The notes under the pieces: model-generated
Seen by the model: the letters and a program-made list of their open reading frames with translations, nothing else
What the model was told of the DNA's origin: nothing
Database searches by the model: none
In this document: one piece after another, positions 1 to 63,212 of the stretch
How the letters are laid out: each line of letters opens with the position of its first letter
Position numbering within the stretch: the stretch's first letter is position 1
Origin: a virus
Virus record (IMG/VR): IMGVR_UViG_3300045988_149942
Length of the DNA: 63,212 nt
Direction: 5' to 3' (one strand)
Translations under genes and position numbers: made by a program

Positions 1-99
1 AATTGGAATATTTTAATAAATGGCCTCGGACAAAAAACTAAAGTCCCTATTATCAGTACTTTAGCTTATTGGAATTATTTTCCAAAAAAAAAAAAAAAG
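1..99. repeat. 99-bp terminal direct repeat, identical to 63114-63212 (circular assembly overlap or terminal redundancy; unique length 63113 bp)
   Basis: Base-by-base match of window start and end, including the A15 run. Confidence 0.95.
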
Positions 100-340
100 T
101 TTTGCACCCCATTTTTACGGAGATACCCAGAAAATGACAACTTTTTTTTTGAGGGCACACCAGATCAGCCAGTTCGATGCGCTTATTGAACTGGATTTTT
201 TTTTGCAAGGTCTCGGGAGTTTTTTTTTTATTTCTTAAAAAAATTTAAAAATACTACTTTCCTTTTGTTACACTTTCCCGAAATTCCGACTTGGGTGAAA
301 AAAAATATCCAATTTGCTTGCACATGTAAAAAACGTTTCT

Positions 341-348
341 TACATTTG
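341..348 (+). promoter_or_regulatory. Bacteroidota-type -7 promoter box TACATTTG(CA)
   Basis: TAnnTTTG match 23 nt upstream of ATG 371 in an AT-rich intergenic region. Confidence 0.5.
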
Positions 349-370
349 CAGAAGTTAAACATTAAACATC

Positions 371-694
371 ATGTCTATACCTTTAAATAAAGAAGTTTTC
401 GAGGAGTACATGGAGGCATGCCTCATCTCTCCGACCCTTCGTGTCTGCATGGCGCCGGGTACGGTCACGCTCTTGGGCTTGATGGAGTCCTTCAAGTCTT
501 GGTGCGATGCGAAGAAGAAGCCGATCTACGGACGACTGACGTTAGTGGAGTTCAGCCGCATCGTGCGGGCATGCGGTTTCGAGGTATTCCGGTACCGCGG
601 CCGCCACAAGCCACTGAATGTTTCACTTTTCAGCGCGGAGGACTCCCTTCGGCTGTACAATAACGACGGAGAGTATGTCAAGGTACAACAATGA
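371..694 (+). CDS. hypothetical protein (first gene of left operon)
   Basis: 107-aa ORF directly downstream of promoter box. Confidence 0.6.
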   Translation: MSIPLNKEVFEEYMEACLISPTLRVCMAPGTVTLLGLMESFKSWCDAKKKPIYGRLTLVEFSRIVRACGFEVFRYRGRHKPLNVSLFSAEDSLRLYNNDGEYVKVQQ

Positions 695-911
695 TTTCTG
701 GGGCCCGAAGATGCAGGCATACTTCGCGGCGAAGGACTGGGTTCCGAGGGTGGACCCGCACCATATATATAGAGGTCACGTTGCGGTGGACGCGATCATC
801 GCAGAGATCGAGCCGAAACCGTATCGGCCGAAGTTCTTTGAGGTGATACGGAATCTTGGCTACGAAATCGTAGAATCCAAAGTCAGAGTATATGGTTCCG
901 TACAGCCATAA
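675..911 (+). CDS. hypothetical protein
   Basis: ORF 618..911 trimmed to internal ATG (675; alternative 711) to limit overlap. Confidence 0.45.
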   Translation: MSRYNNDFWGPKMQAYFAAKDWVPRVDPHHIYRGHVAVDAIIAEIEPKPYRPKFFEVIRNLGYEIVESKVRVYGSVQP

Positions 912-1218
912 CGAGGAGCTCTTCCACCGCTTTGAGATGAAGCGGAATATGAGCCCGTACCGCAGGGAGACGGATCGTCGGCACTGCCTGAGCTTCGATA
1001 CGCTATACGGACGCTTCTTGGCCGATAACAAGGACGAGACGTTTCTGCCTCCCATGAGCAAAAAGGCTTTCGGAGCTCTCCTGAACCACTTCGGCTACTA
1101 CCGCTCTCACAACGCTCACGACCGATACTCGTATGCGGTTTTCACTCCCTACATCGACTTCGTTTCGGAACAAGAGGATTTAAGAGAACTTTACGAATAC
1201 CTGAATGAACACTTATAG
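892..1218 (+). CDS. hypothetical protein
   Basis: 108-aa ORF in co-directional array. Confidence 0.55.
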   Translation: MVPYSHNEELFHRFEMKRNMSPYRRETDRRHCLSFDTLYGRFLADNKDETFLPPMSKKAFGALLNHFGYYRSHNAHDRYSYAVFTPYIDFVSEQEDLRELYEYLNEHL

Positions 1219-1414
1219 ACTCAGACAGCTACGCGCGGCCGCTAAGGAGCACCTCCGCCTGATCCCGGTCAGGGAGGGAGGGTGTGTGCTCAGGGTTGGG
1301 GAGACGCTGGTGGCCGTGTATTCCAACGTGGCGAAAGCGAGAGTGGAGTTGATCGCGCGGCGGAGAGAGTGGATTTTGAACCAAACTAAACCTAAACGAT
1401 ATGAAAGATTTTAA
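1205..1414 (+). CDS. hypothetical protein
   Basis: 69-aa ORF with short overlaps to neighbours. Confidence 0.5.
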   Translation: MNTYRLRQLRAAAKEHLRLIPVREGGCVLRVGETLVAVYSNVAKARVELIARRREWILNQTKPKRYERF

Positions 1415-1688
1415 GGTAATCGGAAAACGTTACGTCCGGGCGCGTAGGGCGCACGTCTGCGAGTTTTGCGAGCGCGAAATCGGGGCCGGGGACTTGTACT
1501 ACGAGGAGTGCCGGAAGAAGGATGGTATTTTTAGGGTAAAACTCCACATCTCGTGCTCTAAATCCGGGGCCAGTGACCGTCAGGAGTTCCGGAAGAAAGT
1601 GTACGAGTTCGGGAGCTTCTTCGACTCTTGGGAGAAGCGGCTGTTAAAAGCGAAGAAGGCATGGCTTTCGAATCTTACCAGCAACTAA
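1401..1688 (+). CDS. hypothetical Cys-rich protein
   Basis: 95-aa ORF with CEFC...C...C pattern. Confidence 0.55.
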   Translation: MKDFKVIGKRYVRARRAHVCEFCEREIGAGDLYYEECRKKDGIFRVKLHISCSKSGASDRQEFRKKVYEFGSFFDSWEKRLLKAKKAWLSNLTSN

Positions 1689-2047
1689 CCTCGATTGCGG
1701 GCATGGCCTGCGAGCTTCTGGACAGACACGGGGAATACGACTTGCAGAAGAAGTGCCCCGTTGCGGCGGACCCTGCGTTCTTCGCAAGGGAGCTCGCCCT
1801 GATCCAACTGGAGTTGGGCCGGGTTCTGCTGGCGGCGGAGTCGGAGGGCTGGATGCAGGAGGGGGCCTTGGAAGGGATGGGGAGTGGGAACTACAAGACC
1901 ATCTACGAGAACAAGATTCAATTCACGGTCGAGGACCGGGTTGCGGGCGCACTGCTCCGGCTCTTGGCTTTTTGCGGAAAATACGGCATCGACATCGGGA
2001 GAGTGATGTCGGCGCGACTAAGACACGATTACAATGAAAAAACCTGA
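1661..2047 (+). CDS. putative MazG-like all-alpha NTP pyrophosphohydrolase
   Basis: VEDRVAGALLRLLAFCGKYGIDIGRVMSARL resembles the MazG EELADVL..GIDL helix pair; start trimmed to ATG 1661. Confidence 0.5.
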   Translation: MAFESYQQLTSIAGMACELLDRHGEYDLQKKCPVAADPAFFARELALIQLELGRVLLAAESEGWMQEGALEGMGSGNYKTIYENKIQFTVEDRVAGALLRLLAFCGKYGIDIGRVMSARLRHDYNEKT

Positions 2048-2189
2048 TGCTATCTGGATGCAGATGTTCTGCGCGTTTGTCGGTCAGGAGTGGAGCGACG
2101 AGATGGAGTTCGAGGAGATTTGTGAAGTGGTAGACAAGGCTTATGAGGCAGTTGATAAGCACTTTGCGGGGAAGAGCGAGCTGGGTTAG
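2034..2189 (+). CDS. small hypothetical protein (51 aa)
   Basis: ATG ORF read manually (MKKPDAIWMQMFCAF...), below the track cutoff, fills a gap. Confidence 0.3.
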   Translation: MKKPDAIWMQMFCAFVGQEWSDEMEFEEICEVVDKAYEAVDKHFAGKSELG

Positions 2190-2520
2190 AATCCGGAAGG
2201 CTTTCCCGGGGGAGGAGGACGAGAACCGGGAGGCTCTGATCGAGCTCGGCATCCCGGTCGTGGGGAGGCGGGCTTTGATATGCTGGCCGGAGGAGACCGA
2301 CACTCCTACCTTCTACGTTCTTAACTTCATGGTCGAAAAGGGGCTTTACGCTCGTCCCGGCTACGCTACAAGGTGTTCGAGCCAGCCCGTTTCGGTCCTT
2401 TACCCTCTCTACCGGGACTGGTGTCCGGCCCCGGTTACTAAGCGAGAATTTTTAGAGGAAATTTCCAAGCTGGGGTTTCCTATTGTCAGGAATTTTATTT
2501 ACTTTTACACATTGCTATGA
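2143..2520 (+). CDS. hypothetical protein (start uncertain)
   Basis: 125-aa ORF; overlaps the small ORF upstream. Confidence 0.4.
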   Translation: MRQLISTLRGRASWVRIRKAFPGEEDENREALIELGIPVVGRRALICWPEETDTPTFYVLNFMVEKGLYARPGYATRCSSQPVSVLYPLYRDWCPAPVTKREFLEEISKLGFPIVRNFIYFYTLL

Positions 2521-3047
2521 AAACACAACACGTTATTTTTCCCGAAGACGGGAGTTTGGGCCGCATCGTTTCGGCCCAGTATTCGGAGGACAAAGGAGAT
2601 TTCATGCTCCTGATTGCCTGCATCGACGGTGAGGACCCGAGCGAACACACTCAGTTCCGGACGCGGCCTGCCTCTTCGGTTCACTACTATGAGATGGCGG
2701 ACATCACCCACGACGCTTTCGAGAAGACTTGGCCCGTGGTAGCGGCTGAAAGCGACGTGGAGCGCGTTAAGGATGACTACTACGACCACTTCGAGGACTG
2801 CGGCATGTTCGACACCCCGAATCAGAACAAGGAGGCGAAAGAGCCCCGTTCCGTTGCGTCCTACATCGCGGAGCATCTGGACGAGATCAAACAAGCGTTC
2901 AAAGCCAACTTTCCGGACGATAAGTTTTCGACGCCCGTGCTCGAAGACATAATTCCTCAAGGAGACGGCACTCTTACTCTGAGGCTCAAATCGGGCGACC
3001 ACATCTTCTTCCATTCGGTTCCACTCTTTGACATTATGGGGGTATGA
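2517..3047 (+). CDS. hypothetical protein
   Basis: 176-aa ORF with ATGA overlap coupling. Confidence 0.6.
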   Translation: MKTQHVIFPEDGSLGRIVSAQYSEDKGDFMLLIACIDGEDPSEHTQFRTRPASSVHYYEMADITHDAFEKTWPVVAAESDVERVKDDYYDHFEDCGMFDTPNQNKEAKEPRSVASYIAEHLDEIKQAFKANFPDDKFSTPVLEDIIPQGDGTLTLRLKSGDHIFFHSVPLFDIMGV

Positions 3048-3316
3048 GTTACGAGGAACTGAGACAACTGGCTCCGGGCACTCTGGTCCGGGTTAAAGGG
3101 GGCGTGTATGACTACATGTTTCTTCAAGGCGCCTCTCCCTTCGACCACATGATCCGGGTTGAGATGAACGGAGTGACCCAGAATGTCGATCCGAGCCAAG
3201 TCAGCAGTCTTACTGTGTACGACACGGCTATGATTAAGCGGATGTACGAGGCTGTCTTCCCTGACGAGGACACGCGATTTAATCAGGTAGTGGAATTTAT
3301 CGAAAAACTGAAATAA
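3044..3316 (+). CDS. hypothetical protein
   Basis: 90-aa ORF with ATGA overlap coupling. Confidence 0.6.
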   Translation: MSYEELRQLAPGTLVRVKGGVYDYMFLQGASPFDHMIRVEMNGVTQNVDPSQVSSLTVYDTAMIKRMYEAVFPDEDTRFNQVVEFIEKLK

Positions 3317-4413
3317 TGAAACACATCACATTCATGGTCGTGCGAATCGAGGCGACCGAAAAGGGAGAGTATATGACCGTCATCGGCGACAACGACACGA
3401 AGCTGTCGCTCCCGGCCGTACACATGGACAGCATCGACATCGGCCGCCACATCGAAGTGGGCCTGCACGAGCCTTCGAACCGGGTCCAGATGGTCAAGGT
3501 CGGCGAGAAGACCCTCTGGAACTACACCGACGAGGAGATGAAGACCCAGATCAGGAAGGAGAAGACGGAGAAGTTCGCCAAGATGAAGGAGGCTTACGAG
3601 GGGGCGAAAGCCGCCTATCAGGAGGTCTATGACCAGCTTCCGAACATCTACAAGAAGCGTATCGACATCCGGCGCAATAACGGCGGCGAGGACTTCTCGA
3701 TTCTGTACGAGGCCCACGAGCTTTATGTGTGCGAGATGGCGGTGAAGCTGGCGCGTAAACTGGGAACGCCGGAGGAAGTCATGCGTTACACGACCCTGAG
3801 CAACGAGGATCGGAAGGCTCTTGTTCCTGAGATCGAGATTCCCGAGATCGGGGATTACGTCGGCGCCTCTTCGTTCGAGAACGTTATGATTCTGGCCTAC
3901 TGGCATCTTGCCGAGCCGGGAGTCGTGCCCTACATCCCCGGAACCCCCGTGAAGCTGGGTCTGGTCCCGGCGCACGAATACGGAGAGCCGCCCTATGCTA
4001 TATCGCGGGCCGTGATTTCGGAGCTCGCCATCAAGAATCCGAAGCCTTCGCTCGTGGCTATGTCGCTCAATGCGATGGAGTACATGGACGAGATCGACGA
4101 GATCGACGAGGCGCTTCTGGATTCGTGCAAGAAGGCGAACATCATCGTGGTCACGGGCTACTCCGACGACTGCGTGGAGTTCGACGGCGCCGTGAGCGAC
4201 GAGTTCTCGGAGGGCAAGATCGCGTACATCGACGGGAAGTGGATTCAGACGGAAGAGGTACCGGAAGGAACGCCCTACGTCACGGCCCAGTACAACGAGG
4301 CGGGAGGCTGGACCTTCGGTGCCGAGAACTTCGATGCGCACGAGTTCGTGGTCTGTGAACAAGGAGAAATCATCGGAAATGGTCTTGTCATTAACGTCAA
4401 CGCCCTACTGTAA
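3316..4413 (+). CDS. hypothetical protein (365 aa)
   Basis: Long ORF; the antisense ORF 3283..4362 has a low-complexity R/L/V-rich translation. Confidence 0.7.
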   Translation: MKHITFMVVRIEATEKGEYMTVIGDNDTKLSLPAVHMDSIDIGRHIEVGLHEPSNRVQMVKVGEKTLWNYTDEEMKTQIRKEKTEKFAKMKEAYEGAKAAYQEVYDQLPNIYKKRIDIRRNNGGEDFSILYEAHELYVCEMAVKLARKLGTPEEVMRYTTLSNEDRKALVPEIEIPEIGDYVGASSFENVMILAYWHLAEPGVVPYIPGTPVKLGLVPAHEYGEPPYAISRAVISELAIKNPKPSLVAMSLNAMEYMDEIDEIDEALLDSCKKANIIVVTGYSDDCVEFDGAVSDEFSEGKIAYIDGKWIQTEEVPEGTPYVTAQYNEAGGWTFGAENFDAHEFVVCEQGEIIGNGLVINVNALL

Positions 4414-4645
4414 GCATTGCCAGTGGTGGGAGGTCCGGAACCGACGGGGTTTCTGCTGGAAACTGGATGCTCCGATACCGGGAAAGTCTCGTATTTGCGA
4501 AGAATTTAAGCATTACGACGGGAATTTCCGGCCGACATGCTTCTGGTGTGGAAAAAGATTCACAATCGAGTGCCCTGACCCGGTAAAACGGGAACGGGGC
4601 CTCGGATGTGATGCGTTTAAACTTAAAAACCATGAGAACAAGTGA
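4379..4645 (+). CDS. hypothetical Cys-rich protein
   Basis: ORF 4319..4645 trimmed to ATG 4379; multiple CxxC-like pairs. Confidence 0.5.
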   Translation: MVLSLTSTPYCKHCQWWEVRNRRGFCWKLDAPIPGKSRICEEFKHYDGNFRPTCFWCGKRFTIECPDPVKRERGLGCDAFKLKNHENK

Positions 4646-4940
4646 GGAGACAAGCCGAATTAAGGCCATTTTGAGAGCCGAGCGCGACCGAAACACCTCC
4701 GCGCCCTTCCTCTACGACGCGAAACTGGCGTTTTTAGAGGACCCGGAGACCGATCCCTTCGATTTCTGTTATGCCTACGCCTCCCAGATTCGAAACATCG
4801 GCGCTGAGGATCAGATTTCGTATCATCGGGCGGTGGAAATAGCTACTTCGGCGAGAGAAGCGGTGAGGCTTTGGCTTTCTGAGGCTCTTCCTGATGACGT
4901 TTTCTTGTGTACGGAACGAAGCAACTGGCCTTGGGAATGA
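4632..4940 (+). CDS. hypothetical protein
   Basis: ORF 4608..4940 trimmed to ATG 4632. Confidence 0.5.
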   Translation: MRTSEETSRIKAILRAERDRNTSAPFLYDAKLAFLEDPETDPFDFCYAYASQIRNIGAEDQISYHRAVEIATSAREAVRLWLSEALPDDVFLCTERSNWPWE

Positions 4941-5725
4941 AAGACAACCCTTACAGCAACAAAGCGGCGGCCCGAGTATGGCAAGAGGGCTATATGGAGG
5001 CATGCCGGGACATGGAGCACTGGCGAAAAGTGCGCTACGGCAAGAGGAAAGACTTCTTGGGGGACGATATTCCCATGAATATGGAGATCGTATTCAAGAT
5101 TCAGATCAACAACAAGCCGCGACTGTTCGTGGGGTTCCGATCCCGCAACAGACTCTACTACTACAATGGATTCTTCATGCTTCACGATGTTGGGAATGTC
5201 CATTGGCGATGCCTTTTCTTCCCTACTCAGTTCCGAGGCAAAGAGGGCTACTACGAGGGCCTCGATGCGGCCGGAAAAGAGGTCGGACTCAACAAAAATT
5301 ACGATGGAAACGACTACTTACGAGGAGACGCTCCAGATTATGAAGGAGAAAAACCCGAATCTGGAGTCGCTAATAAACGAGTTAAATCTACAACTACAAT
5401 GACGGAAATTATCGAAAAAATCAAGCAGTGGGTGCTTGATCGCAACCTCCAGACGGGAGACCCGCACATTCAGATGTGCAAAGTCATGGAAGAGCTCGGA
5501 GAGCTCGCCAAGGCCATCAACAAAAGGGACCGGGATCAGCAGATCGACGGGCTCGGCGATGTCATCGTCACTCTGGTATGCGTCGCCGAACAACTCGGCC
5601 TCAACATCGAGGAGTGCTGTCTGGCCGCCTACGACGAGATCAAAGACCGGAAAGGCAAGATGATCGACGGAGTGTTCGTGAAGGAAGCGGACCTCGCAAA
5701 AATGCAGGAGAATGGAGGAGAATAA
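4937..5725 (+). CDS. protein with C-terminal MazG-type nucleotide pyrophosphohydrolase domain
   Basis: C-terminus KVMEELGELAKAINK...IDGLGDVIVTLVCVAEQLGLNIEECCLAAYDEIKDRKG matches the MazG EExGE / DxLxDV pattern; ATGA overlap with the upstream stop. Confidence 0.7.
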   Translation: MKDNPYSNKAAARVWQEGYMEACRDMEHWRKVRYGKRKDFLGDDIPMNMEIVFKIQINNKPRLFVGFRSRNRLYYYNGFFMLHDVGNVHWRCLFFPTQFRGKEGYYEGLDAAGKEVGLNKNYDGNDYLRGDAPDYEGEKPESGVANKRVKSTTTMTEIIEKIKQWVLDRNLQTGDPHIQMCKVMEELGELAKAINKRDRDQQIDGLGDVIVTLVCVAEQLGLNIEECCLAAYDEIKDRKGKMIDGVFVKEADLAKMQENGGE

Positions 5726-5954
5726 GCCCCCGCTGGAAGAGATCAAGGCTCCCAGCTACGCCGAGGCCAAGGCTCGGATGGAGAACATCGTCGCGTCGGC
5801 CGTCATTGACTTCGTGCAACAGTGGGGCGGCGGAATTCTCGTCTCCATCGAGGCTTCGGCCAGCGAGGAGATCAAGACCGAAGCTGGCGGCAAGAGCATC
5901 CTGCGGAAGACGCGGCTGAATGAAATGACCGTGAAGCGATGGGAAGACAACTGA
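5712..5954 (+). CDS. hypothetical protein
   Basis: 80-aa ORF. Confidence 0.5.
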   Translation: MEENKPPLEEIKAPSYAEAKARMENIVASAVIDFVQQWGGGILVSIEASASEEIKTEAGGKSILRKTRLNEMTVKRWEDN

Positions 5955-6331
5955 TTGCCGGATGTGGAGCTTTTGTTGCATGCTCCATAACTGGGGCTCT
6001 TATGCACGACTGCCCCGGATGGAGCAAATGGCTGGCTGGCATCTTGATATTCACGGTCGCCATACTCTGGTCCCGGCCCCGGCCCAAGAAGAAGCACTGG
6101 TATTTCGTGGAGATGACATATTTCAGCCGGAATGGGATTGCGGTATTGAAGTCGGGCTGCGCTATCGCTCTGGATCGAAACGGCCGTACAGCAAATATGA
6201 GGACCTTGAAGAAGAGATTTGCTCCGGTCCACAAGTGGAGAGGCTGGTCTCGCCTCGATAGCAAATACCACAACGGAAGTGTATATTTGAGCCAGCTCTC
6301 GTATCCTGGCTATTTCGCTGAAAATCAGTGA
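5939..6331 (+). CDS. putative membrane protein
   Basis: 130-aa ORF with two hydrophobic segments (GCGAFVACSITGAL, LAGILIFTVAILW). Confidence 0.5.
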   Translation: MGRQLIAGCGAFVACSITGALMHDCPGWSKWLAGILIFTVAILWSRPRPKKKHWYFVEMTYFSRNGIAVLKSGCAIALDRNGRTANMRTLKKRFAPVHKWRGWSRLDSKYHNGSVYLSQLSYPGYFAENQ

Positions 6332-6350
6332 TTTGACATAAACGAAGCGA

Positions 6351-6381
6351 GGGGGGGGGCAGGGACGTCCCCCCCTTTTTA
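6351..6381 (+). terminator. Rho-independent terminator (G9 / C7 hairpin + T5)
   Basis: GGGGGGGGGcagggacgtCCCCCCCTTTTT immediately after the operon end. Confidence 0.7.
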
Positions 6382-6429
6382 TTTATAAAAATAATCCAAT
6401 TTTATTTTGGAATATCCAAAATGATGTTG

Positions 6430-6437
6430 TAGATTTG
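6430..6437 (+). promoter_or_regulatory. -7 promoter box TAGATTTG
   Basis: TAnnTTTG 28 nt upstream of ATG 6465. Confidence 0.5.
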
Positions 6438-6464
6438 TAGTCCAATCTTATAAAAATTTTCAAC

Positions 6465-6662
6465 ATGAGGAAAGAGGATAACAACGTACCTATGGACGAA
6501 ATCACCATCAACGGGAACCGCTGGTTCACGCGGGCTCAGTTGGCGCGGTTCTACAAGGTTTCGATGCAGACCACCTACAACTGGCAACATATCGGGTGGC
6601 TTGAGGAGAAGAAGATCGAAGGCGTGAAATTTTTCCGGCGCAAAGAAAATGTCGAAGCCTGA
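6465..6662 (+). CDS. helix-turn-helix DNA-binding protein (excisionase/MerR-like)
   Basis: FTRAQLARFYKVSMQTTYNWQHIGWL is HTH-like; 65 aa. Confidence 0.6.
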   Translation: MRKEDNNVPMDEITINGNRWFTRAQLARFYKVSMQTTYNWQHIGWLEEKKIEGVKFFRRKENVEA

Positions 6663-8133
6663 TTATGACATCTGCAAGACCTATCTCGTTGAAAATGTAG
6701 AGTTCCCGATGACCCTTTTCACTCAAGAGGTGAAAGAGGCCAAGAATCTGAACCACAAAATTCAAGCCGAGATCGCCATTGCCTATGACCGGGCGATGCG
6801 CAGATCGTATTTCAAGTTTCTTGAGGGTAGCATCTATGTCTTCGATGGCAAGATATACCGCCGCACCGGGATCGACGTGATCGAGTCCATCGTGACGGAC
6901 GTTATGGAGATAAAGGACCTGCCGCCGCTGTTTCAGGTCGAGTCGCCGAAGAAAATCGTGAGCCACTGCTTCCGCAAACTCATGCTGTCGGCGACACTGA
7001 CGCCTCGGCGTGGGATCGTGGCCTTCCAGAACTGCGTCCTCGACATCGACGCGGGGATCACGATGCCGCACTCTCCGGAACTTGAGTGTACGACGTACCT
7101 CGACTTCGTTTACGACAAGACGGCGACATGCCCGAAGTGGATGCAGTTTCTCTCGGAAGTCGTGCCGGGAGATGACCGGATCACATCATTGCAGGAGTTT
7201 CTCGGCGCGGCATTTGTGGATCGTAACGAGTTCTCTATTCAGGAGATGCTCTTCCTGATCGGCTCCGGCCAGAACGGTAAGGGTGTGTTCACGGGAACGA
7301 TCCGTAAGATGTTCGGCTTCGACCGGGGAACCGGAGACGGGCTGGCGATGGGATTCTCCGCGGTCGATTTGTTTAAACGCGGTCAAACCGAGTACAACAT
7401 GGCAGCCGTCAACGGAAAGTTACTCAACATCTGCGAGGATATGAGTAACGAGGACTTCTCCGGCGGCGACTGGAAGAAATTCGTGGCCGGAGAGCCTATG
7501 AAGGCGCGTGACCCGTATGGGAAGCCTTTCATGGCGACCCAGATTCCGCTTTTCATCGCGTCTCTGAACCAGTTCCCGAAGAGTATCTCGGACCGCTCCG
7601 ACGGTAACTATCGCCGCCACCTGATCGTCAACTTCGACGTGAAGATCAGCGACGACAAGAAAGACCCGGAGCTCGGGAAGAAGCTGGAATCGGAGAAGAG
7701 CGGCATTTTCAACTGGATTATGGAGGGCCGGAGGCGATTCATTCGCAACGGTGGAAAATTCACCCCGTCCAAGAGCAGTCAGTTGGCTGTGGAGAAACTT
7801 CGGGTGGATCAAGACTCACGACTCCAATGGCTCCGCGACTCTGGCTATGCGGCCACGTCGCACGGAGGCATCGGGAGCCGGGCGGCAAAGAGTGGGCAGG
7901 ACTTGTATCAGGACTACTGCAAGTATTGCCGCGACAACAATTACAATGCGTTCGGGTATAACGAGTTCGTCAAGCGACTGCGCGAGGAGAACTACGAGGT
8001 GTACCAACGCGGGGCAGAAATTACATTTTACGTCTACGAGGGTGTTTTCGACGACAATCTTTTCTATGACACTACGATCAAGGAGGAGGGAGCGCCGAAA
8101 TCAGTCGAGGATGACTTGGATTTACCTTTTTAA
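6649..8133 (+). CDS. primase-helicase, D5/P4-family NTPase
   Basis: 494 aa; Walker A LIGSGQNGKG, LLNICEDM Walker-B-like motif, layout typical of the phage/plasmid primase P4 C-terminal domain. Confidence 0.8.
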   Translation: MSKPDYDICKTYLVENVEFPMTLFTQEVKEAKNLNHKIQAEIAIAYDRAMRRSYFKFLEGSIYVFDGKIYRRTGIDVIESIVTDVMEIKDLPPLFQVESPKKIVSHCFRKLMLSATLTPRRGIVAFQNCVLDIDAGITMPHSPELECTTYLDFVYDKTATCPKWMQFLSEVVPGDDRITSLQEFLGAAFVDRNEFSIQEMLFLIGSGQNGKGVFTGTIRKMFGFDRGTGDGLAMGFSAVDLFKRGQTEYNMAAVNGKLLNICEDMSNEDFSGGDWKKFVAGEPMKARDPYGKPFMATQIPLFIASLNQFPKSISDRSDGNYRRHLIVNFDVKISDDKKDPELGKKLESEKSGIFNWIMEGRRRFIRNGGKFTPSKSSQLAVEKLRVDQDSRLQWLRDSGYAATSHGGIGSRAAKSGQDLYQDYCKYCRDNNYNAFGYNEFVKRLREENYEVYQRGAEITFYVYEGVFDDNLFYDTTIKEEGAPKSVEDDLDLPF

Positions 8134-8144
8134 TCAAAACAACT

Positions 8145-8351
8145 ATGATTAAGCGAATCACCTATTATCTGATGCAGTGCGAGCGCTGTCAGGAGTTTCT
8201 TCGGGAGCAGGACGGAGTTAATGCCGACGGCTTCTCGTCGGTGGACGATGCCGAAAAAGCGGCAAAAGAGGCCGGATGGAGCGTCCAACCTGCATTTCAC
8301 CTCTGTCCCTCGTGCTGGGAAAAATACTCGAAGGAAAAGGCTGAAAAGTAG
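8145..8351 (+). CDS. zinc-ribbon protein
   Basis: 68 aa with CERC ... CPSC. Confidence 0.6.
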   Translation: MIKRITYYLMQCERCQEFLREQDGVNADGFSSVDDAEKAAKEAGWSVQPAFHLCPSCWEKYSKEKAEK

Positions 8352-8355
8352 CTCT

Positions 8356-9261
8356 ATGGACAAGCTCGATTTGAACTACGATGCGATCTTCGAGGATTTG
8401 CCACGAATCATGGGCTTAAACCTCAAGCGTCATGGCCGATTCTGGTATGGGAAGTACTATATCGACGGCACTCCCCATGCCTATCGGTATGACAAAATGG
8501 TGTGCACCCGTGACGCCTCCGGAGGGATCACGATTATGGAGCAGGGCGGAGACAGCATGCAGTTGTACAAATGGATGCAGTTGTATGGAGGATGCTCCTC
8601 CAGCAAAGAGACCTACGAGCGTCTCAAGTCCATGAGCGATGGTATTGTCATCAGCAAGCCTGAACCCGAGATTCCGACCAGATATGTGGAGCAATCCATT
8701 CTCGACGAGGCTATGGAGCGCATCGGTAGGCTCAAGGACCCGTTGTTTCGCTGGCTCTGCACCAAGTTCCCGGAAGAGAGGGTCGAAGAGGCTTACCGAA
8801 AGCTGGCGATCACTCCGTGCCGGGTTCCGCAGGGAACTGGAACCCAGTTCTGGTACATAGACGAGGAGCAACGGATTCTCCACGACAAAATCATCATTTA
8901 CAAGTCGGACGGTCACCGCGATCACAACTACGGAGGCGGCCGTATCTTCCGCACCGCTCAAGGTTACACTCAGCGATGCTACTTCGGCGAGCACCTCGGA
9001 ACCGACGGAAACCCGTATGTGGTGGAATCGGAGAAGACTGCTCTGCTGATATATCTCAATACCGGGCGCCGGGCTCTGGCGACGGGTGGAAGCGCGAACG
9101 TGCGCCGCATAAAGCGTAACTATCGACTGCTTCCTGACTACGACAAAGCGGGCATGGACTGGGTTCGATGGTTCCCGGATCAGGCTGTTAAATGGTGGGA
9201 AGGCATGCCCGATTTGAAAGAGGGCGATGACTTCGGAGACGTAATTTACAGATCATTATGA
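8356..9261 (+). CDS. Toprim-domain primase-like protein
   Basis: ORF 8221..9261 trimmed to ATG 8356; VVESEKTAL (Toprim Glu) and LLPDYDKAG (DxD) motifs. Confidence 0.6.
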   Translation: MDKLDLNYDAIFEDLPRIMGLNLKRHGRFWYGKYYIDGTPHAYRYDKMVCTRDASGGITIMEQGGDSMQLYKWMQLYGGCSSSKETYERLKSMSDGIVISKPEPEIPTRYVEQSILDEAMERIGRLKDPLFRWLCTKFPEERVEEAYRKLAITPCRVPQGTGTQFWYIDEEQRILHDKIIIYKSDGHRDHNYGGGRIFRTAQGYTQRCYFGEHLGTDGNPYVVESEKTALLIYLNTGRRALATGGSANVRRIKRNYRLLPDYDKAGMDWVRWFPDQAVKWWEGMPDLKEGDDFGDVIYRSL

Positions 9262-9401
9262 ACAGAAATGCGGCATTTGCAGTAGCATGTCTGGCGGTAT
9301 CACTGGCTGTCGCCGCGGCATGCTTCGCGTCCGGGACTGGCTGGCCTATCTTGGCCTTGCTGTTCCTTCGGATCAGTTCAGACGAAAAAGAAGAGGAGTG
9401 A
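9258..9401 (+). CDS. small membrane protein (47 aa)
   Basis: Manually read ORF MNRNAAFAVACLAVSLAVAAACFASGTGWPILALLFLRISSDEKEEE; ATGA overlap with the upstream stop. Confidence 0.35.
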   Translation: MNRNAAFAVACLAVSLAVAAACFASGTGWPILALLFLRISSDEKEEE

Positions 9402-9473
9402 CCGGGCAGAATCGGCACTCCTCTCTTCCTTGCGGAACATTGCTAATCAAAACAACTTACGCAAAGATACGAT

Positions 9474-9512
9474 AAAAAGAGCGAACCTCCAAAACTGGAA
9501 GTTCGCTTTCGC
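9474..9512. terminator. Bidirectional hairpin terminator between convergent blocks
   Basis: AGCGAAC...GTTCGCT stem flanked by an A-run and a T-rich tail. Confidence 0.5.
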
Positions 9513-9604
9513 TTTCACTGCTTAACCATATTTCGAGTTCCGGGTAAATAAATACGAACCGAAAAGTACGTTTAATGTGCTTGGAGGAGGTGAAAGCGAT
9601 GTTT

Positions 9605-9976
9605 TTAGAACGGCAGGTCGTCTACCTTGTCCTTGGCGGGTGCCGGAGCAGGCTCTTCCTTCCTTGCCGGAACGTAGGGATCGTCTTTGGCGGGCGAGGT
9701 ACCTCCTCCTTCGATGGTGTACTTGTAGCCGCGTACCTGCGTGTAGTAGCGGTCGTTGTACTCTCGGGATTCGAGCGTAAAGTCTACGGCGACGATCATG
9801 CCTTCGCACAACTTCACCTCTACGACATCCGCCTTGTCGCCCCAGAACTCGATGTAGACATCCTTGGGGTATTCTCCCTCCGTCTGGAGTACGATTCCGA
9901 TTTTCTTCCATGTCCCGCGTGCCGACTCTCCGGTAACGGGTTCGCACATCTTCGTGATGACTCCTTTGATTTGCAT
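9605..9976 (-). CDS. ssb: single-stranded DNA-binding protein
   Basis: OB-fold-like N-terminus, Pro/Ala linker, acidic C-terminal tip DDLPF. Confidence 0.85.
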   Translation of the reverse strand: MQIKGVITKMCEPVTGESARGTWKKIGIVLQTEGEYPKDVYIEFWGDKADVVEVKLCEGMIVAVDFTLESREYNDRYYTQVRGYKYTIEGGGTSPAKDDPYVPARKEEPAPAPAKDKVDDLPF

Positions 9977-9977
9977 A

Positions 9978-10586
9978 CTATTCTTCTGGTTTTGTTATAA
10001 ATTGGGTTTTGTGGTCGTATTTTTCAGGCGCATCCAGCTTCCATCGACAACGGTTGCAGTCGTCTTGGAAATCCTCCTCGAATATCGCCTTGTATCGGCA
10101 TGTCTGGCACTGCTCAGCCAGATAGCGTTGCGGGAGAAGAGATGCAGTGCGCATGGACTCCTGCTTGCCGATCAGGTCTTGGAACTTTTCGAGGAAACGG
10201 TTGCCGTCGGTCTCTTTCAGCGCCAGCCTTGCGATCTTTTTCTTGGCGGCAAGGATGAACTCCTCGGAGTAGGTTCCGTCTTCGTTTATCACCGACACTC
10301 CAACGTCGTCATCTTCGCTCTCTCCGGTGTTTATGAAAGCGTTGATGTCTCGGTACCTCTCGGTAAGATAAACCTCCGCATCGGCCGATTCCAAGAGCGA
10401 CTTAGCGGCGGTCCTGACCGTTGCGTATGACTTGTCACGCATGTCGAACACCATCTTATAGATGTCGGTGAACGTCATATTTGTGAACAAGTACAACTCA
10501 AGCGCCCGTAGCTCGGGTTCCGCGAGGCTTGACTCCGGCCGCTTCTTCGGCTTAGGGAGCATGTCGTATATACGAGGTGTTGCCAT
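9978..10586 (-). CDS. hypothetical protein with C-terminal Cys cluster
   Basis: 202-aa ORF; CQTC...CNRC. Confidence 0.6.
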   Translation of the reverse strand: MATPRIYDMLPKPKKRPESSLAEPELRALELYLFTNMTFTDIYKMVFDMRDKSYATVRTAAKSLLESADAEVYLTERYRDINAFINTGESEDDDVGVSVINEDGTYSEEFILAAKKKIARLALKETDGNRFLEKFQDLIGKQESMRTASLLPQRYLAEQCQTCRYKAIFEEDFQDDCNRCRWKLDAPEKYDHKTQFITKPEE

Positions 10587-11218
10587 TATCCTTCTTCTTC
10601 AATGGGCGTATCGAGAGTAAAATTCGCTTGGCCGCAGGGACAAAGAGGCATGCCTACCTGAGCCCACTTCTTCGTCAGACGGATCGTGTACCCGCACTCA
10701 GGACATACTGCTTTCAGCATGCGGGTTCCGTCCTTTTTAGACGGAGCAAACAGCTTCATGCCCGACAGCGCGGTATGCGGAAAGGGCCCGAGCTTCTCGT
10801 CAACGAGGAACGTGAACTCTTCGACCAAAGCGTCGCTGGCAGTAGTAGACTCCATCTTGCCTTCCAGCCCTACGGCCAAAGCGACTCGTTTGAAATCCTT
10901 ACCGTGGCCGTGAATACCTACGGCATGCACCAGCTCGTGTACGAGTACCGAAAGGATGCCGTCAGCACCGTTTACGTTGGCGATGGTGGGGTTGATGAAG
11001 ATTTGAACTGGCTTCTCCGAGTCGGATTCCGTCCAGCACTGTCCGAGAACCCTACGCTTCGCCATGCCACCCTTGTCTGGGAAACCGATGGAAACCTTGA
11101 GATTCTCCGGTATGGTGCGGCCGCTGGTCTTGCATGCCTGCTGAAATGTCGGTCGAAAATGATCGACAGCCGCTTCAAGCCACTCTTCTCGGGTGGCGAA
11201 TTTAAACTCTTCTGCCAT
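10586..11218 (-). CDS. SprT-like zinc metalloprotease with zinc ribbon
   Basis: HELVHAVGIHGH (HExxH) plus CPECG...CPCG; ORF 10586..11704 trimmed to ATG 11218 because the extension runs through a tRNA-like gene. Confidence 0.75.
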   Translation of the reverse strand: MAEEFKFATREEWLEAAVDHFRPTFQQACKTSGRTIPENLKVSIGFPDKGGMAKRRVLGQCWTESDSEKPVQIFINPTIANVNGADGILSVLVHELVHAVGIHGHGKDFKRVALAVGLEGKMESTTASDALVEEFTFLVDEKLGPFPHTALSGMKLFAPSKKDGTRMLKAVCPECGYTIRLTKKWAQVGMPLCPCGQANFTLDTPIEEEG

Positions 11219-11233
11219 AGTTGTAAGTTGTTT

Positions 11234-11306
11234 GGGGTGTAGCTTGGAGTCGAACCAAGCCCCGGATTTATAGTCCGGCCGAGGGAAACGGGAAACCCTT
11301 ACACCC
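11234..11306 (-). tRNA. tRNA-like gene with non-canonical D region; anticodon loop CUAUAAA (nominal anticodon AUA)
   Basis: 7-bp acceptor GGGTGTA/TACACCC, perfect T arm CTTGG-TTCGACT-CCAAG, 5-bp anticodon stem CCGGA/TCCGG; D loop lacks GG and arm spacing is irregular. Confidence 0.5.
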
Positions 11307-11312
11307 TTTGTA

Positions 11313-11750
11313 TTAGTTGCCGAGTGAATCGGCGGGAAATTCCCCGACAGGCTCGGGTTTGGCCTTGTATATGGGATTGGCGGCGTTCGTGAATCTTTTG
11401 TCAACGTAAATAGCGATTCCCGTGTTGGCCTCCCGGACGTAACCTTTGACGAGGATGTCATAAGCAGTTCCCTGCTGGACCTTGATGTCGAAGGTTTGAA
11501 GAAGCTGGCGTTCGAGACTGGCTTCGATAAGTGCCTGATCGACCGGAGAGACGTTGCGCGAGGCGACAATCTTGATCGAGTCAGTGTTGCAGACGAAAGC
11601 CTTGAACTCGGCGGAGATCGGAGTAGACTGGTTTGCGACCAGTCCTTCGACGTCGAGTTGATATTTGATGTCCGGCTTCTTATCGTTGCAGGACACGCCT
11701 GCAATGAGGACGGCGCACAACAGCGCCATCAGTGCGAAAATTTTCTTCAT
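11313..11750 (-). CDS. secreted lipoprotein (putative)
   Basis: MKKIFALMALLCAVLIAGVSC signal peptide with Cys; ORF 11313..11864 trimmed to ATG 11750. Confidence 0.65.
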   Translation of the reverse strand: MKKIFALMALLCAVLIAGVSCNDKKPDIKYQLDVEGLVANQSTPISAEFKAFVCNTDSIKIVASRNVSPVDQALIEASLERQLLQTFDIKVQQGTAYDILVKGYVREANTGIAIYVDKRFTNAANPIYKAKPEPVGEFPADSLGN

Positions 11751-11779
11751 GTCAAAAAACGTTTTGTGGTGGTGATAAG

Positions 11780-11862
11780 TGGTGGAGAAGATAGGAGTCG
11801 AACCTACTTTGGGGACGCCGAAATCTGATTTGTTTTTCCCGTACACCGTGTACACCTTCTCC
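11780..11862 (-). tRNA. tRNA-like gene with encoded CCA and irregular, expanded anticodon arm
   Basis: Acceptor GGAGAAG/CTTCTCC, D arm GTAC-ACGGT-GTAC, T arm GTAGG-TTCGACT-CCTAT, 3' ACCA; no 5-bp/7-nt anticodon arm can be drawn (best is GAAA/TTTC with an 11-nt loop). Confidence 0.5.
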
Positions 11863-11931
11863 AAACCCCTCTTTCGAGGGGAAGCTAAAAATATGAGCGA
11901 AAATTAAAGCCACCATCTCACGACGTACTTG

Positions 11932-12003
11932 TTGCGGAGGCTGGACTCGCACCAGCGATCTCTTGGTTATGGGCCAAGCGAGATACTCCTTCTCCACCCC
12001 GCA
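11932..12003 (-). tRNA. tRNA with CAT anticodon (Met, or Ile2 if lysidinylated)
   Basis: Cloverleaf drawn by hand: acceptor TGCGGGG/CTCCGCA, D arm GAGA/TCTC, anticodon arm CTTGG-CCCATAA-CCAAG, T arm GCTGG-TGCGAGT-CCAGC (G at position 55 is unusual). Confidence 0.75.
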
Positions 12004-12236
12004 TGTGACCCCGTATCGTGGGGTCAGGCGGCCAACGTACCGATGACGCGTAATCGTTTCAAACAAAAATCCTTCTAATTGCCACACATGGATTTGCGGC
12101 GGCTCCGGGGCATCGACCCGGAAGACTCCTTGTGGCATGCTTAGTTAAACGAAACACCAGAAGCGGTTCAAGAATGAGGAAGGAGCGCATGCCGAGTGCC
12201 ACCATATCAAAGAACGTTTATACGTTATTACAAGTG

Positions 12237-12244
12237 CAAAGTTA
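12237..12244 (-). promoter_or_regulatory. -7 promoter box TAACTTTG(CA) on minus strand, upstream of the tRNA cluster
   Basis: Reverse complement of CAAAGTTA; same extended motif as at 19767. Confidence 0.5.
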
Positions 12245-12255
12245 AACATTTGTTT

Positions 12256-12723
12256 TTAAATAAACAAACTTTTATCCCACAAAATTTGCTGTGTTTTTGC
12301 TTTCTTGCAGTACTCCAGAACTTTAACCGGGTCGATTCCTCCCACTCCTCCGTCTATGATGTTGAGAAAATCGTCTAAATCATCGCAAAAGTAGCCCCAT
12401 TTGGGAACCCGTATAAGCCACTCGGCCTGCTCAATTAGGTGTGCTACTTTATGCCGGGTACCGGGGCATTTCACCTCTATACCGATCAGGCTCCCTTCGT
12501 CGCAGTAGATCAGGTCTGACACGCCTCTTACGAGACCCATAGAGAGCTTCATTGAGCCCTCCACCCCACTGCTAACCTCTTGGAAGGTAGCGAATAGATG
12601 GCCGTGTCTGTGGGGCCAAATCTCGGCGAATTTCATCACCATCCGTGCTTGAAGTTTTGCCTCCTCGTGAGCGATTCCACGCTCCTTCGGTCGAGGCTGT
12701 ACGATAATCTGTGTCTTTGCCAT
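12256..12723 (-). CDS. VRR-NUC-type nuclease
   Basis: GVSDLIYCDEGSLIGIEVKCPG fits the PD-(D/E)xK / VRR-NUC D...E-x-K core; ORF trimmed to ATG 12723 (TAATG overlap with helicase stop). Confidence 0.65.
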   Translation of the reverse strand: MAKTQIIVQPRPKERGIAHEEAKLQARMVMKFAEIWPHRHGHLFATFQEVSSGVEGSMKLSMGLVRGVSDLIYCDEGSLIGIEVKCPGTRHKVAHLIEQAEWLIRVPKWGYFCDDLDDFLNIIDGGVGGIDPVKVLEYCKKAKTQQILWDKSLFI

Positions 12724-14291
12724 TATAATCCGAGTTCGTTTTGTTCTGATACCAGCTTTTTCTTTCTGGCCTTGTTTTTCAAAATATTCTTTGAGAAGTA
12801 ATCCCAGTAGTATGGGCTCACCTTCTTCCCCTCCTTCGTTCTTAGGACCTTTATGACCCGCATAAACGTGGCTTTCTCGTGCGGCGCGTTCTTGATACAT
12901 ACGGTGGCTAAAACTCGTGGGACAGACCACCCGTCTTCGAGTACCTTCTTGGCGCACCACGCTTCGAGATTATCCTGATCCTCGGCCTTGTCTATCAGTT
13001 CCGTGAGTTCTATTTCGTATATCTTATCGAGCTTCGGGAATACATAGCCGCAGTAGGGGCACTTTTGGGCCGTTTGGGGTACCAGTCGGCCGCATCCGAG
13101 CTTCTTTCCGTCTTTCCCGAGAGGGCATAGCTTGGTCGGCATGACGCCTCCCTTTGTTTTATCGTGCCATAGTCCCATCGGAGGGTCCTCCCGCTCGTAC
13201 TTGCCGTGCGTCTTCACGTTGTCGCCGAAGTCGAGCACGTTGAAGTACGACTTACCCGGATATGGCCGGGAGCCGCGACCTACCATCTGCGAGTAGTGCG
13301 TGTAAGACTTCGTTGCGAGGTCCAGCACCACTGTCTGTATCGAAGGCTCGTCATACCCGGTGTCGAGTATGCCGACGTTGACTAAGACGGAGAAAAGGCC
13401 GTTGTGGAAGTCGCGCAGAATGTCTTCTCGCTTCCCGGAAAACTGCGCGTCGGTCTCCGGCTTTCGGACCGACAAAAGGTATTTTGCCTTGATTCCATGC
13501 TCGCAGAATGCTCGTGTAAGGTCTACACAGTGATCGGAACCCGTGGTGAAGACGATGGTTTTGGTGCCCGGCGCGATCTTCTTCCAGTTGGTGATGACGC
13601 CCGCGTATCGTTCCTTGCGCGTGAATCGCATCTGGAGTGCTCGCGGATCGTAGTCTCCGTTGGCCGCTACGACCGGAAGGTCTTCAAGGACCGGGGCCTG
13701 ATACACGAAGTTTCGGGAACCTACCAAGAAATTCATCTCGATTAACTCCGGCGTAGAGATGCCTTTGACAATACAATCGTAGTATTCTCCGAGTTGCTTC
13801 ACCTTGTTCCCGTTCCGGCAGATACTTGCTGAAAGGCCAAGCACATGGGCATCTTCGTTGATGTAGTCCATCACCTTATCATGCTCGCCTCGGTGCGCTT
13901 CGTCCACGATAATCATGTTGAAGTGTTGGAGCCACTCCACCCACTCTTTGTGGTTTTTGATACGCACGGAGATCGTTTGCGACATCCCTATGGCGACCTG
14001 AGCCTCGGGTATGTTGCGCGTCTCGGCGTTGACTACGGCCGACGTGAGCCCCAAGCGTTGCATCTTGTCGAAGTTCTGCTTGAGGATTTCGTCTCGGTGG
14101 CTTAGGATCAGCACATCGTTTCCCTTCGCCGCGGCTCCCACGGCGATCATGGATATGATGACGCTTTTTCCTGATCCCTGCGGCATGTAACCGCATATTC
14201 TGGTGAATGCGGGAGTATCGTTCTCCCGCATCGCATCCTTCACGCCGTCAACGAAATCTATTTGGTAGTTTCGGGGAGTGAGCGTAGCCAT
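12723..14291 (-). CDS. SF2 DEAD/DEAH-box helicase with C-terminal zinc ribbon
   Basis: PQGSGKS Walker A, IIVDEAH motif II, CPL...C...CPYCG. Confidence 0.85.
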   Translation of the reverse strand: MATLTPRNYQIDFVDGVKDAMRENDTPAFTRICGYMPQGSGKSVIISMIAVGAAAKGNDVLILSHRDEILKQNFDKMQRLGLTSAVVNAETRNIPEAQVAIGMSQTISVRIKNHKEWVEWLQHFNMIIVDEAHRGEHDKVMDYINEDAHVLGLSASICRNGNKVKQLGEYYDCIVKGISTPELIEMNFLVGSRNFVYQAPVLEDLPVVAANGDYDPRALQMRFTRKERYAGVITNWKKIAPGTKTIVFTTGSDHCVDLTRAFCEHGIKAKYLLSVRKPETDAQFSGKREDILRDFHNGLFSVLVNVGILDTGYDEPSIQTVVLDLATKSYTHYSQMVGRGSRPYPGKSYFNVLDFGDNVKTHGKYEREDPPMGLWHDKTKGGVMPTKLCPLGKDGKKLGCGRLVPQTAQKCPYCGYVFPKLDKIYEIELTELIDKAEDQDNLEAWCAKKVLEDGWSVPRVLATVCIKNAPHEKATFMRVIKVLRTKEGKKVSPYYWDYFSKNILKNKARKKKLVSEQNELGL

Positions 14292-14587
14292 ATATGTAGA
14301 AATCTCATACTGTCGATCCGGCCGCCGAGGTTCTTGTACCAGCGTTTTAGGTACACGAGAATATCTACGGGGCCTTTCTTTCCGTAAATGCGTTGCACTT
14401 CGATGTTGAACTCAGGTGACAGAACGTGTATCTCCTGCTTTCTGACCACGGACATGATGACTCCATCGGTAAATTCGAGCTCCTTATCTTTACCGGAAGC
14501 AATGAACACGATATTGTCGTCTATGGCCGATACGGGGACCAAAATTTCGTCCTGAGATCGGTGCATTACCTTGAATCTGTATGCCAT
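14258..14587 (-). CDS. hypothetical protein
   Basis: 109-aa ORF. Confidence 0.55.
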   Translation of the reverse strand: MAYRFKVMHRSQDEILVPVSAIDDNIVFIASGKDKELEFTDGVIMSVVRKQEIHVLSPEFNIEVQRIYGKKGPVDILVYLKRWYKNLGGRIDSMRFLHIWLRSLPETTK

Positions 14588-14588
14588 G

Positions 14589-14888
14589 TTATTTGGGTTC
14601 TACTACAAGAAACAGCACCTTGTCGTTTTTGAGCGGCCACTTGAGCTCCATCCGCCTCCGGATGTCTGCGATAGAGTAGCCGTACAGCATCCAAGATATT
14701 GCGTCTGTAACGGGGTTATTGGTTGTGAGTACTGCCTTGCTGATGATTGTGGCGACGTTGCCCTCCTTGTCGGCTACCTCGGTCTCTGATTCTTCGAGCA
14801 ATTTTTGGTTTTTCCACTCTCCGAGCGGGAGGAGCATAGCCAACTTCCGCTTCGGCGATGCCACCAGCAGGTGATCTACTGTTACCAT
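14589..14888 (-). CDS. hypothetical protein
   Basis: ORF 14589..14984 trimmed to ATG 14888. Confidence 0.5.
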   Translation of the reverse strand: MVTVDHLLVASPKRKLAMLLPLGEWKNQKLLEESETEVADKEGNVATIISKAVLTTNNPVTDAISWMLYGYSIADIRRRMELKWPLKNDKVLFLVVEPK

Positions 14889-15490
14889 AATCTTCCTTTT
14901 TTCTGGAGGACCTTCATCTTCTCCGCGGTGACTGCTTCTCCGATCATTCGGCTCAGGTAGTCGAAGCGGGCGGTGTTGCCCCATTCCTTGCGATACAATC
15001 CCATCGTGTTGATGTGTTGCTTCATCTTGTCGATGTAGTTTTCGTGAAAATCCTTCTTATTGTCGAGCCAGTGTGGGTGGTTCTTACCACGCCCTACCTC
15101 TGCGAAAAACTTGTGCGCCGCGCGTGAATCCCGGCGTTCTAAGCCGTGTTTTATCCCCTTGCGGTAGTAGTACTCCATAATGCACAACATCGCGCGAATT
15201 ATGCCCTTTTCTGACGTCGGTGATGACCGGAAGTATAGGGCCAGATTCTCGCAATAGACGATATGCATGGTAGAAATCTGTGCATCTACATGAATACGCC
15301 AGTCACGGCCTATCTTAACCTGCAAAGTGGGCTTTCCGAAGCGACGGATGGTCATGTACCCGTCATCGTCGGCGGCGTATTTCTGCGCCTCAACGCTGTC
15401 AGGCTCCATCGTCGCTTCGTAAACACCCTTTCGGTAATGGTATTCGCACATCGACGCTAATTCCTTAACGGTCTGATACGAAAACTGCAT
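14882..15490 (-). CDS. hypothetical protein
   Basis: 202-aa ORF. Confidence 0.6.
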   Translation of the reverse strand: MQFSYQTVKELASMCEYHYRKGVYEATMEPDSVEAQKYAADDDGYMTIRRFGKPTLQVKIGRDWRIHVDAQISTMHIVYCENLALYFRSSPTSEKGIIRAMLCIMEYYYRKGIKHGLERRDSRAAHKFFAEVGRGKNHPHWLDNKKDFHENYIDKMKQHINTMGLYRKEWGNTARFDYLSRMIGEAVTAEKMKVLQKKGRLW

Positions 15491-15493
15491 ACC

Positions 15494-17206
15494 CTACTTT
15501 TTGAAGAACGCCTCGCCGTTTTCCATCAGCACTTCGCCGTCTTTGACCTGCGAGCGGTCAATATCGTCGGTGCGGCAAGTAATAAGTTGGACGTCGAGGT
15601 CCGTGCAGAGCTTCGAGAGTACGGCCAATCCTTTCTGAGTGAAGGCCACGTCGTCCACGATAGCCAACCGGAGGGCCTTCGGCTTGAGATTCAAGCGAGC
15701 GGCCTGCAACATGACACCGATAGCGCTACGCTGGAATGACGAATACTGGAAGATGTAACGCGATTCACCGTTCGGGTTGAGGAAGAAATCCTTGTCGTAG
15801 CGGCCGTCGTACATGATCCACACCTCGATCTTGTCGGTATCAGTTGCGTTGGGAACGATCTTGAGGCCCTCGACACCCGTGTCGATGCGCTCGTACATCT
15901 TGCGAAGGGTGTTGAGTTCCTTCTCGTACTTGCCCTTTGCCTCGATCCATGCGCACCACTTGGCATAGCGGTCGAAAAGTTCGTTCTCGCGCTCGGCCTT
16001 CTCTTTGGAGGCTTTGAGGTCGGCGATCTTAGCGTCTACAGCCTTGGTGTCGGGCACGGCCTTCTCGGGGAATTTAAGCAGAGCCTCCTCTGCCTTGGTA
16101 GCATCGAGCTCGGCTTTGGTGTTGATGACATCGCCCTCAAACTTGGGAGCCGGGGCTGCCAGTTCAGGCTTAGCGAGCGTGAATTTCGACGTGATGACTT
16201 TGTATCGGGCCTCGATCATCTCTTTGACCTTGGCGAGCTCTTCGGTGTTGTAGAAGAACGTCTCGGCATTAGCCTTGATATTCTCGTAGTAGGCGGCCCA
16301 TTTAGTCTTGCGCTCCTCCTGCTCGTTGTATTTCTTCTCCGCTTCGGCATACTCGTCCTTGAGTCGCTGTTTCTCGTCCTTCTCAGCGGTGACAGCGGCG
16401 TCGTATGCCTTTTCTGCGGCCCGGAGGCGGGTCTGATACTCCTCACGAATTTTGTTGCATTCGAGTTCGTATGCCGCATCCGCCGGACGAAGAATGCGGT
16501 CGCGCTCGATCTCAGCTTCGCGTATGTCTGCCTCGATCTTGTCTACGTCTACTCGGGATAGCTCTTGCAGATGCGCCTCCGAAAGTCCTTCGCGCTCGAA
16601 GTTTTCCATAAAGGCTCCAGCCTTGGAGCACATCACGCGGGCCGCGTCGCGCTCCTGCTTGCAGTCCATGATCCGGGCCACCACCTCGTCGGCGCCGAGC
16701 CCGTCCAGTTCTTCTTTGAAGAGGCTCTCAATCAGCTTCCGGTGAGCCGTCTGGTTCTCCGTGAACAGCGCGGGCATGGAGAAGGTGAGGTCCGTGGTCA
16801 GGAGTTTGACGTACTTGGCGGCCGTAGCCGACTCTCCGTCGATGATGGGGGTGTACATCTCTCCTTCATCGTTCTTTGCGTAGAGGAAGGTCTCCACTAC
16901 GCTGTCGCCCTGCCGCTCTCCCTTCGTCAGTTCCCGCTTCCGGACGCCGACAAAAATCTTGATCTCGCCGTCGGTAAGCTGGGCTTCGGTAAGGAATCCC
17001 GGCGCGAGGGCATCCTTCTTGGCTACGGCATTCATGCCGCCGATGGCCGTCTTGAGCGATTCAACCAGCGTAGTCTTGCCGTTTCCGGACTCTCCTACGA
17101 TCTGAATGAGCCGCTTGCTCATAATATCGGGCGTGAGCTCGACCGCCTTGATGACGTTATTGTCAAGCACCTTGAGCCCGATCAGTTTTACTTGCTTCTG
17201 TTCCAT
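15494..17206 (-). CDS. AAA/SMC-like ATPase with long coiled coil (recombination/repair type)
   Basis: GESGNGKTT Walker A, central E/K/A-rich coiled coil, C-terminal LAIVDD Walker-B-like motif. Confidence 0.75.
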   Translation of the reverse strand: MEQKQVKLIGLKVLDNNVIKAVELTPDIMSKRLIQIVGESGNGKTTLVESLKTAIGGMNAVAKKDALAPGFLTEAQLTDGEIKIFVGVRKRELTKGERQGDSVVETFLYAKNDEGEMYTPIIDGESATAAKYVKLLTTDLTFSMPALFTENQTAHRKLIESLFKEELDGLGADEVVARIMDCKQERDAARVMCSKAGAFMENFEREGLSEAHLQELSRVDVDKIEADIREAEIERDRILRPADAAYELECNKIREEYQTRLRAAEKAYDAAVTAEKDEKQRLKDEYAEAEKKYNEQEERKTKWAAYYENIKANAETFFYNTEELAKVKEMIEARYKVITSKFTLAKPELAAPAPKFEGDVINTKAELDATKAEEALLKFPEKAVPDTKAVDAKIADLKASKEKAERENELFDRYAKWCAWIEAKGKYEKELNTLRKMYERIDTGVEGLKIVPNATDTDKIEVWIMYDGRYDKDFFLNPNGESRYIFQYSSFQRSAIGVMLQAARLNLKPKALRLAIVDDVAFTQKGLAVLSKLCTDLDVQLITCRTDDIDRSQVKDGEVLMENGEAFFKK

Positions 17207-17230
17207 GTTGTTTTGATTTATTAAAAATTT

Positions 17231-17494
17231 TTACTTTCTGCAACCTATTGTTCCCTCGTTGCAACATCCGCCGTAGCAATCGTCCGCCATTTTCGGACAC
17301 TTGTAGCAGGGACCGTTGACGAACTCGATCTGGTTTCTGAACATCTGGTAAAATCGCACTAAGTATGCCTTGGTGGGCTTTCCGTAGATGATCGTTTCAA
17401 GTTCTTCGGTGTTGTCGGCCAGCCGCTCCGCTTCTTTGTAGGCAACCTTGAGTCGCTTAAACAAAGAGTCTTTTTCGCTTCTTGTAGTATTCAT
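17231..17494 (-). CDS. hypothetical Cys-rich protein
   Basis: 87-aa ORF; CYKC...C..GCC. Confidence 0.55.
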   Translation of the reverse strand: MNTTRSEKDSLFKRLKVAYKEAERLADNTEELETIIYGKPTKAYLVRFYQMFRNQIEFVNGPCYKCPKMADDCYGGCCNEGTIGCRK

Positions 17495-18239
17495 TGATTT
17501 GGCTTGGATCGTTACCTTCGTTGAGGAAGTTGTTTGCGAATTTCAATCGAGTCGTAGCCCGGTCGATAGCCGCCCCCGCCTCGTTGCGTTTAAACGTAAA
17601 TAACACACCTCGCGTGGGGTCCGTGACCGGGCGAAGGTCGGTGGGGTTGTCGTCGTCTACTCCATCGTACTTGAGGAGATGGACTGTCTCAAGCCACGGC
17701 CAGCCGACGAATTGTCCAATAATCTGCCACTTGTGCTCTTCCCACACTCGCATGCGCTTCTTGTCGTAGGGGAATGTGGGAGAGAAAATAAGGCTCTTCT
17801 CTTCGTTTCCGACAGCCGACTTTATTTCTATGACGGCTTGGATTTTATCTCCCACGAAAACGTCTGCGTCTGGAGAGAATCCGTAGCCGAAGTCAGTCTT
17901 GTAGAACAGCTTATCGTCAAAGTCTTGGTCGTAGTGCCGGACATTCGGGCAATAGTTCTCTCGAAGCCACTCAACCGCTCTCGGTTCGTTTTCTCGGCCC
18001 ATTTTAAAGTTTCGATTCGCAGGAGCCGAGATAAACGTCCCAGTTCGTCTTTGATACTGAATTTCGTAGAGGTACTTGATGTTCGCTTCCGTCCATGTGT
18101 CCGTTTTCGACATGAGTCTCTCCAGTTCGGACGCCGAAAAAAATCCGGTCTTCTCCTGCATCCACTGGAGCTCCTTGTCGATCTCTTGTGGCTGTTCATC
18201 GACATGGTTGATAAGCTCGTCTAAGTCAAGCTGGCCCAT
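17457..18239 (-). CDS. YqaJ/lambda-exonuclease-like PD-(D/E)xK nuclease
   Basis: GFSPDADVF...AVIEIKS matches the D...ExK core; neighbours the ATPase in a recombination-type module. Confidence 0.65.
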   Translation of the reverse strand: MGQLDLDELINHVDEQPQEIDKELQWMQEKTGFFSASELERLMSKTDTWTEANIKYLYEIQYQRRTGTFISAPANRNFKMGRENEPRAVEWLRENYCPNVRHYDQDFDDKLFYKTDFGYGFSPDADVFVGDKIQAVIEIKSAVGNEEKSLIFSPTFPYDKKRMRVWEEHKWQIIGQFVGWPWLETVHLLKYDGVDDDNPTDLRPVTDPTRGVLFTFKRNEAGAAIDRATTRLKFANNFLNEGNDPSQINEYYKKRKRLFV

Positions 18240-18736
18240 CTTTCGCGGATTTTTGCCTCCAGCGTCTTCCGGTACGGCTTGAACAATTCGAACTGCTTGA
18301 TAAGCTCTCCCATCTCGGCCCGAGTTTTTGACTCTTCGATATCTTTCACGAACTGGTCGTACTGGGCCGCCAGATCAGCGCTTTTGTCCTTTCGGACCCG
18401 AAGCGCATCTTGCTCCTTTCCGAACCATTTACCGTGTACGGTACCTATCCGGATCATCTTCCCAACGGTGTCTTCGATGTACTTGCTCCCGGTGACACTC
18501 ACGATCATGTTGATGTTCGTGCTGTTGGGGACGAGAGGCTTGGCCCACTCGAACTCAGCCTCTTCTTCGAAGACGATGCACGGGAGCATCACCTTCTTGC
18601 CTTTGTCTTGGCTCCAGCCTTCCTTCTGCGTCACACCCTTGATCGTGAGGACTACATCCTTTCCTCCGGGAAGAGACCAGTCGCCCATGAAATTCGGGTT
18701 GAGCATACGTTTCCAGTGAGTTTTTTCTTCTGCCAT
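18221..18736 (-). CDS. hypothetical protein
   Basis: ORF 18221..18799 trimmed to ATG 18736. Confidence 0.55.
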   Translation of the reverse strand: MAEEKTHWKRMLNPNFMGDWSLPGGKDVVLTIKGVTQKEGWSQDKGKKVMLPCIVFEEEAEFEWAKPLVPNSTNINMIVSVTGSKYIEDTVGKMIRIGTVHGKWFGKEQDALRVRKDKSADLAAQYDQFVKDIEESKTRAEMGELIKQFELFKPYRKTLEAKIRERWASLT

Positions 18737-18737
18737 G

Positions 18738-18923
18738 TTACTCCGAGATTTTAACGAGAATCCACTGATTCTTGAGTTTGATTTTTGCGTACTTGCCATC
18801 GTTTACCCAAGCGTTGATCGTGGATCGAGAAATCTTGTGATCCTCTTCCAACGTCTTGTAGGTAGTGATAATCCCTTCTTCGATTCCTTTCTGAATCTTC
18901 TGAGCGAGTTCTGTTCCAGTCAT
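18738..18923 (-). CDS. small HTH DNA-binding protein
   Basis: 61 aa; HKISRSTINAWVNDGK is HTH-like. Confidence 0.55.
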   Translation of the reverse strand: MTGTELAQKIQKGIEEGIITTYKTLEEDHKISRSTINAWVNDGKYAKIKLKNQWILVKISE

Positions 18924-18925
18924 AG

Positions 18926-19222
18926 TTAATCCTGAATTTGCATCACATAGATTCCTGCCGAGTCAAAGGTGCGTTCGTTGTAGTTCGCGTCGTAACCGTT
19001 TGCGAACCCGTTGTCGTCCTTCGTCTCCGTGTAGCTCCCGATATAGCGAACCTTGGTGCGCTGTACCTTGATCTTTTCTCCGGTACGTTCCCCTGCCTTT
19101 TTGACCCAGCTAAAACCCACATACTGTTTCAGAACGAGAAATTTCAAAGGGCGTGAACGGTGGGGGGAGGTGTACTGAAAGCTACTCCCCGCCGGAACCT
19201 GCGACATTAGTTTTTGTTCCAT
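18926..19222 (-). CDS. hypothetical protein
   Basis: ORF 18926..19351 trimmed to ATG 19222. Confidence 0.5.
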   Translation of the reverse strand: MEQKLMSQVPAGSSFQYTSPHRSRPLKFLVLKQYVGFSWVKKAGERTGEKIKVQRTKVRYIGSYTETKDDNGFANGYDANYNERTFDSAGIYVMQIQD

Positions 19223-19745
19223 TTTTCTTCTGCCTTTTAGTTGTTTTGGTGTTTCTTGCCTTCTCCAGAGCGGCCTTAGCCTGCTCCAGTTCTTCGATAG
19301 CCTCTGCGGTCTGCTCCGTTTGCACTTTAACTTCTGCCAGTGCAACGGCATCCTTGAGCTCCTCGATCTCCTCCGACTCTCTCGGTTCGGCCCGAGCCTC
19401 AGCGTATTTGTCGAGACTCTTCTGGCACACGTCGAGGATTCCGCTTACAGCCGACGGGTCTCGCATGATGGTCTGTGACGCGAGGAAGAGCGTTTTTGCA
19501 ATGGTGGTTGCGTTTTCCCTGTCGCGTTCTGCATCGCGCTTTTCGGCCCTGATAGCAGGATCGACCATCATGTGCGGTGCCAAGATGTACACGAACGTCA
19601 GATACTCGGGTGTGCCTTTTAGGAACACCTGCTTCCACGTCTTCGATCTGGTCTCCACGTCAACGCGCTCGTTGGTAATCCTTACCACGAATGCATCGAG
19701 GTCGTACTGGAGCGAGTAAATTTTGTTTTTCTTTTTCTTGAACAT
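19182..19745 (-). CDS. hypothetical protein with acidic coiled-coil C-terminus
   Basis: ORF 19182..19832 trimmed to ATG 19745, 21 nt downstream of a promoter box. Confidence 0.55.
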   Translation of the reverse strand: MFKKKKNKIYSLQYDLDAFVVRITNERVDVETRSKTWKQVFLKGTPEYLTFVYILAPHMMVDPAIRAEKRDAERDRENATTIAKTLFLASQTIMRDPSAVSGILDVCQKSLDKYAEARAEPRESEEIEELKDAVALAEVKVQTEQTAEAIEELEQAKAALEKARNTKTTKRQKKNGTKTNVAGSGGE

Positions 19746-19766
19746 AAGAGTAGTTTTGATTCGATG

Positions 19767-19774
19767 CAAAGTTA
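19767..19774 (-). promoter_or_regulatory. -7 promoter box TAACTTTG(CATC) on minus strand
   Basis: Reverse complement of CAAAGTTA, upstream of ATG 19745. Confidence 0.55.
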
Positions 19775-19792
19775 AACATTTATTATTTAATT

Positions 19793-19832
19793 TGCAAATA
19801 AAAATGTCGAGATTTTTCAAAAACCTCGACAT
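19793..19832 (-). terminator. Rho-independent terminator after the portal gene
   Basis: ATGTCGAG...CTCGACAT 8-bp stem followed by TTTTATTT on the minus strand. Confidence 0.6.
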
Positions 19833-19852
19833 TTCTATACATAGTGTTGATT

Positions 19853-21448
19853 TTACTCGACCCGGTTCGGCATTTTACCGTCCCTTTCCATTTGGTTCCG
19901 TTCGTCGTTGTCGGCTCCGCCATTTCCTTCGGCCGCGGCCTTGGCTTGCTGTTGCGCTTCCAGTTCCGCGGCGGCCTGCTCCTGAGCCTTGCGCTCCTTT
20001 TCGGCCGTTTCCAGTTCGATGCGCTTCAACTCGTCGAATGAGGCCAGCGGGCTTCCTTCGGCCGCGGTGCGAACGGAGAGGATTCCTCCAGCCACAGCCT
20101 GAACGCGGTTCTGGATGTCTTCGCTGTCGTTCTTGGGGATGAATGGCTCGATGGAGTACGACATTCGGAGATTGTGGTACTCCGTTTGTCTCTTCTCCTT
20201 GATGCCGACAAACTCCTTGAAGATGTACATGAGTGTGCGTAGGGCTGGATCGAACCGGGAATATGCGTCCATACACCATTGCGTCTCCGGAAAGTATAGG
20301 TTCCGGAGGTAAGCACCGCTGTAATCGCCTGACTTGATCTCGTCCGGCCGGATGAACACGGCTCCTACGCTGTCGCATAGGAACTTGAGCGAGTTGTCAA
20401 GCGAGAGCGTGAACGTGTTGGATGCGTCGGCGGGCTGGAGAATCTTCGCGTCGCCGTCTTTGTTTCGGGCCGCGATCACCTTGCCTTGGAAGTTCACGTT
20501 CGGCAGGCCGCCTACGATTCCGGAGACGAAAAGCATCTGGAAGTTGTAGTACTTGCCATTTTCCATCAGGTCCGATAGAAGTTTCTCGATGTCTTCGATG
20601 TTTCCCTGAACGTCGCCCCAGCACACATCGCTCTCGCGGTGGTAGATGACGGGGCAGATGGAAAGGCCGTGCCGAGCCGTGCTCACCAGTTTGTAGCCGT
20701 CCTCGGAGTATGTTTCGGTCAGGTTGCGAATGAACGTCTTGACCGCACTTTCGGTAGAGGCTATGGTGATGGATTCCCAGCGCTCGACGGTCCGGCTTCC
20801 GTATATTTCGACGACCGTAGTTCCGTTGTCGTCGAACATGCGTAAGACATTGCGTTTGCCGCCATCGCGCGGGTTCCGGAACTCGGTAATGAGGTCTCCA
20901 AACTCGTAGGAGAATACCCGGTAGCCCAGCATCTCCGTCTCCGGGTCCATGTAGACGCAGATCGCACCGTCTCCGGTGCCGAAGCATGAGTTGCCGAACT
21001 TAATGAGGGCGTTGTTCATGCCCGTCTGGTTCCAGTATGACTTGATCTGCGAAATCATGTCTGCGTCCTCCATGTCACCTTCGTTGCTGAACTCCATAGG
21101 GTTGCCGAAGGTATGGATGGTCTTGTGCCGAAGGATCGACTTCTGGAGTGACACCGATACGCGCTCAACGGGCTCGTAGCCATCGGGAACATTCTTGCGC
21201 AATGCCTCGTCGTATCGGTATTTGGGCCGATTCGAACGCATATACACATCATATACCATGTGGGCCGACGGTTGCTTCTCGTTGAGGAAGTCCGACTGCG
21301 TAAGCAACCGCCTTGGGTAGCGGTCGAATTGCATCGGCTGTGGCGGGTTCGACGCGAACGACTGATTCATCGTGCAGTTCGTCGCCGGGTTCGGAAGCCT
21401 GCGCTCCCACCTGCGCTTTTGCGCTAACTCTCCAATGTTGATCTTCAT
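19853..21448 (-). CDS. portal protein
   Basis: 531-aa ORF immediately downstream of terL; size and position are typical. No motif was verified. Confidence 0.65.
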   Translation of the reverse strand: MKINIGELAQKRRWERRLPNPATNCTMNQSFASNPPQPMQFDRYPRRLLTQSDFLNEKQPSAHMVYDVYMRSNRPKYRYDEALRKNVPDGYEPVERVSVSLQKSILRHKTIHTFGNPMEFSNEGDMEDADMISQIKSYWNQTGMNNALIKFGNSCFGTGDGAICVYMDPETEMLGYRVFSYEFGDLITEFRNPRDGGKRNVLRMFDDNGTTVVEIYGSRTVERWESITIASTESAVKTFIRNLTETYSEDGYKLVSTARHGLSICPVIYHRESDVCWGDVQGNIEDIEKLLSDLMENGKYYNFQMLFVSGIVGGLPNVNFQGKVIAARNKDGDAKILQPADASNTFTLSLDNSLKFLCDSVGAVFIRPDEIKSGDYSGAYLRNLYFPETQWCMDAYSRFDPALRTLMYIFKEFVGIKEKRQTEYHNLRMSYSIEPFIPKNDSEDIQNRVQAVAGGILSVRTAAEGSPLASFDELKRIELETAEKERKAQEQAAAELEAQQQAKAAAEGNGGADNDERNQMERDGKMPNRVE

Positions 21449-21460
21449 TATTAAAAAATT

Positions 21461-24235
21461 TTACCAACCCCCCATCGAATTGAAGGCTCGATAGTAGTCA
21501 TCCATCGAGTATTCGGGCTCGGCCGCTTTTTTGAGCGTCGCCATGAGCTCAAATATCATTCGGTAAGCAATCGGGTCAAGGTCATCGGGTGAATAATTAT
21601 GCCTGCGTTTAAACGCTAATTTCGATATAAAGAAGTATTTGCCGTTCTCTTTCTGATCGCGCTTGAGGCACTCGGTGGCTTCGAGCACGAGCAGATCAAG
21701 TATGGGCATTTTGTCGTTCTTGCGGCCGTATTGAACCAACGTGGAGCCCGGTATATCGAAGCGTAGTCGCCCCATTCGAAGGTAGGCGCTAAGTTTGCCG
21801 AGTAGCTGATCGCGGAGGCATACATACTGCTCCATCTCGATCACGTTTCCGGCCGAGTCGTATTCTTTTATAGGTGTGCGGTTCGAGACGATTGCCACGA
21901 CACCGCGCATATAGTCCTCGAAGTAGTTACCAAGACCTCCGGCATCCACCGCAATGTGTTCGACCGGAATGTCGTACTCAGTCTTCAAGGCGCGGACCCA
22001 TTCCACTTTCTCTCGCGCGTCATCCGTATAGGTAGTTTCAACGCGATTGCAGGTGAGTCCCGTCCAAATATAAGCCTTGGTCGGGTCGGTGCCGTCGCCG
22101 ATGTCCACGGTCATGTATCGCTCCGTAGACGGCTCGAAGGGGTTCTGATTCGGGCCGGGGAACATGGCCTCGATGTGGCTTTGGTTTACCATTGCCTCTC
22201 CTTCGCCCATCTCGCCCCAGTAGCCGAATAGGAGCTTCATTCGTTCCGCCTCTCCGACGTTGAACAAGTTGGCTACATTTCCGCCCTGCGTCTGGAAGGT
22301 GAGGATTCGGTTATCCATGATGTTACCGGGGATAAACGTGAAGGTCTTGATGAAGCTGTCGGTGGTCAGACCTGCGGCCCGCATCTCAGCGGTCAACATG
22401 GACTCAAGGTCAATTCGGCTCTTGACTTCATCCGGCGTCTCGCCCCAGATGATGTCCTCCGGCTTGTCGCCGTTGACTACCATATACATGATCTTGCCGA
22501 CGCGCTCTGGGCGGACATAATTGTCGTCGCCGATATACCCGGCCGTCCGGAGCATTTTGGAACTCCAGTGCCAGCCGTTCGCGTTGAGGGTGCAGACCAT
22601 CTTCGGTTTCATACCGGAAGCGTCACGGTTTCGAGAGAACCAGTATTTCCAGATTTTGAAGGTGAAGTTGGTCAACTCGTCGATGGCGATGTAGGAGGCC
22701 TGCTTATTTTTCATCTTCTCCTGCGCCTCCTTCTCCTGAGAGTCGGATTGCAGGTTGATGTGAGTGAGCATGATGGAGCCCTGGTACTCAGGCCATGCAA
22801 AGGAGTAGTCGGAGGCCGAGTATTCGCATCCTTTCATTTCGGAATATATTCGTTTCGCATCCGAAAGAATACCACCCGCAGTACCTACTTCGACGAGCTC
22901 CTTTTTTATGATAAGGCCCGAATATCCGTATTTACCAATGCCTCTAAGTGCCTCTAACAGAATGCAATATGTATTATGAGTAACTACACACGCCTTCGAA
23001 GCGAGGTATAGCGAGTTTGGGTTGCTAACTGCGATGCACCTACACTGCTCTCGGCCGACTTTTTCCACCTTCACGATCCTGCGCGTCTTGGAAAACCTGC
23101 GTGCCTTCACCTTCGATGCTTTACGATCCAGCCGGAACAACTTTGCGTTGTCGGCAGTCTGTATATATAATACATAGGCGTTCTTGCACTCGATGCGCAC
23201 ACCGTCCTTCTTATACGAGGTCGCTTTTTGGGTAATCGTACACATACCGCCAAGAGACCATATCACCTCCTGAATATCTTCGGCCAGTTGCTTGGAGGTG
23301 GTGGTCAAGCCAACGTTTGTCCTTCTACTGTCAGCATATCCATCCGAGTCCATGAGGCCCTGAATCAAGGCAAAGCGATCCTCTACCGATGCCATCTTGT
23401 ACCGAGTGGGGATGAATTTCGTATGGGAATAGGAGCCATATAACCCGAGCTCTTTAATTCTCGCTAAAAGGTCATCATCATATATGGTGTAATGCCTTCC
23501 ATCCTTGGAATCATACAAGCGCTTGCTGTTGTTTTTTAAAAACTCAACAATTTCCGTATCCGTCGTCGTAGCGGTTATTTGTTTTTGGCTCGTAGTCATA
23601 CATCCATCGCCCAGTAAAAAACCGAGCATGTATGGATCAACAGGCAACTCCTCTATCTGATAGAACGCTACGGGTTCACATAGAGGCACGGCAATATGTT
23701 TGTTTGGCTTCTCGTCGAGGTGTTTTATAATGGCCGCGGTGTCCCATACTGAGCAATCCTCGTCTCGGCTCAGGCCATGCAACTTCGCCCTCTTGGATTG
23801 TTTTCTCATTTCGTAAACATTCCATAGGTGCTCGTAGGTGCAGTCAACGAAGGCGCCGTCGATAAAGTGTACCCTATATACATCCTGCTCGCCGAGCTCG
23901 TAAATGTTGACTACTCGCTGTTGGCCGCCGAAGGTGCTGGAGATGATGTCTCCGGGCTTGAGGTCGCCCATTTTGCGGAATCCAAACGGTGTTGCGATCT
24001 GAAAGCTATACGCATGGCCTTTGCCCGCTGATGCGGAGCCTCCCGTCCAAATGACATCCGCCTCGCAGATCTGGATCGCTTCCTGAAACCCGGCCTGGCC
24101 GATGATGTCTTTGTTGTCTCGCAGTTTGGCTCCGTTCACTTTTACCCATCCCTTTTTCTTAACCGTACTGAGTTCGCGCTCTACTTTTGGATAGAGCTGT
24201 ACGGGCTGTGTATTGGGATTTATACGAGTAAACAT
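21461..24235 (-). CDS. terL: terminase large subunit, interrupted by an intein
   Basis: 924 aa; Walker A GSASAGK split from TYCILLEAL by about 349 aa of Hint + LAGLIDADG sequence; C-terminal nuclease-type region. Confidence 0.9.
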   Translation of the reverse strand: MFTRINPNTQPVQLYPKVERELSTVKKKGWVKVNGAKLRDNKDIIGQAGFQEAIQICEADVIWTGGSASAGKGHAYSFQIATPFGFRKMGDLKPGDIISSTFGGQQRVVNIYELGEQDVYRVHFIDGAFVDCTYEHLWNVYEMRKQSKRAKLHGLSRDEDCSVWDTAAIIKHLDEKPNKHIAVPLCEPVAFYQIEELPVDPYMLGFLLGDGCMTTSQKQITATTTDTEIVEFLKNNSKRLYDSKDGRHYTIYDDDLLARIKELGLYGSYSHTKFIPTRYKMASVEDRFALIQGLMDSDGYADSRRTNVGLTTTSKQLAEDIQEVIWSLGGMCTITQKATSYKKDGVRIECKNAYVLYIQTADNAKLFRLDRKASKVKARRFSKTRRIVKVEKVGREQCRCIAVSNPNSLYLASKACVVTHNTYCILLEALRGIGKYGYSGLIIKKELVEVGTAGGILSDAKRIYSEMKGCEYSASDYSFAWPEYQGSIMLTHINLQSDSQEKEAQEKMKNKQASYIAIDELTNFTFKIWKYWFSRNRDASGMKPKMVCTLNANGWHWSSKMLRTAGYIGDDNYVRPERVGKIMYMVVNGDKPEDIIWGETPDEVKSRIDLESMLTAEMRAAGLTTDSFIKTFTFIPGNIMDNRILTFQTQGGNVANLFNVGEAERMKLLFGYWGEMGEGEAMVNQSHIEAMFPGPNQNPFEPSTERYMTVDIGDGTDPTKAYIWTGLTCNRVETTYTDDAREKVEWVRALKTEYDIPVEHIAVDAGGLGNYFEDYMRGVVAIVSNRTPIKEYDSAGNVIEMEQYVCLRDQLLGKLSAYLRMGRLRFDIPGSTLVQYGRKNDKMPILDLLVLEATECLKRDQKENGKYFFISKLAFKRRHNYSPDDLDPIAYRMIFELMATLKKAAEPEYSMDDYYRAFNSMGGW
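22973..24019 (-). mobile_element. intein with LAGLIDADG homing endonuclease in the terL P-loop (N-boundary G73 or S77)
   Basis: LGFLLGDGC and LIQGLMDSDGY motifs; block B TYEHLW; block F RCIAV; C-terminus VVTHN followed by T. Confidence 0.8.
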
Positions 24236-24251
24236 AGCAAACTTTTATTCG

Positions 24252-24259
24252 CAAATTTA
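24252..24259 (-). promoter_or_regulatory. -7 promoter box TAAATTTG (minus) upstream of terL
   Basis: Reverse complement of CAAATTTA, 16 nt upstream of ATG 24235. Confidence 0.5.
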
Positions 24260-24290
24260 CGATAAATTTTGTTCTTGGCAAAAAATGTTT

Positions 24291-24298
24291 TACATTTG
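24291..24298 (+). promoter_or_regulatory. -7 promoter box TACATTTG (plus) for the structural operon
   Basis: TAnnTTTG in the divergent AT-rich intergenic region, about 80 nt upstream of ATG 24378. Confidence 0.5.
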
Positions 24299-24377
24299 TC
24301 GTTGAGTATGCAAGTATTTGAGAATCATGTAAATGGTACTCGTCATTGCGGAAACATTCACTAATCATTGAAAAACA

Positions 24378-25106
24378 ATGAAGTTTACTAAAGAGCAAGT
24401 ACTTGGAAAAACCAAGGAACGACTGGGAAAAACCCAAAAGATTTCCGACCGCACCATTTTGGATGCCGCGACAAACGCGATGGCCTTCCTGCCCGACGAC
24501 TCCGACATGGAGATCGACGCCTTTATGGAGAGGTTTATGCCGACCATCACTTCGGTCAACACGAACTTCAACAACGATCAGGGAGCTTTCATTTCGAAAT
24601 GGAAGGAGGAACACCCCGAACCGAATCCGAATCCGGCTCCGAAGCCTAACGACAACGAAGAGATGCCCGCTTGGTACAAGGCCGAGCTTGAGCGTCGCAA
24701 GGCATGGGAAGAGGAGCAGGAGGCCAGACTGAAAGGTTTGACCGGACAGCGCCACAAGGAGGAACTGATTCGGCAGGCGCGTGAGGCTTTTTTTAAGCCC
24801 GCCGACAAGAAGAAGACTCCTATCGACACCTATAAAGGTGTAGCCGAAATCGCGCTGGAGGATGCGTTCGAGACGATCAAAGAGGATGACACGGTAGAAG
24901 CCATTGTTTCGCGGGCTTACTCGCGTTACGAGCGAACGCTGACGGCTCAGGGCCTTCCGGCCACGGCTGGTTACGTTCCCGGCGATCCTACCCCGAATCC
25001 GACTCCGAAAAACGGAGAGAAGGACCCGGCCGCCGAAGCGCTTTTGCGCAACCTTGGCATCAAAACCGAAGGCAAGGGTGACGGGGACGAGCAACGACAC
25101 CATTAA
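24378..25106 (+). CDS. putative scaffolding protein
   Basis: 242 aa, charged and helical with a Pro/Asn linker; lies upstream of the capsid genes. Confidence 0.5.
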   Translation: MKFTKEQVLGKTKERLGKTQKISDRTILDAATNAMAFLPDDSDMEIDAFMERFMPTITSVNTNFNNDQGAFISKWKEEHPEPNPNPAPKPNDNEEMPAWYKAELERRKAWEEEQEARLKGLTGQRHKEELIRQAREAFFKPADKKKTPIDTYKGVAEIALEDAFETIKEDDTVEAIVSRAYSRYERTLTAQGLPATAGYVPGDPTPNPTPKNGEKDPAAEALLRNLGIKTEGKGDGDEQRHH

Positions 25107-25125
25107 TTAACAACTGTTTAAAACC

Positions 25126-25791
25126 ATGAGAGCAGGTTATAACTACAACAAAATGCGGGAGTACTCCATGACTGTTGGTGGTCTGCGCAACGTCTATGGT
25201 GGCAAGGCTGAGGTGACTCTGCCTACTGGCTACAATATGGCGCTGGAAGACATGCCTCCCGTCGGAAACGTTCTCCCCGCTGGCACTCCGTTCGGTTGCG
25301 ACGATTTCGCAAAGACGGCCCAGCCCCACTACGCATTTGCAGTGAACGCGGCTGTTGAGGCTTCGGCTACGCAGGTGCAGGTAAAAAAGGACTTCGAGGG
25401 CACCCGTGCCCGCGTCGGCATGGTGCTTATGCACCTTCCCAACGACGTTACGGACCTCGACTATACCGGAACGGGTGTGACCGTTACGGCTATCGACGAC
25501 TCGAATGCCGACTACGATGTGCTGACTCTTTCGGCCGCCGTAGGCGCACTGGCCGTTGACGACATCCTCGTCGAGGCTTCGGCCGTTGGTGCAGGCGCAA
25601 CGATCAAGGTCATCCCCACCGCTACTTCGTTCGCGGATATTCCGTGCTATGGAGACGAGCAGACTCAGCTTGTGGACCTCGTTCACATCTGCAACGTCAT
25701 CTATGCGCGGCGCTGTGCGCCCGTGCATCCGATGATCCGGAACTACATGAACACGCACGGCTATTTCGTTCGTTTCTACGACGGTCTTTAA
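25126..25791 (+). CDS. capsid-associated protein (decoration/auxiliary, putative)
   Basis: 221-aa ORF between the scaffold and major capsid genes. Confidence 0.5.
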   Translation: MRAGYNYNKMREYSMTVGGLRNVYGGKAEVTLPTGYNMALEDMPPVGNVLPAGTPFGCDDFAKTAQPHYAFAVNAAVEASATQVQVKKDFEGTRARVGMVLMHLPNDVTDLDYTGTGVTVTAIDDSNADYDVLTLSAAVGALAVDDILVEASAVGAGATIKVIPTATSFADIPCYGDEQTQLVDLVHICNVIYARRCAPVHPMIRNYMNTHGYFVRFYDGL

Positions 25792-25806
25792 TAAAAACGC
25801 ATAACT

Positions 25807-27183
25807 ATGGGACTTTACAGCAAAACTCTCTATTACAACGTCGCTCTTTTCTGGGAGGGCGTTGAGGCGTTTACGACCGTCATCAACGACGTAAACGCGA
25901 AATACAACGATGCCTTCTGGCGTCGGTTTGCATTCTGGGGCCGTCGCATGCGGACTCCGGAGTGGAAGATCAACGTGCGTGACACGGAGATCAACGTCGC
26001 CGCCGCCGTTCTGTCGGCCAACGGCCAGAAGCCGCTCCGCGGTGCTGGTGCATGGCAGACCTACGGTGGTACGATTCCTCTGATCGGTCACGGCTTCCAG
26101 ATGGATGCTTCGGACTTCATGGCACTCAAGGCTTTTGAGCCTATCGCCGATGACCCGAACTTCCACGCTCGCTACGACTATCTGGAGCGCTTCGCGGCCG
26201 CTGTCGGCGGTATGCACTCGCGTATCAACATGATGGTGTTCGAGGGTCTCTCCACGGGCTTCATCACGGCCGACGCTCAGAACAACGGCGAAGGCATCCA
26301 GATCGCAGTGGACCTCAACTACCCGTCGGACCGCTTCAAGGTTCCGAGCTACGGTATCTGGGGTAGCGGCACCGACGACCCGATTCAGGACCTTCTCGAC
26401 ATTCAGGACTGGATGGACGACAATTCGTTGCCGTACACCAACTGGCTGATTTCGAAGAAGCTGATCCGCGAGATGTCCGTGAACAAGAATGTTCGCGTGA
26501 AGATCGCCATGAAGATGTACCCGAACACCCCGAATCCCGGCCAGATTCCTCTGACCCGCAAGGAGGTGATGGAAGGTCTCGTGAACTACTACGGCATCGT
26601 TCCGATCATCGAGATCGACGAGAAGTCGAACGTAGAGCGCGACGGCAAAGGAAACGTCATCAAGAGCTTCGCTGAGGACGTGGCCGTACTTTGCGTGCCC
26701 GACCGCTTCTTCGAGCTCCAGAACTGCGAGAACATCTACGAGATGGACAACAACCCCAACGTGCTCCACTCTTCGGTGGAGGAGGGTCGCATCTCCGTCA
26801 TCGTGGAGTACTTCTCGAACCCCGTCAAGGACGTTACCTCGATGGAGGCTTACGTTCTTCCGGTACCCCGGAACCCGAACAACATCTGCATCCTCAAGAC
26901 CAGCACGGATCAGCCGTGGGGTGGTGGCAAGACGACGAAGACGACGAAGGCCGTCAAGGCCGCGGCAAAACCCGTCGTTACGACCATCGCTGTCGGCGAT
27001 GGCGAGTATGATCGCGCCGCCGTCATCTCCGCTATGGAGACCATCGGCGTGAAGATCAACGCCAATACCGGGGTCGCCAAGACTCAGGAGGCCGTCAATC
27101 TGCTCGGTGAGGAGAAGATCAAGGCGCTGGAGGGTGTGCTGAACGGCAACGCTCCGGCAAACAAGGAAGAGGAGAACCAGTAA
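25807..27183 (+). CDS. major capsid protein with C-terminal extension
   Basis: 458-aa ORF in the canonical position; the 569-aa antisense ORF 25060..26769 was judged a shadow. Confidence 0.75.
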   Translation: MGLYSKTLYYNVALFWEGVEAFTTVINDVNAKYNDAFWRRFAFWGRRMRTPEWKINVRDTEINVAAAVLSANGQKPLRGAGAWQTYGGTIPLIGHGFQMDASDFMALKAFEPIADDPNFHARYDYLERFAAAVGGMHSRINMMVFEGLSTGFITADAQNNGEGIQIAVDLNYPSDRFKVPSYGIWGSGTDDPIQDLLDIQDWMDDNSLPYTNWLISKKLIREMSVNKNVRVKIAMKMYPNTPNPGQIPLTRKEVMEGLVNYYGIVPIIEIDEKSNVERDGKGNVIKSFAEDVAVLCVPDRFFELQNCENIYEMDNNPNVLHSSVEEGRISVIVEYFSNPVKDVTSMEAYVLPVPRNPNNICILKTSTDQPWGGGKTTKTTKAVKAAAKPVVTTIAVGDGEYDRAAVISAMETIGVKINANTGVAKTQEAVNLLGEEKIKALEGVLNGNAPANKEEENQ

Positions 27184-27195
27184 TATCAGAATACT

Positions 27196-27627
27196 ATGGG
27201 CGCTGTACCAAGCATAACTATTGAGGAGTATCTTCGGGGGTTGATTGTTAACTACCCGCTACCGGATGCTGTCATCAACGGTATCTTGGCGCGGCGCAAC
27301 ATAGAGTCTGGTGCTCCGGCCTTTCAACGCAATGACGAAGGGGCAGAGCCGTTGACTTGGATGCGGAAACGTGATCTGGCGACGGCCGATGTCTACTTCG
27401 CGGCTGGAACTCTCGTGAATGGTGGCGGTAGCTCAAAGCAGATGGGCAACCGCCGCTACACGGAGGGCCAGATTCAGGTTGCGGAAGGAGACCGGGAATA
27501 CTGGCGTTCTTTGGCAAATATTATCTACAAAAAGTACGGCGAAGCTACGCCCGAAGAGGCTGAGATTTACGACGCTTCCGGGTTGTGGGCCGGATCAACG
27601 GTGAACGGCAATGGATGGTGCTTTTAA
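27196..27627 (+). CDS. head-tail connector/adaptor (putative)
   Basis: 143-aa ORF after the capsid gene. Confidence 0.5.
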   Translation: MGAVPSITIEEYLRGLIVNYPLPDAVINGILARRNIESGAPAFQRNDEGAEPLTWMRKRDLATADVYFAAGTLVNGGGSSKQMGNRRYTEGQIQVAEGDREYWRSLANIIYKKYGEATPEEAEIYDASGLWAGSTVNGNGWCF

Positions 27628-27964
27628 CTTCTATCCGCACACCTGCGTTATTCGGCGCGGTACTGGCAAGACTGATCCCGAAACCTTCGAGGAAGTTTTC
27701 AGCGTGGTATATGAGGGTGAATGCGGCCTGCAACGGGGCAACTCTGGTGGTAGCACCAGCATCCGTGAAGGCCACTACCTATCCTCTCCGCTTATCATCA
27801 TTCCCGATTCGTCGGTAGACGTTCGGACGAATGACGAAGTGGTAGTCACGGTAGAGAACGCGCGGGTTATCCGTTTTTTGGCCTTGGAGGCCGAAGCGGT
27901 GGCCGATCCCGATGTAGGTGGGGTTACGGTATGGCTCAATAAGGGAGACGATCAAAATGGCTAA
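27611..27964 (+). CDS. head closure protein (putative)
   Basis: 117-aa ORF; assigned by gene order. Confidence 0.45.
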   Translation: MDGAFNFYPHTCVIRRGTGKTDPETFEEVFSVVYEGECGLQRGNSGGSTSIREGHYLSSPLIIIPDSSVDVRTNDEVVVTVENARVIRFLALEAEAVADPDVGGVTVWLNKGDDQNG

Positions 27965-28457
27965 AAAGGACAATTTCAAGAAGGTGTTCGCAAAGTACGC
28001 GGAAGAGTATCTCGATGCTCGTGTGCAGAACGTCTTTCAGAAAGTTGCCTTGAGCATTTTCGACAAACTTATGAGGGAAGACGTGCTCTTCCAGAATCAG
28101 ACCGGGACACTGACCGCAAGTACGGGAATTGGAATATTCAAGAACGGCCGAATGGTGCAGTGGGTTGATAACCCGAACTACCCGGCTTCCCAGCGAACCG
28201 TGACCTACAAGGGTCAGAAAACGGTAGTCAATGGGCAAAAGCTCTTGAACACTACTCTTGCCGCAACCGACGCTCGGACGGCGGGTAAGTATGTGATGGT
28301 GTTGGTAAGCTCCGCGCCCTACGCTTACTCCGTTGAAGCCGGACTTGGTACTCAACGCGCCGACGGCATGCCGAAGCGCGGAATAGGATGGTGGAGTGAA
28401 GACATCGTACCATATCTCACTCAGCAATTTTTGTTGAATGCGAAATTAATGTCGTGA
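27957..28457 (+). CDS. neck/tail-attachment protein (putative)
   Basis: ORF 27918..28457 trimmed to ATG 27957; assigned by gene order. Confidence 0.5.
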   Translation: MAKKDNFKKVFAKYAEEYLDARVQNVFQKVALSIFDKLMREDVLFQNQTGTLTASTGIGIFKNGRMVQWVDNPNYPASQRTVTYKGQKTVVNGQKLLNTTLAATDARTAGKYVMVLVSSAPYAYSVEAGLGTQRADGMPKRGIGWWSEDIVPYLTQQFLLNAKLMS

Positions 28458-28846
28458 TGAAATTATCGGAGTTGACAGCCGCGGAGAAGATCAGGGACGC
28501 TATTAATAACAGTGGCTTGGTCTCCATCCCTGCATTTACGGCGCAGGATGTTCCTACGTCCGACTGGCCCGACGCTTACATCACGGTAACGCTCAACGGA
28601 ACCGTAACCCGGATGACTACGAGCTCCGATCTCTTCGAAGCAAACGTCATCGTCGGGGTCTACATCCGGCTGTTGTCTACGGGGGCCGCTAATGCCGCAA
28701 GGCAGGCCGCCATCATGTCGCAGTTGGACGAGGCTCTTAAAATTCCGGGAACCGTCCTGAATCAAAACGTACTGTACGAAGGTAAGACACTTGTTGCCAA
28801 TTACTCAACCAAACTCGTAAATCTTCTCGTCCGGATGGCGGGATAA
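28454..28846 (+). CDS. tail completion/terminator protein (putative)
   Basis: 130-aa ORF; assigned by gene order. Confidence 0.45.
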   Translation: MMKLSELTAAEKIRDAINNSGLVSIPAFTAQDVPTSDWPDAYITVTLNGTVTRMTTSSDLFEANVIVGVYIRLLSTGAANAARQAAIMSQLDEALKIPGTVLNQNVLYEGKTLVANYSTKLVNLLVRMAG

Positions 28847-28878
28847 ATCGAAAAACAAACACAAAATAATTCACAACT

Positions 28879-29508
28879 ATGGCTAAATTAGCAGAACAGT
28901 TCCAGTATGTATCTGGAATTACATGGTTCGACATCTACCAGCGTCCGACGACCGGGACTCCGAAAACGCTCTCGGGTATTACCGCGGAGGAGTGGACTGA
29001 GGTAGGTGGCTTCCGTGAGGGTACTTTCTCGTTCACTGGCGACGAGATGGAGATTACCTCGCACAAGTACGAGAACGGTCAGGAGATCATCTCCACGACC
29101 ACCGACGGCACCTACGGCTTCGAGGGCGACCTCGCAAACGTGGCCGAAGAGATTTGCACCAACCTTCTCCAGATGGACGTGCTTTCGCTGACCGCTGGCA
29201 GTGGCGCCTTCGTTGAGGGCCGCAAGGTTCTGGGCGCTGGCAAGAAGCTGGCCGTCATCGAGAACTGCATGGTCCGCCTCCGCTTCGAGGAGGGCTTCTG
29301 GGACTCGCTGGTGTACCCGAACTGCAAGATTTCCTCGCGTTTCCAAGGCGAAGGTGCTTCGACGGAGCTCTTCAACATCCACGTCAACGCTTCGGCGACG
29401 AAGAGTCAGGACACCGACACGCTCGACTACATCTATCTCTTCATCGGGAAGAATGGATCGCAGGTCGCAGGCCGTGCCGCAAAAGCTCCGGCCACCGAGT
29501 CGAAGTAA
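28879..29508 (+). CDS. major tail protein (putative)
   Basis: 209-aa ORF followed by a strong terminator, upstream of the chaperone and tape measure. Confidence 0.6.
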   Translation: MAKLAEQFQYVSGITWFDIYQRPTTGTPKTLSGITAEEWTEVGGFREGTFSFTGDEMEITSHKYENGQEIISTTTDGTYGFEGDLANVAEEICTNLLQMDVLSLTAGSGAFVEGRKVLGAGKKLAVIENCMVRLRFEEGFWDSLVYPNCKISSRFQGEGASTELFNIHVNASATKSQDTDTLDYIYLFIGKNGSQVAGRAAKAPATESK

Positions 29509-29529
29509 CGAACAAAGTATCACCGAAAG

Positions 29530-29561
29530 GGGGCGGGTGTTTCGACGCTCGCCCCTTTTTT
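29530..29561 (+). terminator. Rho-independent terminator (attenuator after major tail gene)
   Basis: GGGGCG...CGCCCC stem + T6. Confidence 0.7.
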
Positions 29562-29578
29562 AAAGAAAGCTAATCAGA

Positions 29579-30088
29579 ATGAAGATATTCCAAAACGCCA
29601 ATGAACGGGCAGAGGCTCGGGCCGCGATGTTGCAGGGGCAACTTGACGACAACGCTCCCTTCGAGTTCTACGTTAATGGCAAGAAATACAAAACCCGTAG
29701 ACTGACGAACTATGTGGCTGAAAAATTGTCAAAACTTGTCTCGAAGTGCGAGTACACCGCCGTTACACGCGAGGACACGCCCGGAGAGACCTTGAAGGCT
29801 ATCGCCATGAACCGCAAGATGGTTCCTAAGTGCCTGAGCCTTCTGATCCTCGCCCATCCAGTGAAGGTATGGATGTTCCACTGGATTTACTGGCGATACC
29901 TGCATTTATTCGGTAATCAGGCAGACTACGCCGGGATTCTGGAGAATGCCCTGAACAGTGAGGAGGTCGGCTTTTTTTTTCGCAATATGGCATCCCTGCA
30001 AGCCAACAACATGCTGACAGTAGAGATGACAAAAGCAAGTACGAAGAGTATAGCTCAAAAACACGCATCGGAGCCCGAACGGACCTGA
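29579..30088 (+). CDS. tail assembly chaperone (G-like)
   Basis: 169-aa ORF immediately upstream of the tape measure; contains the slippery T9. Confidence 0.65.
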   Translation: MKIFQNANERAEARAAMLQGQLDDNAPFEFYVNGKKYKTRRLTNYVAEKLSKLVSKCEYTAVTREDTPGETLKAIAMNRKMVPKCLSLLILAHPVKVWMFHWIYWRYLHLFGNQADYAGILENALNSEEVGFFFRNMASLQANNMLTVEMTKASTKSIAQKHASEPERT

Positions 30089-30378
30089 TCGTGACGCTAT
30101 ACGGCAACATGAACCTATTTACTTGGTATCGCTACTGGTTCGTGGATAGCATGGTGAAACAGACGATCATGCTGGCCGACAAGTCCGGTCTCCGGAAGAA
30201 ACCGAAGGGCGGGAAGGTGACGCCCGGCAACGGAAAGCCGAGCAAGTACACCGACAAGGACCTGATAGAGATGAACCGGAAGGCCGGAGAGCGATACATG
30301 CAGAAGCTCTTCCAGCAGGGCAAGATAACCGAAGAGCAGATGGCCGATTATATCCGTCGGAAAACGCAAAAAAAGTAA
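29579..30378 (+). CDS. tail assembly chaperone -1 frameshift fusion (GT-like)
   Basis: The -1 frame is open from 29962 to stop 30378 (checked codon by codon); it ends 4 nt before the tape measure ATG. Confidence 0.5.
29972..29980 (+). promoter_or_regulatory. -1 programmed frameshift slippery tract T9 (T_TTT_TTT)
   Basis: Lies inside the 29962-30088 window in which both the 0 and -1 frames are open. Confidence 0.6.
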
Positions 30379-30381
30379 CAC

Positions 30382-33300
30382 ATGGCTGACGATAAACTTA
30401 TAATCCCAGTAGGCTTCAACTTCAACATCGAGGAGATCGACAAGGAGTGGCAGGCCAAGAAAGCAGAGATAGAGAAGGCTCTCAAGGCCGAAATAAGCCT
30501 CACTTTCAAGATGCCGAGTACTAAGAGTCTCGATAGCTTGGAAAATGTCGTAAATCGACTGAAAGACCTCAAAATCGAGCCTATCACGCCGGAGACCAAG
30601 GACGCGATCTCTTCGCTGACCCGTGAACTCACGACGCTCCAGAAGATACTCGAACGCATCCAAGCGCTCAATATCAAGTCAGCCAAGGACGTAGCGGCCA
30701 CGGCGCTGGCCGAAGAGAAGATTACCACCCAGCGGACAATCGCCGCGAAGAATCTCGCTCAGGCTCGCAGTAGCGAGGCTTTAGCTGTCAATCGGGAAAA
30801 TAAGGCTATCCTCCAGCAGAAGACGCTTGAGGATCAGGCGGCGTTGGTGAAGCTCCGAGTCCAGAAGGCCGAGGAGTCTCTTGCCAGTGCCCGTAGTCGA
30901 AGTGTGGGCACTATAAATGCTCAGAACTCAGCACTGGCTACCCAGAAGGGAATCCTGAACGGCATGCCTCAATTCCTGAATCAGTACCTCTCGATTCTGG
31001 GAGCGTGGCGACTGGTAGATAACATTCGTAAGACGACAGCCGACTTCGAGCTCCAGCGCATTTCATTGGAGGCGATCATTCAGGACAAGCGGGAAGCCGA
31101 TGCGTTGTTCAGCAAAACGCTTAGCTTGGCAATCGAATCGCCATATACGGCGCAGGAGCTTATTTCCTACACGAAACAGTTGTCGGCATACCGAATCGAG
31201 ACAGATAAGCTGTATGACACCACCAAGCGACTGGCCGATGTTGCGGCGGGTCTCGGCGTTGACATGTCTCGTCTTATTCTCGCCTACGGTCAGGTGCGTG
31301 CCGCTTCGGTTCTCCGCGGTCAGGAGGTGCGTCAGTTTACTGAGGCTGGTATTCCGCTGATCCAGCTTCTCGCAGACAAATTCACAGTGCTCAAGGATCG
31401 TGTCGTAAGCACTTCGGAGGTGTTCGATCTTATTTCGAAACGTCAGGTTCCCTTCGAAATGGTGGCCGAAGTGTTCGAGGATATGACCAATAAGGGTGGC
31501 ATCTTCTACGACATGCAGATGAAGCAGGCCAACACCTTGTATGGTATATATCAGAAACTCACCGACAATATTCAGCAGGCGTTCTATCGGGTTGGAACGA
31601 CCCAAATGAGCACGCTGAAAGGCGCCGGAAACCTGATGATCGAGCTATCCAAAAATCTCGAAACGGTTCTGAGCACCGGAACGGACATAATTGGGGTATG
31701 GGCATTGTGGAAGGGGTATAACATGCTGTTGACAAACTCGCTTACGAGCGAGAATACGGCCATGACCAAATCCATCATATCCATGAAGGAGAAGGAAGCC
31801 GAGATGCTTCGCCAAGCCGCGGCATACCGAACACTTACGGCGGCAGAGAAGGCGCGAATCGCTACTTCCGGTGCTTTAATGGATGCTGATATTCGTAATG
31901 CCTATGCGAAAGGAGAGTTATCCAAGGAGATGGTGTTACTGTACACCGCAATGGGTAAACTCGACAAGGTTGAGGCCGCGAATATATTGACTGTTAAGCG
32001 ACTGACTGAGGCTGAACTCCAAAATGCTGTTGCAAAAGGGAAGATGTCATCTTCGGCGGCCAATGCTTATAGGCAAGACACGAAGGCGATTCTCGATCAA
32101 GTCGATTCTGTCAAGCAGATAAGCTCCGCAAAACTCAAATGGATAACAATTACCACTCGACTGAGGAGCGTTCTGAAAAGTCTCACTACGTTCCTTATGT
32201 CGAATGCGTGGTTTATTGGGATTCAGGTGATAATCCAGATTGCCGCGGCATTTAAAAGGGCCCGAGAGGAGGCTGGAAAACTCAAGGAAGTCATGTCTGA
32301 TGTGGTGAGCGGAGGACTGAAAGAGGCGCGTGATCTCGACGAAAGGTTCGTGAAGTTAGCCAACACTATCACGAGCACAAACGAGAGGACCCAAGAGCAT
32401 CAGGAAGCCCTCAAAGAGCTCAAGGGAACGTATGGGGACATCTTACCGTCCTACGTTCTTACCAACGAGTATTTGAGCCAAATGAAGGGCAATTATGATG
32501 GTGTTACGGCCTCTATATATGAATACATCAAAGCCAAAGCCGCTTCCGAAGGCAGGGCTCGCATAGCCGAGGAAATGGAAGAGGATATTTCCTCGGCGCG
32601 TACCAAAGCGGCGCGTTGGTTGCAAAGCCAGCTCAAATGGGCTGCGGCCGGAGAGGTAAACGACGCCACTACGCTCGCTATACTCGATAAGAGCAGGGCG
32701 TACATCGAAAGGGGCGTAGACATGTATAGGGCCCTTCAAAAAGCGGTTGAGGATGTAACGGGAAAAACCGTTACGCTTGGTCAGATATACGATACTAATG
32801 ACAACCGCCTCCGCAAGTTCGCTAATATCATTCGAAAGGCATTCAACGCAGAGATTGAGTTCGATGATGCAATGAAGAGCGCCTTCAACTCCTTCGGTGT
32901 GTATCGAGATGAATTTGAGAAAACTCTGAATGAGATAGACGAGATACGCAAAGAACACAAACCTTTAGAAATAAGCAATTTTGCGTGGGATGAATCGCAG
33001 GCGAATAAAGCGATGGTGTCTTACAACAAGTTTCTGGAGAAGGTTACTGGGCATACCTATCTTGAGCTCGCCAACAACCGTGATTTATTGAGGAGTTACC
33101 CAGAAAACTTCCAAGGTATATTCGATAAAATATCCAAGGATGTGAGTTCCATGTTCGGTAGCGACTTCGACACATCTCTCCGCGATCTGTTTAAGAGAGT
33201 GGCGAAAGGGGTTGGGTTGTCTGTCGATGATATGAGCGGCTATATCAAGAAATTTGACCAGACGACAGATCAGTGGGTAGATGATCTTGAGAAGCAGGTT

Positions 33301-36150
33301 CAGGCGGCAATTAAGTATGCAGATGACTTGAACGTACAGTACCGCAAATTCACGGAAGGTGAATACAAGGACGCCTCGCTTGCTCCCAGCGAAGACGATG
33401 TTTCCAAGGCGAACAAGTTAGCCAAAGCATTGCAGTTGATTTTGTCGCAGTTCAGAACCCTGACAAAGAAGACGGGGGCGGCCGACAACAAGACGGCGAC
33501 CCAGCAGTTAGAAGGTGAAGTTCGTGTTTTGGAGGAGGCGTATAAACGATACCAAGACCTTAAAAAAGTTCGAGGCGACTCTCTCGCTCGGGCAGATGTT
33601 GAGCGCTTGTATGGTGATCTTGCAAAGAAATTTAAGTTTATTTCACCTTCCATCGCCACGACGCCGGAGGAGATGATCGCGCAGTTGAAGAAGGCGGCCG
33701 AGATTGCCCAGAAGTCGCTCGATAAGCCAAAACTTGCCCTCAGCTTCAACATGAAGGTCTCCGACACCTCCTACGACGCACTCAAGGAAGGTATCGAAAA
33801 GGACCTCAAGCGTCTGGCGAACGACATCACGCTCCAGAACGAAGCAAAGAAGATGTATGAGTCCATCTTGGCGGCGACTGGCGACGTTAACTTCGCGGCC
33901 CAGATCACCACTTCGACGACGGGTCTCGACACACTGGATGTGTTCAGCAAACTGCGCGAGCAACTCAAGAAGACGCTGACGGCATACCAGACCAAAAGCG
34001 GTGGCCTAATCGACTGGGACACCCTCTTCGCTACTGACGAGGCGGGCAACAAGACCGTGCTCGACATCAAGAAGGTGCAGGCCGCGATCAAGGAGCTCCC
34101 GGAGACCGTCCAGACTTCGGCAAAGTCGGCTATGAATGCCTACTTCAACTACGAGCAGGAAACGGTCAAGAAGATGGCCGAAAGCGTCCAGAAGTTCGGG
34201 GACTATGAGAAGCGGCGAAACATTATCGCCGCGAAAGCGGCCGAAGAGCGGGCGCGGATCGAGTCCAGCACGATACTCACTCCCGACCAGAAGGCTCAGG
34301 GCATTGAGGCCGTGAATAAATCCGAGCGCAGGCAGATCGCAGGAGTGAATCTCGACGAGATCAAGAACCTCGAAATGTTCGCTCAGGCATTCGGTGACTT
34401 GGATCGCGTCGGCACCAAGACGCTGGGGAACCTCACCTCTATGATGAAGAACTTCTATGAGGCATCCAAGAACGATTTAGACCCGACGCAACTCCGGGAG
34501 GTCGTGAGGATCATTCAGAACCTCGAAGAGCAGTCATGGGAGCGCAGTCCTTTCGCGGCGATCAAGGAGGGAATAAACGACATTCTGACCGGAACCCGAG
34601 AGGTTCAGGCGGCCGAAGCGAATCTCGCGGCGGCTCGTGCGGCGCAGGCGGAGGTCGAGAAGCGAAACGCCTCCGAGATTGCGATTCTCCGGCTCCAGAT
34701 GTCTCAGGCCGGAACCGACGAGGAGAGGGCTACGATACTCCAGCGGATCAACGATCTTGAGCGTCAGAATCGGGATGCTGTCAAAAACACCCAGCAGGCG
34801 GTTGAAGATTTGGCCGCGGCCGAGTACAAGGTCCAGACCGGGTTCACGAAGACGAAGGCCGCACTGAACAAAATGGACGCTTACCTCGGCAACCTGAGTA
34901 GCGACATAGGCAAGATCGGGGACGCTATGAATACGTTCAGCGATATTTTCGGCAGTGCGTTCGGAGAAGAGGCGTCCGCAATGATTCAGGACATCCAAAA
35001 AGGATTTCAGGCTGTTCAGGCGGGAATCGCGCTGGTGAATACCGTAATGGGCATCGCCGACGCGATAGCAAAGGGGCTGATGACCACTATGCTCCCGCTT
35101 CTTGCCGCATCAGTAGCCCTTGGAGCGGTGCTCGCTATATTCGGTGCGCGTCAGCGTCGAATCAAGGAGGAGCAGGAAGCATCGGAACGTGCCGTCAGGA
35201 AGCTGGAGAACGCTTATAAGGATTTGGAGAGAGCGATGGATCGAGTCTATTCCACCTCTGATATAAATAAGGTAGCAAGAGAACAGACTCAGAATCTCCT
35301 TCGACAGCAGGAAGAGCTTCGTAAGCAAATCCGTCTTGAGTATCAGAAGAAGGACAAGGACTTCGATCAGGGCAGAGTCGATGACATGGAGCGACAAATC
35401 GAGGAGATCGGCCAGCAAATCGCCGAGAACCGCCGCGAGTTGGTGGAATCATTCTACGGAACCGACTTCAAGACCTTCTCCTCCGATCTCGCTCAGGCGA
35501 TCTACGACGGAGTGAAAGACGGTAGCCTCTCCGCCAAGGAAGCGTGGAACGAGACTGTGGACGAGATGGTGGACAAGATGATCCTCGAACTGGCTACGGC
35601 GAAGTTTATCATGCCGGGCGTCGAGAGAATATTAGACAGCTTCATGGAAAAAACTCGTCGTTTAAACGGTTTATCCGAAGACGAGTTGCCGACGCTGGAG
35701 CAGTTCCCGTTCGAAGACTTACGAGAAGCGCTAAAGGCTTATCTTGGTGAATTTTGGGGCGCTTTCGAGCAGTATCTACCGAGCGGCGGAAAATCCAATC
35801 TGACTGGTATTTCGAAGGCAGTCGGCTCGTTGACCGAGGACACGGCACTGGTACTGGCCGCGGCCGCGAACTCGATGATCTACTATCAGGTGGCCCAATA
35901 TGATCAGGTCGTGTCGATCAACGCGATCCTGACCGGATGGAACGAACTTATCATGGGAACCGAAGAGACGGCCGGGCTGATCCCGACGCTGATGGCTTCC
36001 CAGACCGAATCAATGGAGCTCCTTCGTGGAATTAAGAGCGACACGGGCCGTATCGCCACGGCGACGGAACAGATGGCCGACGACATCGGATCGGTAGTCG
36101 CGCCGCTCGGATCGAAGGTTGGGGCCAAGGCAATTAACGTAAATAGCTGA
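30382..36150 (+). CDS. tape measure protein
   Basis: 1922-aa helical, coiled-coil-rich ORF with internal hydrophobic segments, in the canonical position. Confidence 0.9.
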   Translation: MADDKLIIPVGFNFNIEEIDKEWQAKKAEIEKALKAEISLTFKMPSTKSLDSLENVVNRLKDLKIEPITPETKDAISSLTRELTTLQKILERIQALNIKSAKDVAATALAEEKITTQRTIAAKNLAQARSSEALAVNRENKAILQQKTLEDQAALVKLRVQKAEESLASARSRSVGTINAQNSALATQKGILNGMPQFLNQYLSILGAWRLVDNIRKTTADFELQRISLEAIIQDKREADALFSKTLSLAIESPYTAQELISYTKQLSAYRIETDKLYDTTKRLADVAAGLGVDMSRLILAYGQVRAASVLRGQEVRQFTEAGIPLIQLLADKFTVLKDRVVSTSEVFDLISKRQVPFEMVAEVFEDMTNKGGIFYDMQMKQANTLYGIYQKLTDNIQQAFYRVGTTQMSTLKGAGNLMIELSKNLETVLSTGTDIIGVWALWKGYNMLLTNSLTSENTAMTKSIISMKEKEAEMLRQAAAYRTLTAAEKARIATSGALMDADIRNAYAKGELSKEMVLLYTAMGKLDKVEAANILTVKRLTEAELQNAVAKGKMSSSAANAYRQDTKAILDQVDSVKQISSAKLKWITITTRLRSVLKSLTTFLMSNAWFIGIQVIIQIAAAFKRAREEAGKLKEVMSDVVSGGLKEARDLDERFVKLANTITSTNERTQEHQEALKELKGTYGDILPSYVLTNEYLSQMKGNYDGVTASIYEYIKAKAASEGRARIAEEMEEDISSARTKAARWLQSQLKWAAAGEVNDATTLAILDKSRAYIERGVDMYRALQKAVEDVTGKTVTLGQIYDTNDNRLRKFANIIRKAFNAEIEFDDAMKSAFNSFGVYRDEFEKTLNEIDEIRKEHKPLEISNFAWDESQANKAMVSYNKFLEKVTGHTYLELANNRDLLRSYPENFQGIFDKISKDVSSMFGSDFDTSLRDLFKRVAKGVGLSVDDMSGYIKKFDQTTDQWVDDLEKQVQAAIKYADDLNVQYRKFTEGEYKDASLAPSEDDVSKANKLAKALQLILSQFRTLTKKTGAADNKTATQQLEGEVRVLEEAYKRYQDLKKVRGDSLARADVERLYGDLAKKFKFISPSIATTPEEMIAQLKKAAEIAQKSLDKPKLALSFNMKVSDTSYDALKEGIEKDLKRLANDITLQNEAKKMYESILAATGDVNFAAQITTSTTGLDTLDVFSKLREQLKKTLTAYQTKSGGLIDWDTLFATDEAGNKTVLDIKKVQAAIKELPETVQTSAKSAMNAYFNYEQETVKKMAESVQKFGDYEKRRNIIAAKAAEERARIESSTILTPDQKAQGIEAVNKSERRQIAGVNLDEIKNLEMFAQAFGDLDRVGTKTLGNLTSMMKNFYEASKNDLDPTQLREVVRIIQNLEEQSWERSPFAAIKEGINDILTGTREVQAAEANLAAARAAQAEVEKRNASEIAILRLQMSQAGTDEERATILQRINDLERQNRDAVKNTQQAVEDLAAAEYKVQTGFTKTKAALNKMDAYLGNLSSDIGKIGDAMNTFSDIFGSAFGEEASAMIQDIQKGFQAVQAGIALVNTVMGIADAIAKGLMTTMLPLLAASVALGAVLAIFGARQRRIKEEQEASERAVRKLENAYKDLERAMDRVYSTSDINKVAREQTQNLLRQQEELRKQIRLEYQKKDKDFDQGRVDDMERQIEEIGQQIAENRRELVESFYGTDFKTFSSDLAQAIYDGVKDGSLSAKEAWNETVDEMVDKMILELATAKFIMPGVERILDSFMEKTRRLNGLSEDELPTLEQFPFEDLREALKAYLGEFWGAFEQYLPSGGKSNLTGISKAVGSLTEDTALVLAAAANSMIYYQVAQYDQVVSINAILTGWNELIMGTEETAGLIPTLMASQTESMELLRGIKSDTGRIATATEQMADDIGSVVAPLGSKVGAKAINVNS

Positions 36151-36155
36151 TAATT

Positions 36156-36584
36156 ATGAAGTTAGAACTTAAAAGGCGTTTTTTGGGAGAGAGCTATACG
36201 ATTGGCTCTCTCTCAATCGACGGCAAGAAATTCTGCGACACCTTGGAGGACAAGGTGCGCGACCTTAACAAGAACGGAGTCTTCGACGGCGACGAGAAGA
36301 AGGTGTACGCGGAGACCGCGATTCCATATGGCACCTACAACGTCGTGGTAGACTACTCTCCGAAGTTTAAGCGAGAGCTTCCGCGCTTGCAGAACGTGAA
36401 GCACTTCGAAGGCATCCTGATCCACCGAGGAAACACGGCCGAAGACTCGGCCGGGTGTATATTGGTCGGCGAGAACAAAGTTAAGGGTAAGGTCGTCAAC
36501 TCCACGCCCTACGAGAAGGAACTGGTACGGATTCTTAAAGAGGCTCAGGACCGGAAGGAACCCATCACCATTAAAATCGTATAG
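36156..36584 (+). CDS. DUF5675-like protein with YkuD-like His/Cys motif (putative cell-wall enzyme)
   Basis: GILIHRGNTAEDSAGCILVG resembles the L,D-transpeptidase-fold H...S-x-G-C motif. Confidence 0.5.
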   Translation: MKLELKRRFLGESYTIGSLSIDGKKFCDTLEDKVRDLNKNGVFDGDEKKVYAETAIPYGTYNVVVDYSPKFKRELPRLQNVKHFEGILIHRGNTAEDSAGCILVGENKVKGKVVNSTPYEKELVRILKEAQDRKEPITIKIV

Positions 36585-36586
36585 CC

Positions 36587-37495
36587 ATGTTCATGCGAAT
36601 CATTTTAACGATCTGGCAGTTGCCGCAAGAGATCATCGGGGCGCTCTGGTGCCTCCTGTTTACGAACCACCGCGCGATCCTTCGACAGAACGGAGCTGTG
36701 TTCTTCGCATCGCCCAAAGTCAAAGGCGCATTCACAATGGGTTCGTTCGTTTTCCTGAACCCGAAATACATCACCAACGAGCCTACCTACGACCACGAGT
36801 TCGGCCATGTGTTGCAATCTCGGGCGTGGGGCTGGTTATGGTTGCTCGTATTCGCCATTCCAAGCGGGTTACACTGCTTGTTCCATAATCATGGGTCCTA
36901 CTACCACTTTTATACCGAACGCGACGCAAATCGCCGCGGAGGGGTCCCTAACTATACTGGCGGCGGCCGACATGACGAGCCGGGCTTGATTGCTACGACG
37001 CTGGCCGATCTGATAGCATGGAAGGCGAAGTATTTCGGGGTCCTGCTACTCTTCCTACTCGCGTCGTGTTGCCGCATGCCTTCGGCGTCTCTTCCCGAGC
37101 CCAGCGAAGACCGGGCCGACAGTACTCACACCGAGTATAAGGAGACGATCCGGTATGTTCGGGTCGAAGTCCCAGTTCCCGGCGAAGTACGAGAGATCAT
37201 CACGCCCGACACTGCGTCGCATCTTCGAACATCCGTAGCCGATAGCTGGGCCGGAATCCGGAACGGCATGCTCTGGCATAAACTCCAGAATCGGCAGGAT
37301 TCGCTTCCCAAGGCTGACATCCCGGTAATAGACACCAGCGAGAAAGAGGCTCGGATCGTTACAATAACGAAGCGAGAACCCTATGCCGTACTGACTCCGC
37401 TTACTCGGTGGCAAAAATTCAGGATGAATGTCGGAGGATGGGCATTACTGCTGATTTTACTGTTCCTCGCAAAAAAAATCATCAAAGTTTGGTAG
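36587..37495 (+). CDS. membrane protein with HExxH motif, internal lipobox-like segment and C-terminal TMD
   Basis: HEFGH at aa 70-74; VLLLFLLASCC at aa 152-162; C-terminal GGWALLLILLFLA. Confidence 0.6.
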   Translation: MFMRIILTIWQLPQEIIGALWCLLFTNHRAILRQNGAVFFASPKVKGAFTMGSFVFLNPKYITNEPTYDHEFGHVLQSRAWGWLWLLVFAIPSGLHCLFHNHGSYYHFYTERDANRRGGVPNYTGGGRHDEPGLIATTLADLIAWKAKYFGVLLLFLLASCCRMPSASLPEPSEDRADSTHTEYKETIRYVRVEVPVPGEVREIITPDTASHLRTSVADSWAGIRNGMLWHKLQNRQDSLPKADIPVIDTSEKEARIVTITKREPYAVLTPLTRWQKFRMNVGGWALLLILLFLAKKIIKVW

Positions 37496-37513
37496 GGGGG
37501 GGGTGTTTTTTTG

Positions 37514-37521
37514 TATATTTG
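37514..37521 (+). promoter_or_regulatory. -7 promoter box TATATTTG(CA)
   Basis: TAnnTTTG in the AT-rich gap after a G9/T7 tract. Confidence 0.45.
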
Positions 37522-37595
37522 CAAATAAAAGTATTGAGCTACAATAATTTATAAAATTTACTATCACGAAGGATTGTAGGAGGGGGTATTTTTAT

Positions 37596-37603
37596 TAAAT
37601 TTG
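37596..37603 (+). promoter_or_regulatory. -7 promoter box TAAATTTG
   Basis: TAnnTTTG 21 nt upstream of ATG 37624. Confidence 0.5.
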
Positions 37604-37623
37604 TAGCGATAAGGTAAGTTGTT

Positions 37624-37833
37624 ATGGCACAGATACATAGATCATTCTACTTCCAGCGAATGTGGAGTTGGCCCGTCAAGAAGGTCGAGCCCACTCCTCC
37701 TGAGCCGGAGGAGATAACTCTAAGTCCGAGTGCCCTGCATTTTACCGCAGAAGGTCAAATCAAAAATAGTCTGAACAATGGCAAAAGTAACAGTAACCGC
37801 CAACGACTCGTGGACCGTCTTGATCCCCGCTGA
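37624..37833 (+). CDS. BACON-array ORF A (leader + first beta-strand of a BACON domain)
   Basis: EEITLSPSALHFTAEGQ matches the BACON N-terminal strand; the ORF then runs out of frame over the start of ORF B. Confidence 0.45.
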   Translation: MAQIHRSFYFQRMWSWPVKKVEPTPPEPEEITLSPSALHFTAEGQIKNSLNNGKSNSNRQRLVDRLDPR

Positions 37834-38062
37834 GGCAACGTGGGTTCACTCCGACAAGATGTCGGGTGATGGCAACGGCGAAATCAACATCACCGTCGAT
37901 GTCAACCCCCGCGCTGACGCTCGTACCGCAACGGTAGCGGTCACTACGAAAGGTGGCGTTTCCAAGACCATCGTTATTTCGCAGGATTCGGCTGAATCGT
38001 CGCTGTCGCTCACCCCGAGCACGCTGGCATTCAACGCCGACGGAACTGCCAAAGCCGCGTAG
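37778..38062 (+). CDS. BACON-domain protein B
   Basis: VTVTANDSWTV..ATWVHS..SGDGNGEINITVDVNPRADARTATVAVTT...IVISQ, then LSLTPSTLAFNADGT. Confidence 0.7.
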   Translation: MAKVTVTANDSWTVLIPAEATWVHSDKMSGDGNGEINITVDVNPRADARTATVAVTTKGGVSKTIVISQDSAESSLSLTPSTLAFNADGTAKAA

Positions 38063-38064
38063 GT

Positions 38065-38352
38065 ATGGCAACGATCCAGCTCACAAGTCGTGTAGCGTGG
38101 AGCGTAAATTCCAAGCCGGATTGGGTTACCGTCACCCCCAGCAGTGGGGGTGGCGGTACCAAGTCCGTTGGAATTTCCGTGTCTGAAAACCTCACCAAGC
38201 AAGAGAGGACGGGAGAGGTACGCTTCTACAACGAGGACGGCTTCTACGAATCGCTCACGGTGACGCAGGATCGTTACAACGGCGTTGTTCTTGTTTACAA
38301 CGGAAAACTCCCCGTTTATGACGGGGCAAAAATAGTATTCAATGGAGATTAA
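38065..38352 (+). CDS. BACON-domain protein C
   Basis: IQLTSRVAWSVNSKPDWVTVTPSSGGGGTKSVGISVSENLTKQERTGEVRF...LTVTQ. Confidence 0.7.
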   Translation: MATIQLTSRVAWSVNSKPDWVTVTPSSGGGGTKSVGISVSENLTKQERTGEVRFYNEDGFYESLTVTQDRYNGVVLVYNGKLPVYDGAKIVFNGD

Positions 38353-39016
38353 CTGGGAAGGGATCGCCGTCTTCCTTACGGCATTGGCCGGGTTCTCGGG
38401 GATCATCCTTCCTATCGTGAACTCCAAAGTGAAACGCGCCGAGAAGCGCTATGACATCGAACTGGAACGCCTTCGGCGTGAAACCGACGAGAGGCAGGGA
38501 TATATGAAGGCTCAGTTGAGCACCGTGTATTCCAGCATCTACGGTTATCTATGGAAGAGCATGTTTCGAATGAGCGCACAGCGGGTCGGAATTTTACAGC
38601 CGCACCCGCTGAGCCACAAACAGTACTTCTCATGTTCGTTCGAGATCGTAGAGCCCGACAGCGGCATACAGTCATGTAAGAGTGAGTTTCAGTTCAAGCG
38701 CATGGCCGAGTGGAGCAACTTTGTTTCCCGGCTCGGTGCCGAGGGCTGGATGATATATACAGACATCGAGAATATCAAGGACAAGAAGGTCTACGCGGAA
38801 GCACACCGTCGGGGAGTTCGGAGTCTCTTCTTCCGTCGCCTCACCAATGCCGACGGAGACTGGATTGGAACGCTGTACGCGGAGTTCTTCGATCCCGTGA
38901 CCGATCCTGCTATTATCGCCAATATCAAGGGAGAAATGGAGCGCAAAGCTATGCTGATCCAAGACATTCTCCCAGAGTACAAACCGCTCATGCCCGCAGA
39001 GCAAACAAACGTTTAA
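38342..39016 (+). CDS. membrane-anchored hypothetical protein
   Basis: 224 aa; N-terminal TMD IAVFLTALAGFSGIILPIV. Confidence 0.6.
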   Translation: MEINWEGIAVFLTALAGFSGIILPIVNSKVKRAEKRYDIELERLRRETDERQGYMKAQLSTVYSSIYGYLWKSMFRMSAQRVGILQPHPLSHKQYFSCSFEIVEPDSGIQSCKSEFQFKRMAEWSNFVSRLGAEGWMIYTDIENIKDKKVYAEAHRRGVRSLFFRRLTNADGDWIGTLYAEFFDPVTDPAIIANIKGEMERKAMLIQDILPEYKPLMPAEQTNV

Positions 39017-39021
39017 AAAAT

Positions 39022-41199
39022 ATGGCCGCAAGAGAAGAAAACATTCTGAACGTTCCCCTCTCCGAGACTCTCGAAGGGATGCACGTCCTTTGCGACACCG
39101 GAGATACGGGTGAGCCGTATCGTGTCGCCGCCAGCCTCTTTATTGCCGAGGCAACGCAGGCCGCGAAAGACGCGGTTTCCAACCTTGATCCCAAGGATGT
39201 AACCCTCAAGGGGTTCGCCGCACTTACGGCCGGAAAACCCGCGATCACCGCCAACTCTACGTTGTTGGCGGCCATTCAGTCGTTGTACGCGATGGTGGGC
39301 TCCGGCAAGGTCAAGGTCGTCAGCGATGGTGCCGACCAGACCGGAATGGTCTGCTGGAACGGGACATCGGCCAGCGGATTCGTCATCAACGTGAACGAAG
39401 CGGCCATCTACACCCGTTCGAAGTGGACGCAGTCCAACCCGGATTCCGTGACGGATGCTAACTGGATCGCCGCGGTTAAAACTGGCGGAACAAAGACTCC
39501 CTTCGCCGCCGCCGCGCAGAACCCAAACATGGGCGATCTTCCCACAAACAGCCGTCTCAAGTTCGTCGATAACAAGACCACAATCCTCGGTATGCTCAAG
39601 ATGCTGACTGCCGCCGCAAACGTGGGCCGCCTGCGTATCGTGTCCGGCAATCCCGCCACGGGAGCATCCGGGAAACCGGAGTTGGCCTTCATCGTTAATA
39701 TCGTTCAGGGAGCGAATGCCGAAACGCAGGGTACGAACGGTCTTCAGATTTTCCACCTGACCAACGACTACATCCGCGTCATTCCTTCGTCCAGTGTCGC
39801 TATGGCGTGGCCTACGCTCCAGACGTTGACCGACGAAGACGTCATCAAGAAGTTGAACTCCACTGCCTCTGGCGACTGGGGAGGGTTGGGCGTGAAGATG
39901 AACTGGAATCAATCCTCCATAGCCACGGTTGAAATCACCGATTTCGCAGTACCCGGTATAAATGTAACAAAGGACGGAGAAAGTTTCTTTATTTACGCCT
40001 CCAATCCGTCTCACCATCCTTATAATAACGATGATTCAACATCGTTTGTAGGGATAGCCGTCGCCAGCCCTATCTTTATATCGGGCGACCAACGGCTACT
40101 GTACTACATGGTTCTGGACACCCAAAAGGCGAGATTTTACACCGGATATGCAAACATGGAAGACGATTCGGTCACATGGTCTGACGGCACACAGACTCGC
40201 TTGGGCGGCGCAATACAAATTACCGCTTTCACCAAAGGCGCATTAAGTAGTCTGGTGTACGACTACAAACCCGGTGATTTCATACCGTTCTATACGAGGA
40301 ATGTAACTGCTTCGGCATCAAACCAGTTCCCTGAATCAGGCGTCTTCAATGGCTTTATATCCATGGGAAGCAACGAGGGCGATTATTTCCAGATATTCGC
40401 CTTTAAGACTGGTGCTGGCGGAAAAGCTTATTCAGGATCGTGTATTAGAAGCACTACCACTTGGACAAAACTTGGTGGCGGAGGCGGAGAACAAACAGTA
40501 ATATGGATCAATGCCAATCAAAACGTCTTCGATGTGGGCCTATATCCTTTCACTAAACTGGGTGAAATGTTCCCTATCTTCATTGACACATCAGCCACCA
40601 ATAATCCTTCTAAGGAAGGCTACCCTTGCGCGGGCACTGTTCAATGTGTAGGTTACCAAGGCCCAGAATCTTGGGAGGCGGTATTCGTAGTAGGTAGTGC
40701 CAACGAAGACCAAACTCCTCGCGGAGACTACTACAAGGCTCACCTGAGTTACGACATGGGGGGTTCTGCGTGGATCGAGCTAACGACGGGTAGCTCAAAT
40801 GAAATCTTCCCCGGCTGGAAACTGATTGTAAGTTCGTGGAGTAGCGCCGTAGGACCATCCGGAACGACTGGGATTATTCATTTCAATCAGGAGATACCCA
40901 CCACCTCGAAAATACTTATCGAAGCAACTATCCAGTCCTCTCCCGCTACAACGGCTATAATTAAGTTCCCGGTGCCTCTTACTATCGCGGGCATTAATGG
41001 AACCGGACAAGGAGTATTGTTTGAGATTTGCTCGAAGTATCTGGGCATTAACAGCACTCCGGGCAGTATCAAACTTATCTGTTCGTCGGTTATCACCGGA
41101 GCCAACGGGGTGCGAGGCATGAACGTTATTGTACAATCGAACAACTTATCAGACGCTTCGGATATTATCCAAATAAAAGGGATATATTTCAAAGCATAA
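39022..41199 (+). CDS. tail fibre / receptor-binding protein with exchangeable C-terminal tip
   Basis: ORF 38710..41199 trimmed to ATG 39022; 725 aa, Gly/Ser/Thr/Ala-rich; carries in-frame site S4. Confidence 0.7.
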   Translation: MAAREENILNVPLSETLEGMHVLCDTGDTGEPYRVAASLFIAEATQAAKDAVSNLDPKDVTLKGFAALTAGKPAITANSTLLAAIQSLYAMVGSGKVKVVSDGADQTGMVCWNGTSASGFVINVNEAAIYTRSKWTQSNPDSVTDANWIAAVKTGGTKTPFAAAAQNPNMGDLPTNSRLKFVDNKTTILGMLKMLTAAANVGRLRIVSGNPATGASGKPELAFIVNIVQGANAETQGTNGLQIFHLTNDYIRVIPSSSVAMAWPTLQTLTDEDVIKKLNSTASGDWGGLGVKMNWNQSSIATVEITDFAVPGINVTKDGESFFIYASNPSHHPYNNDDSTSFVGIAVASPIFISGDQRLLYYMVLDTQKARFYTGYANMEDDSVTWSDGTQTRLGGAIQITAFTKGALSSLVYDYKPGDFIPFYTRNVTASASNQFPESGVFNGFISMGSNEGDYFQIFAFKTGAGGKAYSGSCIRSTTTWTKLGGGGGEQTVIWINANQNVFDVGLYPFTKLGEMFPIFIDTSATNNPSKEGYPCAGTVQCVGYQGPESWEAVFVVGSANEDQTPRGDYYKAHLSYDMGGSAWIELTTGSSNEIFPGWKLIVSSWSSAVGPSGTTGIIHFNQEIPTTSKILIEATIQSSPATTAIIKFPVPLTIAGINGTGQGVLFEICSKYLGINSTPGSIKLICSSVITGANGVRGMNVIVQSNNLSDASDIIQIKGIYFKA
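40783..40801 (+). repeat. recombination-site candidate S4 (core ACGGGTAGCTC 40786-40796, read T-G-S-S)
   Basis: 11/11 core identity with S1, S2 and S3. Confidence 0.6.
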
Positions 41200-41206
41200 T
41201 AATAGT

Positions 41207-41230
41207 AAAGCCCCTCTAATGAGGGGCTTT
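41207..41230. terminator. Bidirectional hairpin terminator AAAGCCCCTC-taat-GAGGGGCTTT
   Basis: Perfect 10-bp stem with A/T flanks between convergent ORFs; same stem as at 47349. Confidence 0.75.
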
Positions 41231-41233
41231 CAT

Positions 41234-41671
41234 TTACAGCGCCTTGGATAGCCTATATATGCCTACGACATGGAATGCTTCTATGATAGTATCCATCTCT
41301 CCGGTAGCCTCCATCGAAAGTATCGTATCCGACGCCGACAGCATTAAGTTGAAGCCGGATATGATGGATACACCTCCGGTGGCCGACGAGTAATCGAATG
41401 CCTCCACTGTAACATCGTATGTGCCAGATGTGGCGGTCCAAATGATACTGCGACCTCCTTGGGGGCCTACCATAGTGTGATCGTCGGATATAAAATCGTA
41501 TACAATCATCAGCAAGTCGCCGTCGTGCACTTCACCACCCAAGTTGAATGTTTCCGGCGCGGCGTTAGCCAAGGCTATGTCGCCTACGAATAGTTGTTCT
41601 GTTCCACTTGAGCTACCCGTGATTTGATATATGATGCTTAGTGATGACCTCGCGATTCGCGACTCCATCAT
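41234..41671 (-). CDS. tail-fibre tip cassette 1 (silent/alternative copy with 16-codon leader)
   Basis: MMESRIARSSLSIIYQ-ITGSS-...VGIYRLSKAL; site S1 is in frame. Confidence 0.55.
   Translation of the reverse strand: MMESRIARSSLSIIYQITGSSSGTEQLFVGDIALANAAPETFNLGGEVHDGDLLMIVYDFISDDHTMVGPQGGRSIIWTATSGTYDVTVEAFDYSSATGGVSIISGFNLMLSASDTILSMEATGEMDTIIEAFHVVGIYRLSKAL
41605..41624 (-). repeat. recombination-site candidate S1 (inverted relative to S4)
   Basis: Sense strand CAAATCACGGGTAGCTCAAGTG. Confidence 0.6.
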
Positions 41672-41760
41672 AACGCAACGTAACTGCCTAACCCTCTCCC
41701 GAAACGGAGATTCATTTCGGCTATAATATCGTTATCGGAATACCGATAACGAATGATAGT

Positions 41761-41786
41761 AAAAAGGGACCCGTTGGAGTCCCTTT
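41761..41786 (-). terminator. Terminator after the tail-tip gene
   Basis: AAGGGAC...GTCCCTT stem + T5 on the minus strand. Confidence 0.6.
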
Positions 41787-41788
41787 CG

Positions 41789-44700
41789 CTATCGCATCAT
41801 GTGGTTGTAGAGCCAGTATTGTCCATCCCATAGAAACAGTGCGGCGTCTCCCAAACCTTCTCCAACGCTTGTTTCTAATGAAGCAGAACCTCTTAATATC
41901 CGTGCCCCATTTCCATTCACCTTAACATTGGCCGAATTATTGCGGCGCACGATAACAAAATTGCCCTCGGCTCCTCCCGGCACGACCGCTGGTAATGTTA
42001 TCGTTATTTCCGATGTATTATAACACGACACATACATCACGCTATGATCTATGGTCGTAGAGGCGCTAATCCTTAGTGTTTTGTAGGCCAAACCTGAAAC
42101 GTACCCATTCTCGATGCGTATTGCTTCGTTTTGTTGACCTCCTCTTACATCTATAAGAAGCCCGATGTTATATCCAAACATATTGTCATCCCTCCAACTC
42201 TCAAATCGAGCCATGCAGGTTGCACCCGTCGTTGCGGAGAACACGTTGGTTCCCATGAAAACGTTTACATCTACGATAGGGTTGGATGATTTTTCCGAGA
42301 ACTTGATAAACGAATCATACAACGACATCCCGTTGGTGGGATTAGGGTCATTTGGATCGGATATACTTCCTATACGCCCACTCCCTATTTGGAATCCGCC
42401 TATCGAGCCGCTTTCGGCTACTATTTCTCCTTTAATTTCAGCCTCACTGGATATTAACTTGCCTCCCTCCAGAATCTTCGTCGGCGCATCGTACCGCTCC
42501 GAGAACGGCTTTCCAGCCCAGAACCGAATCTGACCCTCGCTGGCCGCCACACCAGAGGGCACGGCGGCATCATCCGCCGTCATGCCGACCAGTACGCTCT
42601 CAACCTTGGTCTCCGATCCCACACCGATGTACCCCTGAGCGATGAAGCTACCCTGAAAGTATGCCTCCTCTGCCGCGGCCCGGATTACGTCTCCAACGAA
42701 GGAGAGCTCGTTCTTGCCGTCGGCGAGAGACTCGTACTTGAGGTACTTGGTGCGCTCTCGGTTGCCGACGTAGAGGTTGCCGAAGACCTCGGCCCACGTC
42801 TTGCCTTCGATCCGGCCGAGGTTGATGCTGTCCTTGGCTGTAAGGTTGTAGCCAGTGATGTCATCGAGCCATGTCATCAGAGCACCGCCTTCTCGGGAAA
42901 CATCTATGACTATGGCCGACTGCCGCGATGTATCGGTCGGGTTTCCAAGTTGAACTACGTTATCTCCGGCATGCGGCTCGTCGCTATTGGTGGCCGCATC
43001 GGTCTTGGAAAGGTCGATATAGTTGATACCTATGCCGACAACCTTGCGCCAGTAGAAGATGTTCTCCAGCGTCGATTCGTCGATGTCGCCGATCATCTGG
43101 GAATAGGCTTGATCGCCGACCACAAACTCATTCGTCTGCTTTCCGTCGGTCTGCTCCAGATAGCATCGCCATGCCTCTCCGATGTCCTCAACTTCCGAAA
43201 TAGTTCCGGAGGCACTGGTCAACACCTGCTTGCCGCCTATCGCTGTTATCTGATTGATAACGATTTCGTTCACGTTCATCTTGCGACGAACGAAGAGGTG
43301 ATCTACCTCTAATACAGAGCTACCGTCCGGGTTCTTGTACATCCCCCACCCAGAGCCCCCGAAGCCTCCTTGCCGGAAGTTGTCGCTCATGGTCGTGTCG
43401 GCGAATGTAACCTCGGCCGTAAAGTGCGTCGGAGAGTACGAGCGGGCCGCAATTCCATCCTTGCGCAGAAACAGCGTTTCGAACGTTTTGGCGGCCTCAG
43501 CAACGATTTGGGAGGATGACATGATGTTGGAGCTAAGGCGCCGAATTTCGCCTTGTATGGCCGACGTAGAGGTCTTACTCGCTACCATCTCCTCCGACAC
43601 CGTGATAGTCCATTCGGGGAGGAGTTTGCCCTCCTTATAGGCAATGGTCAGGTTATTGATATACAGCACCAGATCGGTCTCGCCGATAAGTTGGTTGTTG
43701 TGTAATCGTATCTTCGTTCCCGGCCGGAGCTTCTCGCGCTCTTCAAAACTTTCGCAGAATATCGCGCTCGGCTTGGCGGAGAAGGTTGGATTCTCGTCAT
43801 CGACGCGATCCAGTTCCACTTCGAGGTAGTCCTGCAACTTATCCTCGGCCCACAACACATACTGATGGGGCATTTCGATGTTGATAAGGAAGAAGTGGTC
43901 TCCCGGCTTAGCGTTCTGCTTTGTGTTGGGGAGCATGAGGCCGGAGGCGCGAAGCTCGGCATCCGACTTGATAAGCGATAGCCGATACTTGGATTTCACT
44001 GTGATCGTGTTCCCTTCCTCGTCCACCGTTTCGATATGCTTGGAGTCATCCTCCCATATACACCAGTAGTCGCCAGTTTCAGGGTCTTTGGCCTCTGGGT
44101 TGCCGAGCGTCGGGTCTTTGGCGATAACAAATTCGTAGTCCTCTCCGGCCAGCAACCCGTCGGAGAACATGACCGTAGCCTCGCGCTGACCGATCTTCGG
44201 CCACCACACGTCTACGATAGAGCCAGTCTCGCCCCAAATATCCTTAATCCAGATGTCGAATACTTGACGGTATGGGCCAATTCCCTCAGCCGGAGCTACA
44301 CTGAACCTCCCGGTGGTAACCGCCATGTAGTAGTGCTGGTTGCTTCCGGGGTTGGTTGTGCACTTGAAAGATACAGATGTCCGGACTCGATACTTACCCA
44401 TCGGCAACTGAATCTCAAACTTACTCTTGCCTTCGTTCTGAACTTCACCTCTTGCATCAGTGTATTCCATATCAGTTAGCGCATTCAACGCTTTCGAGAA
44501 TACCACCTGATTGAACTCAGAGAGGACATACACATTCAGCTCAGCGTACTCCAAGTGATTGCTGTCGAACCATTTAGTATATCTTTCTACACCTCTTGGC
44601 ACGGTGCTCGTCTCCTTTCCGTATATGCTGAATGTAAGGGTAGGAAGCGTTGCCTTAACTTCCATCTCTTCACTGGTTACGGACTGGGTGAATAGCTTGT

Positions 44701-45967
44701 CATACACTACTGGGCCCCGCCGCGTGTCCATTCCCGGAAAATCAACTTTTATTTCCGTAGATTTATAGGCAAATTTGCCTTTTTCTTCGGCTTCCGCGTA
44801 GTTATCATTCGTCACCTCCTCGACCGCAATCACCTCGTCGGCCCGGCCAAGTGTGCCAAGCCATACATTCTGGATCGAAGGGTAAATCTCCTCGTTGTCT
44901 TCGAGCACCCCGACCCGAACGCCCCACTTCTCCTGCATCGGAGAGTCGGCATAGTCGGACGGGTACATCTGTCGCCCGGCCTTCATATCGGAGTAGCCGA
45001 GCATGTAGTACGGGTTGTTGCCTTCGGCCGGGTCCTTTCCGGCCGTAGCGTCATTCCAGCCTCGAACATAGTCGCGGTACGACTTCGGCATGAGGTTGGA
45101 GTAGTAGGATAGCTCGGTAATCGAGTTTGCATCGGGGTCTCCGACGAAGGCCCCGGCCGCACCCTTGAAGTAGCGGTAGGGGAGGTTCCGGGTCGAACCG
45201 CGGCCAATCAGCCGGGTGTAGATGTCCGTCTGGTCATTCACGCGCTGGATCGAAACCAGTCCGGTTCCGTCTGCGTTCGCCTCGTCCATCGGCACGTCGC
45301 CGTAATCGAAGATGTGCTCGATCTCGGGCGACGGGAAACCGACTTTAATGCTGATCTGGCCGTTGTCTTCTTCGATACTCCAGCGAACACCGTATAGCTC
45401 GTATAGCTGGGTCAGCACATCCCAGATCGTCGTCTTGTCAACACTCACGGTAGCCCGGAACGGATTTATCTCCATATCCGGGTTCAGAACCACCTTCCAA
45501 CGCGCTCCGTAGTAGTAAGCGAGGTTATCCCCCAACCGACCGACAAACTCCGTCAAATCGGCTAAAAATGCGAATTTCATGCCGATGGTCTGGAGCGTAC
45601 CGTCGGTGAGCTTGATTATATTCGAGAACGGGTAGAATTTGAGGTCCTCCCGCTCCGAAACGAAGGTGAGCGTGTATTTGTAGCGGAGCGACTTGAGGTC
45701 CTTGATCCCCGGCGGCGCATAGCTCTTGAGATGGTATGTCTCGCCGTTGTACACCACGGTCCAGTTCAAGTTGAATCCCGGCTCCTCTTCGGGACCGAAG
45801 TAGACATCCATCGTGATGACCGACTCCCCCATGTCAACCTCGTTGACCGTGAAGTTCGTGATCTCGATTTCGTTCGCCAAAAGATTAAAGGTGATGGCCT
45901 TGTTGTTGTAGAGCATCACCTTATTGTCGTAGACGAGTAGAGCGGGAACCAGCGACTTGATTATCAT
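41789..45967 (-). CDS. tail tip / baseplate hub protein (Tal-like, 1392 aa)
   Basis: Very long ORF directly downstream of a Dit-sized gene; typical siphovirus distal tail arrangement. Confidence 0.75.
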   Translation of the reverse strand: MIIKSLVPALLVYDNKVMLYNNKAITFNLLANEIEITNFTVNEVDMGESVITMDVYFGPEEEPGFNLNWTVVYNGETYHLKSYAPPGIKDLKSLRYKYTLTFVSEREDLKFYPFSNIIKLTDGTLQTIGMKFAFLADLTEFVGRLGDNLAYYYGARWKVVLNPDMEINPFRATVSVDKTTIWDVLTQLYELYGVRWSIEEDNGQISIKVGFPSPEIEHIFDYGDVPMDEANADGTGLVSIQRVNDQTDIYTRLIGRGSTRNLPYRYFKGAAGAFVGDPDANSITELSYYSNLMPKSYRDYVRGWNDATAGKDPAEGNNPYYMLGYSDMKAGRQMYPSDYADSPMQEKWGVRVGVLEDNEEIYPSIQNVWLGTLGRADEVIAVEEVTNDNYAEAEEKGKFAYKSTEIKVDFPGMDTRRGPVVYDKLFTQSVTSEEMEVKATLPTLTFSIYGKETSTVPRGVERYTKWFDSNHLEYAELNVYVLSEFNQVVFSKALNALTDMEYTDARGEVQNEGKSKFEIQLPMGKYRVRTSVSFKCTTNPGSNQHYYMAVTTGRFSVAPAEGIGPYRQVFDIWIKDIWGETGSIVDVWWPKIGQREATVMFSDGLLAGEDYEFVIAKDPTLGNPEAKDPETGDYWCIWEDDSKHIETVDEEGNTITVKSKYRLSLIKSDAELRASGLMLPNTKQNAKPGDHFFLINIEMPHQYVLWAEDKLQDYLEVELDRVDDENPTFSAKPSAIFCESFEEREKLRPGTKIRLHNNQLIGETDLVLYINNLTIAYKEGKLLPEWTITVSEEMVASKTSTSAIQGEIRRLSSNIMSSSQIVAEAAKTFETLFLRKDGIAARSYSPTHFTAEVTFADTTMSDNFRQGGFGGSGWGMYKNPDGSSVLEVDHLFVRRKMNVNEIVINQITAIGGKQVLTSASGTISEVEDIGEAWRCYLEQTDGKQTNEFVVGDQAYSQMIGDIDESTLENIFYWRKVVGIGINYIDLSKTDAATNSDEPHAGDNVVQLGNPTDTSRQSAIVIDVSREGGALMTWLDDITGYNLTAKDSINLGRIEGKTWAEVFGNLYVGNRERTKYLKYESLADGKNELSFVGDVIRAAAEEAYFQGSFIAQGYIGVGSETKVESVLVGMTADDAAVPSGVAASEGQIRFWAGKPFSERYDAPTKILEGGKLISSEAEIKGEIVAESGSIGGFQIGSGRIGSISDPNDPNPTNGMSLYDSFIKFSEKSSNPIVDVNVFMGTNVFSATTGATCMARFESWRDDNMFGYNIGLLIDVRGGQQNEAIRIENGYVSGLAYKTLRISASTTIDHSVMYVSCYNTSEITITLPAVVPGGAEGNFVIVRRNNSANVKVNGNGARILRGSASLETSVGEGLGDAALFLWDGQYWLYNHMMR

Positions 45968-46380
45968 GTTATATGGTAGTTAAAATCACACTTGTTAGGT
46001 TCGGCTACATAGAGCGTCAATTCGAAGATGAACGCGCCCTGCATGACCTGCACGATAGTCTCAGAGCCCGGCATCTTGGTCGGGTAGCCTACGATCTTCA
46101 CGCCTTTGTAAAGGTTATATATTGTGACCGGGAGAGCTTTCTTTACGTCGCCGTTCGTAGTGGGCTCGAAGAAGGAGTCCCATAGGGATCGGATCGCCGC
46201 GTTCATCGTTTCGAGCTCACCGAAGTAGAGTAGCTTCACGGTGTACTCGAAAGCCTTGTCTACGGTGTAGGGATATATCTTAACACCGTCGCGCTCCGGA
46301 TAGTCCTCCTCTTCGTAGGAACGCTTCTCCGGCGCGAGAATATCAGGGGATTCCATCAGGTGAAATCCCATCGTCTGCAT
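45964..46380 (-). CDS. distal tail protein (Dit-like, putative)
   Basis: ORF 45964..46494 trimmed to ATG 46380 (18 nt after the upstream stop); ATGA overlap with the Tal start. Confidence 0.5.
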   Translation of the reverse strand: MQTMGFHLMESPDILAPEKRSYEEEDYPERDGVKIYPYTVDKAFEYTVKLLYFGELETMNAAIRSLWDSFFEPTTNGDVKKALPVTIYNLYKGVKIVGYPTKMPGSETIVQVMQGAFIFELTLYVAEPNKCDFNYHIT

Positions 46381-46400
46381 ATCTCGAACCTCTCCGTCGG

Positions 46401-46925
46401 CTACTTGGTAGCGGAGGCGGCAATCCCTTGTGGCTTCCATTTCTTGCGCTTGATTCGTATGTTGCCTTTGAATACCGGGACGCAGTGTCCCCACTGGTAG
46501 ACGGTTACGGGCTTTACGGACTTGTTGTTGATCCTCACCGGGGAGTTGTCGAAGATGTCGAGGATCAGTATTGCGTTCGGTGCTACCTCGAATTTAAGGT
46601 TGCTCCCGTATGCAACATAGGCATGCACCACGGCCCACTCCTTAACCCGAACCGTCCCCTCGCAAAGCCAAAAAACATCGACTCCTTGAACGGCTTCGGT
46701 ATCTACCGTCTGCTGGACGAAGATACCAGCCACATTCAAGTCTTTCTTATCCCAGCACGTGCGAATCAACTCAACCGAAGGAAACCCGGAAAAAGTGCAC
46801 TCCTGAATCATAGTTTTGAAGTGATCGAAGAGCGCAGGGGTATCTTCCGTGAGCATCTGCTTGAAATGATCCTCACATATCCCGGCCGCATGAGCCTCCC
46901 GCGTCAGTGCTTTGATGATGTCCAT
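46401..46925 (-). CDS. hypothetical protein
   Basis: ORF 46401..46964 (TTG start) trimmed to ATG 46925. Confidence 0.55.
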   Translation of the reverse strand: MDIIKALTREAHAAGICEDHFKQMLTEDTPALFDHFKTMIQECTFSGFPSVELIRTCWDKKDLNVAGIFVQQTVDTEAVQGVDVFWLCEGTVRVKEWAVVHAYVAYGSNLKFEVAPNAILILDIFDNSPVRINNKSVKPVTVYQWGHCVPVFKGNIRIKRKKWKPQGIAASATK

Positions 46926-46963
46926 AACCGCTCCAAATATACGCAAAAAAAAAGCGTAAACCA

Positions 46964-46983
46964 AATCACGGGTAGCTCGGGTG
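46964..46983 (+). repeat. recombination-site candidate S3
   Basis: AATCACGGGTAGCTCGGGTG, 20/20 identical to inverted S2. Confidence 0.65.
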
Positions 46984-47342
46984 TAAAAAAGCTACCGGGG
47001 TTAGACGTGGTGCTCAACGAAAGCACTGCTGTCATCCCCTACGCATCTACCGAATTAGTGCCGTTATCGGCAGGTACCACATTATTGCTTTGTTTCGAAT
47101 TGGCCGATTCCGATGCTCGGTTTAGTCCGTGCGGAAATGTGGTTGTATATTATGATTTGCCTCCGGCGAACAATTTATGGGGAACGATTGCAGGATTCTT
47201 CGATAACGCAACCGGTTCTAATGGGTTCATCAACGCCCGGCGCCGTGGAGCAGGAATCTTTGATTTTCAATGTTTGAGCGCATTAGTAGACGGGTATCCA
47301 TCCCTCGAAGTGTACCTCAAGCATATCCTTATACTTGGATAG
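46965..47342 (+). other. startless tail-fibre tip cassette 3 (126 codons from ITGSS to stop)
   Basis: In-frame ITGSSGVKKLPG...EVYLKHILILG; the upstream part of ORF 46428..47342 is antisense to a real gene. Confidence 0.5.
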
Positions 47343-47348
47343 CAAAGC

Positions 47349-47374
47349 AAAGCCCCTCGTTTTGAGGGGCTTTT
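47349..47374. terminator. Bidirectional hairpin terminator AAAGCCCCTC-gtttt-GAGGGGCTTTT
   Basis: Same stem sequence as 41207-41230. Confidence 0.75.
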
Positions 47375-47377
47375 CAA

Positions 47378-47764
47378 TTACTTTCCTGAAATATTGTATA
47401 TTCCCGTTATAAGGTATTGAGGGCCATGAGTACTACCGCCCCAGGATGCAGCCGAAAATAAAAGAGCCTCCGACCCAGCTTCGGTTGTACTTTGATCAAG
47501 GAAAAGTCCATAATATTCACTCGGAGTGACGAAATTTTCTACTAATTCCAAGAACACATCATGCCCATATGCGTTTGGATTAATAATAGCTTGACCTGGA
47601 ACGTCTATACCTAAATAGGAGGTATTTTGTTTACGCCATGTGATCAACACTCTATCTGTTGCTTTGAGTGCTCTTGTAAGATTAATTTGTACTGGGTCCC
47701 CATTGCCCGCATCGGAGTCAACCATGACATAAGTTGCTTCCGTAGGAGTCCACAGTGCCTCCAT
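47378..47764 (-). CDS. tail-fibre tip cassette 2 (frame stays open upstream through ITGSS to 47788)
   Basis: L-ITGSS-GGG-MEALWTP...LITGIYNISGK. Confidence 0.55.
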   Translation of the reverse strand: MEALWTPTEATYVMVDSDAGNGDPVQINLTRALKATDRVLITWRKQNTSYLGIDVPGQAIINPNAYGHDVFLELVENFVTPSEYYGLFLDQSTTEAGSEALLFSAASWGGSTHGPQYLITGIYNISGK

Positions 47765-47769
47765 TCCTC

Positions 47770-47789
47770 CACCCGAGCTACCCGTGATT
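47770..47789 (-). repeat. recombination-site candidate S2
   Basis: Given strand CACCCGAGCTACCCGTGATT; overlaps the stop codon of 47788..48423. Confidence 0.65.
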
Positions 47790-48423
47790 AACTTATCTGT
47801 TCCAAAAAGACATCTTTGAGGCGCTCAAATCTGGTGGTACGACTTGGTCCGATACCGTTCAAAGTGGCGACCCTACGAGACGAGATCATGTCTACGTCTA
47901 CATCCTTGTAGTCGTTATACCAAACCCGATCCATCCTGATTAATACGCATAACTCCCTTGCTTCCGGCTCGGCTCTTCGATCCAGCCAATCGCACATTGC
48001 GGCCAACGATATAGGACTCCCATTCAGGTAGGACCTCTCATACGCTTCGACCAAGAATTTCGCCCTTTCGTATGACGGGATAGACGGAGGTCCGAACACT
48101 CCAATTTCGGCGTACAAATCTTTGTAGAAGAGGAATCTGTGGTACTCAAACATCGTGACAATATTAACCCCGGCCTTTCCCGTAGCGGCCAGCCAGATGG
48201 GATCAATCAATATCAGCGGAATGTTTTCGAGACGCTTAACCAGTTCCGGATCGCACATACACTCAATCGTGAGTTTACACCCCGGCGACGACTGATTTTC
48301 GAACCACTTTGCGAAGTCGCCGAAGGTATGGTGGTCATGCTCCTTCCACTTCGCTTGGGCGTAGTCGATCTCTCTGTTGAGGTCGCGGTTTTTGAACGCC
48401 CGCAGATAGTCAGTGCTTTTCAT
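47788..48423 (-). CDS. hypothetical protein
   Basis: 211-aa ORF. Confidence 0.65.
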   Translation of the reverse strand: MKSTDYLRAFKNRDLNREIDYAQAKWKEHDHHTFGDFAKWFENQSSPGCKLTIECMCDPELVKRLENIPLILIDPIWLAATGKAGVNIVTMFEYHRFLFYKDLYAEIGVFGPPSIPSYERAKFLVEAYERSYLNGSPISLAAMCDWLDRRAEPEARELCVLIRMDRVWYNDYKDVDVDMISSRRVATLNGIGPSRTTRFERLKDVFLEQIS

Positions 48424-48841
48424 TTTTGATTTGGTTTTTGAAATGTTCGTCGTAAAGTTCCCTGATCTTAGGGGTCAACTCTTTGATAGTCTCGATATAT
48501 ATGTATCGAATCGTACATAAAGCCCGGACTATTCCCCAAGATTTAGGGTTCCCTGCATCGTCGAATTGAACGTTTCGGATGTGGGGGAAATGTACCTGAG
48601 CCAAGAACCCGAACTTGCCGTAATCCATGAGCAGTTGCTCCAGATCACCAAACTGAGTGCAGTGTTTGGTTGCCTCAACGGGAATGTCAGGAAAATTGCT
48701 TTCAAAACTCCCGTCGTCCAGCATGGAGTCGATCATCTCCTCCACGTCCTCTCTGTCCGGATGCCCTGCAATCCAGATCAGTTTCCAAATCCTCGTCTCG
48801 TTAAGCGCGGCGAGGTAGTTGTATACATTGACATTTTTCAT
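48410..48841 (-). CDS. hypothetical protein
   Basis: 143-aa ORF. Confidence 0.65.
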   Translation of the reverse strand: MKNVNVYNYLAALNETRIWKLIWIAGHPDREDVEEMIDSMLDDGSFESNFPDIPVEATKHCTQFGDLEQLLMDYGKFGFLAQVHFPHIRNVQFDDAGNPKSWGIVRALCTIRYIYIETIKELTPKIRELYDEHFKNQIKNEKH

Positions 48842-48890
48842 ACTCCTCGATTTTAAGTGAAGGAGGGACCCGAAGGCCCCTCCACTTGTT

Positions 48891-49163
48891 CTACTTCACG
48901 GCGTCCTTCACCGCAGGCGAGAACTTGAACGACACGCGGTTCTGGGCCGGGATCGTGACCGACTTCCCTCGGCTCATGTCGTAGCCCTGACGCGCGGGGC
49001 ATGCCTTCACGCTGAACGTTCCGAAGCCCTTGAGGGAGACTTTCTCCCCGTTCTTGAGGGTCTCGACGATCTTGTCCATGAACGTCTCACACACCTTGTT
49101 CACGACGGTCTTGGTGATGCCCGTCTCTTCGGCGATCTTCGCCATCAATTCGCTTTTCTGCAT
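48891..49163 (-). CDS. hup: HU/IHF-family DNA-binding protein
   Basis: GFGTFSVKACPARQGYDMSRGKSVTIPAQNRVSFKFSPAVKDAV matches the HU arm signature; trimmed to ATG 49163. Confidence 0.8.
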   Translation of the reverse strand: MQKSELMAKIAEETGITKTVVNKVCETFMDKIVETLKNGEKVSLKGFGTFSVKACPARQGYDMSRGKSVTIPAQNRVSFKFSPAVKDAVK

Positions 49164-49270
49164 TTTCGTTTTGATTTTTAAGTTGATAGAGTTTTTCTTC
49201 AAGGGCCTCTATTTTACCCATGCAGTAGTATATCAGGGCTCCCATTATGATAAGCAAAGAGAGCCAAAGT

Positions 49271-49714
49271 TCATCGAATTGCATGTTTGATGATAACTTG
49301 AACGGGCGTAGAGCCCACATAATCTTCGTATTTGAGCGTACTCGGGTCGATCTGTCCGTCGGGCCGCAGAACTCCGTACATGCGGACCTTCTGGATCATC
49401 ATGCCTCCGAGTAATTCGTTTAAACGCACCCTTATTCGATCTTCCAGTTCCCGGTACGCCGGATCAGTCTCGATCATCGCGCTCCGGGTCTCACGGGCGT
49501 TGATGACTGCGCACCTCGTTCGGTTGATGTACGCCCCTATCTGCTCGTCCTTGATGCCCGGAACGATCTCTTGGAGTATCTGGATGATAGCGTATCGCGC
49601 GAAGAACCGCTCGGTCGTTCGGCGCTTATCGCGTACATCCGACATCCGGAGGTCGCACTCGATCTGGACGGCCCGGTCAAGGCAGATCACCTTCTCATTT
49701 TCCTCCAGCCTCAT
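49271..49714 (-). CDS. DnaA C-terminal-like HTH protein (putative)
   Basis: RFFARYAIIQILQEIVPGIKDEQIGAYINRTRCAVINA resembles DnaA domain IV. Confidence 0.45.
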   Translation of the reverse strand: MRLEENEKVICLDRAVQIECDLRMSDVRDKRRTTERFFARYAIIQILQEIVPGIKDEQIGAYINRTRCAVINARETRSAMIETDPAYRELEDRIRVRLNELLGGMMIQKVRMYGVLRPDGQIDPSTLKYEDYVGSTPVQVIIKHAIR

Positions 49715-50090
49715 AGTGGTCGAAGTGGATGTAGGGGAGTTGATTCGGTAGGAATTTCCATGCCGAGCGCGGAAGTGTGAACTTCGCCAGACCAGCGGCC
49801 ATAGCCAAGATCAGGAACTTCTCCATGACCATCGGCTCTCCGGTCCACATCGTACCGTCGCGGCGCGTTGCGAGGAGCGAGAACGGCCCGGATAGATCGA
49901 AGAACTCGTCGGGGAGATCGTCGATCATCTTCCCGATCTCGGGAAGATGTTTCTGGAACTTCTTGCGGTAGATGAACTGGACCCCACTGATGGAATCCAC
50001 GATGATGTCCGGACCCTTCGGCTTCTCGCCGATAGGGTAGGCGCATTCGGCGAACAAGTCGTTCACCCGGTCGTATTCGAGATTATACAT
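49695..50090 (-). CDS. hypothetical protein
   Basis: ORF 49695..50219 trimmed to ATG 50090. Confidence 0.5.
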   Translation of the reverse strand: MYNLEYDRVNDLFAECAYPIGEKPKGPDIIVDSISGVQFIYRKKFQKHLPEIGKMIDDLPDEFFDLSGPFSLLATRRDGTMWTGEPMVMEKFLILAMAAGLAKFTLPRSAWKFLPNQLPYIHFDHYEAGGK

Positions 50091-50301
50091 AGCGATTGAA
50101 TGATAAGTGATCGAGAGAAACTCCACCGACGACGTTTTCCACGCGAACAACCCAGTCGCCAGACCCAAGTTGCCACGGCATGCCGCGGAACTTGGTCTTG
50201 ACTGGTTCGCTATGATCAACGTCGGAGATGTAGTGGTAGTAGTAAACGTCCGCGCCGGGCACTACCTCCTCCGGCCGTATGCCGAATTTCTTACTGCACA
50301 T
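50083..50301 (-). CDS. hypothetical protein
   Basis: ORF 50083..50331 trimmed to ATG 50301. Confidence 0.45.
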   Translation of the reverse strand: MCSKKFGIRPEEVVPGADVYYYHYISDVDHSEPVKTKFRGMPWQLGSGDWVVRVENVVGGVSLDHLSFNRYV

Positions 50302-50773
50302 TGTCGCTGACTCTTTTGAACTCAGACGCAAGAATCTCTTCGAAGTCGGTCAGGTCGCCGATCCAGCCGAAGTCAACGCACACGACCATCTCCTTGGCCT
50401 TGTTATCGTGAGCAAAACCGGGGGTGAATATCTTCGTTTCGATACCCACAGCCGAGGATAGCTCGTGTTTGTACACCGTCGGAATCGTTTCGAGTTCGGT
50501 CTTGATGCGTTTATACTCAGGGCTCTTGGTGTTGAGTTGGTAGTGGTTCTCGCCTCGAACCTTTTTCCAGCCGATCTTCGCCTCCTCCGAGGTAAACATT
50601 ACCGGGAGCACGTTCGGGCTGTAAAACACCCCGCCGAAATGTTTGTAGGTGGCGATGCCGAGTTTGGTCAACACCTTCTTCTGAATTTCGAAGACGCGAT
50701 CTCGCTTCTCTTCGAACTCAAGTACCCGCTTCCACGTCGGAGAGCCGGGCTTCACTTTGTAGTACACGTTCAT
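50291..50773 (-). CDS. hypothetical protein
   Basis: 160-aa ORF. Confidence 0.6.
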   Translation of the reverse strand: MNVYYKVKPGSPTWKRVLEFEEKRDRVFEIQKKVLTKLGIATYKHFGGVFYSPNVLPVMFTSEEAKIGWKKVRGENHYQLNTKSPEYKRIKTELETIPTVYKHELSSAVGIETKIFTPGFAHDNKAKEMVVCVDFGWIGDLTDFEEILASEFKRVSDNVQ

Positions 50774-50815
50774 GACCTTTGCTTTTTTAATGATTTCTTA
50801 CTTCGATTCGATTTT

Positions 50816-51124
50816 TCATAGCTCTCCTATCGTTTTAGCGATGTCTACAACATCACCGATATTATCTTTGGCCATTTTGAGCCCGTAATGAGCGATAACG
50901 CCCGACAAGAGGATGGCGGTTCCGATCCGGAAGTCGTACCCGTCGTTCGCCCACTCCTTGGTCTCGTTTAGTTCCTCTTCGGTCTTGATCTGGGCGACCG
51001 GGACCGGGTTCGGGTAGCCTTCCAACGCCACGAATACCGGACTGATGTTCGCCTCAACCACATACCAGTGCTTGTTCTTGGTCCAGAACACCGTCTGGCC
51101 GATCTTAAATTTACTCTGCGTCAT
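50816..51124 (-). CDS. hypothetical protein
   Basis: 102-aa ORF. Confidence 0.55.
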   Translation of the reverse strand: MTQSKFKIGQTVFWTKNKHWYVVEANISPVFVALEGYPNPVPVAQIKTEEELNETKEWANDGYDFRIGTAILLSGVIAHYGLKMAKDNIGDVVDIAKTIGEL

Positions 51125-51833
51125 TGTATTCTAATACTCGTTTGACTGCAATTTTATGCCACTTTCCGCCGCGCGGCCGTTCGATTTCCACCTCGTTGAA
51201 GTGGTCGGCGATCTCGGCCAGCGACCAGCCCTTGCGCTGTAATGCGAGGGCGTACTTCTTTGCTTCGACCATGCGCGGGTCCACAACCCGGTTCTCGGCG
51301 ATCCGCTCCATCCGGCGAGCCAGTTGATCCGGAGACATCGGCCCGCGCTGGGGCCGCGGATTCCCGAGTCGCGTCACCCGGCGCCCGGCCTTGGAGATAA
51401 AGAAGCCCTGCTCCTTGAGTTGCTTCTTCCGGACGCCGAGCGCCGACTTTGTTCGGCCCGAGATAAGTTCGCGCTCTGTCTGAGCCAAGCCGATAGCGAG
51501 GCAAAAGGTGATCGTTGTCGCCTCGGGGTAGTCTATCGCCAGCAGATCGACCCCCGTATTGCGCAAATACAGCGCGTACTCCGCATCACGGGAGAGTCGA
51601 TCCAGTTTGGCGACGATCAAAGTTGCACCTTCACGCGCGGCTAATTCCATCGCGCGACGAAGGCCCGGTCGGTTCCGATCCTTTCCACTGCGAATGTCAC
51701 GGAACTCGCCGATATTCTGCCCGTGTGTCCGGGCAATATATTCGCGGCACTGATCGAGTTGGGCTTCCAGACCGAGGCCTGAACGCCCCTGCTCTTCGGT
51801 GCTCACGCGGGTGTAGATGCAATACTTTTTCAT
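51111..51833 (-). CDS. small serine recombinase (resolvase/invertase family)
   Basis: N-terminal YTRVSTEEQ catalytic Ser motif, DRLSRD, C-terminal HTH-like region; 240 aa. Confidence 0.85.
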   Translation of the reverse strand: MKKYCIYTRVSTEEQGRSGLGLEAQLDQCREYIARTHGQNIGEFRDIRSGKDRNRPGLRRAMELAAREGATLIVAKLDRLSRDAEYALYLRNTGVDLLAIDYPEATTITFCLAIGLAQTERELISGRTKSALGVRKKQLKEQGFFISKAGRRVTRLGNPRPQRGPMSPDQLARRMERIAENRVVDPRMVEAKKYALALQRKGWSLAEIADHFNEVEIERPRGGKWHKIAVKRVLEYNDAE

Positions 51834-52168
51834 GTGCTATAAATGTAGTTTACAACATAGGGAAGGCACTCCTCGAAAGACTGCATTTCGGCGCATATAT
51901 CGTCCTTGTGAGGACAGCCGAGGCATTTCCCTTGCCGAGCGTAATCCTCCATCACAATGCGCCTAAAATCGTCTTCTGTAAGACCGTCGTCATAATCGGC
52001 ATCCCGGGCAACCATCAGGCATGTGAGATGTGCCTTCCATGTGTATATCTCACCGTCGTCCTTGATGGTTTGGATGTTATACTTCTCCCCTTTTTTGATC
52101 TTGCCGGAGCAGAAATTACAGACGTGATCTTTACGCGCGATGATGTCGTTGTTAGCAAGAACTTCCAT
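51830..52168 (-). CDS. hypothetical Cys-rich protein
   Basis: 112-aa ORF with CNFC...C...C. Confidence 0.55.
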   Translation of the reverse strand: MEVLANNDIIARKDHVCNFCSGKIKKGEKYNIQTIKDDGEIYTWKAHLTCLMVARDADYDDGLTEDDFRRIVMEDYARQGKCLGCPHKDDICAEMQSFEECLPYVVNYIYST

Positions 52169-52508
52169 CCTTCTCTCTGGTTACAGCCTGCATCGCCGCG
52201 ATCTTCATGCCGTTGATCTTCTGGTGTTGCATGCCGAGTTCCATGCCGATGATGACGAGGAGTTGGTCGCGGCGGTTCGCCATCACTCCGATCTGCTTCT
52301 CCACGACGCTCAGGATGATCTCGGCCGCCTCGGTCAGTATCGGACCCCGGCTGTTCTCCTCCTTGAATGCTTCCGTGGCTTTCTCTACTTCGTTCCACAT
52401 CTCGTTCCACTTCTCGTCATCGAAGTAGTCGCCGAGCATAGCCTCAACGAAGTTCATATTTTTGTGATTCCAGCGAGCCGGAGCAAGCCAGTCAAAATTC
52501 TTGTTCAT
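52152..52508 (-). CDS. hypothetical protein
   Basis: 118-aa ORF. Confidence 0.55.
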   Translation of the reverse strand: MNKNFDWLAPARWNHKNMNFVEAMLGDYFDDEKWNEMWNEVEKATEAFKEENSRGPILTEAAEIILSVVEKQIGVMANRRDQLLVIIGMELGMQHQKINGMKIAAMQAVTREKDGSSC

Positions 52509-52509
52509 G

Positions 52510-52932
52510 TTATTCGATAATTTTGATTAAGGCCACCGAGGTGGACTGACTGGTGATACCCGTGATCCGGGCCTGACACTTGGAGCCATAGGGGACGTAG
52601 ACGAGGTCGTCCGGCAGGCAGGTGATCCGCGCGATGGTTCCGTTCGGTAGTTCCGCCATCGGCCACTTCTTCGTGTCGTCGAAGGGGTTCTGTATCACCG
52701 TTACGAGGATGTCGGCGCCGACGCGGTACGGTCCGTGGCCGGAATCCTCTTCGAGCGCAGGTGTGGTCGCTTTCTTCTCTTTGCGCGGGCGCAGGATATT
52801 CTGGCCCATTGCGATGCTGACGAAATAGCCAGCCTTTTTCGCGTTGTCGAAATCGCGGATGAACCACCAGATACCCAGTACCCGGACATAGGCGGCCCAT
52901 TTACCATTGTGAAGTCTTCTCTCGAATTTCAT
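52510..52932 (-). CDS. hypothetical protein
   Basis: 140-aa ORF. Confidence 0.55.
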   Translation of the reverse strand: MKFERRLHNGKWAAYVRVLGIWWFIRDFDNAKKAGYFVSIAMGQNILRPRKEKKATTPALEEDSGHGPYRVGADILVTVIQNPFDDTKKWPMAELPNGTIARITCLPDDLVYVPYGSKCQARITGITSQSTSVALIKIIE

Positions 52933-53263
52933 CGTCTAAGATATTTTTAATGTATTTGGGAAACTTTTTCTTGTAGGGAGAATCCCATGCCCCTTCTGTT
53001 ATCGTTACTTTGTAGCCTTTATCTCCCCGGTGCACCGCAAATGACTTGTCACCTCTGCATACATACCACTTCTTGTTAAGGTCGTAGCCGAGTTCCACGC
53101 ACACAACACTGATTTCGTCGCGCCTGAACTTTAGGTCTTGAATACCGTACATATCTGAATCGCATCTCAGTACTATATTTACAGGACCAACCGAAAGCAA
53201 TTCGCCTGAATATGGTATCGAGCGCTTGTTCACCATTATCCGCTTTCCTAAAAATCGTTTCAT
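52901..53263 (-). CDS. hypothetical protein
   Basis: 120-aa ORF. Confidence 0.55.
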   Translation of the reverse strand: MKRFLGKRIMVNKRSIPYSGELLSVGPVNIVLRCDSDMYGIQDLKFRRDEISVVCVELGYDLNKKWYVCRGDKSFAVHRGDKGYKVTITEGAWDSPYKKKFPKYIKNILDDEIREKTSQW

Positions 53264-54351
53264 TCCAGTAATTTATTAAGCATTAGCGGCTCAGTTGCGC
53301 GGAGCCGTACCGCGGTTATTGGTTCTTGCGAGGTCCCGAGAAGTAACACTCCCTTGCAACATGCTTGCCCGTAACGATAGAGTTTGTCGATCTGGACGTC
53401 GGTGAGAGTTTTGCCGAAGAACGGCCCGGAAAACAGAATCCAGTCATGGTGGACCTTTACCCAGCCGTTCTCTTCCAGCCAGCGATCCGGGTTCCGCATC
53501 TCTTTTACCGGAATCCTTTTCGAAGCCAGCAACCGTTCGGCGATGTTGAGATGGAGCATGTTTCCCGTGCTCCCGTTGAGGCCGTAGAACTCGCCGTCGG
53601 GCGACAGCCATCCGGCGTCGTACCCTTCGATGATCTCCACGGGTTTCAACTCCGTTTTGTGGTACTCTTCTATCTTCATCTCGTTCTCCATGTACTCCGA
53701 CAGCCGTTGCTTCTGGAAGTTCTGCTTCCGAATCGAAGCCTCTTCGGGATCGACAGTCATAAGCGAGTCGAGGATCGTGCGGACTCTGAGAATGGAATCG
53801 GTAAAAAGCACGCGGGACGTGTTCAGCGCATCGCACATCCATACGATAACCTCGTACACTTCGCCAACCCTTACAAAGAAGCCGTTCGCTCCTTTCACCA
53901 CTCCCTTGATCTGTTCGACCGTGCCGGAATGCGGATTGTCGAGAAGTCCCGCGTCCTCGCATCCGGAAATGTAGCTGACGAGTTCCGGGTATCGCACCGT
54001 GAACTCAAACTTGCCGCCAGCGTCCGCGATCTCCTGCCGAATACCCTCAAGGCTTTTCACCCACTCCTTCGCTTCCTCCTCCAGATGGATGCGCTGTTCT
54101 CTGATCCAGTCGTTGAATTTTCCTCCGGCTCCGGGCGTGCCCGTTACCTCCTGCGTCGCCTCGTCTTCGCCGAGGATGATCTTGCCGTCCAAAATATCGA
54201 CAGCCATACCCTCAGTGCACCCCGGCAATGATTGGGTGATAATTTCGACGGCCGCCCTCGGACTGAGTTTCTCCGTCAACCTCTCCCATGCTATGCGCTG
54301 GAGCATCTGGCCGAAGCCCTTACCTATCGTGAATGTTAATCCTCCTTCCAT
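53260..54351 (-). CDS. hypothetical protein (363 aa)
   Basis: Long ORF; its ATG lies only 4 nt downstream of a promoter box. Confidence 0.7.
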   Translation of the reverse strand: MEGGLTFTIGKGFGQMLQRIAWERLTEKLSPRAAVEIITQSLPGCTEGMAVDILDGKIILGEDEATQEVTGTPGAGGKFNDWIREQRIHLEEEAKEWVKSLEGIRQEIADAGGKFEFTVRYPELVSYISGCEDAGLLDNPHSGTVEQIKGVVKGANGFFVRVGEVYEVIVWMCDALNTSRVLFTDSILRVRTILDSLMTVDPEEASIRKQNFQKQRLSEYMENEMKIEEYHKTELKPVEIIEGYDAGWLSPDGEFYGLNGSTGNMLHLNIAERLLASKRIPVKEMRNPDRWLEENGWVKVHHDWILFSGPFFGKTLTDVQIDKLYRYGQACCKGVLLLGTSQEPITAVRLRATEPLMLNKLLE

Positions 54352-54355
54352 GATG

Positions 54356-54363
54356 CAAAGATA
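54356..54363 (-). promoter_or_regulatory. -7 promoter box TATCTTTG(CATC) on minus strand
   Basis: Reverse complement of CAAAGATA, abutting ATG 54351. Confidence 0.5.
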
Positions 54364-54404
54364 AATGTTTAATTTTTAATTTACAAGTTAAAACTCCCTT
54401 ATTT

Positions 54405-54671
54405 TTACGACACCCTTACGACGACGCCCTTGTGTCGGTCGTCGTCCCGGTTGAAGGACATGAAGTGCGTATCGTTGATCTCCAATTTGATGATCTCGTC
54501 GATCTCGTCGGCCAGCGCATATTTGAACTCATAATCGTTGTTGTCGCTCACTTCGTCGCCCAAAGCGAATTTGTGCTCTGAGAAGGACATCGAGTCTGCG
54601 TCCCACCACTTCGCCACAAATCGGCGGCTCAGCAGTTCGTTGTTGTTGATGTAGTTTAAAAACGTTGCCAT
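54405..54671 (-). CDS. hypothetical protein
   Basis: 88-aa ORF. Confidence 0.55.
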   Translation of the reverse strand: MATFLNYINNNELLSRRFVAKWWDADSMSFSEHKFALGDEVSDNNDYEFKYALADEIDEIIKLEINDTHFMSFNRDDDRHKGVVVRVS

Positions 54672-54674
54672 AAT

Positions 54675-55145
54675 TTACTCGATTCTTGTGATGTAACCGA
54701 CCGTCCGGTTGTCATCGGGGTTATACATAAAGGTGATGCCGCCTCCGGGCAACATGTAGATCAGTTCGTCGATGTGGGTCTCGATGTACTTGCGCATCAT
54801 CGGATCGTGGCATGGCTCCGAGAGTTTGAAATCGTACTTTACGCTGACCCCCTCCTTCGGGTCGTTGTAGTAGGCGACGAATGCTCTCTCTTCGACAACA
54901 GTCTCGATGATGGATTTCTGCACCGAAAACCCTTTTCGCACCTTGATCGTTCCGATCTCGTTATTTTCGATGGTGGTGATTGTGGCGCTATCGTCGCCGT
55001 ACAGCCGAATCCAGCTGCCTATCGGTCGGGTGTTGCTGAACTCGATTTTTCCAACCACGGCCCAAAGTTCTCCGGACCGGTTGAACCCCAGCAAGCGGTC
55101 GGGCCTGCTGGGATGGAAGTGCATGATTTCTCCGTTGAATTTCAT
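54675..55145 (-). CDS. hypothetical protein
   Basis: 156-aa ORF. Confidence 0.6.
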   Translation of the reverse strand: MKFNGEIMHFHPSRPDRLLGFNRSGELWAVVGKIEFSNTRPIGSWIRLYGDDSATITTIENNEIGTIKVRKGFSVQKSIIETVVEERAFVAYYNDPKEGVSVKYDFKLSEPCHDPMMRKYIETHIDELIYMLPGGGITFMYNPDDNRTVGYITRIE

Positions 55146-55339
55146 TGTTTCAGTTTTTTGAATGGACCCGATTCGTTCTCTACATGGTCGATTCTGAACG
55201 GGTAGCCCTTCTTTCCGCTCCGTAAAAACCGAAGCCGGACGTTGTGGGTAGGGATCAGAAATACCGTGTCGTCTTCGATCTCGTTTACCCGCATCACTAC
55301 CTCGTCGGGTAGGTACATATATCTGTCTCCTATCTTCAT
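55142..55339 (-). CDS. hypothetical protein
   Basis: 65 aa; N-terminus MKIGDRYMY is paralogous to the next gene (MKIGDTYIH). Confidence 0.55.
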   Translation of the reverse strand: MKIGDRYMYLPDEVVMRVNEIEDDTVFLIPTHNVRLRFLRSGKKGYPFRIDHVENESGPFKKLKQ

Positions 55340-55341
55340 GG

Positions 55342-55566
55342 CTATCCTCGTTTAAACGTTCCGTTTTCTTTCGTGGCTTCCTCCTCGATGTATTTCACCG
55401 GGAAGGGGTAGCGTCCGTGATCCGACAGATACCCGTACATGCTCCAGCACTCCGGGTCTTCGGGCTTCAAGTATGCTACAAAATGCCCCTCCCACTTCTC
55501 CCTGATCTCTTCGACCCGGAGCCGGGTGTTGGTTACTGTGTGAATGTAAGTGTCTCCGATTTTCAT
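55342..55566 (-). CDS. hypothetical protein (paralog of 55142..55339)
   Basis: 74 aa; shared MKIGD.Y...V..R..E pattern. Confidence 0.55.
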   Translation of the reverse strand: MKIGDTYIHTVTNTRLRVEEIREKWEGHFVAYLKPEDPECWSMYGYLSDHGRYPFPVKYIEEEATKENGTFKRG

Positions 55567-55648
55567 TTTTTTCCGTCGTAGTTGCCGAAGAGTTCCGACC
55601 CGAAGGTCAGGAACGCGACGGCATAGATTAAAATTGTCAGCATATTTT

Positions 55649-56260
55649 TTAAAATTGAATGTTCCAGATGTCGATGTCTTCGGAGCAGTGGGTCTGCGTC
55701 ATCTTGCCACCCAAAAATTCCACGGCCTCCATATAGGGACCCGTCCCGATGGCTCCCTGCCAGTAGCGGCCATAGTCGTTGATGCAAATGGCATACGGGA
55801 TTCCTGCCCACTTATCATTACCGTGCGGCGTGTAGTAACGCCCCATTTTCTCCGCCCGACGCCGGACATTGGCCGGAGTCAGTCGCCAGATCATGCCCTT
55901 GAAAAAGGCGTTGAAGACGTAGGAGAGGGCCCGCGAATGCTTGTCGTACCCGCAACCGATCACGACCGGAGAGGTGTAGTGATGCCACTCTTCGTTCTCG
56001 GTCTTTACCTTTGCCTCGGCGGTGCAGGTCGATCCCCATGTGCGGTTTTTTCGCCATCTTACGACGATTTCAGCGCACTTCACGTTCATCTGGGACTTCT
56101 CCTCCTTTTCTTTCTCTTTGCGGCTCAAATCGGCCTTAAATTTGTCTATCGCGGCCCGGATCACCGTGTCGCTCTTGATTCCGGTAAGTTTGCGGACGCT
56201 GGGGACCGTCAGTCGGCGGCCCTCGATGTTCAGCGTCTTGATCGATTGATTCAGTGTCAT
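55649..56260 (-). CDS. hypothetical protein
   Basis: 203-aa ORF. Confidence 0.6.
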   Translation of the reverse strand: MTLNQSIKTLNIEGRRLTVPSVRKLTGIKSDTVIRAAIDKFKADLSRKEKEKEEKSQMNVKCAEIVVRWRKNRTWGSTCTAEAKVKTENEEWHHYTSPVVIGCGYDKHSRALSYVFNAFFKGMIWRLTPANVRRRAEKMGRYYTPHGNDKWAGIPYAICINDYGRYWQGAIGTGPYMEAVEFLGGKMTQTHCSEDIDIWNIQF

Positions 56261-56616
56261 AGTTTTGTCAGTTTAAATGTGTAGTACTTGTCGAAGGTCA
56301 CGGTCGCGGTGTTGCCTTCAATGCTCAGTTCGTAATGATGCGACACTTCGCCATATTGCATGGCCTCTTCGTAGTCTTTTGCTATCACGGGACCGGGAAG
56401 TATTCGTTGGCGGCAGAAGTAGTCCAGATACCGTCGCCACGCGATCTCGGGCGGGAACTTGTCCGGACTTTGGATGGCAAGGTTCGAAAGAAAACCCTCG
56501 TAATTGTTACCCCACGTCTTGCCGAAGATAGGAGTGTCCGTTCTCGGGTTCACCGCCGTGAAGCCTTCCAGTTTCCAGCCCGAAATCGTGAGGTAGCGGT
56601 CGATGATTCGTTTCAT
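56257..56616 (-). CDS. hypothetical protein
   Basis: ORF 56257..56700 trimmed to ATG 56616. Confidence 0.5.
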   Translation of the reverse strand: MKRIIDRYLTISGWKLEGFTAVNPRTDTPIFGKTWGNNYEGFLSNLAIQSPDKFPPEIAWRRYLDYFCRQRILPGPVIAKDYEEAMQYGEVSHHYELSIEGNTATVTFDKYYTFKLTKL

Positions 56617-56837
56617 CGCCGTTCGTATTTCGGGAACCGCCCGGTGTGCGTGATGATGTAGGGGACGTTGATGTCCTCGATCACGTCGAACTTCACCCAC
56701 GTCCGCAGGTTTTTGCCGAGCCAGTAGACCCGCGCCCGCTTCTTCTCGTTGTCGATCTCCACGACCTCTCCGATCCGGCCGACAACATAATCCCCTTTGC
56801 TCCGGACAACTTTCTGTCCGATCTCTACATGTTGCAT
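56613..56837 (-). CDS. hypothetical protein
   Basis: ORF 56613..57014 trimmed to ATG 56837. Confidence 0.5.
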   Translation of the reverse strand: MQHVEIGQKVVRSKGDYVVGRIGEVVEIDNEKKRARVYWLGKNLRTWVKFDVIEDINVPYIITHTGRFPKYERR

Positions 56838-57199
56838 AGTATTGAATCTAAAATTTCGTTTGCTTCTTTCTCCTCCGCCGCCCGTACAGCGGCGCGGTAT
56901 TCGGGCCATTTCCGGTCGGCGAAGTCCTGCACGGTCTCCGCCACCTTGTCGATGCCCTTGTAAATTTCCTTCGTCTTGTTGAGGCTCACCCGGTTCCCGA
57001 AACACTTGAAGCACTTCATCTGTAAGTCTTGCGTGTTTCGAAATGCCGGGATGTACTCCTCAATGTGTCGCTCGTCCCCTACCTCGACGTAACCGAATCG
57101 GTCGCCATCGCGGTAGAAGTGCAGGAACTTGAAACGCCAGTTGTAGTTACTTGCCCGAACATCTCCACAATCGTCCGGCAATATGATGAACCTTTTCAT
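56825..57199 (-). CDS. hypothetical protein
   Basis: 124-aa ORF. Confidence 0.55.
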   Translation of the reverse strand: MKRFIILPDDCGDVRASNYNWRFKFLHFYRDGDRFGYVEVGDERHIEEYIPAFRNTQDLQMKCFKCFGNRVSLNKTKEIYKGIDKVAETVQDFADRKWPEYRAAVRAAEEKEANEILDSILCNM

Positions 57200-57708
57200 G
57201 GCATAAGAAAGTCTGCCGCGAGGATCATCTCCTCCATGATGTAGGAATCCCCGTTATCCTTCAAAAACGATTCGACGGCCGCCTCTTCGATCTCGGAGTG
57301 CTCCCACGATTCGAAGCGGTATATTTTAAGTCTCAGTGGAATATACTCACCTTGTTTGGTCTGTTCCCGATTGATATACCGGGTGTATTTGTCGTCCACG
57401 TCCTTGACCCGGAGACGCTCGAAACGCTTCTCGATCTTGTTGTGCCGCATGAAGGTGATACGGTGGGATTCTACACACGTCCACGACCCGAGATCGGGCT
57501 GGAACTTGTAGCAGAACCCACCGGTCGGCTCTTTGAAGACTTCTACCTTTGCGTTCGCTCGTTTCGCCACCGCAACCGCATAAGGGACCCACGAATTCCC
57601 CTTGCAGATCACGAAATGTTCCGTCGCCGCGTATACTTCGATACCGACGCGCCGCATTCGTTCGATTATGAACTCCTGCTCTTTTTTAGAAAAAGATTCT
57701 ACTTTCAT
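57196..57708 (-). CDS. hypothetical protein
   Basis: 170-aa ORF. Confidence 0.6.
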   Translation of the reverse strand: MKVESFSKKEQEFIIERMRRVGIEVYAATEHFVICKGNSWVPYAVAVAKRANAKVEVFKEPTGGFCYKFQPDLGSWTCVESHRITFMRHNKIEKRFERLRVKDVDDKYTRYINREQTKQGEYIPLRLKIYRFESWEHSEIEEAAVESFLKDNGDSYIMEEMILAADFLMP

Positions 57709-57785
57709 ACCCTTTGAAATTGGCCGAGGCTGACAATATATTGTATGTCGCAGATCGGCGTGATAAGTTCGTAAATCGGTTCATG

Positions 57786-58094
57786 TCAGTTGTTTCCGGT
57801 TCCGTAGAAGCCGTTGAAGGTGAAGCGGGCCCCGTGCATATTTGCCCACTCCAACGCCTTCTCCTCCGAATTCGAAAAGGGGTTGTTCTTGCGCTCGGCA
57901 CCCCTCGGTGTCCGGTACTTGTCCCACAACCACGCGAACCCCTTTTGCGCTTGGTCGTAGCTGACCGGGATCGGGTTTTCGAGTTGGATTCGCTCGCCTC
58001 GGTTGCGCCTCCGTTTCAGAAGCAAAATCTCGTTTTCTTCGATCCAGCCCCGCTCCTCGGCGGCGGCGATGATCTTCTCACTCGTCTGTTTCAT
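57786..58094 (-). CDS. hypothetical protein
   Basis: 102-aa ORF. Confidence 0.55.
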   Translation of the reverse strand: MKQTSEKIIAAAEERGWIEENEILLLKRRRNRGERIQLENPIPVSYDQAQKGFAWLWDKYRTPRGAERKNNPFSNSEEKALEWANMHGARFTFNGFYGTGNN

Positions 58095-58326
58095 CGTTCA
58101 GTTCGTTGTTAAGGTCGATTAATTCTTTGAATGTCTTGAGGTTGTCGAGGACCCAATCCCCGATCTCGCTCCACTTCTTGTTAAGAAGCGCGTGAGAAAT
58201 GCGGCTCGTTAGCGTTCCGATGCTCGCGTCGATGTGCTTCACGGCCTCCTCCCGAGTATCGAAGAGGTGGCCGTCGTTGGTCTCGTATTTAGCGATCCTT
58301 TTCATAGATGTCGTTGTAAAGTTCAT
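58078..58326 (-). CDS. hypothetical protein
   Basis: 82-aa ORF. Confidence 0.55.
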   Translation of the reverse strand: MNFTTTSMKRIAKYETNDGHLFDTREEAVKHIDASIGTLTSRISHALLNKKWSEIGDWVLDNLKTFKELIDLNNELNDETDE

Positions 58327-58573
58327 CGATTAGGAGGTCGAGTCCGTATGCTTGGAAGACGAAGCCCCCGCCGAATACCCGGCCGCGGTACCGTCTCCCG
58401 CCGTGCTTGTTCGCCATGCGGCGGGCTGATTCCATTTTATCGCAATGGTCGCCGGGGTGATCCTCGTGGACCAGATCGAGGAAGTGGATAATAAAGCGCG
58501 GGTTCCCGTAAACGTCGCGCGTCGTGTACATGCCGCCGCTTTTAACGGTTCGGCGATATTCTTCTCGTGTCAT
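58289..58573 (-). CDS. hypothetical protein
   Basis: 94-aa ORF. Confidence 0.55.
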   Translation of the reverse strand: MTREEYRRTVKSGGMYTTRDVYGNPRFIIHFLDLVHEDHPGDHCDKMESARRMANKHGGRRYRGRVFGGGFVFQAYGLDLLIDELYNDIYEKDR

Positions 58574-58745
58574 GTTTTTCTGCTCTTATTTCTAAACCGC
58601 TCCGGTAAATCGTTTCCTCGCCTTCTGCCATTCGGTAGTCGGCGGCTCCTACTTGCGTACCGTTCACAAAATAGGAGACATAGCCGTGCCCGGTGCGGGC
58701 CTTCAAATCGATTACGGCCTCGCGGATGCTTGTGTATGCCTTCAT
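58542..58745 (-). CDS. hypothetical protein
   Basis: ORF 58542..58781 trimmed to ATG 58745 (ATGA overlap). Confidence 0.45.
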   Translation of the reverse strand: MKAYTSIREAVIDLKARTGHGYVSYFVNGTQVGAADYRMAEGEETIYRSGLEIRAEKHDTRRISPNR

Positions 58746-59035
58746 AGTACTACCATATATCCGAGCCGGGTTCGAATCCATCCGCGCTGGCTCTTAGGCG
58801 CGGCGGCTAAAATGTCTTTCATGTCTTGTTCGTCGATCCGGACCACCCCGTTCACCAGCGGTTTGCCCGCCGCCCGGTCGAAAATCCGGTATCTCTTCGG
58901 GTCCACCGTGATGACATAGTTCCCGGTGTCGAGGGTGAAATGATCGCGCCCGAACTCCAGCGCGTCGCGGCCAAATTCCGCCTGCCAGCGGCTTTTACCG
59001 ATGTCGTATACAAATACCATTTTCGTAAAATTCAA
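58742..59035 (-). CDS. hypothetical protein
   Basis: 97-aa ORF. Confidence 0.55.
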   Translation of the reverse strand: MNFTKMVFVYDIGKSRWQAEFGRDALEFGRDHFTLDTGNYVITVDPKRYRIFDRAAGKPLVNGVVRIDEQDMKDILAAAPKSQRGWIRTRLGYMVVL

Positions 59036-59480
59036 ATTCGTTATTCTCCGCGAACTCCGCGAAGTACTCTTGACTTTGCGTATATTCGACGTCCTGACAG
59101 CACGCCGAGAAAAAGGCGGTCAGACACTCGTTAACCACGTCGCCGAAGTCCTTTCCGTCTGTCGGTTGTTTGGCCGGGCCGAGGATCACGTCGTCCAAAT
59201 AAAACCCGGTCGGCTCGAAGAGGGCGAGGCGGTGCCGTATATATTCATTATCCGTTATCTCTTCGTCCCCCTCGTTTTTCGCCCGCCACCGAAACGAATG
59301 GCAGTAGGAATTGTATACATACTCCGTCACCTCGATTCCGAAGGCAGTACAGAACGCCTCCAACGTGCGGCGGTTGTCGGCCTCGAGCGCATAGTCGGGT
59401 TCCCTCGCCTTGTAAGCCGTGGCCTTCGCCTCCTCCGAAAGTTCGGAGTAGCTGTAAATCGTTATCGTTTCAGTGCGCAT
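58995..59480 (-). CDS. acidic hypothetical protein
   Basis: 161-aa ORF, Glu/Asp/aromatic-rich, ends ...EFEFYENGICIRHR. Confidence 0.6.
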   Translation of the reverse strand: MRTETITIYSYSELSEEAKATAYKAREPDYALEADNRRTLEAFCTAFGIEVTEYVYNSYCHSFRWRAKNEGDEEITDNEYIRHRLALFEPTGFYLDDVILGPAKQPTDGKDFGDVVNECLTAFFSACCQDVEYTQSQEYFAEFAENNEFEFYENGICIRHR

Positions 59481-59713
59481 CGTTTCGATAGTTTAAAGTG
59501 TGTGTAATTGCGTGCCCGTAAATACTTGACCGCCTCCTTCTTTTCTGCCTCCGTCGCCGGGCGGGTCTCGCGGCGGTAGTATTCTAATCCGGCTTCGAAG
59601 TGGTCCCCTCCGACCTCTAAAGCGGAAATTAGGCCGTTTCGTTCCTTGCCAAAATACACCTCGATTGATTCGGTCGCCTTGTGTACCCGAACCACAACCC
59701 GCCGACGAAAACC
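59462..59713 (-). CDS. hypothetical protein (start uncertain; GTG near 59713 or fusion with 59629..59838)
   Basis: The C-terminal 80 aa of ORF 59462..59794 look protein-like; the N-terminal part is R/P/G low complexity. Confidence 0.35.
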   Translation of the reverse strand, partial: GFRRRVVVRVHKATESIEVYFGKERNGLISALEVGGDHFEAGLEYYRRETRPATEAEKKEAVKYLRARNYTHFKLSKRCALKR

Positions 59714-59838
59714 CCGTTTTCGCCCTTTCCGATGATGTCTCGGCCATCCGGGGTCCGGGCTGTGTAGTAGCCAGCGCCGTGGCATAGAACCCACTCCGAC
59801 CGCTCGATTGCCTGCTGTTTAGCCTCTTCGAATGTCAT
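59629..59838 (-). CDS. hypothetical protein (possibly the N-terminal part of a frameshifted gene)
   Basis: 69-aa ORF overlapping the coding-looking ORF 59462..59794 in another frame. Confidence 0.45.
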   Translation of the reverse strand: MTFEEAKQQAIERSEWVLCHGAGYYTARTPDGRDIIGKGENGVFVGGLWFGYTRRPNQSRCILARNETA

Positions 59839-60173
59839 AAAGATAACCGTTTTTTGATTGCTTTCCTTAATTCGACCTTGTTTTTCGCCTCTATTCGGTC
59901 AAAAAACCCGTCCAAATCCTCAATATAGGCGGACGTGTCGAGGTGGTTCCCGATAACGTGCGGCCCTAATTTCACATTCCAGTCGCGCGTTAACACAACC
60001 CGGTAATACACCGCCGGAAGACGGTACATTGCCTTCAAGCCGTTCAACTCAGCCAAATTCGCCGAAGTCAGTAGGTAGTATTCGCCCGTCTTTGGGTCGA
60101 TACAAAGCCAGTACCCGACGCGACGATCCCGCCACGCCTTCACACCCTTCGTTACCGCGTTTTTCAGTGTCAT
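59835..60173 (-). CDS. hypothetical protein
   Basis: ORF 59835..60230 (GTG) trimmed to ATG 60173. Confidence 0.55.
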   Translation of the reverse strand: MTLKNAVTKGVKAWRDRRVGYWLCIDPKTGEYYLLTSANLAELNGLKAMYRLPAVYYRVVLTRDWNVKLGPHVIGNHLDTSAYIEDLDGFFDRIEAKNKVELRKAIKKRLSL

Positions 60174-60471
60174 TTTGTCGTAATTATATAGGTTCGTAAT
60201 TCGTCGATACCGCCGACGCCTCCCGGTCACTCTCGTTCATGTTGTCGATGTTGCGCAACAAGCGACCGTACCAAACCTTGGAATAGCCGCGCAATTTCGT
60301 CTCTTTTCATAGTCTTATGATTATTTCAGTCCGTTCAAGGAAAGCCCGTTGTGATACCGGACCCGAACCGGGACCCGGAACGCCTTAAAAAGCCGTTCAT
60401 ATAGTTTTGGTACGTCGGGTCGGTTTCGTGCACCTTTTTCGTGATCGGGTAGGCGTTCGTCGTGTGGCTGT

Positions 60472-60639
60472 TTATAGAAAATACTCGTTTAATACCCGCG
60501 CGCAATCCTCCGGGCTTTCTATGACCTCCGCCGCACCGCCGCCCGGAAAATAGACGGCGGTCCCGGCTTCGATATTACGATCCACGCGACCGGGAGCGCG
60601 CCCCGTTTCGCACTCCGGGCATGCTATTTTCTTTTTCAT
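60472..60639 (-). CDS. small hypothetical protein (55 aa, CPEC motif)
   Basis: Manually read ORF MKKKIACPECETGRAPGRVD...; below the track cutoff. Confidence 0.35.
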   Translation of the reverse strand: MKKKIACPECETGRAPGRVDRNIEAGTAVYFPGGGAAEVIESPEDCARVLNEYFL

Positions 60640-60641
60640 AG

Positions 60642-60983
60642 CTACACGAATTTTACTTGTCCGTTATATTCCAGCGTTACCGCTTCTTGCTTCATCTCGT
60701 CGCGGATTTCGGTTGCCAGTGTGTACACCTCCTCGAAGTGCTCCCCGAAGGATTCCGGGGTGCAAAAAGCGTACACGATTGTCACGTTCTCGACCACAAG
60801 CGCACCCGAGTTCGACACCCAGCCACCGACCGCCGGGGTCGAAGTACAGCCCCCGAACCACTTCGAAAATTTAGTCATCACTTTGTTAACGAACTCTTTG
60901 TTGTCGGTCGGGACATTAACGTCCGTGGTGCTGGGAACATAGATAGCGACTTTTGCGTTAAGGTCAAATTTGATGTTTTTCAT
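60642..60983 (-). CDS. hypothetical protein
   Basis: 113-aa ORF. Confidence 0.6.
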   Translation of the reverse strand: MKNIKFDLNAKVAIYVPSTTDVNVPTDNKEFVNKVMTKFSKWFGGCTSTPAVGGWVSNSGALVVENVTIVYAFCTPESFGEHFEEVYTLATEIRDEMKQEAVTLEYNGQVKFV

Positions 60984-61061
60984 AATTCACTGGTTACGAT
61001 TAATGACATAATAAGAGCCCCTATAAAGCAAGCCCAAAAAAAGACTTCCGCGGCCCGACGG

Positions 61062-61325
61062 CTATTCCATTTCATAAATAAAAATAAATTGGTTTTCAGT
61101 CTGGACACACGCTACCGGGGTGTCCTTGATTTTGGCTATAAGGTCGCGCCCGTCCTCGGAATCGCCCCAAACAGCCACCATGTCGGAGCCGTTCGGGATG
61201 GCACCGAAGAGAAGCGAACCCACGAAATTCGCCGCGCTTACTCGCTCGCTTTTGCTGAACGGGGCGTACACGTTATTACTGATACCCAATTCTGCAATAG
61301 CCGAAAGAAAATCAAATGCTTTCAT
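61062..61325 (-). CDS. hypothetical protein (first ORF of the long minus-strand early block)
   Basis: 87-aa ORF. Confidence 0.55.
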   Translation of the reverse strand: MKAFDFLSAIAELGISNNVYAPFSKSERVSAANFVGSLLFGAIPNGSDMVAVWGDSEDGRDLIAKIKDTPVACVQTENQFIFIYEME

Positions 61326-61856
61326 AATAGTGTGGTTTAATGGATTAGAGGTCCGGCGCGGTAAGCGAACCGCAGGCGTTGCCGCCTCAATTCTGAATTA
61401 ATCCGGACCAAATGTTACAACCCCTTTCGCTCTCCGGACGCGGGTTGTTTGCGTCCTTTCTTGCTCCCCGTGACTGGTGTAATGCCTATGCGGGTATCTC
61501 TCGCGGTCGTCTGTATTCCAGTTCCGCGGCCCTTTCGTACAATTACACGCGGGCAACGCTCAGGTTATTCGGGTCCCTATCCCTACCGGGCCTTTTCTGT
61601 CGTAACGTGACGGGTGCGGCTCGGTGTCCTCCGTTGTTTGTTTCGGCTTTCCGCGTGCATCATGTGCGGGCCGGAAATGTGTAGGGCGGCAAGGGCTTCG
61701 ATAGTGTTAGTATCGCGGTTTAGCAAAATGCCGTTTTCAATTCCTCGTGTGTTGCGGATGCGTGCCCGGCGTGCCTAAGAACTAAGGCGGGACCGAAGCG
61801 AGGCGGGCGGAAAGTCTTTGAAAGAACGTGCAACGCCTTTGGGTGGGTTGCTGGTG

Positions 61857-61864
61857 CAAAGATA
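61857..61864 (-). promoter_or_regulatory. -7 promoter box TATCTTTG(CAC) on minus strand, about 530 nt upstream of the first ORF
   Basis: Reverse complement of CAAAGATA at the edge of the AT-rich region. Confidence 0.45.
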
Positions 61865-62091
61865 AAACGCGATTTTCAAATATGCAATAGCACTTAGTAA
61901 AAATAATCCAAATGGAACAGCATTTGCCGTTGCGAACCCGATTTTGTGGAGAATATGAACAATTTTTGGGGCGTTGAACTTTTGAACGGGGGCAAGTATC
62001 GGACGAGGGGAGAAACGCCGCCAGATCGACGGAAACGGGACGAAAACAGTATGCGTCGCGGTGGTGGCAAAGTGAGATTAAAGCGGGTAGG

Positions 62092-62380
62092 GGATAGAGA
62101 ACGCGAGGAGAAAAAAAAGGAAAGCGCAGGAGAAAAAAAAGGAAGGCGCGTAAAGCGCTGATTACAAGCGAAAAGAAAGAAAAAGAAAAAAGGAAACACT
62201 AAAAGAAACAAAAAGAAACATCGAAAGGAAAGAAAAAGAAAGTAAAGGAAACATGCTGTAAATATGTTATTTTAGGCTGTTTGCTGTTTTCTGTGGCAAA
62301 AAATAGCACAAAAAGTTACTAAAAATAATCAAAAGGAAAGAAAAGGAAAGGAAAGGAAAGTTAAAAGGAAACAAAAATGG
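62092..62380 (+). repeat. polypurine (A/G) low-complexity tract with AAAGGAAA(C/G)-type and 23-bp tandem units
   Basis: AGGAGAAAAAAAAGGAA(A/G)GCGC x2; AAAGGAAAC x3; GGAAAGGAAAGGAAAG. Confidence 0.8.
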
Positions 62381-62457
62381 TAAATTTAACATAATATTTT
62401 TTGTGCCCAAATAGAACAAAAAATAGGCCATTTAGAACACAATCGCCATAACGCTGT

Positions 62458-62493
62458 GATTATCAGGCATTTACGCGTAAGTGCCTGATAATC
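62458..62493. repeat. 36-bp near-perfect palindrome GATTATCAGGCATTTACGCGTAAGTGCCTGATAATC
   Basis: 17 of 18 positions pair; the centre TTACGCGTAA is itself palindromic. Confidence 0.9.
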
Positions 62494-62716
62494 AACGAGT
62501 TATGGGGGTCAAAAAGGTCGATTTTTTCGTTTTGCATTTGTTTTCAAGGGTTTGCAGAAAGGTCTCAAAATTCAACCTAACTAACGTTATGTAAATTGTA
62601 ACGGCTCTAAAAAGCGATTGCGGGCCGTGTAAACAAAAACAACCAAATCAGCCCCGTGCGCATTGTGGCCGCGACTTTATGGCTGTTTGTGTGCTGACTG
62701 ACAGCGCGAACCGATC

Positions 62717-62750
62717 CGGGGGCGGGGGTCATCATAGGGGCGGGGGGGGG
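62717..62750 (+). other. G-quadruplex-forming motif GGGGGCGGGGG-N8-GGGGCGGGGGGGGG
   Basis: Four G-tracts of at least 4 within 34 nt in a non-coding region. Confidence 0.6.
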
Positions 62751-63113
62751 TCCATCGCGGTCCCCAGTCCAAAAAGTGGACTCTGATGTATTAATTTTTT
62801 TTTTTAAAAAATTAGTAAAAATTTTTAATAATTATAACTCGTTTATTATCAGCAATTTACGTTTTTTTTATGTTTAAACATTATTTAAAATATTTTAAAA
62901 ACGTAAAAAAAAACTCCCGAGACACTGACAAGAAAAATCCAATTCAACAATCGCATCAAACTTACTGATATACATAGCATTACTATCGAATATACCTCAT
63001 TATCCTTTTAACTCCGTATTTTTAGTGAAAAAAAAACTTCAAAATATTTTTCTGTATAGTTACCTGTATAGTTACTCATAACTTGCTCTGTATCAGCTAT
63101 TTACAAAAACATA

Positions 63114-63212
63114 AATTGGAATATTTTAATAAATGGCCTCGGACAAAAAACTAAAGTCCCTATTATCAGTACTTTAGCTTATTGGAATTATTTTCCAAAA
63201 AAAAAAAAAAAG
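63114..63212. repeat. Second copy of the 99-bp terminal direct repeat
   Basis: Identical to 1-99. Confidence 0.95.

Follow-up and report, generated by a model that had tools for sequence, protein, structure and literature searches.

The tail-fibre locus described here is probably a phage shufflon, that is, a multiple-inversion system that switches the receptor-binding tips of the fibre. It lies in the 63,212-nt phage record IMGVR_UViG_3300045988_149942 (the window, by which we mean the whole stretch analyzed), whose host group is human-gut Bacteroidales. The window holds four exact copies of an 11-mer core, ACGGGTAGCTC, in alternating orientation (40786+, 41620-, 46968+, and 47785-), all of which are read as T-G-S-S in frame with a cassette of 124-137 codons. 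The sites, their frames and cassettes, the rearrangements at the core in more than 40 genomes, and two near-clonal pairs that differ by inversion are direct observations. The locus has the features of a functional shufflon: at least three copies of a short site in both orientations (here four, as +, -, +, -), one expressed constant part accompanied by in-frame silent cassettes that have no conserved starts, and alternative arrangements broken at the sites, including in near-clonal pairs.

Under the mechanism that we propose, a site-specific recombinase would join any two inverted sites (S1xS2, S3xS4, S2xS3, or S1xS4), with a crossover inside the core, so that the T-G-S-S frame would be kept in every product. 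The exact crossover dinucleotide is predicted to be in or beside GCTC; inspection of the site consensus for a dyad symmetry that might place the crossover found none convincing. The cassette landing behind S1 would then supply the fibre with its C-terminal receptor-binding domain, translated on the constant 588-aa shaft. Closing the arrangement in silico under the four inversions gives 16 DNA isomers and four intact fibre ORFs, with predicted isoforms of 725 aa (tip A), 716 aa (B), 712 aa (C), and 723 aa (D). Given these 16 isomers and four isoforms, several receptor specificities probably coexist in a phage population, a mixture that would match the phase-variable surface structures of Bacteroidales.

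Architecture of the sites and cassettes

A preliminary description of this DNA had reported two copies of the core, one at 40786-40796 (+) in the fibre ORF that runs from its ATG over 39022..41199 (725 aa), and its reverse complement at 41610-41620 (-) in the convergent ORF 41234..41671 (-). Both are present, and both are in frame as T-G-S-S, with stops 137 and 128 codons on, where about 135 and 125 had been given. That observation is real but covers only half of the system. Two further exact copies, at 46968-46978 (+) and 47775-47785 (-), had been missed, each in frame with another cassette. The expressed 725-aa gene holds core copy 1 only, and copies 2-4 head the silent tips B, C, and D; sites S1-S4 together bound three invertible blocks, namely tip pair A/B, a 5.3-kb block of tail genes, and tip pair C/D (Table 1). 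The S3 and S4 copies form a 20-nt perfect inverted repeat.

Table 1. Coordinates of the fibre locus and of the associated genes in the window
Feature	Position	Strand	Details
Fibre constant part (shaft; left flank F1)	39022..40785	+	ORF; 588 aa, ending ...SAWIELT
Site S1	40778..40804	+	core 40786-40796; T-G-S-S in frame; 137 codons before fibre gene end
Tip cassette A, currently expressed	40797..41199	+	137 aa from TGSS
Bidirectional terminator hairpin between tips A and B	41207..41230	.	stem AAAGCCCCTC/GAGGGGCTTT, 10 bp
Tip cassette B, silent	41234..41609	-	128 aa from TGSS
Site S2	41602..41628	-	core 41610-41620; 128 codons before stop
Invertible central block, 5.3 kb	41621..46967	.	both orientations in relatives, in roughly equal numbers
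F2 flank	41621..41788	-	168-nt spacer with 4 tandem hairpins; fold z-score -6.35
1392-aa tail protein gene, in central block	41789..45967	-	PHROG tail-related matches for block
176-aa gene, in central block	45964..46494	-	
g187 gene, in central block	about 46401..46925	-	PHROG match
Bacteroidetes-type promoter TTTG-N20-TATATTTG	46934..46965	-	inside central block, abuts S3, upstream of g187
Site S3	46960..46986	+	core 46968-46978
Tip cassette C, silent	46979..47342	+	124 aa from TGSS
Bidirectional terminator hairpin between tips C and D	47349..47373	.	stem identical to 41207-41230 hairpin
Tip cassette D, silent	47378..47774	-	135 aa from TGSS
Site S4	47767..47793	-	core 47775-47785; overlaps stop codon of upstream 211-aa gene, in a different frame
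HU/IHF-like DNA-bending protein	48891..49202	-	NCBIfam HU-beta E 1.2e-18; conserved in relatives
240-aa small serine recombinase, candidate invertase	51111..51833	-	Pfam Resolvase E 5.9e-23; PHROG 125 'DNA invertase' E 5e-25

Over 63 distinct site contexts, in which the tips are non-homologous, the information profile is conserved from -8 to +19. The resulting consensus, A.CWAAYS-ACGGGTAGCTC-RR.YG.AA, places the invariant core within a conserved site of about 27 bp. An extended consensus of 19-21 nt has four matches in the window, which are exactly S1-S4, against a chance expectation of 0.09-0.20, and none of the shuffles reached four. A core with one mismatch at 55198 was considered as a fifth site and ruled out by its misfit to the extended consensus.

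Homologues of the shaft start with MAAREENILNVP, and metagenomic proteins and contigs have the same shaft end joined to tip A, B, C, D, E, or G; F1 is the only consistent expression site. The silent cassettes are promoterless and without a start codon (a comparison of flanks F2b and F4 finds no conserved starts), and each of them ends with one half of a bidirectional terminator that it shares with its neighbor. The hairpin at 41207-41230 that the preliminary description had claimed is real, with its 10-bp stem, and this stem separates the tips in 46 related loci as well. An x-G-I-Y-x ending, proposed in the same place as a feature of the tips, is common to A, B, and D and does not occur in C. 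Pairwise sequence comparison among the tips found no significant similarity. A 304-aa ORF that runs through S3 (46428..47342) was rejected as a gene, being antisense to g187, which has a PHROG match.

Homologues of the central-block genes are collinear with the TMP gene in Parabacteroides phage PF672P1. Under the proposed mechanism, this tail-gene block between S2 and S3 would flip as a passenger. It has its own promoter, one of nine matches to the motif in the window versus 0.47 expected, and tandem terminators at its end, so its orientation should not affect expression and the flip would presumably be neutral.

Rearrangements among related genomes

The comparison set comprises more than 40 related gut-metagenome contigs, and most of the comparisons are at 2-8% divergence. 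Segment maps of these relatives show tip pair 1, the central block, and tip pair 2 each flipped, and also the two tip pairs swapped between slots. The flanks found in front of the tips are F1-F4 for tip A, F1-F3 for B, F3 and F4 for C, and F2 and F4 for D, and in every tip/flank join the breakpoint is the core. The central inference of the preliminary description, in which inversion between S1 and S2 exchanges the C-terminal tip while the 588-aa shaft stays constant, is borne out: both orientations occur in related genomes, four of which (L013, L010, L008, and L161) have the opposite one and show the junction of shaft and tip B precisely at the core, and the predicted protein of shaft plus tip B is found among metagenomic proteins at 716 aa. 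Fusions of the shaft are seen with tip B (L012, L013, L161, L164, and proteins P0004/6/8/9/10), with tip C (P0007, L162, L172, L173, and L178), and with tip D (L169 and P0055); the shaft-plus-tip proteins have the predicted lengths for B and C and are partial for D.

Two near-clonal pairs show single events. L029 and L030 share 14,066 bp at 99.986% and 5,232 bp at 99.98% identity (19.3 kb at 99.98%) around an inverted segment of 1,472 bp, which is itself 100% identical and has 25-bp overlaps at each end. This inversion lies in a genome of a second shaft type and leaves the fibre unchanged; in second-shaft-type genomes, S1 is degenerate (GGCGGCGGCTC) and the other sites still recombine. In the other pair, L165 and L169, shaft identity is 99.19% as far as the core, and a 100%-identical 670-bp tip A/B segment sits on the shaft in L165 and on the g187-side flank in L169. 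The shaft of L169 carries tip D, so that the expressed tip has changed from A to D relative to L165. The exact strain has been seen one way: a look-up of the identical 1392-aa protein as a route to same-strain isomers yielded none, and all three contigs that it returned (3/3) are in the window's arrangement.

Tip partners are also re-assorted between genomes (A+B, A+E, B+E, A+C, and C+D); at least seven tip families circulate, with about four per genome. The lineage is common in human-gut assemblies, and its fibre has 1,885 homologues at E<=1e-20. A DNA search of INPHARED phages with the locus gave no near match, and a 15-mer site scan of genome contigs gave single chance matches only, none like the window.

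The candidate recombinase

The inversions are most likely catalyzed by the phage's 240-aa serine recombinase, which is the sole recombinase among 39 window proteins scanned against Pfam. The same scan found no tyrosine recombinase domain, and no integrase was found in the window proteins scanned. The enzyme is 100% identical at the amino acid level in 18 related contigs, eight of which also hold fibre loci, and is present in 8/8 contigs that span both loci. Its gene lies 3.3 kb from S4, the nearest site, with more than seven genes between, and is thus not placed beside the segment as a Hin/Gin-type invertase gene would be. Judged by its sequence, the enzyme falls outside the Hin/Gin/Cin/Min family: the Hin/Gin/Cin/Pin/Min invertases are proteins of about 190 aa with HTH_7, whereas this one has 240 aa, a Pfam Resolvase domain without HTH_7, and a C-terminal DNA-binding domain of no recognized family. 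Its best PDB match is the catalytic domain of TP901-1 integrase (6.6e-9), and Gin is matched at 8e-7 only, over residues 44-137. NCBIfam matches are to XisF, CcrB, and IS607 types, all far below the cut-offs, and a score of 18.8 bits against a cut-off of 272 does not make it a member of the Mpi family (NF009949).

Proteins homologous to it at 31-39% identity are encoded by Parabacteroides phage PF672P1 and by many Escherichia, Vibrio, and Cellulophaga phages in which no shufflon is evident, so its family may primarily serve another function. A search of GTDB representative genomes found no relative of the recombinase and no prophage copy, and so supplies no prophage or host context. In PF672P1, the closest cultured phage, a 15-nt perfect inverted repeat near the end of a large tail gene was rejected as a homologous shufflon, having no convergent ORF and a chance-level frequency. 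The HU/IHF-like DNA-bending protein could, speculatively, be an accessory factor.

Relation to known inversion systems

The preliminary description had called the locus Mu G-segment-like, a label that is too small and names the wrong family. The Mu G and P1 C segments (Gin and Cin) have two sites, two states, and a second gene (U/U') per orientation, and a Fis-dependent Hin-family invertase is encoded beside the segment. As in those systems, inversion here swaps a variable fibre C-terminus on a constant N-terminal part, but the two-site, two-state design, the U/U' gene, and an adjacent Hin-family invertase are not found. Instead, the cassettes consist of the tip domain alone and lack a U-like assembly gene; the recombinase, encoded at a distance, is of a non-Hin/Gin/Cin type; and four sites, four tips, three invertible blocks, and 16 isomers point to a shufflon or Min-type multiple inversion. 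The site consensus is, by inspection, presumably unlike the hix/gix consensus, and does not take the 26-bp, two-half-site form. The R64 shufflon (Rci, pilV) uses a tyrosine recombinase and 19-bp sfx sites to vary a conjugative pilus tip. As here, multiple inversions decide which of the available C-terminal segments a single adhesin gene carries, but a serine recombinase and a phage fibre take the place of the tyrosine recombinase and the pilus tip; the 39 proteins scanned place the locus outside the R64/Rin type, which has a tyrosine recombinase.

In its way of working the locus resembles the Min (p15B), Rin, and BV01-like shufflons and not the two-state Mu G segment. The Min system of plasmid-prophage p15B from E. 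coli 15T- (Sandmeier et al. 1992, summarized in PMC6109161) likewise has several alternating crossover sites, silent C-terminal fibre cassettes in frame with one constant N-terminal part, a serine recombinase, and many isomers. The present locus differs from it in a recombinase that is neither of the Hin/Gin/Cin/Min type nor adjacent, in an unrelated site, in two cassette pairs split by an inverting 5.3-kb tail-gene block, and in the host phylum, Bacteroidota. A BV01-like phage of Phocaeicola vulgatus carries a fibre shufflon with a 10-bp motif (TGGGAGAACT), three cassettes over 1.7 kb, and a recombinase flanking the cassette window; this temperate phage has six isoforms, and its phage-encoded system is active in gut samples (preprint PMC13596623, 2026). 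Both are Bacteroidales phages with multi-cassette inversion overlapping the distal end of the fibre gene, but here the 11-bp core is a different one, four cassettes lie in two pairs over 7 kb, the recombinase is distant, and neither an integrase nor a prophage copy was found. In the Rin shufflon of Bifidobacterium prophages, every variable RBP C-terminus is preceded by an 11-bp asymmetric repeat, the several cassettes are dissimilar, and related genomes were seen to differ by inversions (PMC6109161). These three features recur in our locus, whereas Rin uses a tyrosine recombinase adjacent to the cassettes and belongs to prophages of Actinobacteria.

Host-range switches of this kind are already known; what is unusual here is the split form, together with a different type of enzyme. 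The locus extends multiple-inversion fibre switching to another serine-recombinase lineage, and shows that essential tail genes, here a large block of them, can lie within a shufflon. In Bacteroidales, invertible promoters drive variation in capsules and surface proteins. A phage that shuffles four receptor-binding tips would have a direct counter-strategy, which could help explain persistence in the gut. The 27-bp site and the small recombinase could give a multi-state inversion tool for Bacteroides, and annotation and host-prediction pipelines should expect several fibre isoforms per genome in this group.

Alternative explanations

It is unlikely, in our view, that the sites are genuine but a host (Bacteroidales) invertase catalyzes the inversions, the phage's 240-aa enzyme having another job such as resolving replication multimers. 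Such a division of labor would fit the homologues in phages without a detectable shufflon, including the closest cultured relative, the recombinase gene that is not adjacent to the sites, and the many serine and tyrosine invertases encoded by Bacteroidales genomes (PMC9881135). Yet the 240-aa enzyme is the only phage recombinase found, is 100% conserved, and accompanies both loci wherever they are spanned, and a phage relying on a host enzyme would lose switching at each host change. The core, which we take to be unlike the Mpi repeat, and the phage enzyme's Mpi-family match, so far under the cut-off, count against it too. We consider it very improbable that the arrangements are evolutionary fossils, left by rare homologous recombination or module exchange in co-infection with the motif as a homology patch, and with no programmed switching. 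Most comparisons are indeed between genomes differing by 2-8%, the exact strain is seen in one arrangement only, and the re-assorted partners A+B, A+E, B+E, and A+C need a process other than inversion. Against this, the two near-clonal pairs (99.2-100% identity) differ by precise, site-bounded inversions; 20-25 bp is a very short repeat length for recombination of the RecA type; 4/4 sites keep the frame; and an invariant 11-bp core in a 27-bp site, set in unrelated coding sequence over 63 contexts, is unexpected for homology-driven exchange.

The F2 flank, which lies downstream of the 1392-aa gene, raises the question of a second expression site: a separate tip protein of about 145 aa would be made from its leader (MMESRIARSSLSIIYQ-ITGSS...), and the system would thus set two tail components at once. 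An in-frame ATG lies 17 codons upstream of S2 in the window, the flank is 99.4% conserved in relatives, and the sole intact invertible pair of L007 sits directly behind it. We nevertheless find this hard to credit: the alternative F2b flank (L003, L012, L028, and L030) lacks a start codon and is interrupted by an in-frame stop 2-6 codons upstream, the window's ATGs fall in the fourth of four strong hairpins after the terminator, and the leader ORF is not called by the gene caller. The preliminary description had regarded the 16-codon ATG leader as incidental, and its absence from F2b relatives and the position of the ATGs inside a hairpin stem agree with that. The first F2 hairpin is the terminator after the 1392-aa gene, and the spacer, which includes the short leader, probably insulates the silent cassette; an Rfam search of the locus, F2 spacer included, returned no family and sub-threshold chance matches only. 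A wider reading, which we entertain tentatively, is that cassettes are exchangeable and not just invertible, forming an integron-like population pool, with an enzyme from a widespread phage serine-recombinase family and the 5.3-kb block as a tolerated passenger. Co-infecting phages would trade single tips by recombination at the site and the terminator. On its 5' side every tip has the 27-bp site as its border, and on its 3' side one half of a palindromic terminator (AAAGCCCCTC-loop-GAGGGGCTTT) that is perfectly conserved; these two-sided borders, the re-assortment beyond the reach of inversion, and the seven or more tip families could together indicate such a pool. The enzyme family that it invokes also occurs in Escherichia, Vibrio, and Cellulophaga phages.

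Structure models of the tips

In the shufflon that we favor, the tips would have a receptor-binding role, and AF2 models of two of them were compared with known structures. The tip A model is all-beta and of low confidence (pLDDT 56.8), and a fold assignment from it was dropped because the model is too uncertain; its top Foldseek chain is the same as that of tip B, but at a TM of 0.29. Given the low confidence of the tip A model, a shared fold of the tips is only suggested. For tip B, the model (pLDDT 69.5) is similar to a head domain known from phage RBPs: its top Foldseek matches are phage K gp144 (5m9f), in the C-terminal RBP domains, and the phi812 baseplate (9euf_5), with a TM of 0.61 and E 3e-4.

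Sites, cassettes and isomers

Functionally, the system is a multiple-inversion tail-fibre switch. The preliminary description had noted an 11-mer in the fibre gene facing an inverted copy, each read in frame as T-G-S-S, with a hairpin of 10-bp stem between the two convergent ORFs, and had taken them for a two-state switch of the Mu G type. Both copies and the hairpin are located as described, and the reading as an invertible tip is right in principle, but it understated the system and named the wrong family: two further exact copies of the site had been overlooked, and instead of two states there are four sites (S1–S4), four C-terminal tips (A–D) and 16 possible isomers.

Features of the tail-fibre switch and its surroundings
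Feature	Position	Strand	Description
S1 core ACGGGTAGCTC	40786-40796	+	exact 11-mer, inside 725-aa fibre ORF 39022..41199
S2 core	41610-41620	-	reverse complement of ACGGGTAGCTC, inside convergent ORF 41234..41671
S3 core	46968-46978	+	exact copy of ACGGGTAGCTC
S4 core	47775-47785	-	exact copy of ACGGGTAGCTC
Tip A	40797-41199	+	in frame after S1
Tip B	41609-41234	-	in frame after S2
Tip C	46979-47342	+	in frame after S3
Tip D	47774-47378	-	in frame after S4
Hairpin between tips A and B	41207-41230		10-bp stem AAAGCCCCTC/GAGGGGCTTT
Hairpin between tips C and D	47349-47373		identical stem
F2 flank (left flank of S2)	about 41621-41795	-	168-nt spacer between 1392-aa gene and S2; four tandem hairpins, z = -6.35
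Central block	S2 to S3 (5.3 kb)	-	g187, 176-aa gene (g176), 1392-aa tail protein
HU/IHF-like DNA-bending protein gene	48891-49202	-	between recombinase and S4; conserved in relatives
Serine recombinase, 240 aa	51111..51833	-	Pfam Resolvase, E 5.9e-23; PHROG 'DNA invertase' family

The sites alternate in orientation along the window (+,-,+,-), the S3 and S4 copies form a 20-nt perfect inverted repeat, and each site heads a cassette of 124-137 codons, all four in frame, with A/B and C/D as convergent pairs. A 19-21-nt extended consensus matches the 63-kb window four times, at S1–S4 only, against a chance expectation of 0.09-0.20. Across 63 distinct site contexts, conservation extends from -8 to +19 (A.CWAAYS-ACGGGTAGCTC-RR.YG.AA); positions +15/16 and +18/19 are kept despite non-homologous tips, so the constraint seems to act on the DNA and not on the protein. 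In-silico closure of the window under the four possible inversions yields the 16 isomers, which encode four intact fibre ORFs (725, 716, 712 and 723 aa, four isomers each) and all retain the central block in the middle. Whichever tip lies behind S1 would form the expressed fibre end.

The 16-codon ATG leader before S2, previously dismissed as incidental, is indeed absent from relatives with a variant F2 flank (F2b), in which an in-frame stop lies 2-6 codons upstream and a start codon is lacking; the flank of S4 contains no start codon whatsoever. The long frame through S3 (304 aa, 46428-47342, +) runs antisense to both g176 and g187, the latter with a PHROG match, and we judged it spurious as a gene; it is unusually long and is open in one relative (L010) too. 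Taken together, these features indicate that consistent expression occurs at one site alone, S1 within the fibre gene, and that S2, S3 and S4 head silent cassettes. Just upstream of the fibre gene lie two small BACON-domain genes (37778-38352, +), preceded by a Bacteroidetes-type promoter (37488-37521).

Rearrangements among relatives

Our comparison drew on 16 IMG/VR relatives of the fibre, 18 contigs whose recombinase is 100% identical in amino acid sequence (8 of the 18 being the same contigs as fibre loci) and 24 human-gut metagenome contigs with the S1 junction. Comparison of related genomes for both orientations had been proposed, and segment maps against the window reveal every rearrangement class: the first tip pair flipped (L013, L010, L008, L161, L164), the second flipped (L001, L013), the pairs swapped between slots (L007, L034, L169, L173), and the central block flipped (L002, L011, L165, L181 and others) about as often as not. 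The exact strain of the window was found in one arrangement only. Tip A is found with all four left flanks (F1–F4), B with three, and C and D each with two, the breakpoint being at the core without exception. At S1, the metagenome contigs fuse the constant 588-aa shaft to tip A (8), B (2), C (7), D (1) or other tips (5), and proteins in public collections join the shaft end GSAWIELT to tip A, B, C, D or the further families E or G, matching the predicted lengths for B (716 aa) and C (712 aa).

Genomes that are 97-98% identical can be opposite in central-block orientation, their inverted parts being as similar as their collinear parts. Two near-clonal pairs show that the rearrangements are recent. 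L029 and L030, from different samples, share 99.98% identity across 19.3 kb (3 mismatches) and differ by inversion of a 1,472-bp segment, itself 100% identical and bounded by 25-bp inverted repeats containing the core. Between L165 and L169, shaft identity is 99.19% as far as the core; a tip A/B segment of 670 bp, 100% identical, lies on the shaft in L165 and on the g187-side flank in L169, whose shaft carries tip D. On the g187 side, the two contigs are inverted relative to each other at 99.73% identity. This difference amounts to a switch of the expressed tip.

A second shaft type (L003-L010, e.g., L005 11741-11800) ends in ...WTELGGGSG and has a degenerate S1, GGCGGCGGCTC, the remaining sites being canonical. 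The L029/L030 inversion occurred in a genome of this type and left the fibre unaltered. Because these shafts nevertheless join tips A, B and C at the usual junction, the crossover may lie in or just right of GCTC. One such locus (L008, about 11735-11800) has a short tandem duplication at the shaft-tip junction (...GGGSTNGTTTTRTELGGGSG...).

The perfect 10-bp stem AAAGCCCCTC/GAGGGGCTTT separates nearly every tip pair in 46 related loci, whatever the tip types. At least seven tip families circulate, and partners vary among genomes (A+B, A+E, B+E, A+C, C+D). Inversion cannot re-pair tips, so single-cassette exchange must also happen; the shared stem and the varying partners suggest that single cassettes are traded at the terminator between tips. 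Pairwise comparison of tips A–D gave no significant sequence similarity. Tip B as modelled with AF2 (pLDDT 69.5) is all-beta and resembles, at TM 0.61 and E 3e-4, the C-terminal domains with which Staphylococcus phage K gp144 and the phi812 baseplate bind receptors; the weak model of tip A (pLDDT 56.8) has the same phi812 chain as its top match (TM 0.29). Low confidence at the junction in both models would fit a linker there.

Recombinase and known systems

The 240-aa serine recombinase is the only recombinase found when the 39 window proteins were compared with Pfam, and we infer that it catalyses the inversions. Its catalytic domain is closest to serine recombinases of the TP901-1, XisF and CcrB type; it is not an invertase of the Hin/Gin/Min or Mpi type. 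Full-length homologues, 31-39% identical, are encoded by Parabacteroides phages PF672P1/P2 as well as by many phages of Escherichia (phiWec/Phapecoctavirus), Vibrio and Cellulophaga; PF672P1 has no evident shufflon, so the enzyme family may have some other main role. The HU/IHF-like protein may assist inversion as an accessory factor. No integrase was found in the window, and no prophage copy in GTDB representative genomes.

Multiple-inversion tail-fibre switches are likewise formed by Min of p15B, with a serine recombinase according to the summary in PMC6109161, by Rin of Bifidobacterium prophages, which combines an 11-bp repeat with a tyrosine recombinase (PMC6109161), and by a recently reported shufflon of BV01-like Phocaeicola phages, with three cassettes packed into 1.7 kb and a 10-bp motif (PMC13596623). 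What sets the window apart from these three is its site, recombinase lineage, distant recombinase and split layout, in which two cassette pairs stand apart with an invertible 5.3-kb tail-gene block between them. Our search of the literature found no report on this phage group or its site.

The central block

The 1392-aa protein has tail-related PHROG matches, and the nearest isolate homologues of the block are in PF672P1 (38% amino acid identity). There they are collinear with the TMP gene, an arrangement against which the window is flipped. Inside the block, a Bacteroidetes-type promoter, TTTG-N20-TATATTTG, abuts S3 and precedes g187; the window as a whole contains 9 occurrences of the motif TTTG-N19-21-TAnnTTTG against 0.47 expected, an excess that supports a Bacteroidota host. 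The first of the four F2 hairpins, immediately behind the 1392-aa gene, is a terminator. With its own promoter and terminators, flipping of the block should be neutral. The F2 spacer is 99.4% conserved in relatives against 92-96% for its neighbours, matches no Rfam family, and may be an insulator/terminator array or an accessory recombination site. Block ends next to sites (g187 98-99%, F2 flank 99.4%) are better conserved than the middle (g176 92%, 1392-aa gene 94-96%). Elsewhere in the window, a 924-aa ORF (21461-24235, -) adjoining an SPP1-type portal gene contains LAGLIDADG_3 and Hom_end domains and is possibly an intein-containing large terminase.

Follow-up and report, generated by a model that had tools for sequence, protein, structure and literature searches.

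The window analysed here, a 63,212-nucleotide stretch of viral DNA (IMG/VR record IMGVR_UViG_3300045988_149942), very probably carries a phage-encoded multiple-inversion system of shufflon-like logic that generates variants of the tail fibre's receptor-binding end. Four short sites bound two pairs of alternative fibre 3' cassettes, between which lies an operon for a tail-tip protein (Table 1), and related contigs carry the same elements in other arrangements.

A scan of the window with the query CAAATCACGGGTAGCTC, allowing up to three mismatches, returned matches at 40780-40796 (+), 41610-41626 (-), 46962-46978 (+) and 47775-47791 (-) and nowhere else, four matches against 0.13 expected, a count that 0 of 100 shuffles reached. 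These are the sites S4, S1, S3 and S2 proposed in an initial annotation of the sequence, in the alternating orientations that it gave. Each is about 20 bp long and consists of a left arm, AC and the right arm GGGTAGCTC, and an 11-nt core, ACGGGTAGCTC, is invariant across all four. The annotation's counts of shared nucleotides were reproduced, with 17 identical nt common to S1 and S3 and 20 shared by S2 and S3 (100% complementarity), as were its two inverted pairs, S1 with S3 (about 5.3 kb; arms 5,325 nt apart) and S4 with S2 (about 7.0 kb; arms 6,978 nt apart). The only directly repeated pairs are S4/S3 and S1/S2, both of which bracket the tail-tip block. With AC at the centre, S4 reads directly as the dyad GAGCTAACG / GAGCTACCC (7/9); L4-type sites in relatives resemble this dyad, and in S1 and S3 the left arm has poor half-site symmetry. 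Given that sites are degenerate or dead in several related lineages, activity may have been lost in some strains.

Table 1. Features of the proposed inversion system and its neighbourhood (positions in the window)
Feature	Position	Strand	Description
Tail-fibre gene, 725 aa	39022..41199	+	Constant part 39022-40785, then fused cassette A
Site S4 (L1, within fibre gene)	40777..40796	+	GAGCTAACG-AC-GGGTAGCTC; near-perfect dyad
Cassette A, 137 aa from TGSS, expressed (in frame with fibre)	40786..41199	+	ORF/translation
Bidirectional hairpin terminator between A and B	41207..41230	.	dG -18.3, z -5.4
Cassette B, 128 aa from TGSS, silent	41234..41620	-	In-frame reading from core
Site S1 (L2, block 3' end)	41610..41629	-	TATCAAATC-AC-GGGTAGCTC
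Terminator hairpin and T-run directly 3' of the 1392-aa gene	41748..41792	-	dG -16.6, z -4.1
1392-aa tail-tip/hub protein, Tal-like	41789..45967	-	gp27/VgrG-like N-terminus (model)
p176, initially annotated as Dit-like	45964..46494	-	ORF
p174, first block gene	46401..46925	-	ORF; phrog_10156 (family of unknown function)
Bacteroides-type promoter candidate of block	46934..46965	-	TTTG-N20-TATATTTG; pattern match
Site S3 (L3, block 5' end)	46959..46978	+	AAACCAAATC-AC-GGGTAGCTC
Cassette C, 124 aa from TGSS, silent	46968..47342	+	In-frame reading from core
Bidirectional hairpin terminator between C and D	47349..47373	.	dG -17.8
Cassette D, 135 aa from TGSS, silent	47378..47785	-	In-frame reading from core
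Site S2 (L4)	47775..47794	-	AAGTTAATC-AC-GGGTAGCTC; left arm overlaps p211 stop codon
p211, last gene of leftward operon	47788..48423	-	ORF
HU/IHF-like DNA-binding protein	48891..49202	-	PF00216, 2.8e-26
Serine recombinase, 240 aa, proposed invertase	51111..51833	-	PF00239 Resolvase, 5.9e-23

The right arm of each site is the in-frame 5' end of one cassette. All four cassettes are read in frame from ACG GGT AGC TC (T-G-S-S), are 124-137 aa long and mutually unrelated, and are arranged as two tail-to-tail pairs, A/B and C/D, with one hairpin terminator per pair. The arrangement that marks multi-inversion fibre systems, inverted sites in frame within the fibre gene that bound alternative 3' cassettes, was thus found in the window. 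The fibre gene is also called as 725 aa in the same-strain contig L179. Its constant part is kept in relatives and its 3' cassettes vary; A, B, C and further cassettes all occur in natural fusions to it. Cassette B is fused to the fibre in three contigs (L014, L054 and L089), and in L057 the window's own fibre type carries C and not A, in agreement with the proposal that inversions exchange fibre cassettes. In five other phages (L009, L023, L025, L027 and L028), cassette homologues lie downstream of fibre-homologue matches on the same strand; cassette C is fused directly to the homologue in L009 (90%) and in L023 and L025 (72%), and D (95% identity) stands behind it in L027. We infer that the cassettes determine host range. 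The fixed outer flank of the system is p211, with which the cassettes are not in frame and which contains pseudo-sites, as relatives show.

Isomers were compared among about 35 related contigs, about 95% identical, which represent different strains and samples and not one population of the window's strain. About 23 contigs have the block co-directional with the tape measure and fibre and about 13 have it reversed, with no inconsistencies, which bears out the prediction that inversions flip the tail-tip block; PF672P1, a cultured relative, has its Tal homologue pointing the same way as the tape measure. Pairs of cassettes have been flipped or swapped between block ends, with breakpoints exactly at the sites: the A/B pair is flipped between L011 and L014 and relocated next to p211 in L033, L036, L141 and L149, and the window differs from L003 by breakpoints at S1 and S3. 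Each of the four left flanks is joined to several different cassettes while its own 50-nt sequence stays identical, cassette A being found behind all four, and nearly every related contig holds a different combination. The same-strain contigs found were L179 and two similar places, and these carry the window's isomer. The only near-identical pair with an inversion is L004 and L038, which are 99.8-100% identical and whose sole difference is a clean 1,472-bp inversion between 25-bp sites; here the distal cassette pair is flipped, not the 5.3-kb block, and the flipped segment is 100% identical. Alternative isomers thus occur across the related contigs and within one same-strain pair, and since the relatives show all four predicted inversion types, the suggestion that the assembly captures one of several isomers is supported.

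Aberrant junctions place the crossover more precisely. They comprise an inversion inside p211 (L047), a deletion inside p211 between a pseudo-site and a direct site (L036), and the joining of L3 to a truncated D' cassette (L002, L007, L095 and L175). Because these three natural junctions have only AC or CAC in common with their pseudo-site parents, the crossover dinucleotide is most likely AC (40786-40787 in S4), and such junctions would fit the 2-bp staggered cut of a serine recombinase.

A serine recombinase is the sole recombinase detected in Pfam scans of ORFs picked across the window, which returned no tyrosine recombinase or integrase. Its PF00239 domain spans aa 6-138, with the motif YTRVSTEEQ, and the proteins that it resembles most are large serine recombinases, in their catalytic domains: TP901-1 integrase in the PDB, where the distantly related Gin matched only at 8e-7 over aa 44-137, and XisF and CcrB in NCBIfam, far below cut-off. 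The C-terminus gave a weak match to PF07508 Recombinase (18-20 bits versus a cut-off of 21.1), the Hin-type HTH_7 gave none even at E up to 10, and the Mpi family match was negligible (18.8 bits versus a cut-off of 272). The protein is 100% identical in amino acid sequence across relatives, in which its neighbours vary from 86% to 100%, and it accompanies the sites in every contig that extends that far. We infer that it is the inversion catalyst. The HU/IHF-like protein, whose NCBIfam HU-beta/IHF matches are below cut-off, might, speculatively, be an accessory DNA-bending factor; no recombinational enhancer or directionality factor was identified from sequence.

The block between A/B and C/D is a self-contained operon of 5.2 kb (p174, p176 and the 1392-aa protein), and its three ORFs lie inside both inverted pairs, as initially described. 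An AF2 model of aa 1-450 of the 1392-aa protein, confident only for aa 35-210, was compared with the PDB by Foldseek; the top match was the monocin tip 9j1k_L (1.6e-6), followed by Listeria prophage gp18 (3gs9), VgrG1 and the Bxb1 and Douge tail tips, at probability 1.00 and E 1.6e-6 to 5e-4. The N-terminus thus models as the gp27/VgrG-like hub fold expected of a Tal protein, and the C-terminal part matches PHROG tail-fibre families; the original assignment to the tail tip gains support from this structure model. The label Dit for p176 is a candidate one that rests on position directly upstream of Tal, where PF672P1 has a 49% identical homologue. This gene probably starts at 46440, giving 158 aa, the length called in L179; it matched no family in Pfam, PHROG or NCBIfam, and its single-sequence AF2 model (pLDDT 45.7; one homologue retrieved) had too low a confidence to use. 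The promoter candidate of the block, whose -33 element falls inside the S3 left arm, is kept in all relatives, site-less ones included, and its pattern has 9 matches in 63 kb, nearly all at operon starts; it is presumably active. As for the claim that each gene or gene group has its own terminator, the three hairpins of Table 1 support one per transcription unit, not one per gene.

Based on these observations, we propose that the 240-aa serine recombinase would bring any two inverted sites together, cleave them at the central AC and swap the strands. Four inversions would be available, S4xS1 and S3xS2 (about 0.8 kb each), S1xS3 (5.3 kb, turning only the block) and S4xS2 (7.0 kb, turning the whole region), which combined would yield 16 isomers and allow the fibre to end in any of four unrelated C-termini. 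The Tal operon would be a passenger flipped along with the inversions, and it is probably expressed in both orientations because the crossover lies outside its promoter candidate and terminator. It is conceivable, though we hold it doubtful, that the position of this essential operon between the cassette pairs is a built-in guard against deletion: the direct pairs S4/S3 and S1/S2 bracket the block, and therefore any site-specific deletion would lose the hub gene and be lethal. In that case the restriction to inversion would come from selection among the products and not from a topological filter of the Fis/enhancer type, and a recombinase unrelated to the Hin family could thereby sustain a stable shufflon.

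The arrangements seen among relatives might instead be fixed, lineage-specific products of past recombination or modular exchange between strains, with sites that are now inactive in the window's phage. Most comparisons are indeed between strains about 95% identical, the window's same-strain contigs show one isomer, and sites have decayed in several lineages. We nevertheless regard this as very improbable, since all four sites of the window retain the exact 11-nt core and AC, the recombinase is fully conserved and the flipped segment of L004/L038 has not diverged; moreover, the varied combinations, and the joining of identical 50-nt flanks to different cassettes, imply frequent, recurrent events. 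That the isomers are only apparent, and arise from recombination by general or phage functions at 17-25 bp of homology or from assembly chimeras at repeats, is hardly credible. The repeats are perfect over that length and metagenome assemblers can mis-join repeats in mixed populations, but the aberrant junctions share 2-3 bp with their partners, which is insufficient for homology-driven exchange, and the breakpoints are consistent across independent assemblies from many studies and assemblers. Repeats of at most 25 bp are also below typical final k-mers, and a chimera would anyway need both orientations in the sample.

A real inversion could also be the work of an invertase from the Bacteroidales host or of some other phage function, the 240-aa recombinase serving, for example, in multimer resolution. 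Bacteroidales encode many invertases. The Mpi and Tsr families are listed in PMC9881135. The nearest site is 3.3 kb away from the recombinase gene, and PF672P1 retains a 39% identical homologue in a genome where no site network comparable to that of the window was found, so that membership of this recombinase family does not always go with fibre inversion. Against a separate catalyst, which we consider very improbable, stand the absence of a second recombinase from our scans of the window, the co-occurrence of this one with the sites in every contig reaching its position, the agreement of the 2-bp AC junctions with serine-recombinase chemistry and the negligible Mpi match.

In a public assembly collection, 7,303 indexed blocks contain the exact recombinase sequence, which suggests that the phage of the window is widespread, and the identifiable samples are from the human gut. 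Bacteroidales use inversion to vary their capsules and surface proteins, and a fibre shufflon of 16 isomers would be a direct phage counter-strategy; it would also account for part of the strain-level mosaicism at this locus in gut virome assemblies. The multiple-inversion reading would add to the known fibre switches one run by a serine recombinase that does not belong to the Hin/Gin family, in a host not known to have Fis, and it would mean that a whole operon, tail-hub gene included, can be an invertible segment. Breaks or chimeras are to be expected across 40.8-47.8 kb in assemblies of this phage, and host-range prediction from one assembly would be incomplete. For Bacteroides genetics, the small recombinase and its sites, each about 20 bp long, are possible tools.

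Among the closest known systems is Min of plasmid p15B, which Sandmeier, Iida and Arber reportedly described in 1992 as having several sites and many isomers, as proposed here. Its single-segment relatives are Mu G/Gin, whose inversion van de Putte is said to have reported in 1980, P1 C/Cin and e14 P/Pin. PMC11850598 cites the 1992 paper, and PMC12823448 that of 1980. Like these, the window combines a phage-encoded serine recombinase with short sites in frame within a tail-fibre gene, and inversion joins alternative 3' cassettes to a constant 5' part. The resolvase-type catalytic domain with its serine nucleophile is present in the 240-aa protein, whereas members of the Hin/Gin group have about 190 aa, HTH_7 and close kinship to Gin and Hin; the protein is thus not of the Hin/Gin type. 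The site sequence differs from those of Min and Gin, the host belongs to the Bacteroidales, the phage shows no integrase among the ORFs scanned and, unlike in Min or Gin, a 5.2-kb operon with a tail-hub gene is one invertible segment. We know of no Fis-type enhancer for the window's system, and Bacteroidales, to our knowledge, lack Fis.

The R64/IncI1 shufflon (Rci, pilV) likewise has several sites in both orientations, multiple cassettes, many isomers and a single gene whose 5' part is constant and whose C-termini vary, but Rci is a tyrosine recombinase acting on asymmetric sfx sites, and its target is a pilus adhesin and not a phage fibre. With no tyrosine recombinase in the Pfam-scanned ORFs of the window, a shufflon sensu stricto (Rci family) is ruled out, so that the initial term "shufflon-like" stands as a description of the logic and not as family membership. 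Bacteroides invertons (promoter and gene inversions of the Mpi/Tsr type) share programmed inversion, the host clade and diversified surface interactions, but are host-encoded and mostly promoter switches. A tail-fibre shufflon in BV01-like phages of Phocaeicola vulgatus, which are temperate, shows several configurations at read level and comprises 1.7 kb, three cassettes and six isoforms, with a 10-bp directional motif, TGGGAGAACT, between cassettes (preprint PMC13596623, Sept 2026). This motif has no exact match in the window, and its two one-mismatch matches lie elsewhere in it, versus 4.1 expected by chance. Both are Bacteroidaceae phage systems with a multi-cassette invertible region over the distal end of a fibre gene and an adjoining recombinase; that of the window differs in its 7.0-kb extent, four sites of unrelated sequence, two cassette pairs and enclosed Tal operon.

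Scanning with the 17-mer CAAATCACGGGTAGCTC at up to three mismatches yielded 4 matches in the whole window, S4, S1, S3 and S2 in that order, compared with 0.13 expected; not one of 100 shuffles gave as many. Aligning these sites revealed an invariant core, ACGGGTAGCTC. At ≤2 mismatches, the core alone had 17 matches in the window and 14 would occur by chance, which is indistinguishable, and therefore we set the membership of the network at exactly four sites. The repeat finder returned S1/S3 as an inverted pair with 39-nt arms, 5,325 nt apart, S2/S3 as a pair of 20 nt with 100% complementarity, S4/S2 at 6,978 nt, and S4/S1 at 797 nt. Scan and repeat finder together reproduced the coordinates, orientations, identities and pairs that the initial annotation had read from the sequence. 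Site orientation alternates, which gives the inverted pairs S4xS1, S3xS2, S1xS3, and S4xS2 and the direct pairs S4/S3 and S1/S2; enumeration from this layout predicts 16 isomers, with every cassette fusible to the fibre gene and the central block, the p174/p176/Tal operon between S1 and S3, in either orientation.

Features of the probable invertible region and of the candidate recombination genes
Feature	Coordinates	Strand	Remarks
Fibre gene	39022-41199	+	725 aa; identical gene call in same-strain contig L179
S4	40780-40796	+	17-mer scan
Cassette A	40786-41199	+	present 3' end of the fibre gene
A/B terminator	41207-41230		bidirectional hairpin
S1	41610-41626	-	17-mer scan
Cassette B	41620 to 41234	-	silent; frame read from core
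Tal	41789-45967	-	ORF; 1392-aa protein
p176	45964-46494	-	ORF; start probably 46440
p174	46401-46925	-	ORF; only match is a PHROG of unknown function
S3	46962-46978	+	17-mer scan
Cassette C	46968-47342	+	silent; frame read from core
C/D terminator	47349-47373		bidirectional hairpin
Cassette D	47785 to 47378	-	silent; frame read from core
S2	47775-47791	-	17-mer scan
HU/IHF-like DNA-binding protein	48891-49202	-	PF00216, 2.8e-26
Serine recombinase	51111-51833	-	240 aa; PF00239, 5.9e-23

Read in its own orientation, each core gives ACG GGT AGC TC. (T-G-S-S) and leads into an open frame of 124 to 137 aa that ends at a stop. The four cassettes so defined are mutually unrelated in sequence and lie tail to tail as A/B and C/D, each pair sharing one strong bidirectional hairpin. 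A 304-aa ORF at 46428-47342 (+) was dismissed as an artefact, p174 antisense read through S3 into cassette C, of which only 46968-47342 is real coding sequence. In other phages (L009, L023, L025, L027, and L028 among the numbered contigs from database look-ups), cassette homologues come after fibre-homologue matches on the same strand, which fits the cassettes being genuine fibre C-termini, with a presumed role in host range. A PDB sequence search with the fibre gave no match, nor did family scans of the fibre, cassette B, p176, p211 (the fixed outer flank beyond S2), and p143. The fibre operon opens with a pair of small proteins that have BACON domains (94 and 95 aa; 37778-38352, +) and with p224 (phrog_38864), preceded by a promoter-like motif at 37488-37521; the BACON domain is typical of glycan binding associated with Bacteroidales.

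About 35 distinct contigs, at roughly 95% identity to the window, came from look-ups in IMG/VR, metagenomes, and assemblies; we annotated them by means of the core and the proteins of the window. A metagenome pattern scan returned at least 120 loci; of the 120 listed, about 100 were chance matches and about 20 were informative. Cassette B served as a tblastn marker, its high-identity matches being valid at the DNA level and those at 34-62% being disregarded. The block and the fibre gene run in the same direction in about 23 contigs and in opposite directions in about 13, with contradictory signals in none. The A/B pair is flipped between L011 (fibre-A) and L014, L054, and L089 (fibre-B), and is relocated to the far end, adjoining p211, in L033, L036, L141, and L149; L057 joins a fibre of the window's type, at 96% nt identity, to C rather than A. 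Across the relatives, each of the four left flanks (the fibre gene, the 3' and 5' ends of the block, and the p211 side) occurs with four to seven different cassettes attached while itself remaining identical over 50 nt, and the population holds at least eight cassette types. The alignment of the window with L003 switches strand exactly at S1 and S3. L004 and L038, from different samples, are 99.8-100% identical over 9.8 kb apart from a clean 1,472-bp inversion of the distal cassette pair, bounded by 25-bp sites. These are the arrangements expected under the initial proposal that the assembly captures one of several isomers, and they support it. This argument for inversion is a comparison between contigs; an exact-protein look-up of Tal for same-strain isomers recovered the window's own isomer only, including that of L179, which is contig ZEEV15-1 scaffold_177 of ENA ERZ28662711 / SAMEA3665125.

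Three natural aberrant products place the exchange point. In L047, part of p211 is inverted (2043-2730) and the parents, ...GCTAATC-AC-GGGTAGCTC and ...CAATATCG-AC-CCCAGCC, which share AC only, have become ...GCTAATC-AC-CCCAGCC and ...CAATATCG-AC-GGGTAGCTC. In L036 (2897-3010), where p211 carries a deletion also joined at AC, codon 35 of p211, which reads ...CATGACC-AC-CATACC in the window, leads into -GGGTAGCTC-cassette B, the parents sharing CAC. In L002, L007, L095, and L175, the p174-side arm ...CCAAATC-AC- runs into the middle of a D-like cassette, with the junction directly after AC. These joins point to AC as the probable crossover dinucleotide. Taken as the centre, AC makes S4 a dyad at 7 of 9 (GAGCTAACG-AC-GGGTAGCTC); the p211-side sites of relatives (AAGCTAATC-AC-...) resemble the S4 dyad, and the arms on the block side fit it less well. 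Neither cassette nor flank is strictly linked to the three bases that follow the core (AAA, AAG, GGG, or AGG), which we treat as allelic variation, not as evidence for the crossover position. The pseudo-sites inside p211 have window equivalents at about 48318-48332 (L036) and 48165-48185 (L047). Since p211 is entirely absent from L007 and L095, it seems dispensable. A second fibre type (L004-L010, L090, L095, and L006) has a degenerate junction without AC (GGCGGCGGCTCGGGTG; TTAGGCGGCGGCTCGGGTG) instead of S4 at the fibre-cassette joint, e.g., at about 11755-11775 in L010. This junction probably locks the fibre in those strains, in a lineage whose other sites still flip (L004 vs L038).

Exchange within a 2-bp overlap is the behaviour of serine recombinases and involves too little homology for general recombination. 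When ORFs picked from all parts of the window were scanned against Pfam, the sole recombinase was the 240-aa serine recombinase, which we infer to be the inversion catalyst. A Hin/Gin-type invertase was rejected for this protein: it has no HTH_7, and its match to Gin is weaker than that to the TP901-1 integrase catalytic domain, its best PDB match. Its best NCBIfam matches, XisF and CcrB, fall far under the cut-off, and its C-terminus has a sub-threshold Recombinase-domain match only. The Pfam scans of these ORFs revealed neither a tyrosine recombinase nor a reverse transcriptase, on which grounds an Rci-type shufflon and a diversity-generating retroelement, respectively, were set aside. The HU/IHF-like gene, kept in all relatives, sits between the sites and the recombinase; its product might help synapsis or DNA bending.

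The 1392-aa protein is a Tal-type tail-tip protein, as initially labelled, judging from AlphaFold modelling of residues 1-450: the model, confident for aa 35-210, matches gp27/VgrG-type hubs with probability 1.0 (monocin tip, Listeria prophage gp18 (3gs9), VgrG1, and the Bxb1 and Douge tail tips). A PDB sequence search with Tal gave no match. p176, originally called Dit-like, had no Pfam, PHROG, or NCBIfam family match; a single homologue was retrieved, and the predicted structure was of unusable quality. In many relatives, an extra 371-387-aa gene, absent from the window and with a faint or weak Laminin_G_3 match, lies between p176 and Tal (among them L169 18653-19768, L171 19292-20419, L175 17012-18163, and L177 17711-18844), and gaps of about 1.1 kb occur at the same position in L002, L004, and others. 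An IS1595-family transposase (DDE_Tnp_IS1595, 304 aa) is inserted at different places in two related phage genomes, L174 2456-3370 and L176 18636-19550, in L176 directly after Tal.

Upstream of p174, nine bases ahead of its ATG, lies TTTG-N20-TATATTTG (46934-46965, -), which we take to agree with the Bacteroides -33/-7 promoter consensus. In the 63 kb, this pattern has only nine occurrences, nearly all of them at operon starts, including the divergent 24.25-kb region and 37488; a sigma-70 promoter scan of the window says nothing useful for Bacteroidales. The left arm of S3 includes the -33 TTTG, with the proposed crossover just outside this element, and a hairpin with a T-run directly follows Tal, the last gene of the block, so that the block has its own promoter candidate, presumably active, and its own terminator. 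With coding sequences, promoter candidate, and terminator all inside the putative crossover points, the block appears to act as a passenger. Because the block lies between the two members of each direct pair, every site-specific deletion would take out Tal; we offer only as an idea that this loss may explain why true sites show inversions alone. At pseudo-sites, deletions and dead sites do occur (L036; the truncated D' junction).

Contigs of 225 kb and 412 kb that include the phage join the window's end to its start and not to a host; in L173 (1-1600), sequence from the window end (about 63107) runs straight on into the window start (about 345), and therefore the window is a complete genome, circularly permuted or circularly assembled. 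Integration or a prophage origin was rejected: the 225-kb and 412-kb contigs have no host junction, the scanned ORFs include no integrase, and a search for Tal relatives in 185,579 species genomes found none. The last 1.2 kb (62001-63212) has a GC content of 0.38, compared with about 0.52 elsewhere. Directly upstream of the portal gene, a 924-aa ORF (21461-24235, -) is the presumed terminase large subunit, for which no terminase family match was obtained; LAGLIDADG_3 (7e-14) and Hom_end (4.9e-7) matches at about aa 282-365 suggest an intein or homing-endonuclease insertion. The replication/early region contains a single tRNA-Met (CAT) gene (11931-12003, -).

Megablast against cultured phages gave no match, and a protein search retrieved only Parabacteroides phages PF672P1/P2, at 38%. 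In PF672P1, the closest cultured phage (38% identity in Tal), homologues of p174, p176, and Tal are co-directional with the tape measure, and no comparable inverted-repeat network was found around its tail genes. In its inversion logic the system follows Mu G/Gin, P1 C/Cin, and above all the multi-site Min of p15B, and in outline it is also like the R64 shufflon; references on these systems are given in PMC11850598 and PMC9881135. BV01-like Phocaeicola phages have a different tail-fibre shufflon of 1.7 kb with three cassettes and the motif TGGGAGAACT (September 2026; PMC13596623), a system we rejected here with that motif absent from the window. A literature search found no description of the present system, which differs from known ones in its recombinase subfamily and site sequence, in having no integrase, and in using the Tal operon as an invertible segment.

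Follow-up and report, generated by a model that had tools for sequence, protein, structure and literature searches.

A split four-site inversion system that probably exchanges the fibre tip of a gut Bacteroidales siphovirus

The presence of two convergent coding segments between perfect inverted repeats, in a place where no fibre shaft adjoins them, raises the question of what such an element does in a viral genome. We addressed it for positions 46964-47789 of a viral DNA of 63,212 nucleotides (the window, i.e., the whole stretch that was analysed). The sequence-only reading of this DNA had proposed an exact 20/20 inverted repeat enclosing 796 bp. The repeat is indeed exact, at 46964-46983 and 47770-47789, and 0 such matches are expected by chance (100 shuffles); its arms lie 786 nt apart, and the complete element measures 826 bp. 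It comprises the following features:

46964-46983, plus strand: site S3, AATCACGGGTAGCTCGGGTG
46965-47342, plus strand: cassette c3, 125 aa, no Met, ITGSSGVKKL...KHILILG and stop, silent here
47349-47373: bidirectional terminator hairpin of module 2, AAAGCCCCTC-gtttt-GAGGGGCTTT, -17.8 and -22.8 kcal/mol
47378-47788, minus strand: cassette c2, 136 aa, ITGSSGGGMEAL...LITGIYNISGK and stop, internal ATG at 47764, silent here
47770-47789, minus strand: site S2, exact inverted copy of S3, overlapping the g211 stop codon

The two cassettes converge, and c3 has no start codon of its own, as had been claimed; both are promoterless. Neither flank provides a shaft in frame with c3 or c2, which also agrees with the earlier description. 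On the left, S3 lies upstream of the divergent gene g174, with 38 nt between the end of the site and the ATG at 46925; on the right, S2 overlaps the TAA (47790-47788) of g211 in another frame, as had been noted, the offset from the cassette frame being one base. We rejected c3 as the end of an expressed 304-codon ORF (46428-47342), since this ORF runs antisense to g174 in the codon-opposite frame. In relatives, the variable positions are distributed 8/11/32 over the codon positions of g174, and because this variation falls on third positions, g174 is the real gene.

A constant 5' fibre portion that ends at a crossover site is found in the gene 39022-41199, together with a first module:

39022-40782, plus strand: constant part (shaft) of the fibre gene, ending ...SAWIEL-T at S1
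40782-40801, plus strand: site S1, the expression site, AACGACGGGTAGCTCAAATG, which with its left flank forms the dyad GAGCTA-ACGACGGG-TAGCTC
40783-41199, plus strand: cassette c1, the tip expressed in the window, TTGSSNEIF...IKGIYFKA and stop
41207-41230: bidirectional terminator hairpin of module 1, AAAGCCCCTC-taat-GAGGGGCTTT, -18.2 to -18.3 kcal/mol on both strands
41234-41623, minus strand: cassette c4, silent, ITGSSSGTEQ...GIYRLSKAL and stop
41605-41624, minus strand: site S4, AATCACGGGTAGCTCAAGTG, 2 mismatches to S3/S2

The sites can be read directly from the DNA. All four share an 11-bp core, ACGGGTAGCTC, that reads T-G-S-S in the fibre frame; S1, inside the fibre gene, is the more diverged copy and the only one with a clear dyad (GAGCTA-N8-TAGCTC). 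None of the four is expected by chance. Their orientations are +,-,+,- (S1, S4, S3, S2), and neighbouring sites are always mutually inverted because every site points into its own cassette. The region therefore holds four promoterless 3' cassettes, each behind the same short site, where a device of this kind requires at least two. The reading frames are equally direct: every inversion gives an in-frame, full-length fibre, and the in silico fusions of the shaft to c2, c3, and c4 are 723, 712, and 716 aa long and free of stops. Both terminators use a common 10-bp stem, as had been seen, and fold at ~-18 kcal/mol or below whichever strand is taken (z -3.6 to -5.5). The description of the element as a copy of the same module holds for its architecture but not for its sequence, the four aligned cassettes being mutually 13-25% identical.

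Between the modules and beyond the second lie these features:

41625-46963, minus strand: segment X, invertible 5.3-kb block between S4 and S3, with g174, g158, and the 1392-aa tail protein gene
46401-46925, inside X: g174, divergent from S3/c3
45964-46440, inside X: g158, one of the three tail-related genes in X
41789-45967, inside X: 1392-aa tail protein gene, homologues annotated "tail protein"
47788-48423, minus strand: g211, conserved outer flank, not a fibre shaft, syntenic in relatives

The layout is thus shaft - S1> c1 - terminator - c4 <S4 - X - S3> c3 - terminator - c2 <S2 - g211. Segment X has its own terminator hairpin at 41764-41787, its flanks have left half-sites that match the dyad poorly (a point against the proposal made below), and a Bacteroides-type promoter of the 1392-aa tail protein operon abuts the X-right half-site. 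The outer flank g211 has a dN/dS of ~0.1. The fibre, g158, g211, and all four cassettes matched no family in Pfam, PHROGs, or NCBIfam; no deposited phage matched 38-49 kb by megablast, and an exact look-up of the window's 128-aa c2 ORF was likewise negative. Homologues of the shaft occur in 27 viral contigs, and it has partial homology to hypothetical proteins of the crAss-like phages cr108_1 and cr111_1. We rejected the assignment of one contig, L049, to the crAss-like phages, since its 495-aa protein matches DAC16-type Bacteroides phages.

We propose, with a probability of roughly 85%, that 46964-47789 forms the second of two cassette pairs in a four-site inversion system that changes the fibre tip in a ~63-kb gut Bacteroidales siphovirus. 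The part that changes would be the C-terminal, receptor-binding tip of ~125-138 aa. Inversion between S1 and S4 would put c4 on the shaft. Inversion between S1 and S2, over 7 kb and carrying X along, would put c2 on the shaft and move c1/c4 into the store, and a later flip of the new first module would bring c3 onto the shaft. Inversion between S3 and S2 would flip module 2, and that between S4 and S3 would flip X, both leaving the fibre unchanged. Altogether 16 arrangements are predicted, yielding 4 fibres, each of them in frame. Such switching would take place within a phage population and change host range.

The probable catalyst is the phage's own serine recombinase:

51111-51833, minus strand: serine recombinase of 240 aa, presumed invertase, PF00239 Resolvase (5.9e-23)

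This protein matches the PHROG "integrase" and "DNA invertase" families. Its best match in the PDB is the catalytic domain of the TP901-1 integrase (6.6e-9), whose motif aligns with IYTRVST at residues 6-12; Gin matches at 7.8e-7 over residues 44-137. It has the N-terminal catalytic domain of small serine invertases, with the nucleophilic serine in a YxRVS motif, but these enzymes have ~190 aa and a C-terminal HTH_7, whereas here there are 240 aa and no HTH_7 match. Its C-terminus instead gives a weak, fragment-like match of 38 residues to PF07508 "Recombinase" (residues 198-235). At 240 aa it is not a large serine recombinase, a class with at least ~400 aa, a full recombinase domain, a zinc ribbon, and a coiled coil. 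The NCBIfam Mpi model matches at 0.001 only, and the XisF, CcrB, and CcrA scores are far under their cut-offs. The sites of Gin, Hin, Cin, Pin, and Min are 26 bp long, with imperfect 12-bp half-sites around a 2-bp crossover, and are accompanied by a Fis-bound enhancer, an element not identifiable from sequence. A scan of the window ORFs found no other recombinase. Searching the 40 larger window ORFs against Pfam found no tyrosine recombinase or integrase domain, and so no invertase of the tyrosine type used in R64-type shufflons (Rci) and Rin.

The recombinase gene lies 3.3 kb from the nearest site (S2), with five genes between, and its inverting role is predicted from sequence. The system could accordingly work as described with an invertase of the Bacteroidales host as catalyst, the 240-aa enzyme having another task, e.g., resolving dimers or inverting something else. 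Serine recombinases of 220-250 aa form a very large family, and several phages that show no fibre shufflon (PF672P1/P2, Cellulophaga, and Vibrio phages) have homologues of 30-39% identity. The cultured relatives PF672P1/P2, which are Parabacteroides phages, have a 38.6% homologue and, when the cassette module was sought in them, none was found, so the recombinase family is not tied to fibre inversion. Yet the 240-aa enzyme is the only candidate among the ORFs scanned, and it is invariably syntenic with the site-bearing region: the protein is 100% identical, and in the same context, in 18 viral contigs and L047. The 6-33 nucleotide differences in the 16 relatives compared are purely synonymous, with zero non-synonymous ones, and by this measure the enzyme is under extreme purifying selection. 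A phage in varied hosts, moreover, could not count on a matching host enzyme. To our knowledge, the characterised phage fibre inversion systems all encode their own invertase. Min and Rin both do (PMC6109161). Catalysis by the host is in our view unlikely, and we retain the phage recombinase as the presumed invertase.

The evidence for switching consists of comparisons between assemblies. In the window and related metagenomic genomes, c1-c4 occur in all 16 combinations with the four flanks (shaft GAGCTAACG, X-left TATCAAATC, X-right AACCAAATC, and g211 AAG[CT]TAATC), and the junction falls exactly at the core. Cassette c2, e.g., adjoins g211 in the window, X-left in L005, X-right in L073, and the shaft in L072; c1 is present at all four flank positions in relatives, and c4 is joined to the shaft in L011 and L013. 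Natural isomers with breakpoints inside the sites are observed directly. Over 14 kb + 5.2 kb, the genomes L062 and L063 share 99.98% identity, and their sole difference is a module 2 of 1,472 bp that is exactly inverted at 100% identity, with breakpoints inside the repeats. Relatives carry segment X either way round, even where the adjoining c2 allele is identical. L074 shows a complete module swap, the reciprocal state with c1/c4 in the store adjoining g211. In L047 the whole region is inverted, so that a unit of shaft end and c2 has moved beside g211 and c1 has been put on the shaft. We rejected an assembly artefact as the source of these arrangements because dozens of independent assemblies show this four-site layout. 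Many short contigs end at or near the sites, which is only suggestive of mixed orientations inside a single phage population.

Strand exchange may occur at or beside the AC of ACGGG, the centre of the S1 dyad, to judge from the deletion endpoint of L001, directly after ...AAATCAC, and from L047, where both recombinant junctions carry ATGGG. The crossover base is not fixed by these cases, as a simple 2-bp exchange between the assumed parents fails to explain the ATGGG junctions of L047.

The fusions that the proposal predicts are likewise observed in nature. In L068, a shaft of the window type (94-95% identity) continues through GAGCTAACG and the core ACGGGTAGCTC into c3 as a single 712-aa ORF; L073 and L074 have intact 693-aa fibres of shaft and c3, and further fusions of this kind occur in L077, L078, and L008. 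For c2, the shaft is joined via the site in an intact 704-aa fibre of L072, and c2 is also fused to shafts in L025/L030 and P0002/L047. The sequence-only reading held that it would fail if c2 or c3 were never found on a shaft, or if they gathered stops or frameshifts in relatives. Both cassettes are fused in frame, and none of 4 c2 and 8 c3 alleles contains a stop, with c3 truncated in one relative (L010/L046). Its notion of a silent store reached by recombination with the fibre-linked sites is supported by these fusions, but module 2 is not a store only, as it inverts in place and so does X.

The same comparisons could be read as rare historical recombination of co-infecting phages (mosaicism), with module 2 an evolutionary leftover and no programmed switch. 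Between-assembly comparisons are the only evidence here, and part of the variation does need other recombination: cassette pairs re-assort (c3/c4 in L035, c3/c1 in L034 and L077, c4/c5 in L011), and since four-site inversion cannot do this, another exchange process also acts. Modules with one cassette or truncated ones occur in some relatives (L001, L005, L007, and L010), and the same tips are found in unrelated phages with other junctions (L025 and L049). However, the perfect 20/20 conservation of S3/S2, the confinement of breakpoints to the 11-bp core across all 16 combinations, the L062/L063 pair, and the two orientations of X beside one c2 allele indicate frequent, precise events, and make a mere leftover very improbable. 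Hardly credible is the idea that c2 is expressed in place, with translation from the ATG at 47764 giving a free protein of 128 aa in an orientation-dependent gene switch: this ATG is in frame 24 nt past the g211 stop on the same strand, and gene callers routinely call the ORF, but c3 lacks any Met, c1 and c4 have no conserved start at the same flank, and the cassettes begin with the shaft-frame TGSS and form the C-termini of 693-712-aa fibres.

Cassette dN/dS values range over ~0.3-3.6, which does not demonstrate purifying selection on the silent copies. AlphaFold2 models of c3 and c2 are all-beta (pLDDT 83 and 81), and both cassettes are predicted to fold as compact beta-sandwiches. Foldseek against the PDB gave weak matches only, the best (E 0.011 for c2 and 0.078 for c3) to phage baseplate or RBP-like chains. 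Because fold matches to known receptor-binding domains are this weak (E 0.01-0.1), the label "receptor-binding domain" comes from the position in the fibre and not from the fold.

The system is probably a multiple-inversion tail-fibre device of the Min, Rin, and BV01 kind; devices of this kind are known, and this one differs in being split by the 5.3-kb block of tail genes. The Mu G segment with Gin, the P1 C segment with Cin, and e14 Pin are simpler relatives of Min. Min, from the phage-plasmid p15B, has short crossover sites at the constant/variable fibre junction (PMC6109161, citing Sandmeier et al. 1992). Our system resembles it in the serine type of the presumed invertase, in alternative 3' fibre ends joined in frame by inversion, and in having more than two sites and hence many isomers. 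In Min, Gin, and Cin, however, the variable segments form one uninterrupted block next to the invertase gene, whereas here the two modules are 5.3 kb apart, three tail-related genes lie between them and flip too, and the recombinase is 3.3 kb past the last site. The enzyme also differs (240 aa, no HTH_7 match, a C-terminal motif like that of large serine recombinases), as does the site sequence, and no tail-fibre assembly gene lies beside the cassettes here.

In the Rin shufflon of Bifidobacterium prophages, the N-terminus of the receptor-binding protein is constant, its several C-terminal cassettes are dissimilar (6-30% identical), an 11-bp repeat stands before each of them, and isomers were seen between genomes and in virions (PMC6109161). 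The likeness to our gut-phage fibre, with its constant N-terminus and dissimilar cassettes behind an 11-bp repeat, is clear, but in Rin the enzyme is a tyrosine recombinase and its gene borders an unbroken cassette array, in contrast to the presumed serine invertase and split array here. BV01-like Phocaeicola vulgatus phages have a tail-fibre shufflon proposed to counter host capsule phase variation (PMC13596623, preprint 2026). They too are Bacteroidales phages with multi-cassette inversion over the distal end of a fibre gene and a recombinase nearby. Their three cassettes lie within 1.7 kb, contiguous with the recombinase, whereas there are four here, in two modules 5.3 kb apart; their motif is TGGGAGAACT rather than the core ACGGGTAGCTC, and BV01 is temperate, whereas no integrase was found here. 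No sequence relationship to the BV01 shufflon was detected. In Mycoplasma pulmonis vsa/hsd with HvsR, and in type I R-M hsdS invertons, one expressed 5' end is served by silent 3' cassettes, some of them distant. The likeness lies in store cassettes separated by unrelated genes and reached by long inversions between dispersed site copies. This class of expression site plus silent store has been surveyed (PMC9881135). Those are cellular genes for surface antigens or specificity subunits, mostly with tyrosine recombinases, in contrast to a phage fibre with a phage serine recombinase as presumed invertase.

Bacteroidales capsules phase-vary, and phages need matching variation of their receptor-binding proteins. 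The lineage studied here, with genomes of ~63 kb in many human-gut metagenomes, offers a natural example with at least four interchangeable tips, seven or more cassette families across the lineage, and every intermediate state present in public assemblies. For such phages, host-range prediction from a single assembly is unreliable, and assemblies break or are mis-joined at such loci. Silent fibre cassettes may lie away from the fibre gene, and therefore pipelines that view only the fibre 3' end miss them. The sites and the 240-aa recombinase, if the latter is proven to be an invertase, would make a compact toolkit for multi-site inversion in Bacteroidales. We suggest tentatively, and with more doubt than confidence, that the split layout may itself be functional: a store switch would invert the 5.3-kb block and so tie the tip chosen to how the 1392-aa tail protein operon is oriented and perhaps expressed. 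On the same tentative footing, tips and the shared terminator may pass between Bacteroidales phages of unrelated types, namely this siphovirus, a large DAC16-like phage, and phages whose fibre shafts are crAss-like. With two or more classes of inversion site in front of them, these tips would form a common pool from which each phage would draw with its own recombinase.

The 11-bp core ACGGGTAGCTC is present four times in the window, at four inversion-type sites (S1 to S4) that delimit four fibre-tip cassettes (c1 to c4). The order is shaft - S1> c1 - terminator - c4 <S4 - X - S3> c3 - terminator - c2 <S2 - g211. Here, the shaft is the constant part of the tail-fibre gene (39022-40782), c1 the tip expressed in the window, X a 5.3-kb block, and g211 the outer-flank gene at 47788-48423. 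Cassettes c1 and c4 form module 1, and c3 and c2 form module 2.

Sites, cassettes and block X in the window
40782-40801, +: S1, within the 725-aa fibre gene (39022-41199); encodes ...IEL-T-T-G-S-S
41605-41624, -: S4, core copy
41625-46963: X, three genes, all on the - strand (g174, g158 and the gene of a 1392-aa protein)
46964-46983, +: S3, AATCACGGGTAGCTCGGGTG
46965-47342, +: c3, ITGSSGVKKL...KHILILG-stop, without methionine
47349-47373: module 2 hairpin, between c3 and c2, AAAGCCCCTC-gtttt-GAGGGGCTTT
47378-47788, -: c2, ITGSSGGGMEAL...LITGIYNISGK-stop
47770-47789, -: S2, exact reverse complement of S3 AATCACGGGTAGCTCGGGTG

The sequence-only reading had described 46964-47789 as a 20-bp repeat and its exact reverse complement around two convergent frames, with a hairpin stem shared with module 1. 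This matches the sequence, save that the arms lie 786 nt apart and not 796 bp. The element spans 826 bp overall, both cassette frames begin within the repeat, and no match of this kind is expected by chance (0 in 100 dinucleotide-preserving shuffles). The hairpin has folding energies of -17.8 and -22.8 kcal/mol (one value per strand), and its 10-bp stem recurs at 41207-41230, behind the fibre gene. S3 ends 38 nt from the start of the divergent g174 (46401-46925), on its upstream side, and S2 overlaps the TAA of g211 with a one-base offset relative to the cassette frame. A 304-codon open frame antisense to g174 (46428-47342, +) continues in frame into c3, and relatives have the same open frame, of 256-280 codons, ahead of whichever cassette occupies the X-right flank. 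We rejected it as coding: it reads through g174 in the codon-opposite frame, and variation by g174 codon position (8/11/32) shows that the g174 strand codes.

The four cassettes share 13-25% pairwise identity; beyond the TGSS that the site encodes, they have just a loose C-terminal motif, GIY, in common. AlphaFold2 predicts compact all-beta domains for c2 and c3 (pLDDT 81 and 83, respectively), and Foldseek matches these weakly (E 0.01-0.1) to receptor-binding or baseplate proteins of phages with solved structures. We gathered relatives by querying IMG/VR with the shaft, c2, c3 and the recombinase, by two protein searches, by exact-protein look-ups, and by one metagenome scan for the predicted shaft-c2 or shaft-c3 junction; all were mapped by tblastn and a site scan. 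Their outer flanks are of four kinds: shaft (GAGCTAACG), X-left (TATCAAATC; adjoining the 3' end of the 1392-aa gene), X-right (AACCAAATC; adjoining the g174 start), and g211 (AAG[C/T]TAATC). Across the window and the mapped relatives, each cassette is joined exactly at the core to each flank, giving all 4x4 combinations.

Example of each cassette at each flank (L numbers are related contigs)
c1: shaft, window; X-left, L006; X-right, L009; g211, L067
c4: shaft, L011; X-left, window; X-right, L002; g211, L074
c3: shaft, L068; X-left, L069; X-right, window; g211, L001
c2: shaft, L072; X-left, L005; X-right, L073; g211, window

The shaft-cassette fusions of L068, L072, L073 and L074 are intact open reading frames. 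The fibre of L068 (64,056-nt contig) joins a window-type shaft (94-95% identity) to c3 and has 712 aa, as predicted for a fusion of c3 to the shaft of the window itself. That of L072 has 704 aa and ends in c2, and those of L073 and L074 have 693 aa each and end in c3. L074 is the full reciprocal state: g211 - S> c4 - t - c1 <S - X - S> c2 - t - c3 <S - shaft, with t the terminator hairpin. X occurs in both orientations among relatives, and an identical c2 allele (P0196) adjoins one or the other end of X, depending on the sample. Two contigs from different samples, L062 and L063, are 99.98% identical across 14 kb and 5.2 kb of flank and differ in their second module (1,472 bp; 100% identity), which holds cassette families c6 and c7 and is exactly inverted between them, with alignments overlapping within 25-bp repeats. 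Because c2 and c3 are found joined to shafts in L068 and L072-L074, the case in which they never reach a fibre does not hold; these natural junctions and isomers support and extend the interpretation of 46964-47789 as a cassette store.

Decay of c2 and c3, which would have marked them as relics, was seen in a single relative (c3 truncated to 75 aa; L010/L046), while 4 c2 and 8 c3 alleles are free of stops. Cassette dN/dS values range from 0.3 to 3.6 and thus do not demonstrate purifying selection on these alleles. Some relatives have reduced modules (L001:18949-19242, L044:10369-10665, L010:18441-18659). In one, a lone cassette precedes a truncated cassette 3' end that is fused directly to a half-site ...AAATCAC; in another, c3 is shortened to 75 aa by a stop. 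They resemble what deletion and decay of the inversion system would leave. In a comparison of window 47788-56000 with L047-L067, the dS of g211 is 0.16-0.57, well above the values for the majority of cassette and g174 copies (0.01-0.14 for the most part). Exchange of the fibre-tip/X region among lineages may be more recent than that of its flank.

Neighbouring sites are always mutually inverted, and therefore the allowed inversions would be S1xS4, S3xS2, S4xS3 and S1xS2. The first would flip module 1 and express c4; S3xS2 and S4xS3 would flip module 2 and X, respectively, leaving the fibre unchanged; and S1xS2, a 7-kb inversion, would express c2 and move c1/c4 into the store. Expression of c3 would take two steps. 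In all, the four sites would allow 16 arrangements and 4 fibres. S1 and its flank form the dyad GAGCTA-ACGACGGG-TAGCTC, with the AC of ACGGG at its centre. A deletion in L001 ends immediately after ...AAATCAC, and the recombinant junctions of L047 lie between ...ATG and TAGCTC; these two observations place the probable strand exchange in or adjoining this AC dinucleotide, though not to the exact base. A TAtaTTTG box lies 8 nt ahead of the g174 ATG, with TTTG 20 nt further upstream, which we take to fit the Bacteroides -7/-33 pattern. The X operon thus appears to have its own putative promoter on the X side of the crossover; if so, an X flip need not silence the operon.

A Pfam scan of 40 ORFs of the window revealed a single one with a recombinase domain (51111-51833, -; PF00239, 5.9e-23), which also has a weak PF07508 match at residues 198-235. 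The protein has an IYTRVST motif, matches the TP901-1 integrase catalytic domain best among solved structures, with Gin second, and falls in a very large group of 220-250-aa serine recombinases; it has no HTH_7 match, and its NCBIfam scores are far under every cut-off. On these sequence grounds it belongs neither to the Gin/Hin family of invertases nor to the large serine integrases. The gene is syntenic in 18 viral contigs and L047, about 3 kb past g211, and encodes the same protein (100% identity) throughout. At the nucleotide level, it differs from its copies in the 16 relatives compared at 6-33 positions, all synonymous, and the DNA identity of neighbouring genes is only 82-95%. An invariant protein with only synonymous DNA differences is strong evidence that the gene is functional, and we regard it as the putative invertase of the four sites. 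Some 3.1-3.4 kb past it lies a core copy with one mismatch (55198-55208, +; ACGGGTAGCCC, flank CGATTCTGA), at the same position in most relatives examined and missing from L059; its flanks are unlike those of S1-S4, and no relative examined is rearranged there.

The window appears to be a complete siphovirus genome of ~63 kb. It encodes an SPP1-type portal and a 1922-aa ORF (30382-36150) positioned like a tape-measure gene, whose 1882-aa homologue in relatives matches PF20155 TMP_3. Relatives have BACON-domain genes upstream of the fibre gene, and Bacteroides phage homologues of the 1392-aa protein are annotated 'tail protein'. A 924-aa ORF adjoining the portal gene (21461-24235, -) has LAGLIDADG_3 and Hom_end domains at residues 282-365 and no terminase domain in the domain scan; from its position beside the portal, it may be the large terminase, with an intein or homing endonuclease inserted in it. 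The closest cultured relatives are Parabacteroides phages PF672P1/P2 (portal identity 43%). They encode a homologue of the recombinase (38.6%) as well as colinear counterparts of g174 and the large tail gene; we found no convergent cassette module in them. PF672P1 (L090, OP172819.1) has a perfect 19-bp inverted repeat at 14408-14426 and 21159-21177, 6.7 kb apart, which may serve a different inversion in that phage.

Convergent cassette pairs vary between relatives in ways that inverting the outer sites cannot yield: c3/c4 (L035:5073-5874), c3/c1 (L034:10001-10525; also L077), c4/c5 (L011:11633-12424) and c1/c5 (L001:11705-12533). There is no site between paired cassettes, where the sole common sequence is the terminator stem, in a terminator region of ~25 nt. 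In one group of relatives, another shaft end (...TWTELGGGSG) leads directly into c3, c4 or c2, with no core, and a site-like sequence, GTGGATATG-A[C/T]GGG-AGTAAGC, lies 96 codons upstream (L047:10001-10699 and 18090-19964; L009:11447-11480). L047 has undergone a whole-region inversion at this upstream site; as a result, a 232-aa 'shaft end + c2' ORF adjoins g211, and the fibre, shortened to 624 aa, carries c1. L049 (Logan ERR6121409 contig, 96,299 nt) is a different, DAC16-like large Bacteroides phage, with a 495-aa protein 49% identical to that of DAC16-type phages. Its perfect 26-bp inverted repeat CCACCCAGTGGACCCAGATAGGAGGT (9966-9991 and 10795-10820) encodes TQWTQIGG and is unrelated in sequence to the window sites. 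It encloses a silent c2 homologue (96% identical), the window's terminator stem (AAGCCCCTC/GAGGGGCTT) and the 3' end of a 467-aa gene, and looks like a second class of inversion site for the same tip family. These comparisons indicate that tips pass between phage lineages, where two or more site classes serve them.

Inversion of fibre tips is a textbook mechanism in Mu, P1, e14 and p15B. PMC6109161 summarises the Min system and reports Rin, a multi-cassette RBP shufflon of Bifidobacterium prophages (gut phages). BV01-like Phocaeicola phages have a three-cassette shufflon (PMC13596623), and among programmed inversions surveyed domain-wide, tail-fibre genes are enriched as targets (PMC9881135). 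The window locus would work in the same way as the Mu, P1, e14 and p15B systems, Rin and the BV01-like shufflons, but it is laid out in two modules parted by a 5.3-kb tail-gene block that itself inverts, its recombinase is distant and of another type, and its site sequence is distinct. Our literature search found no account of this phage lineage or of its site. The underlying biology is expected, but the system is a good model for its split architecture, its full set of natural isomers and the tips it shares across lineages.
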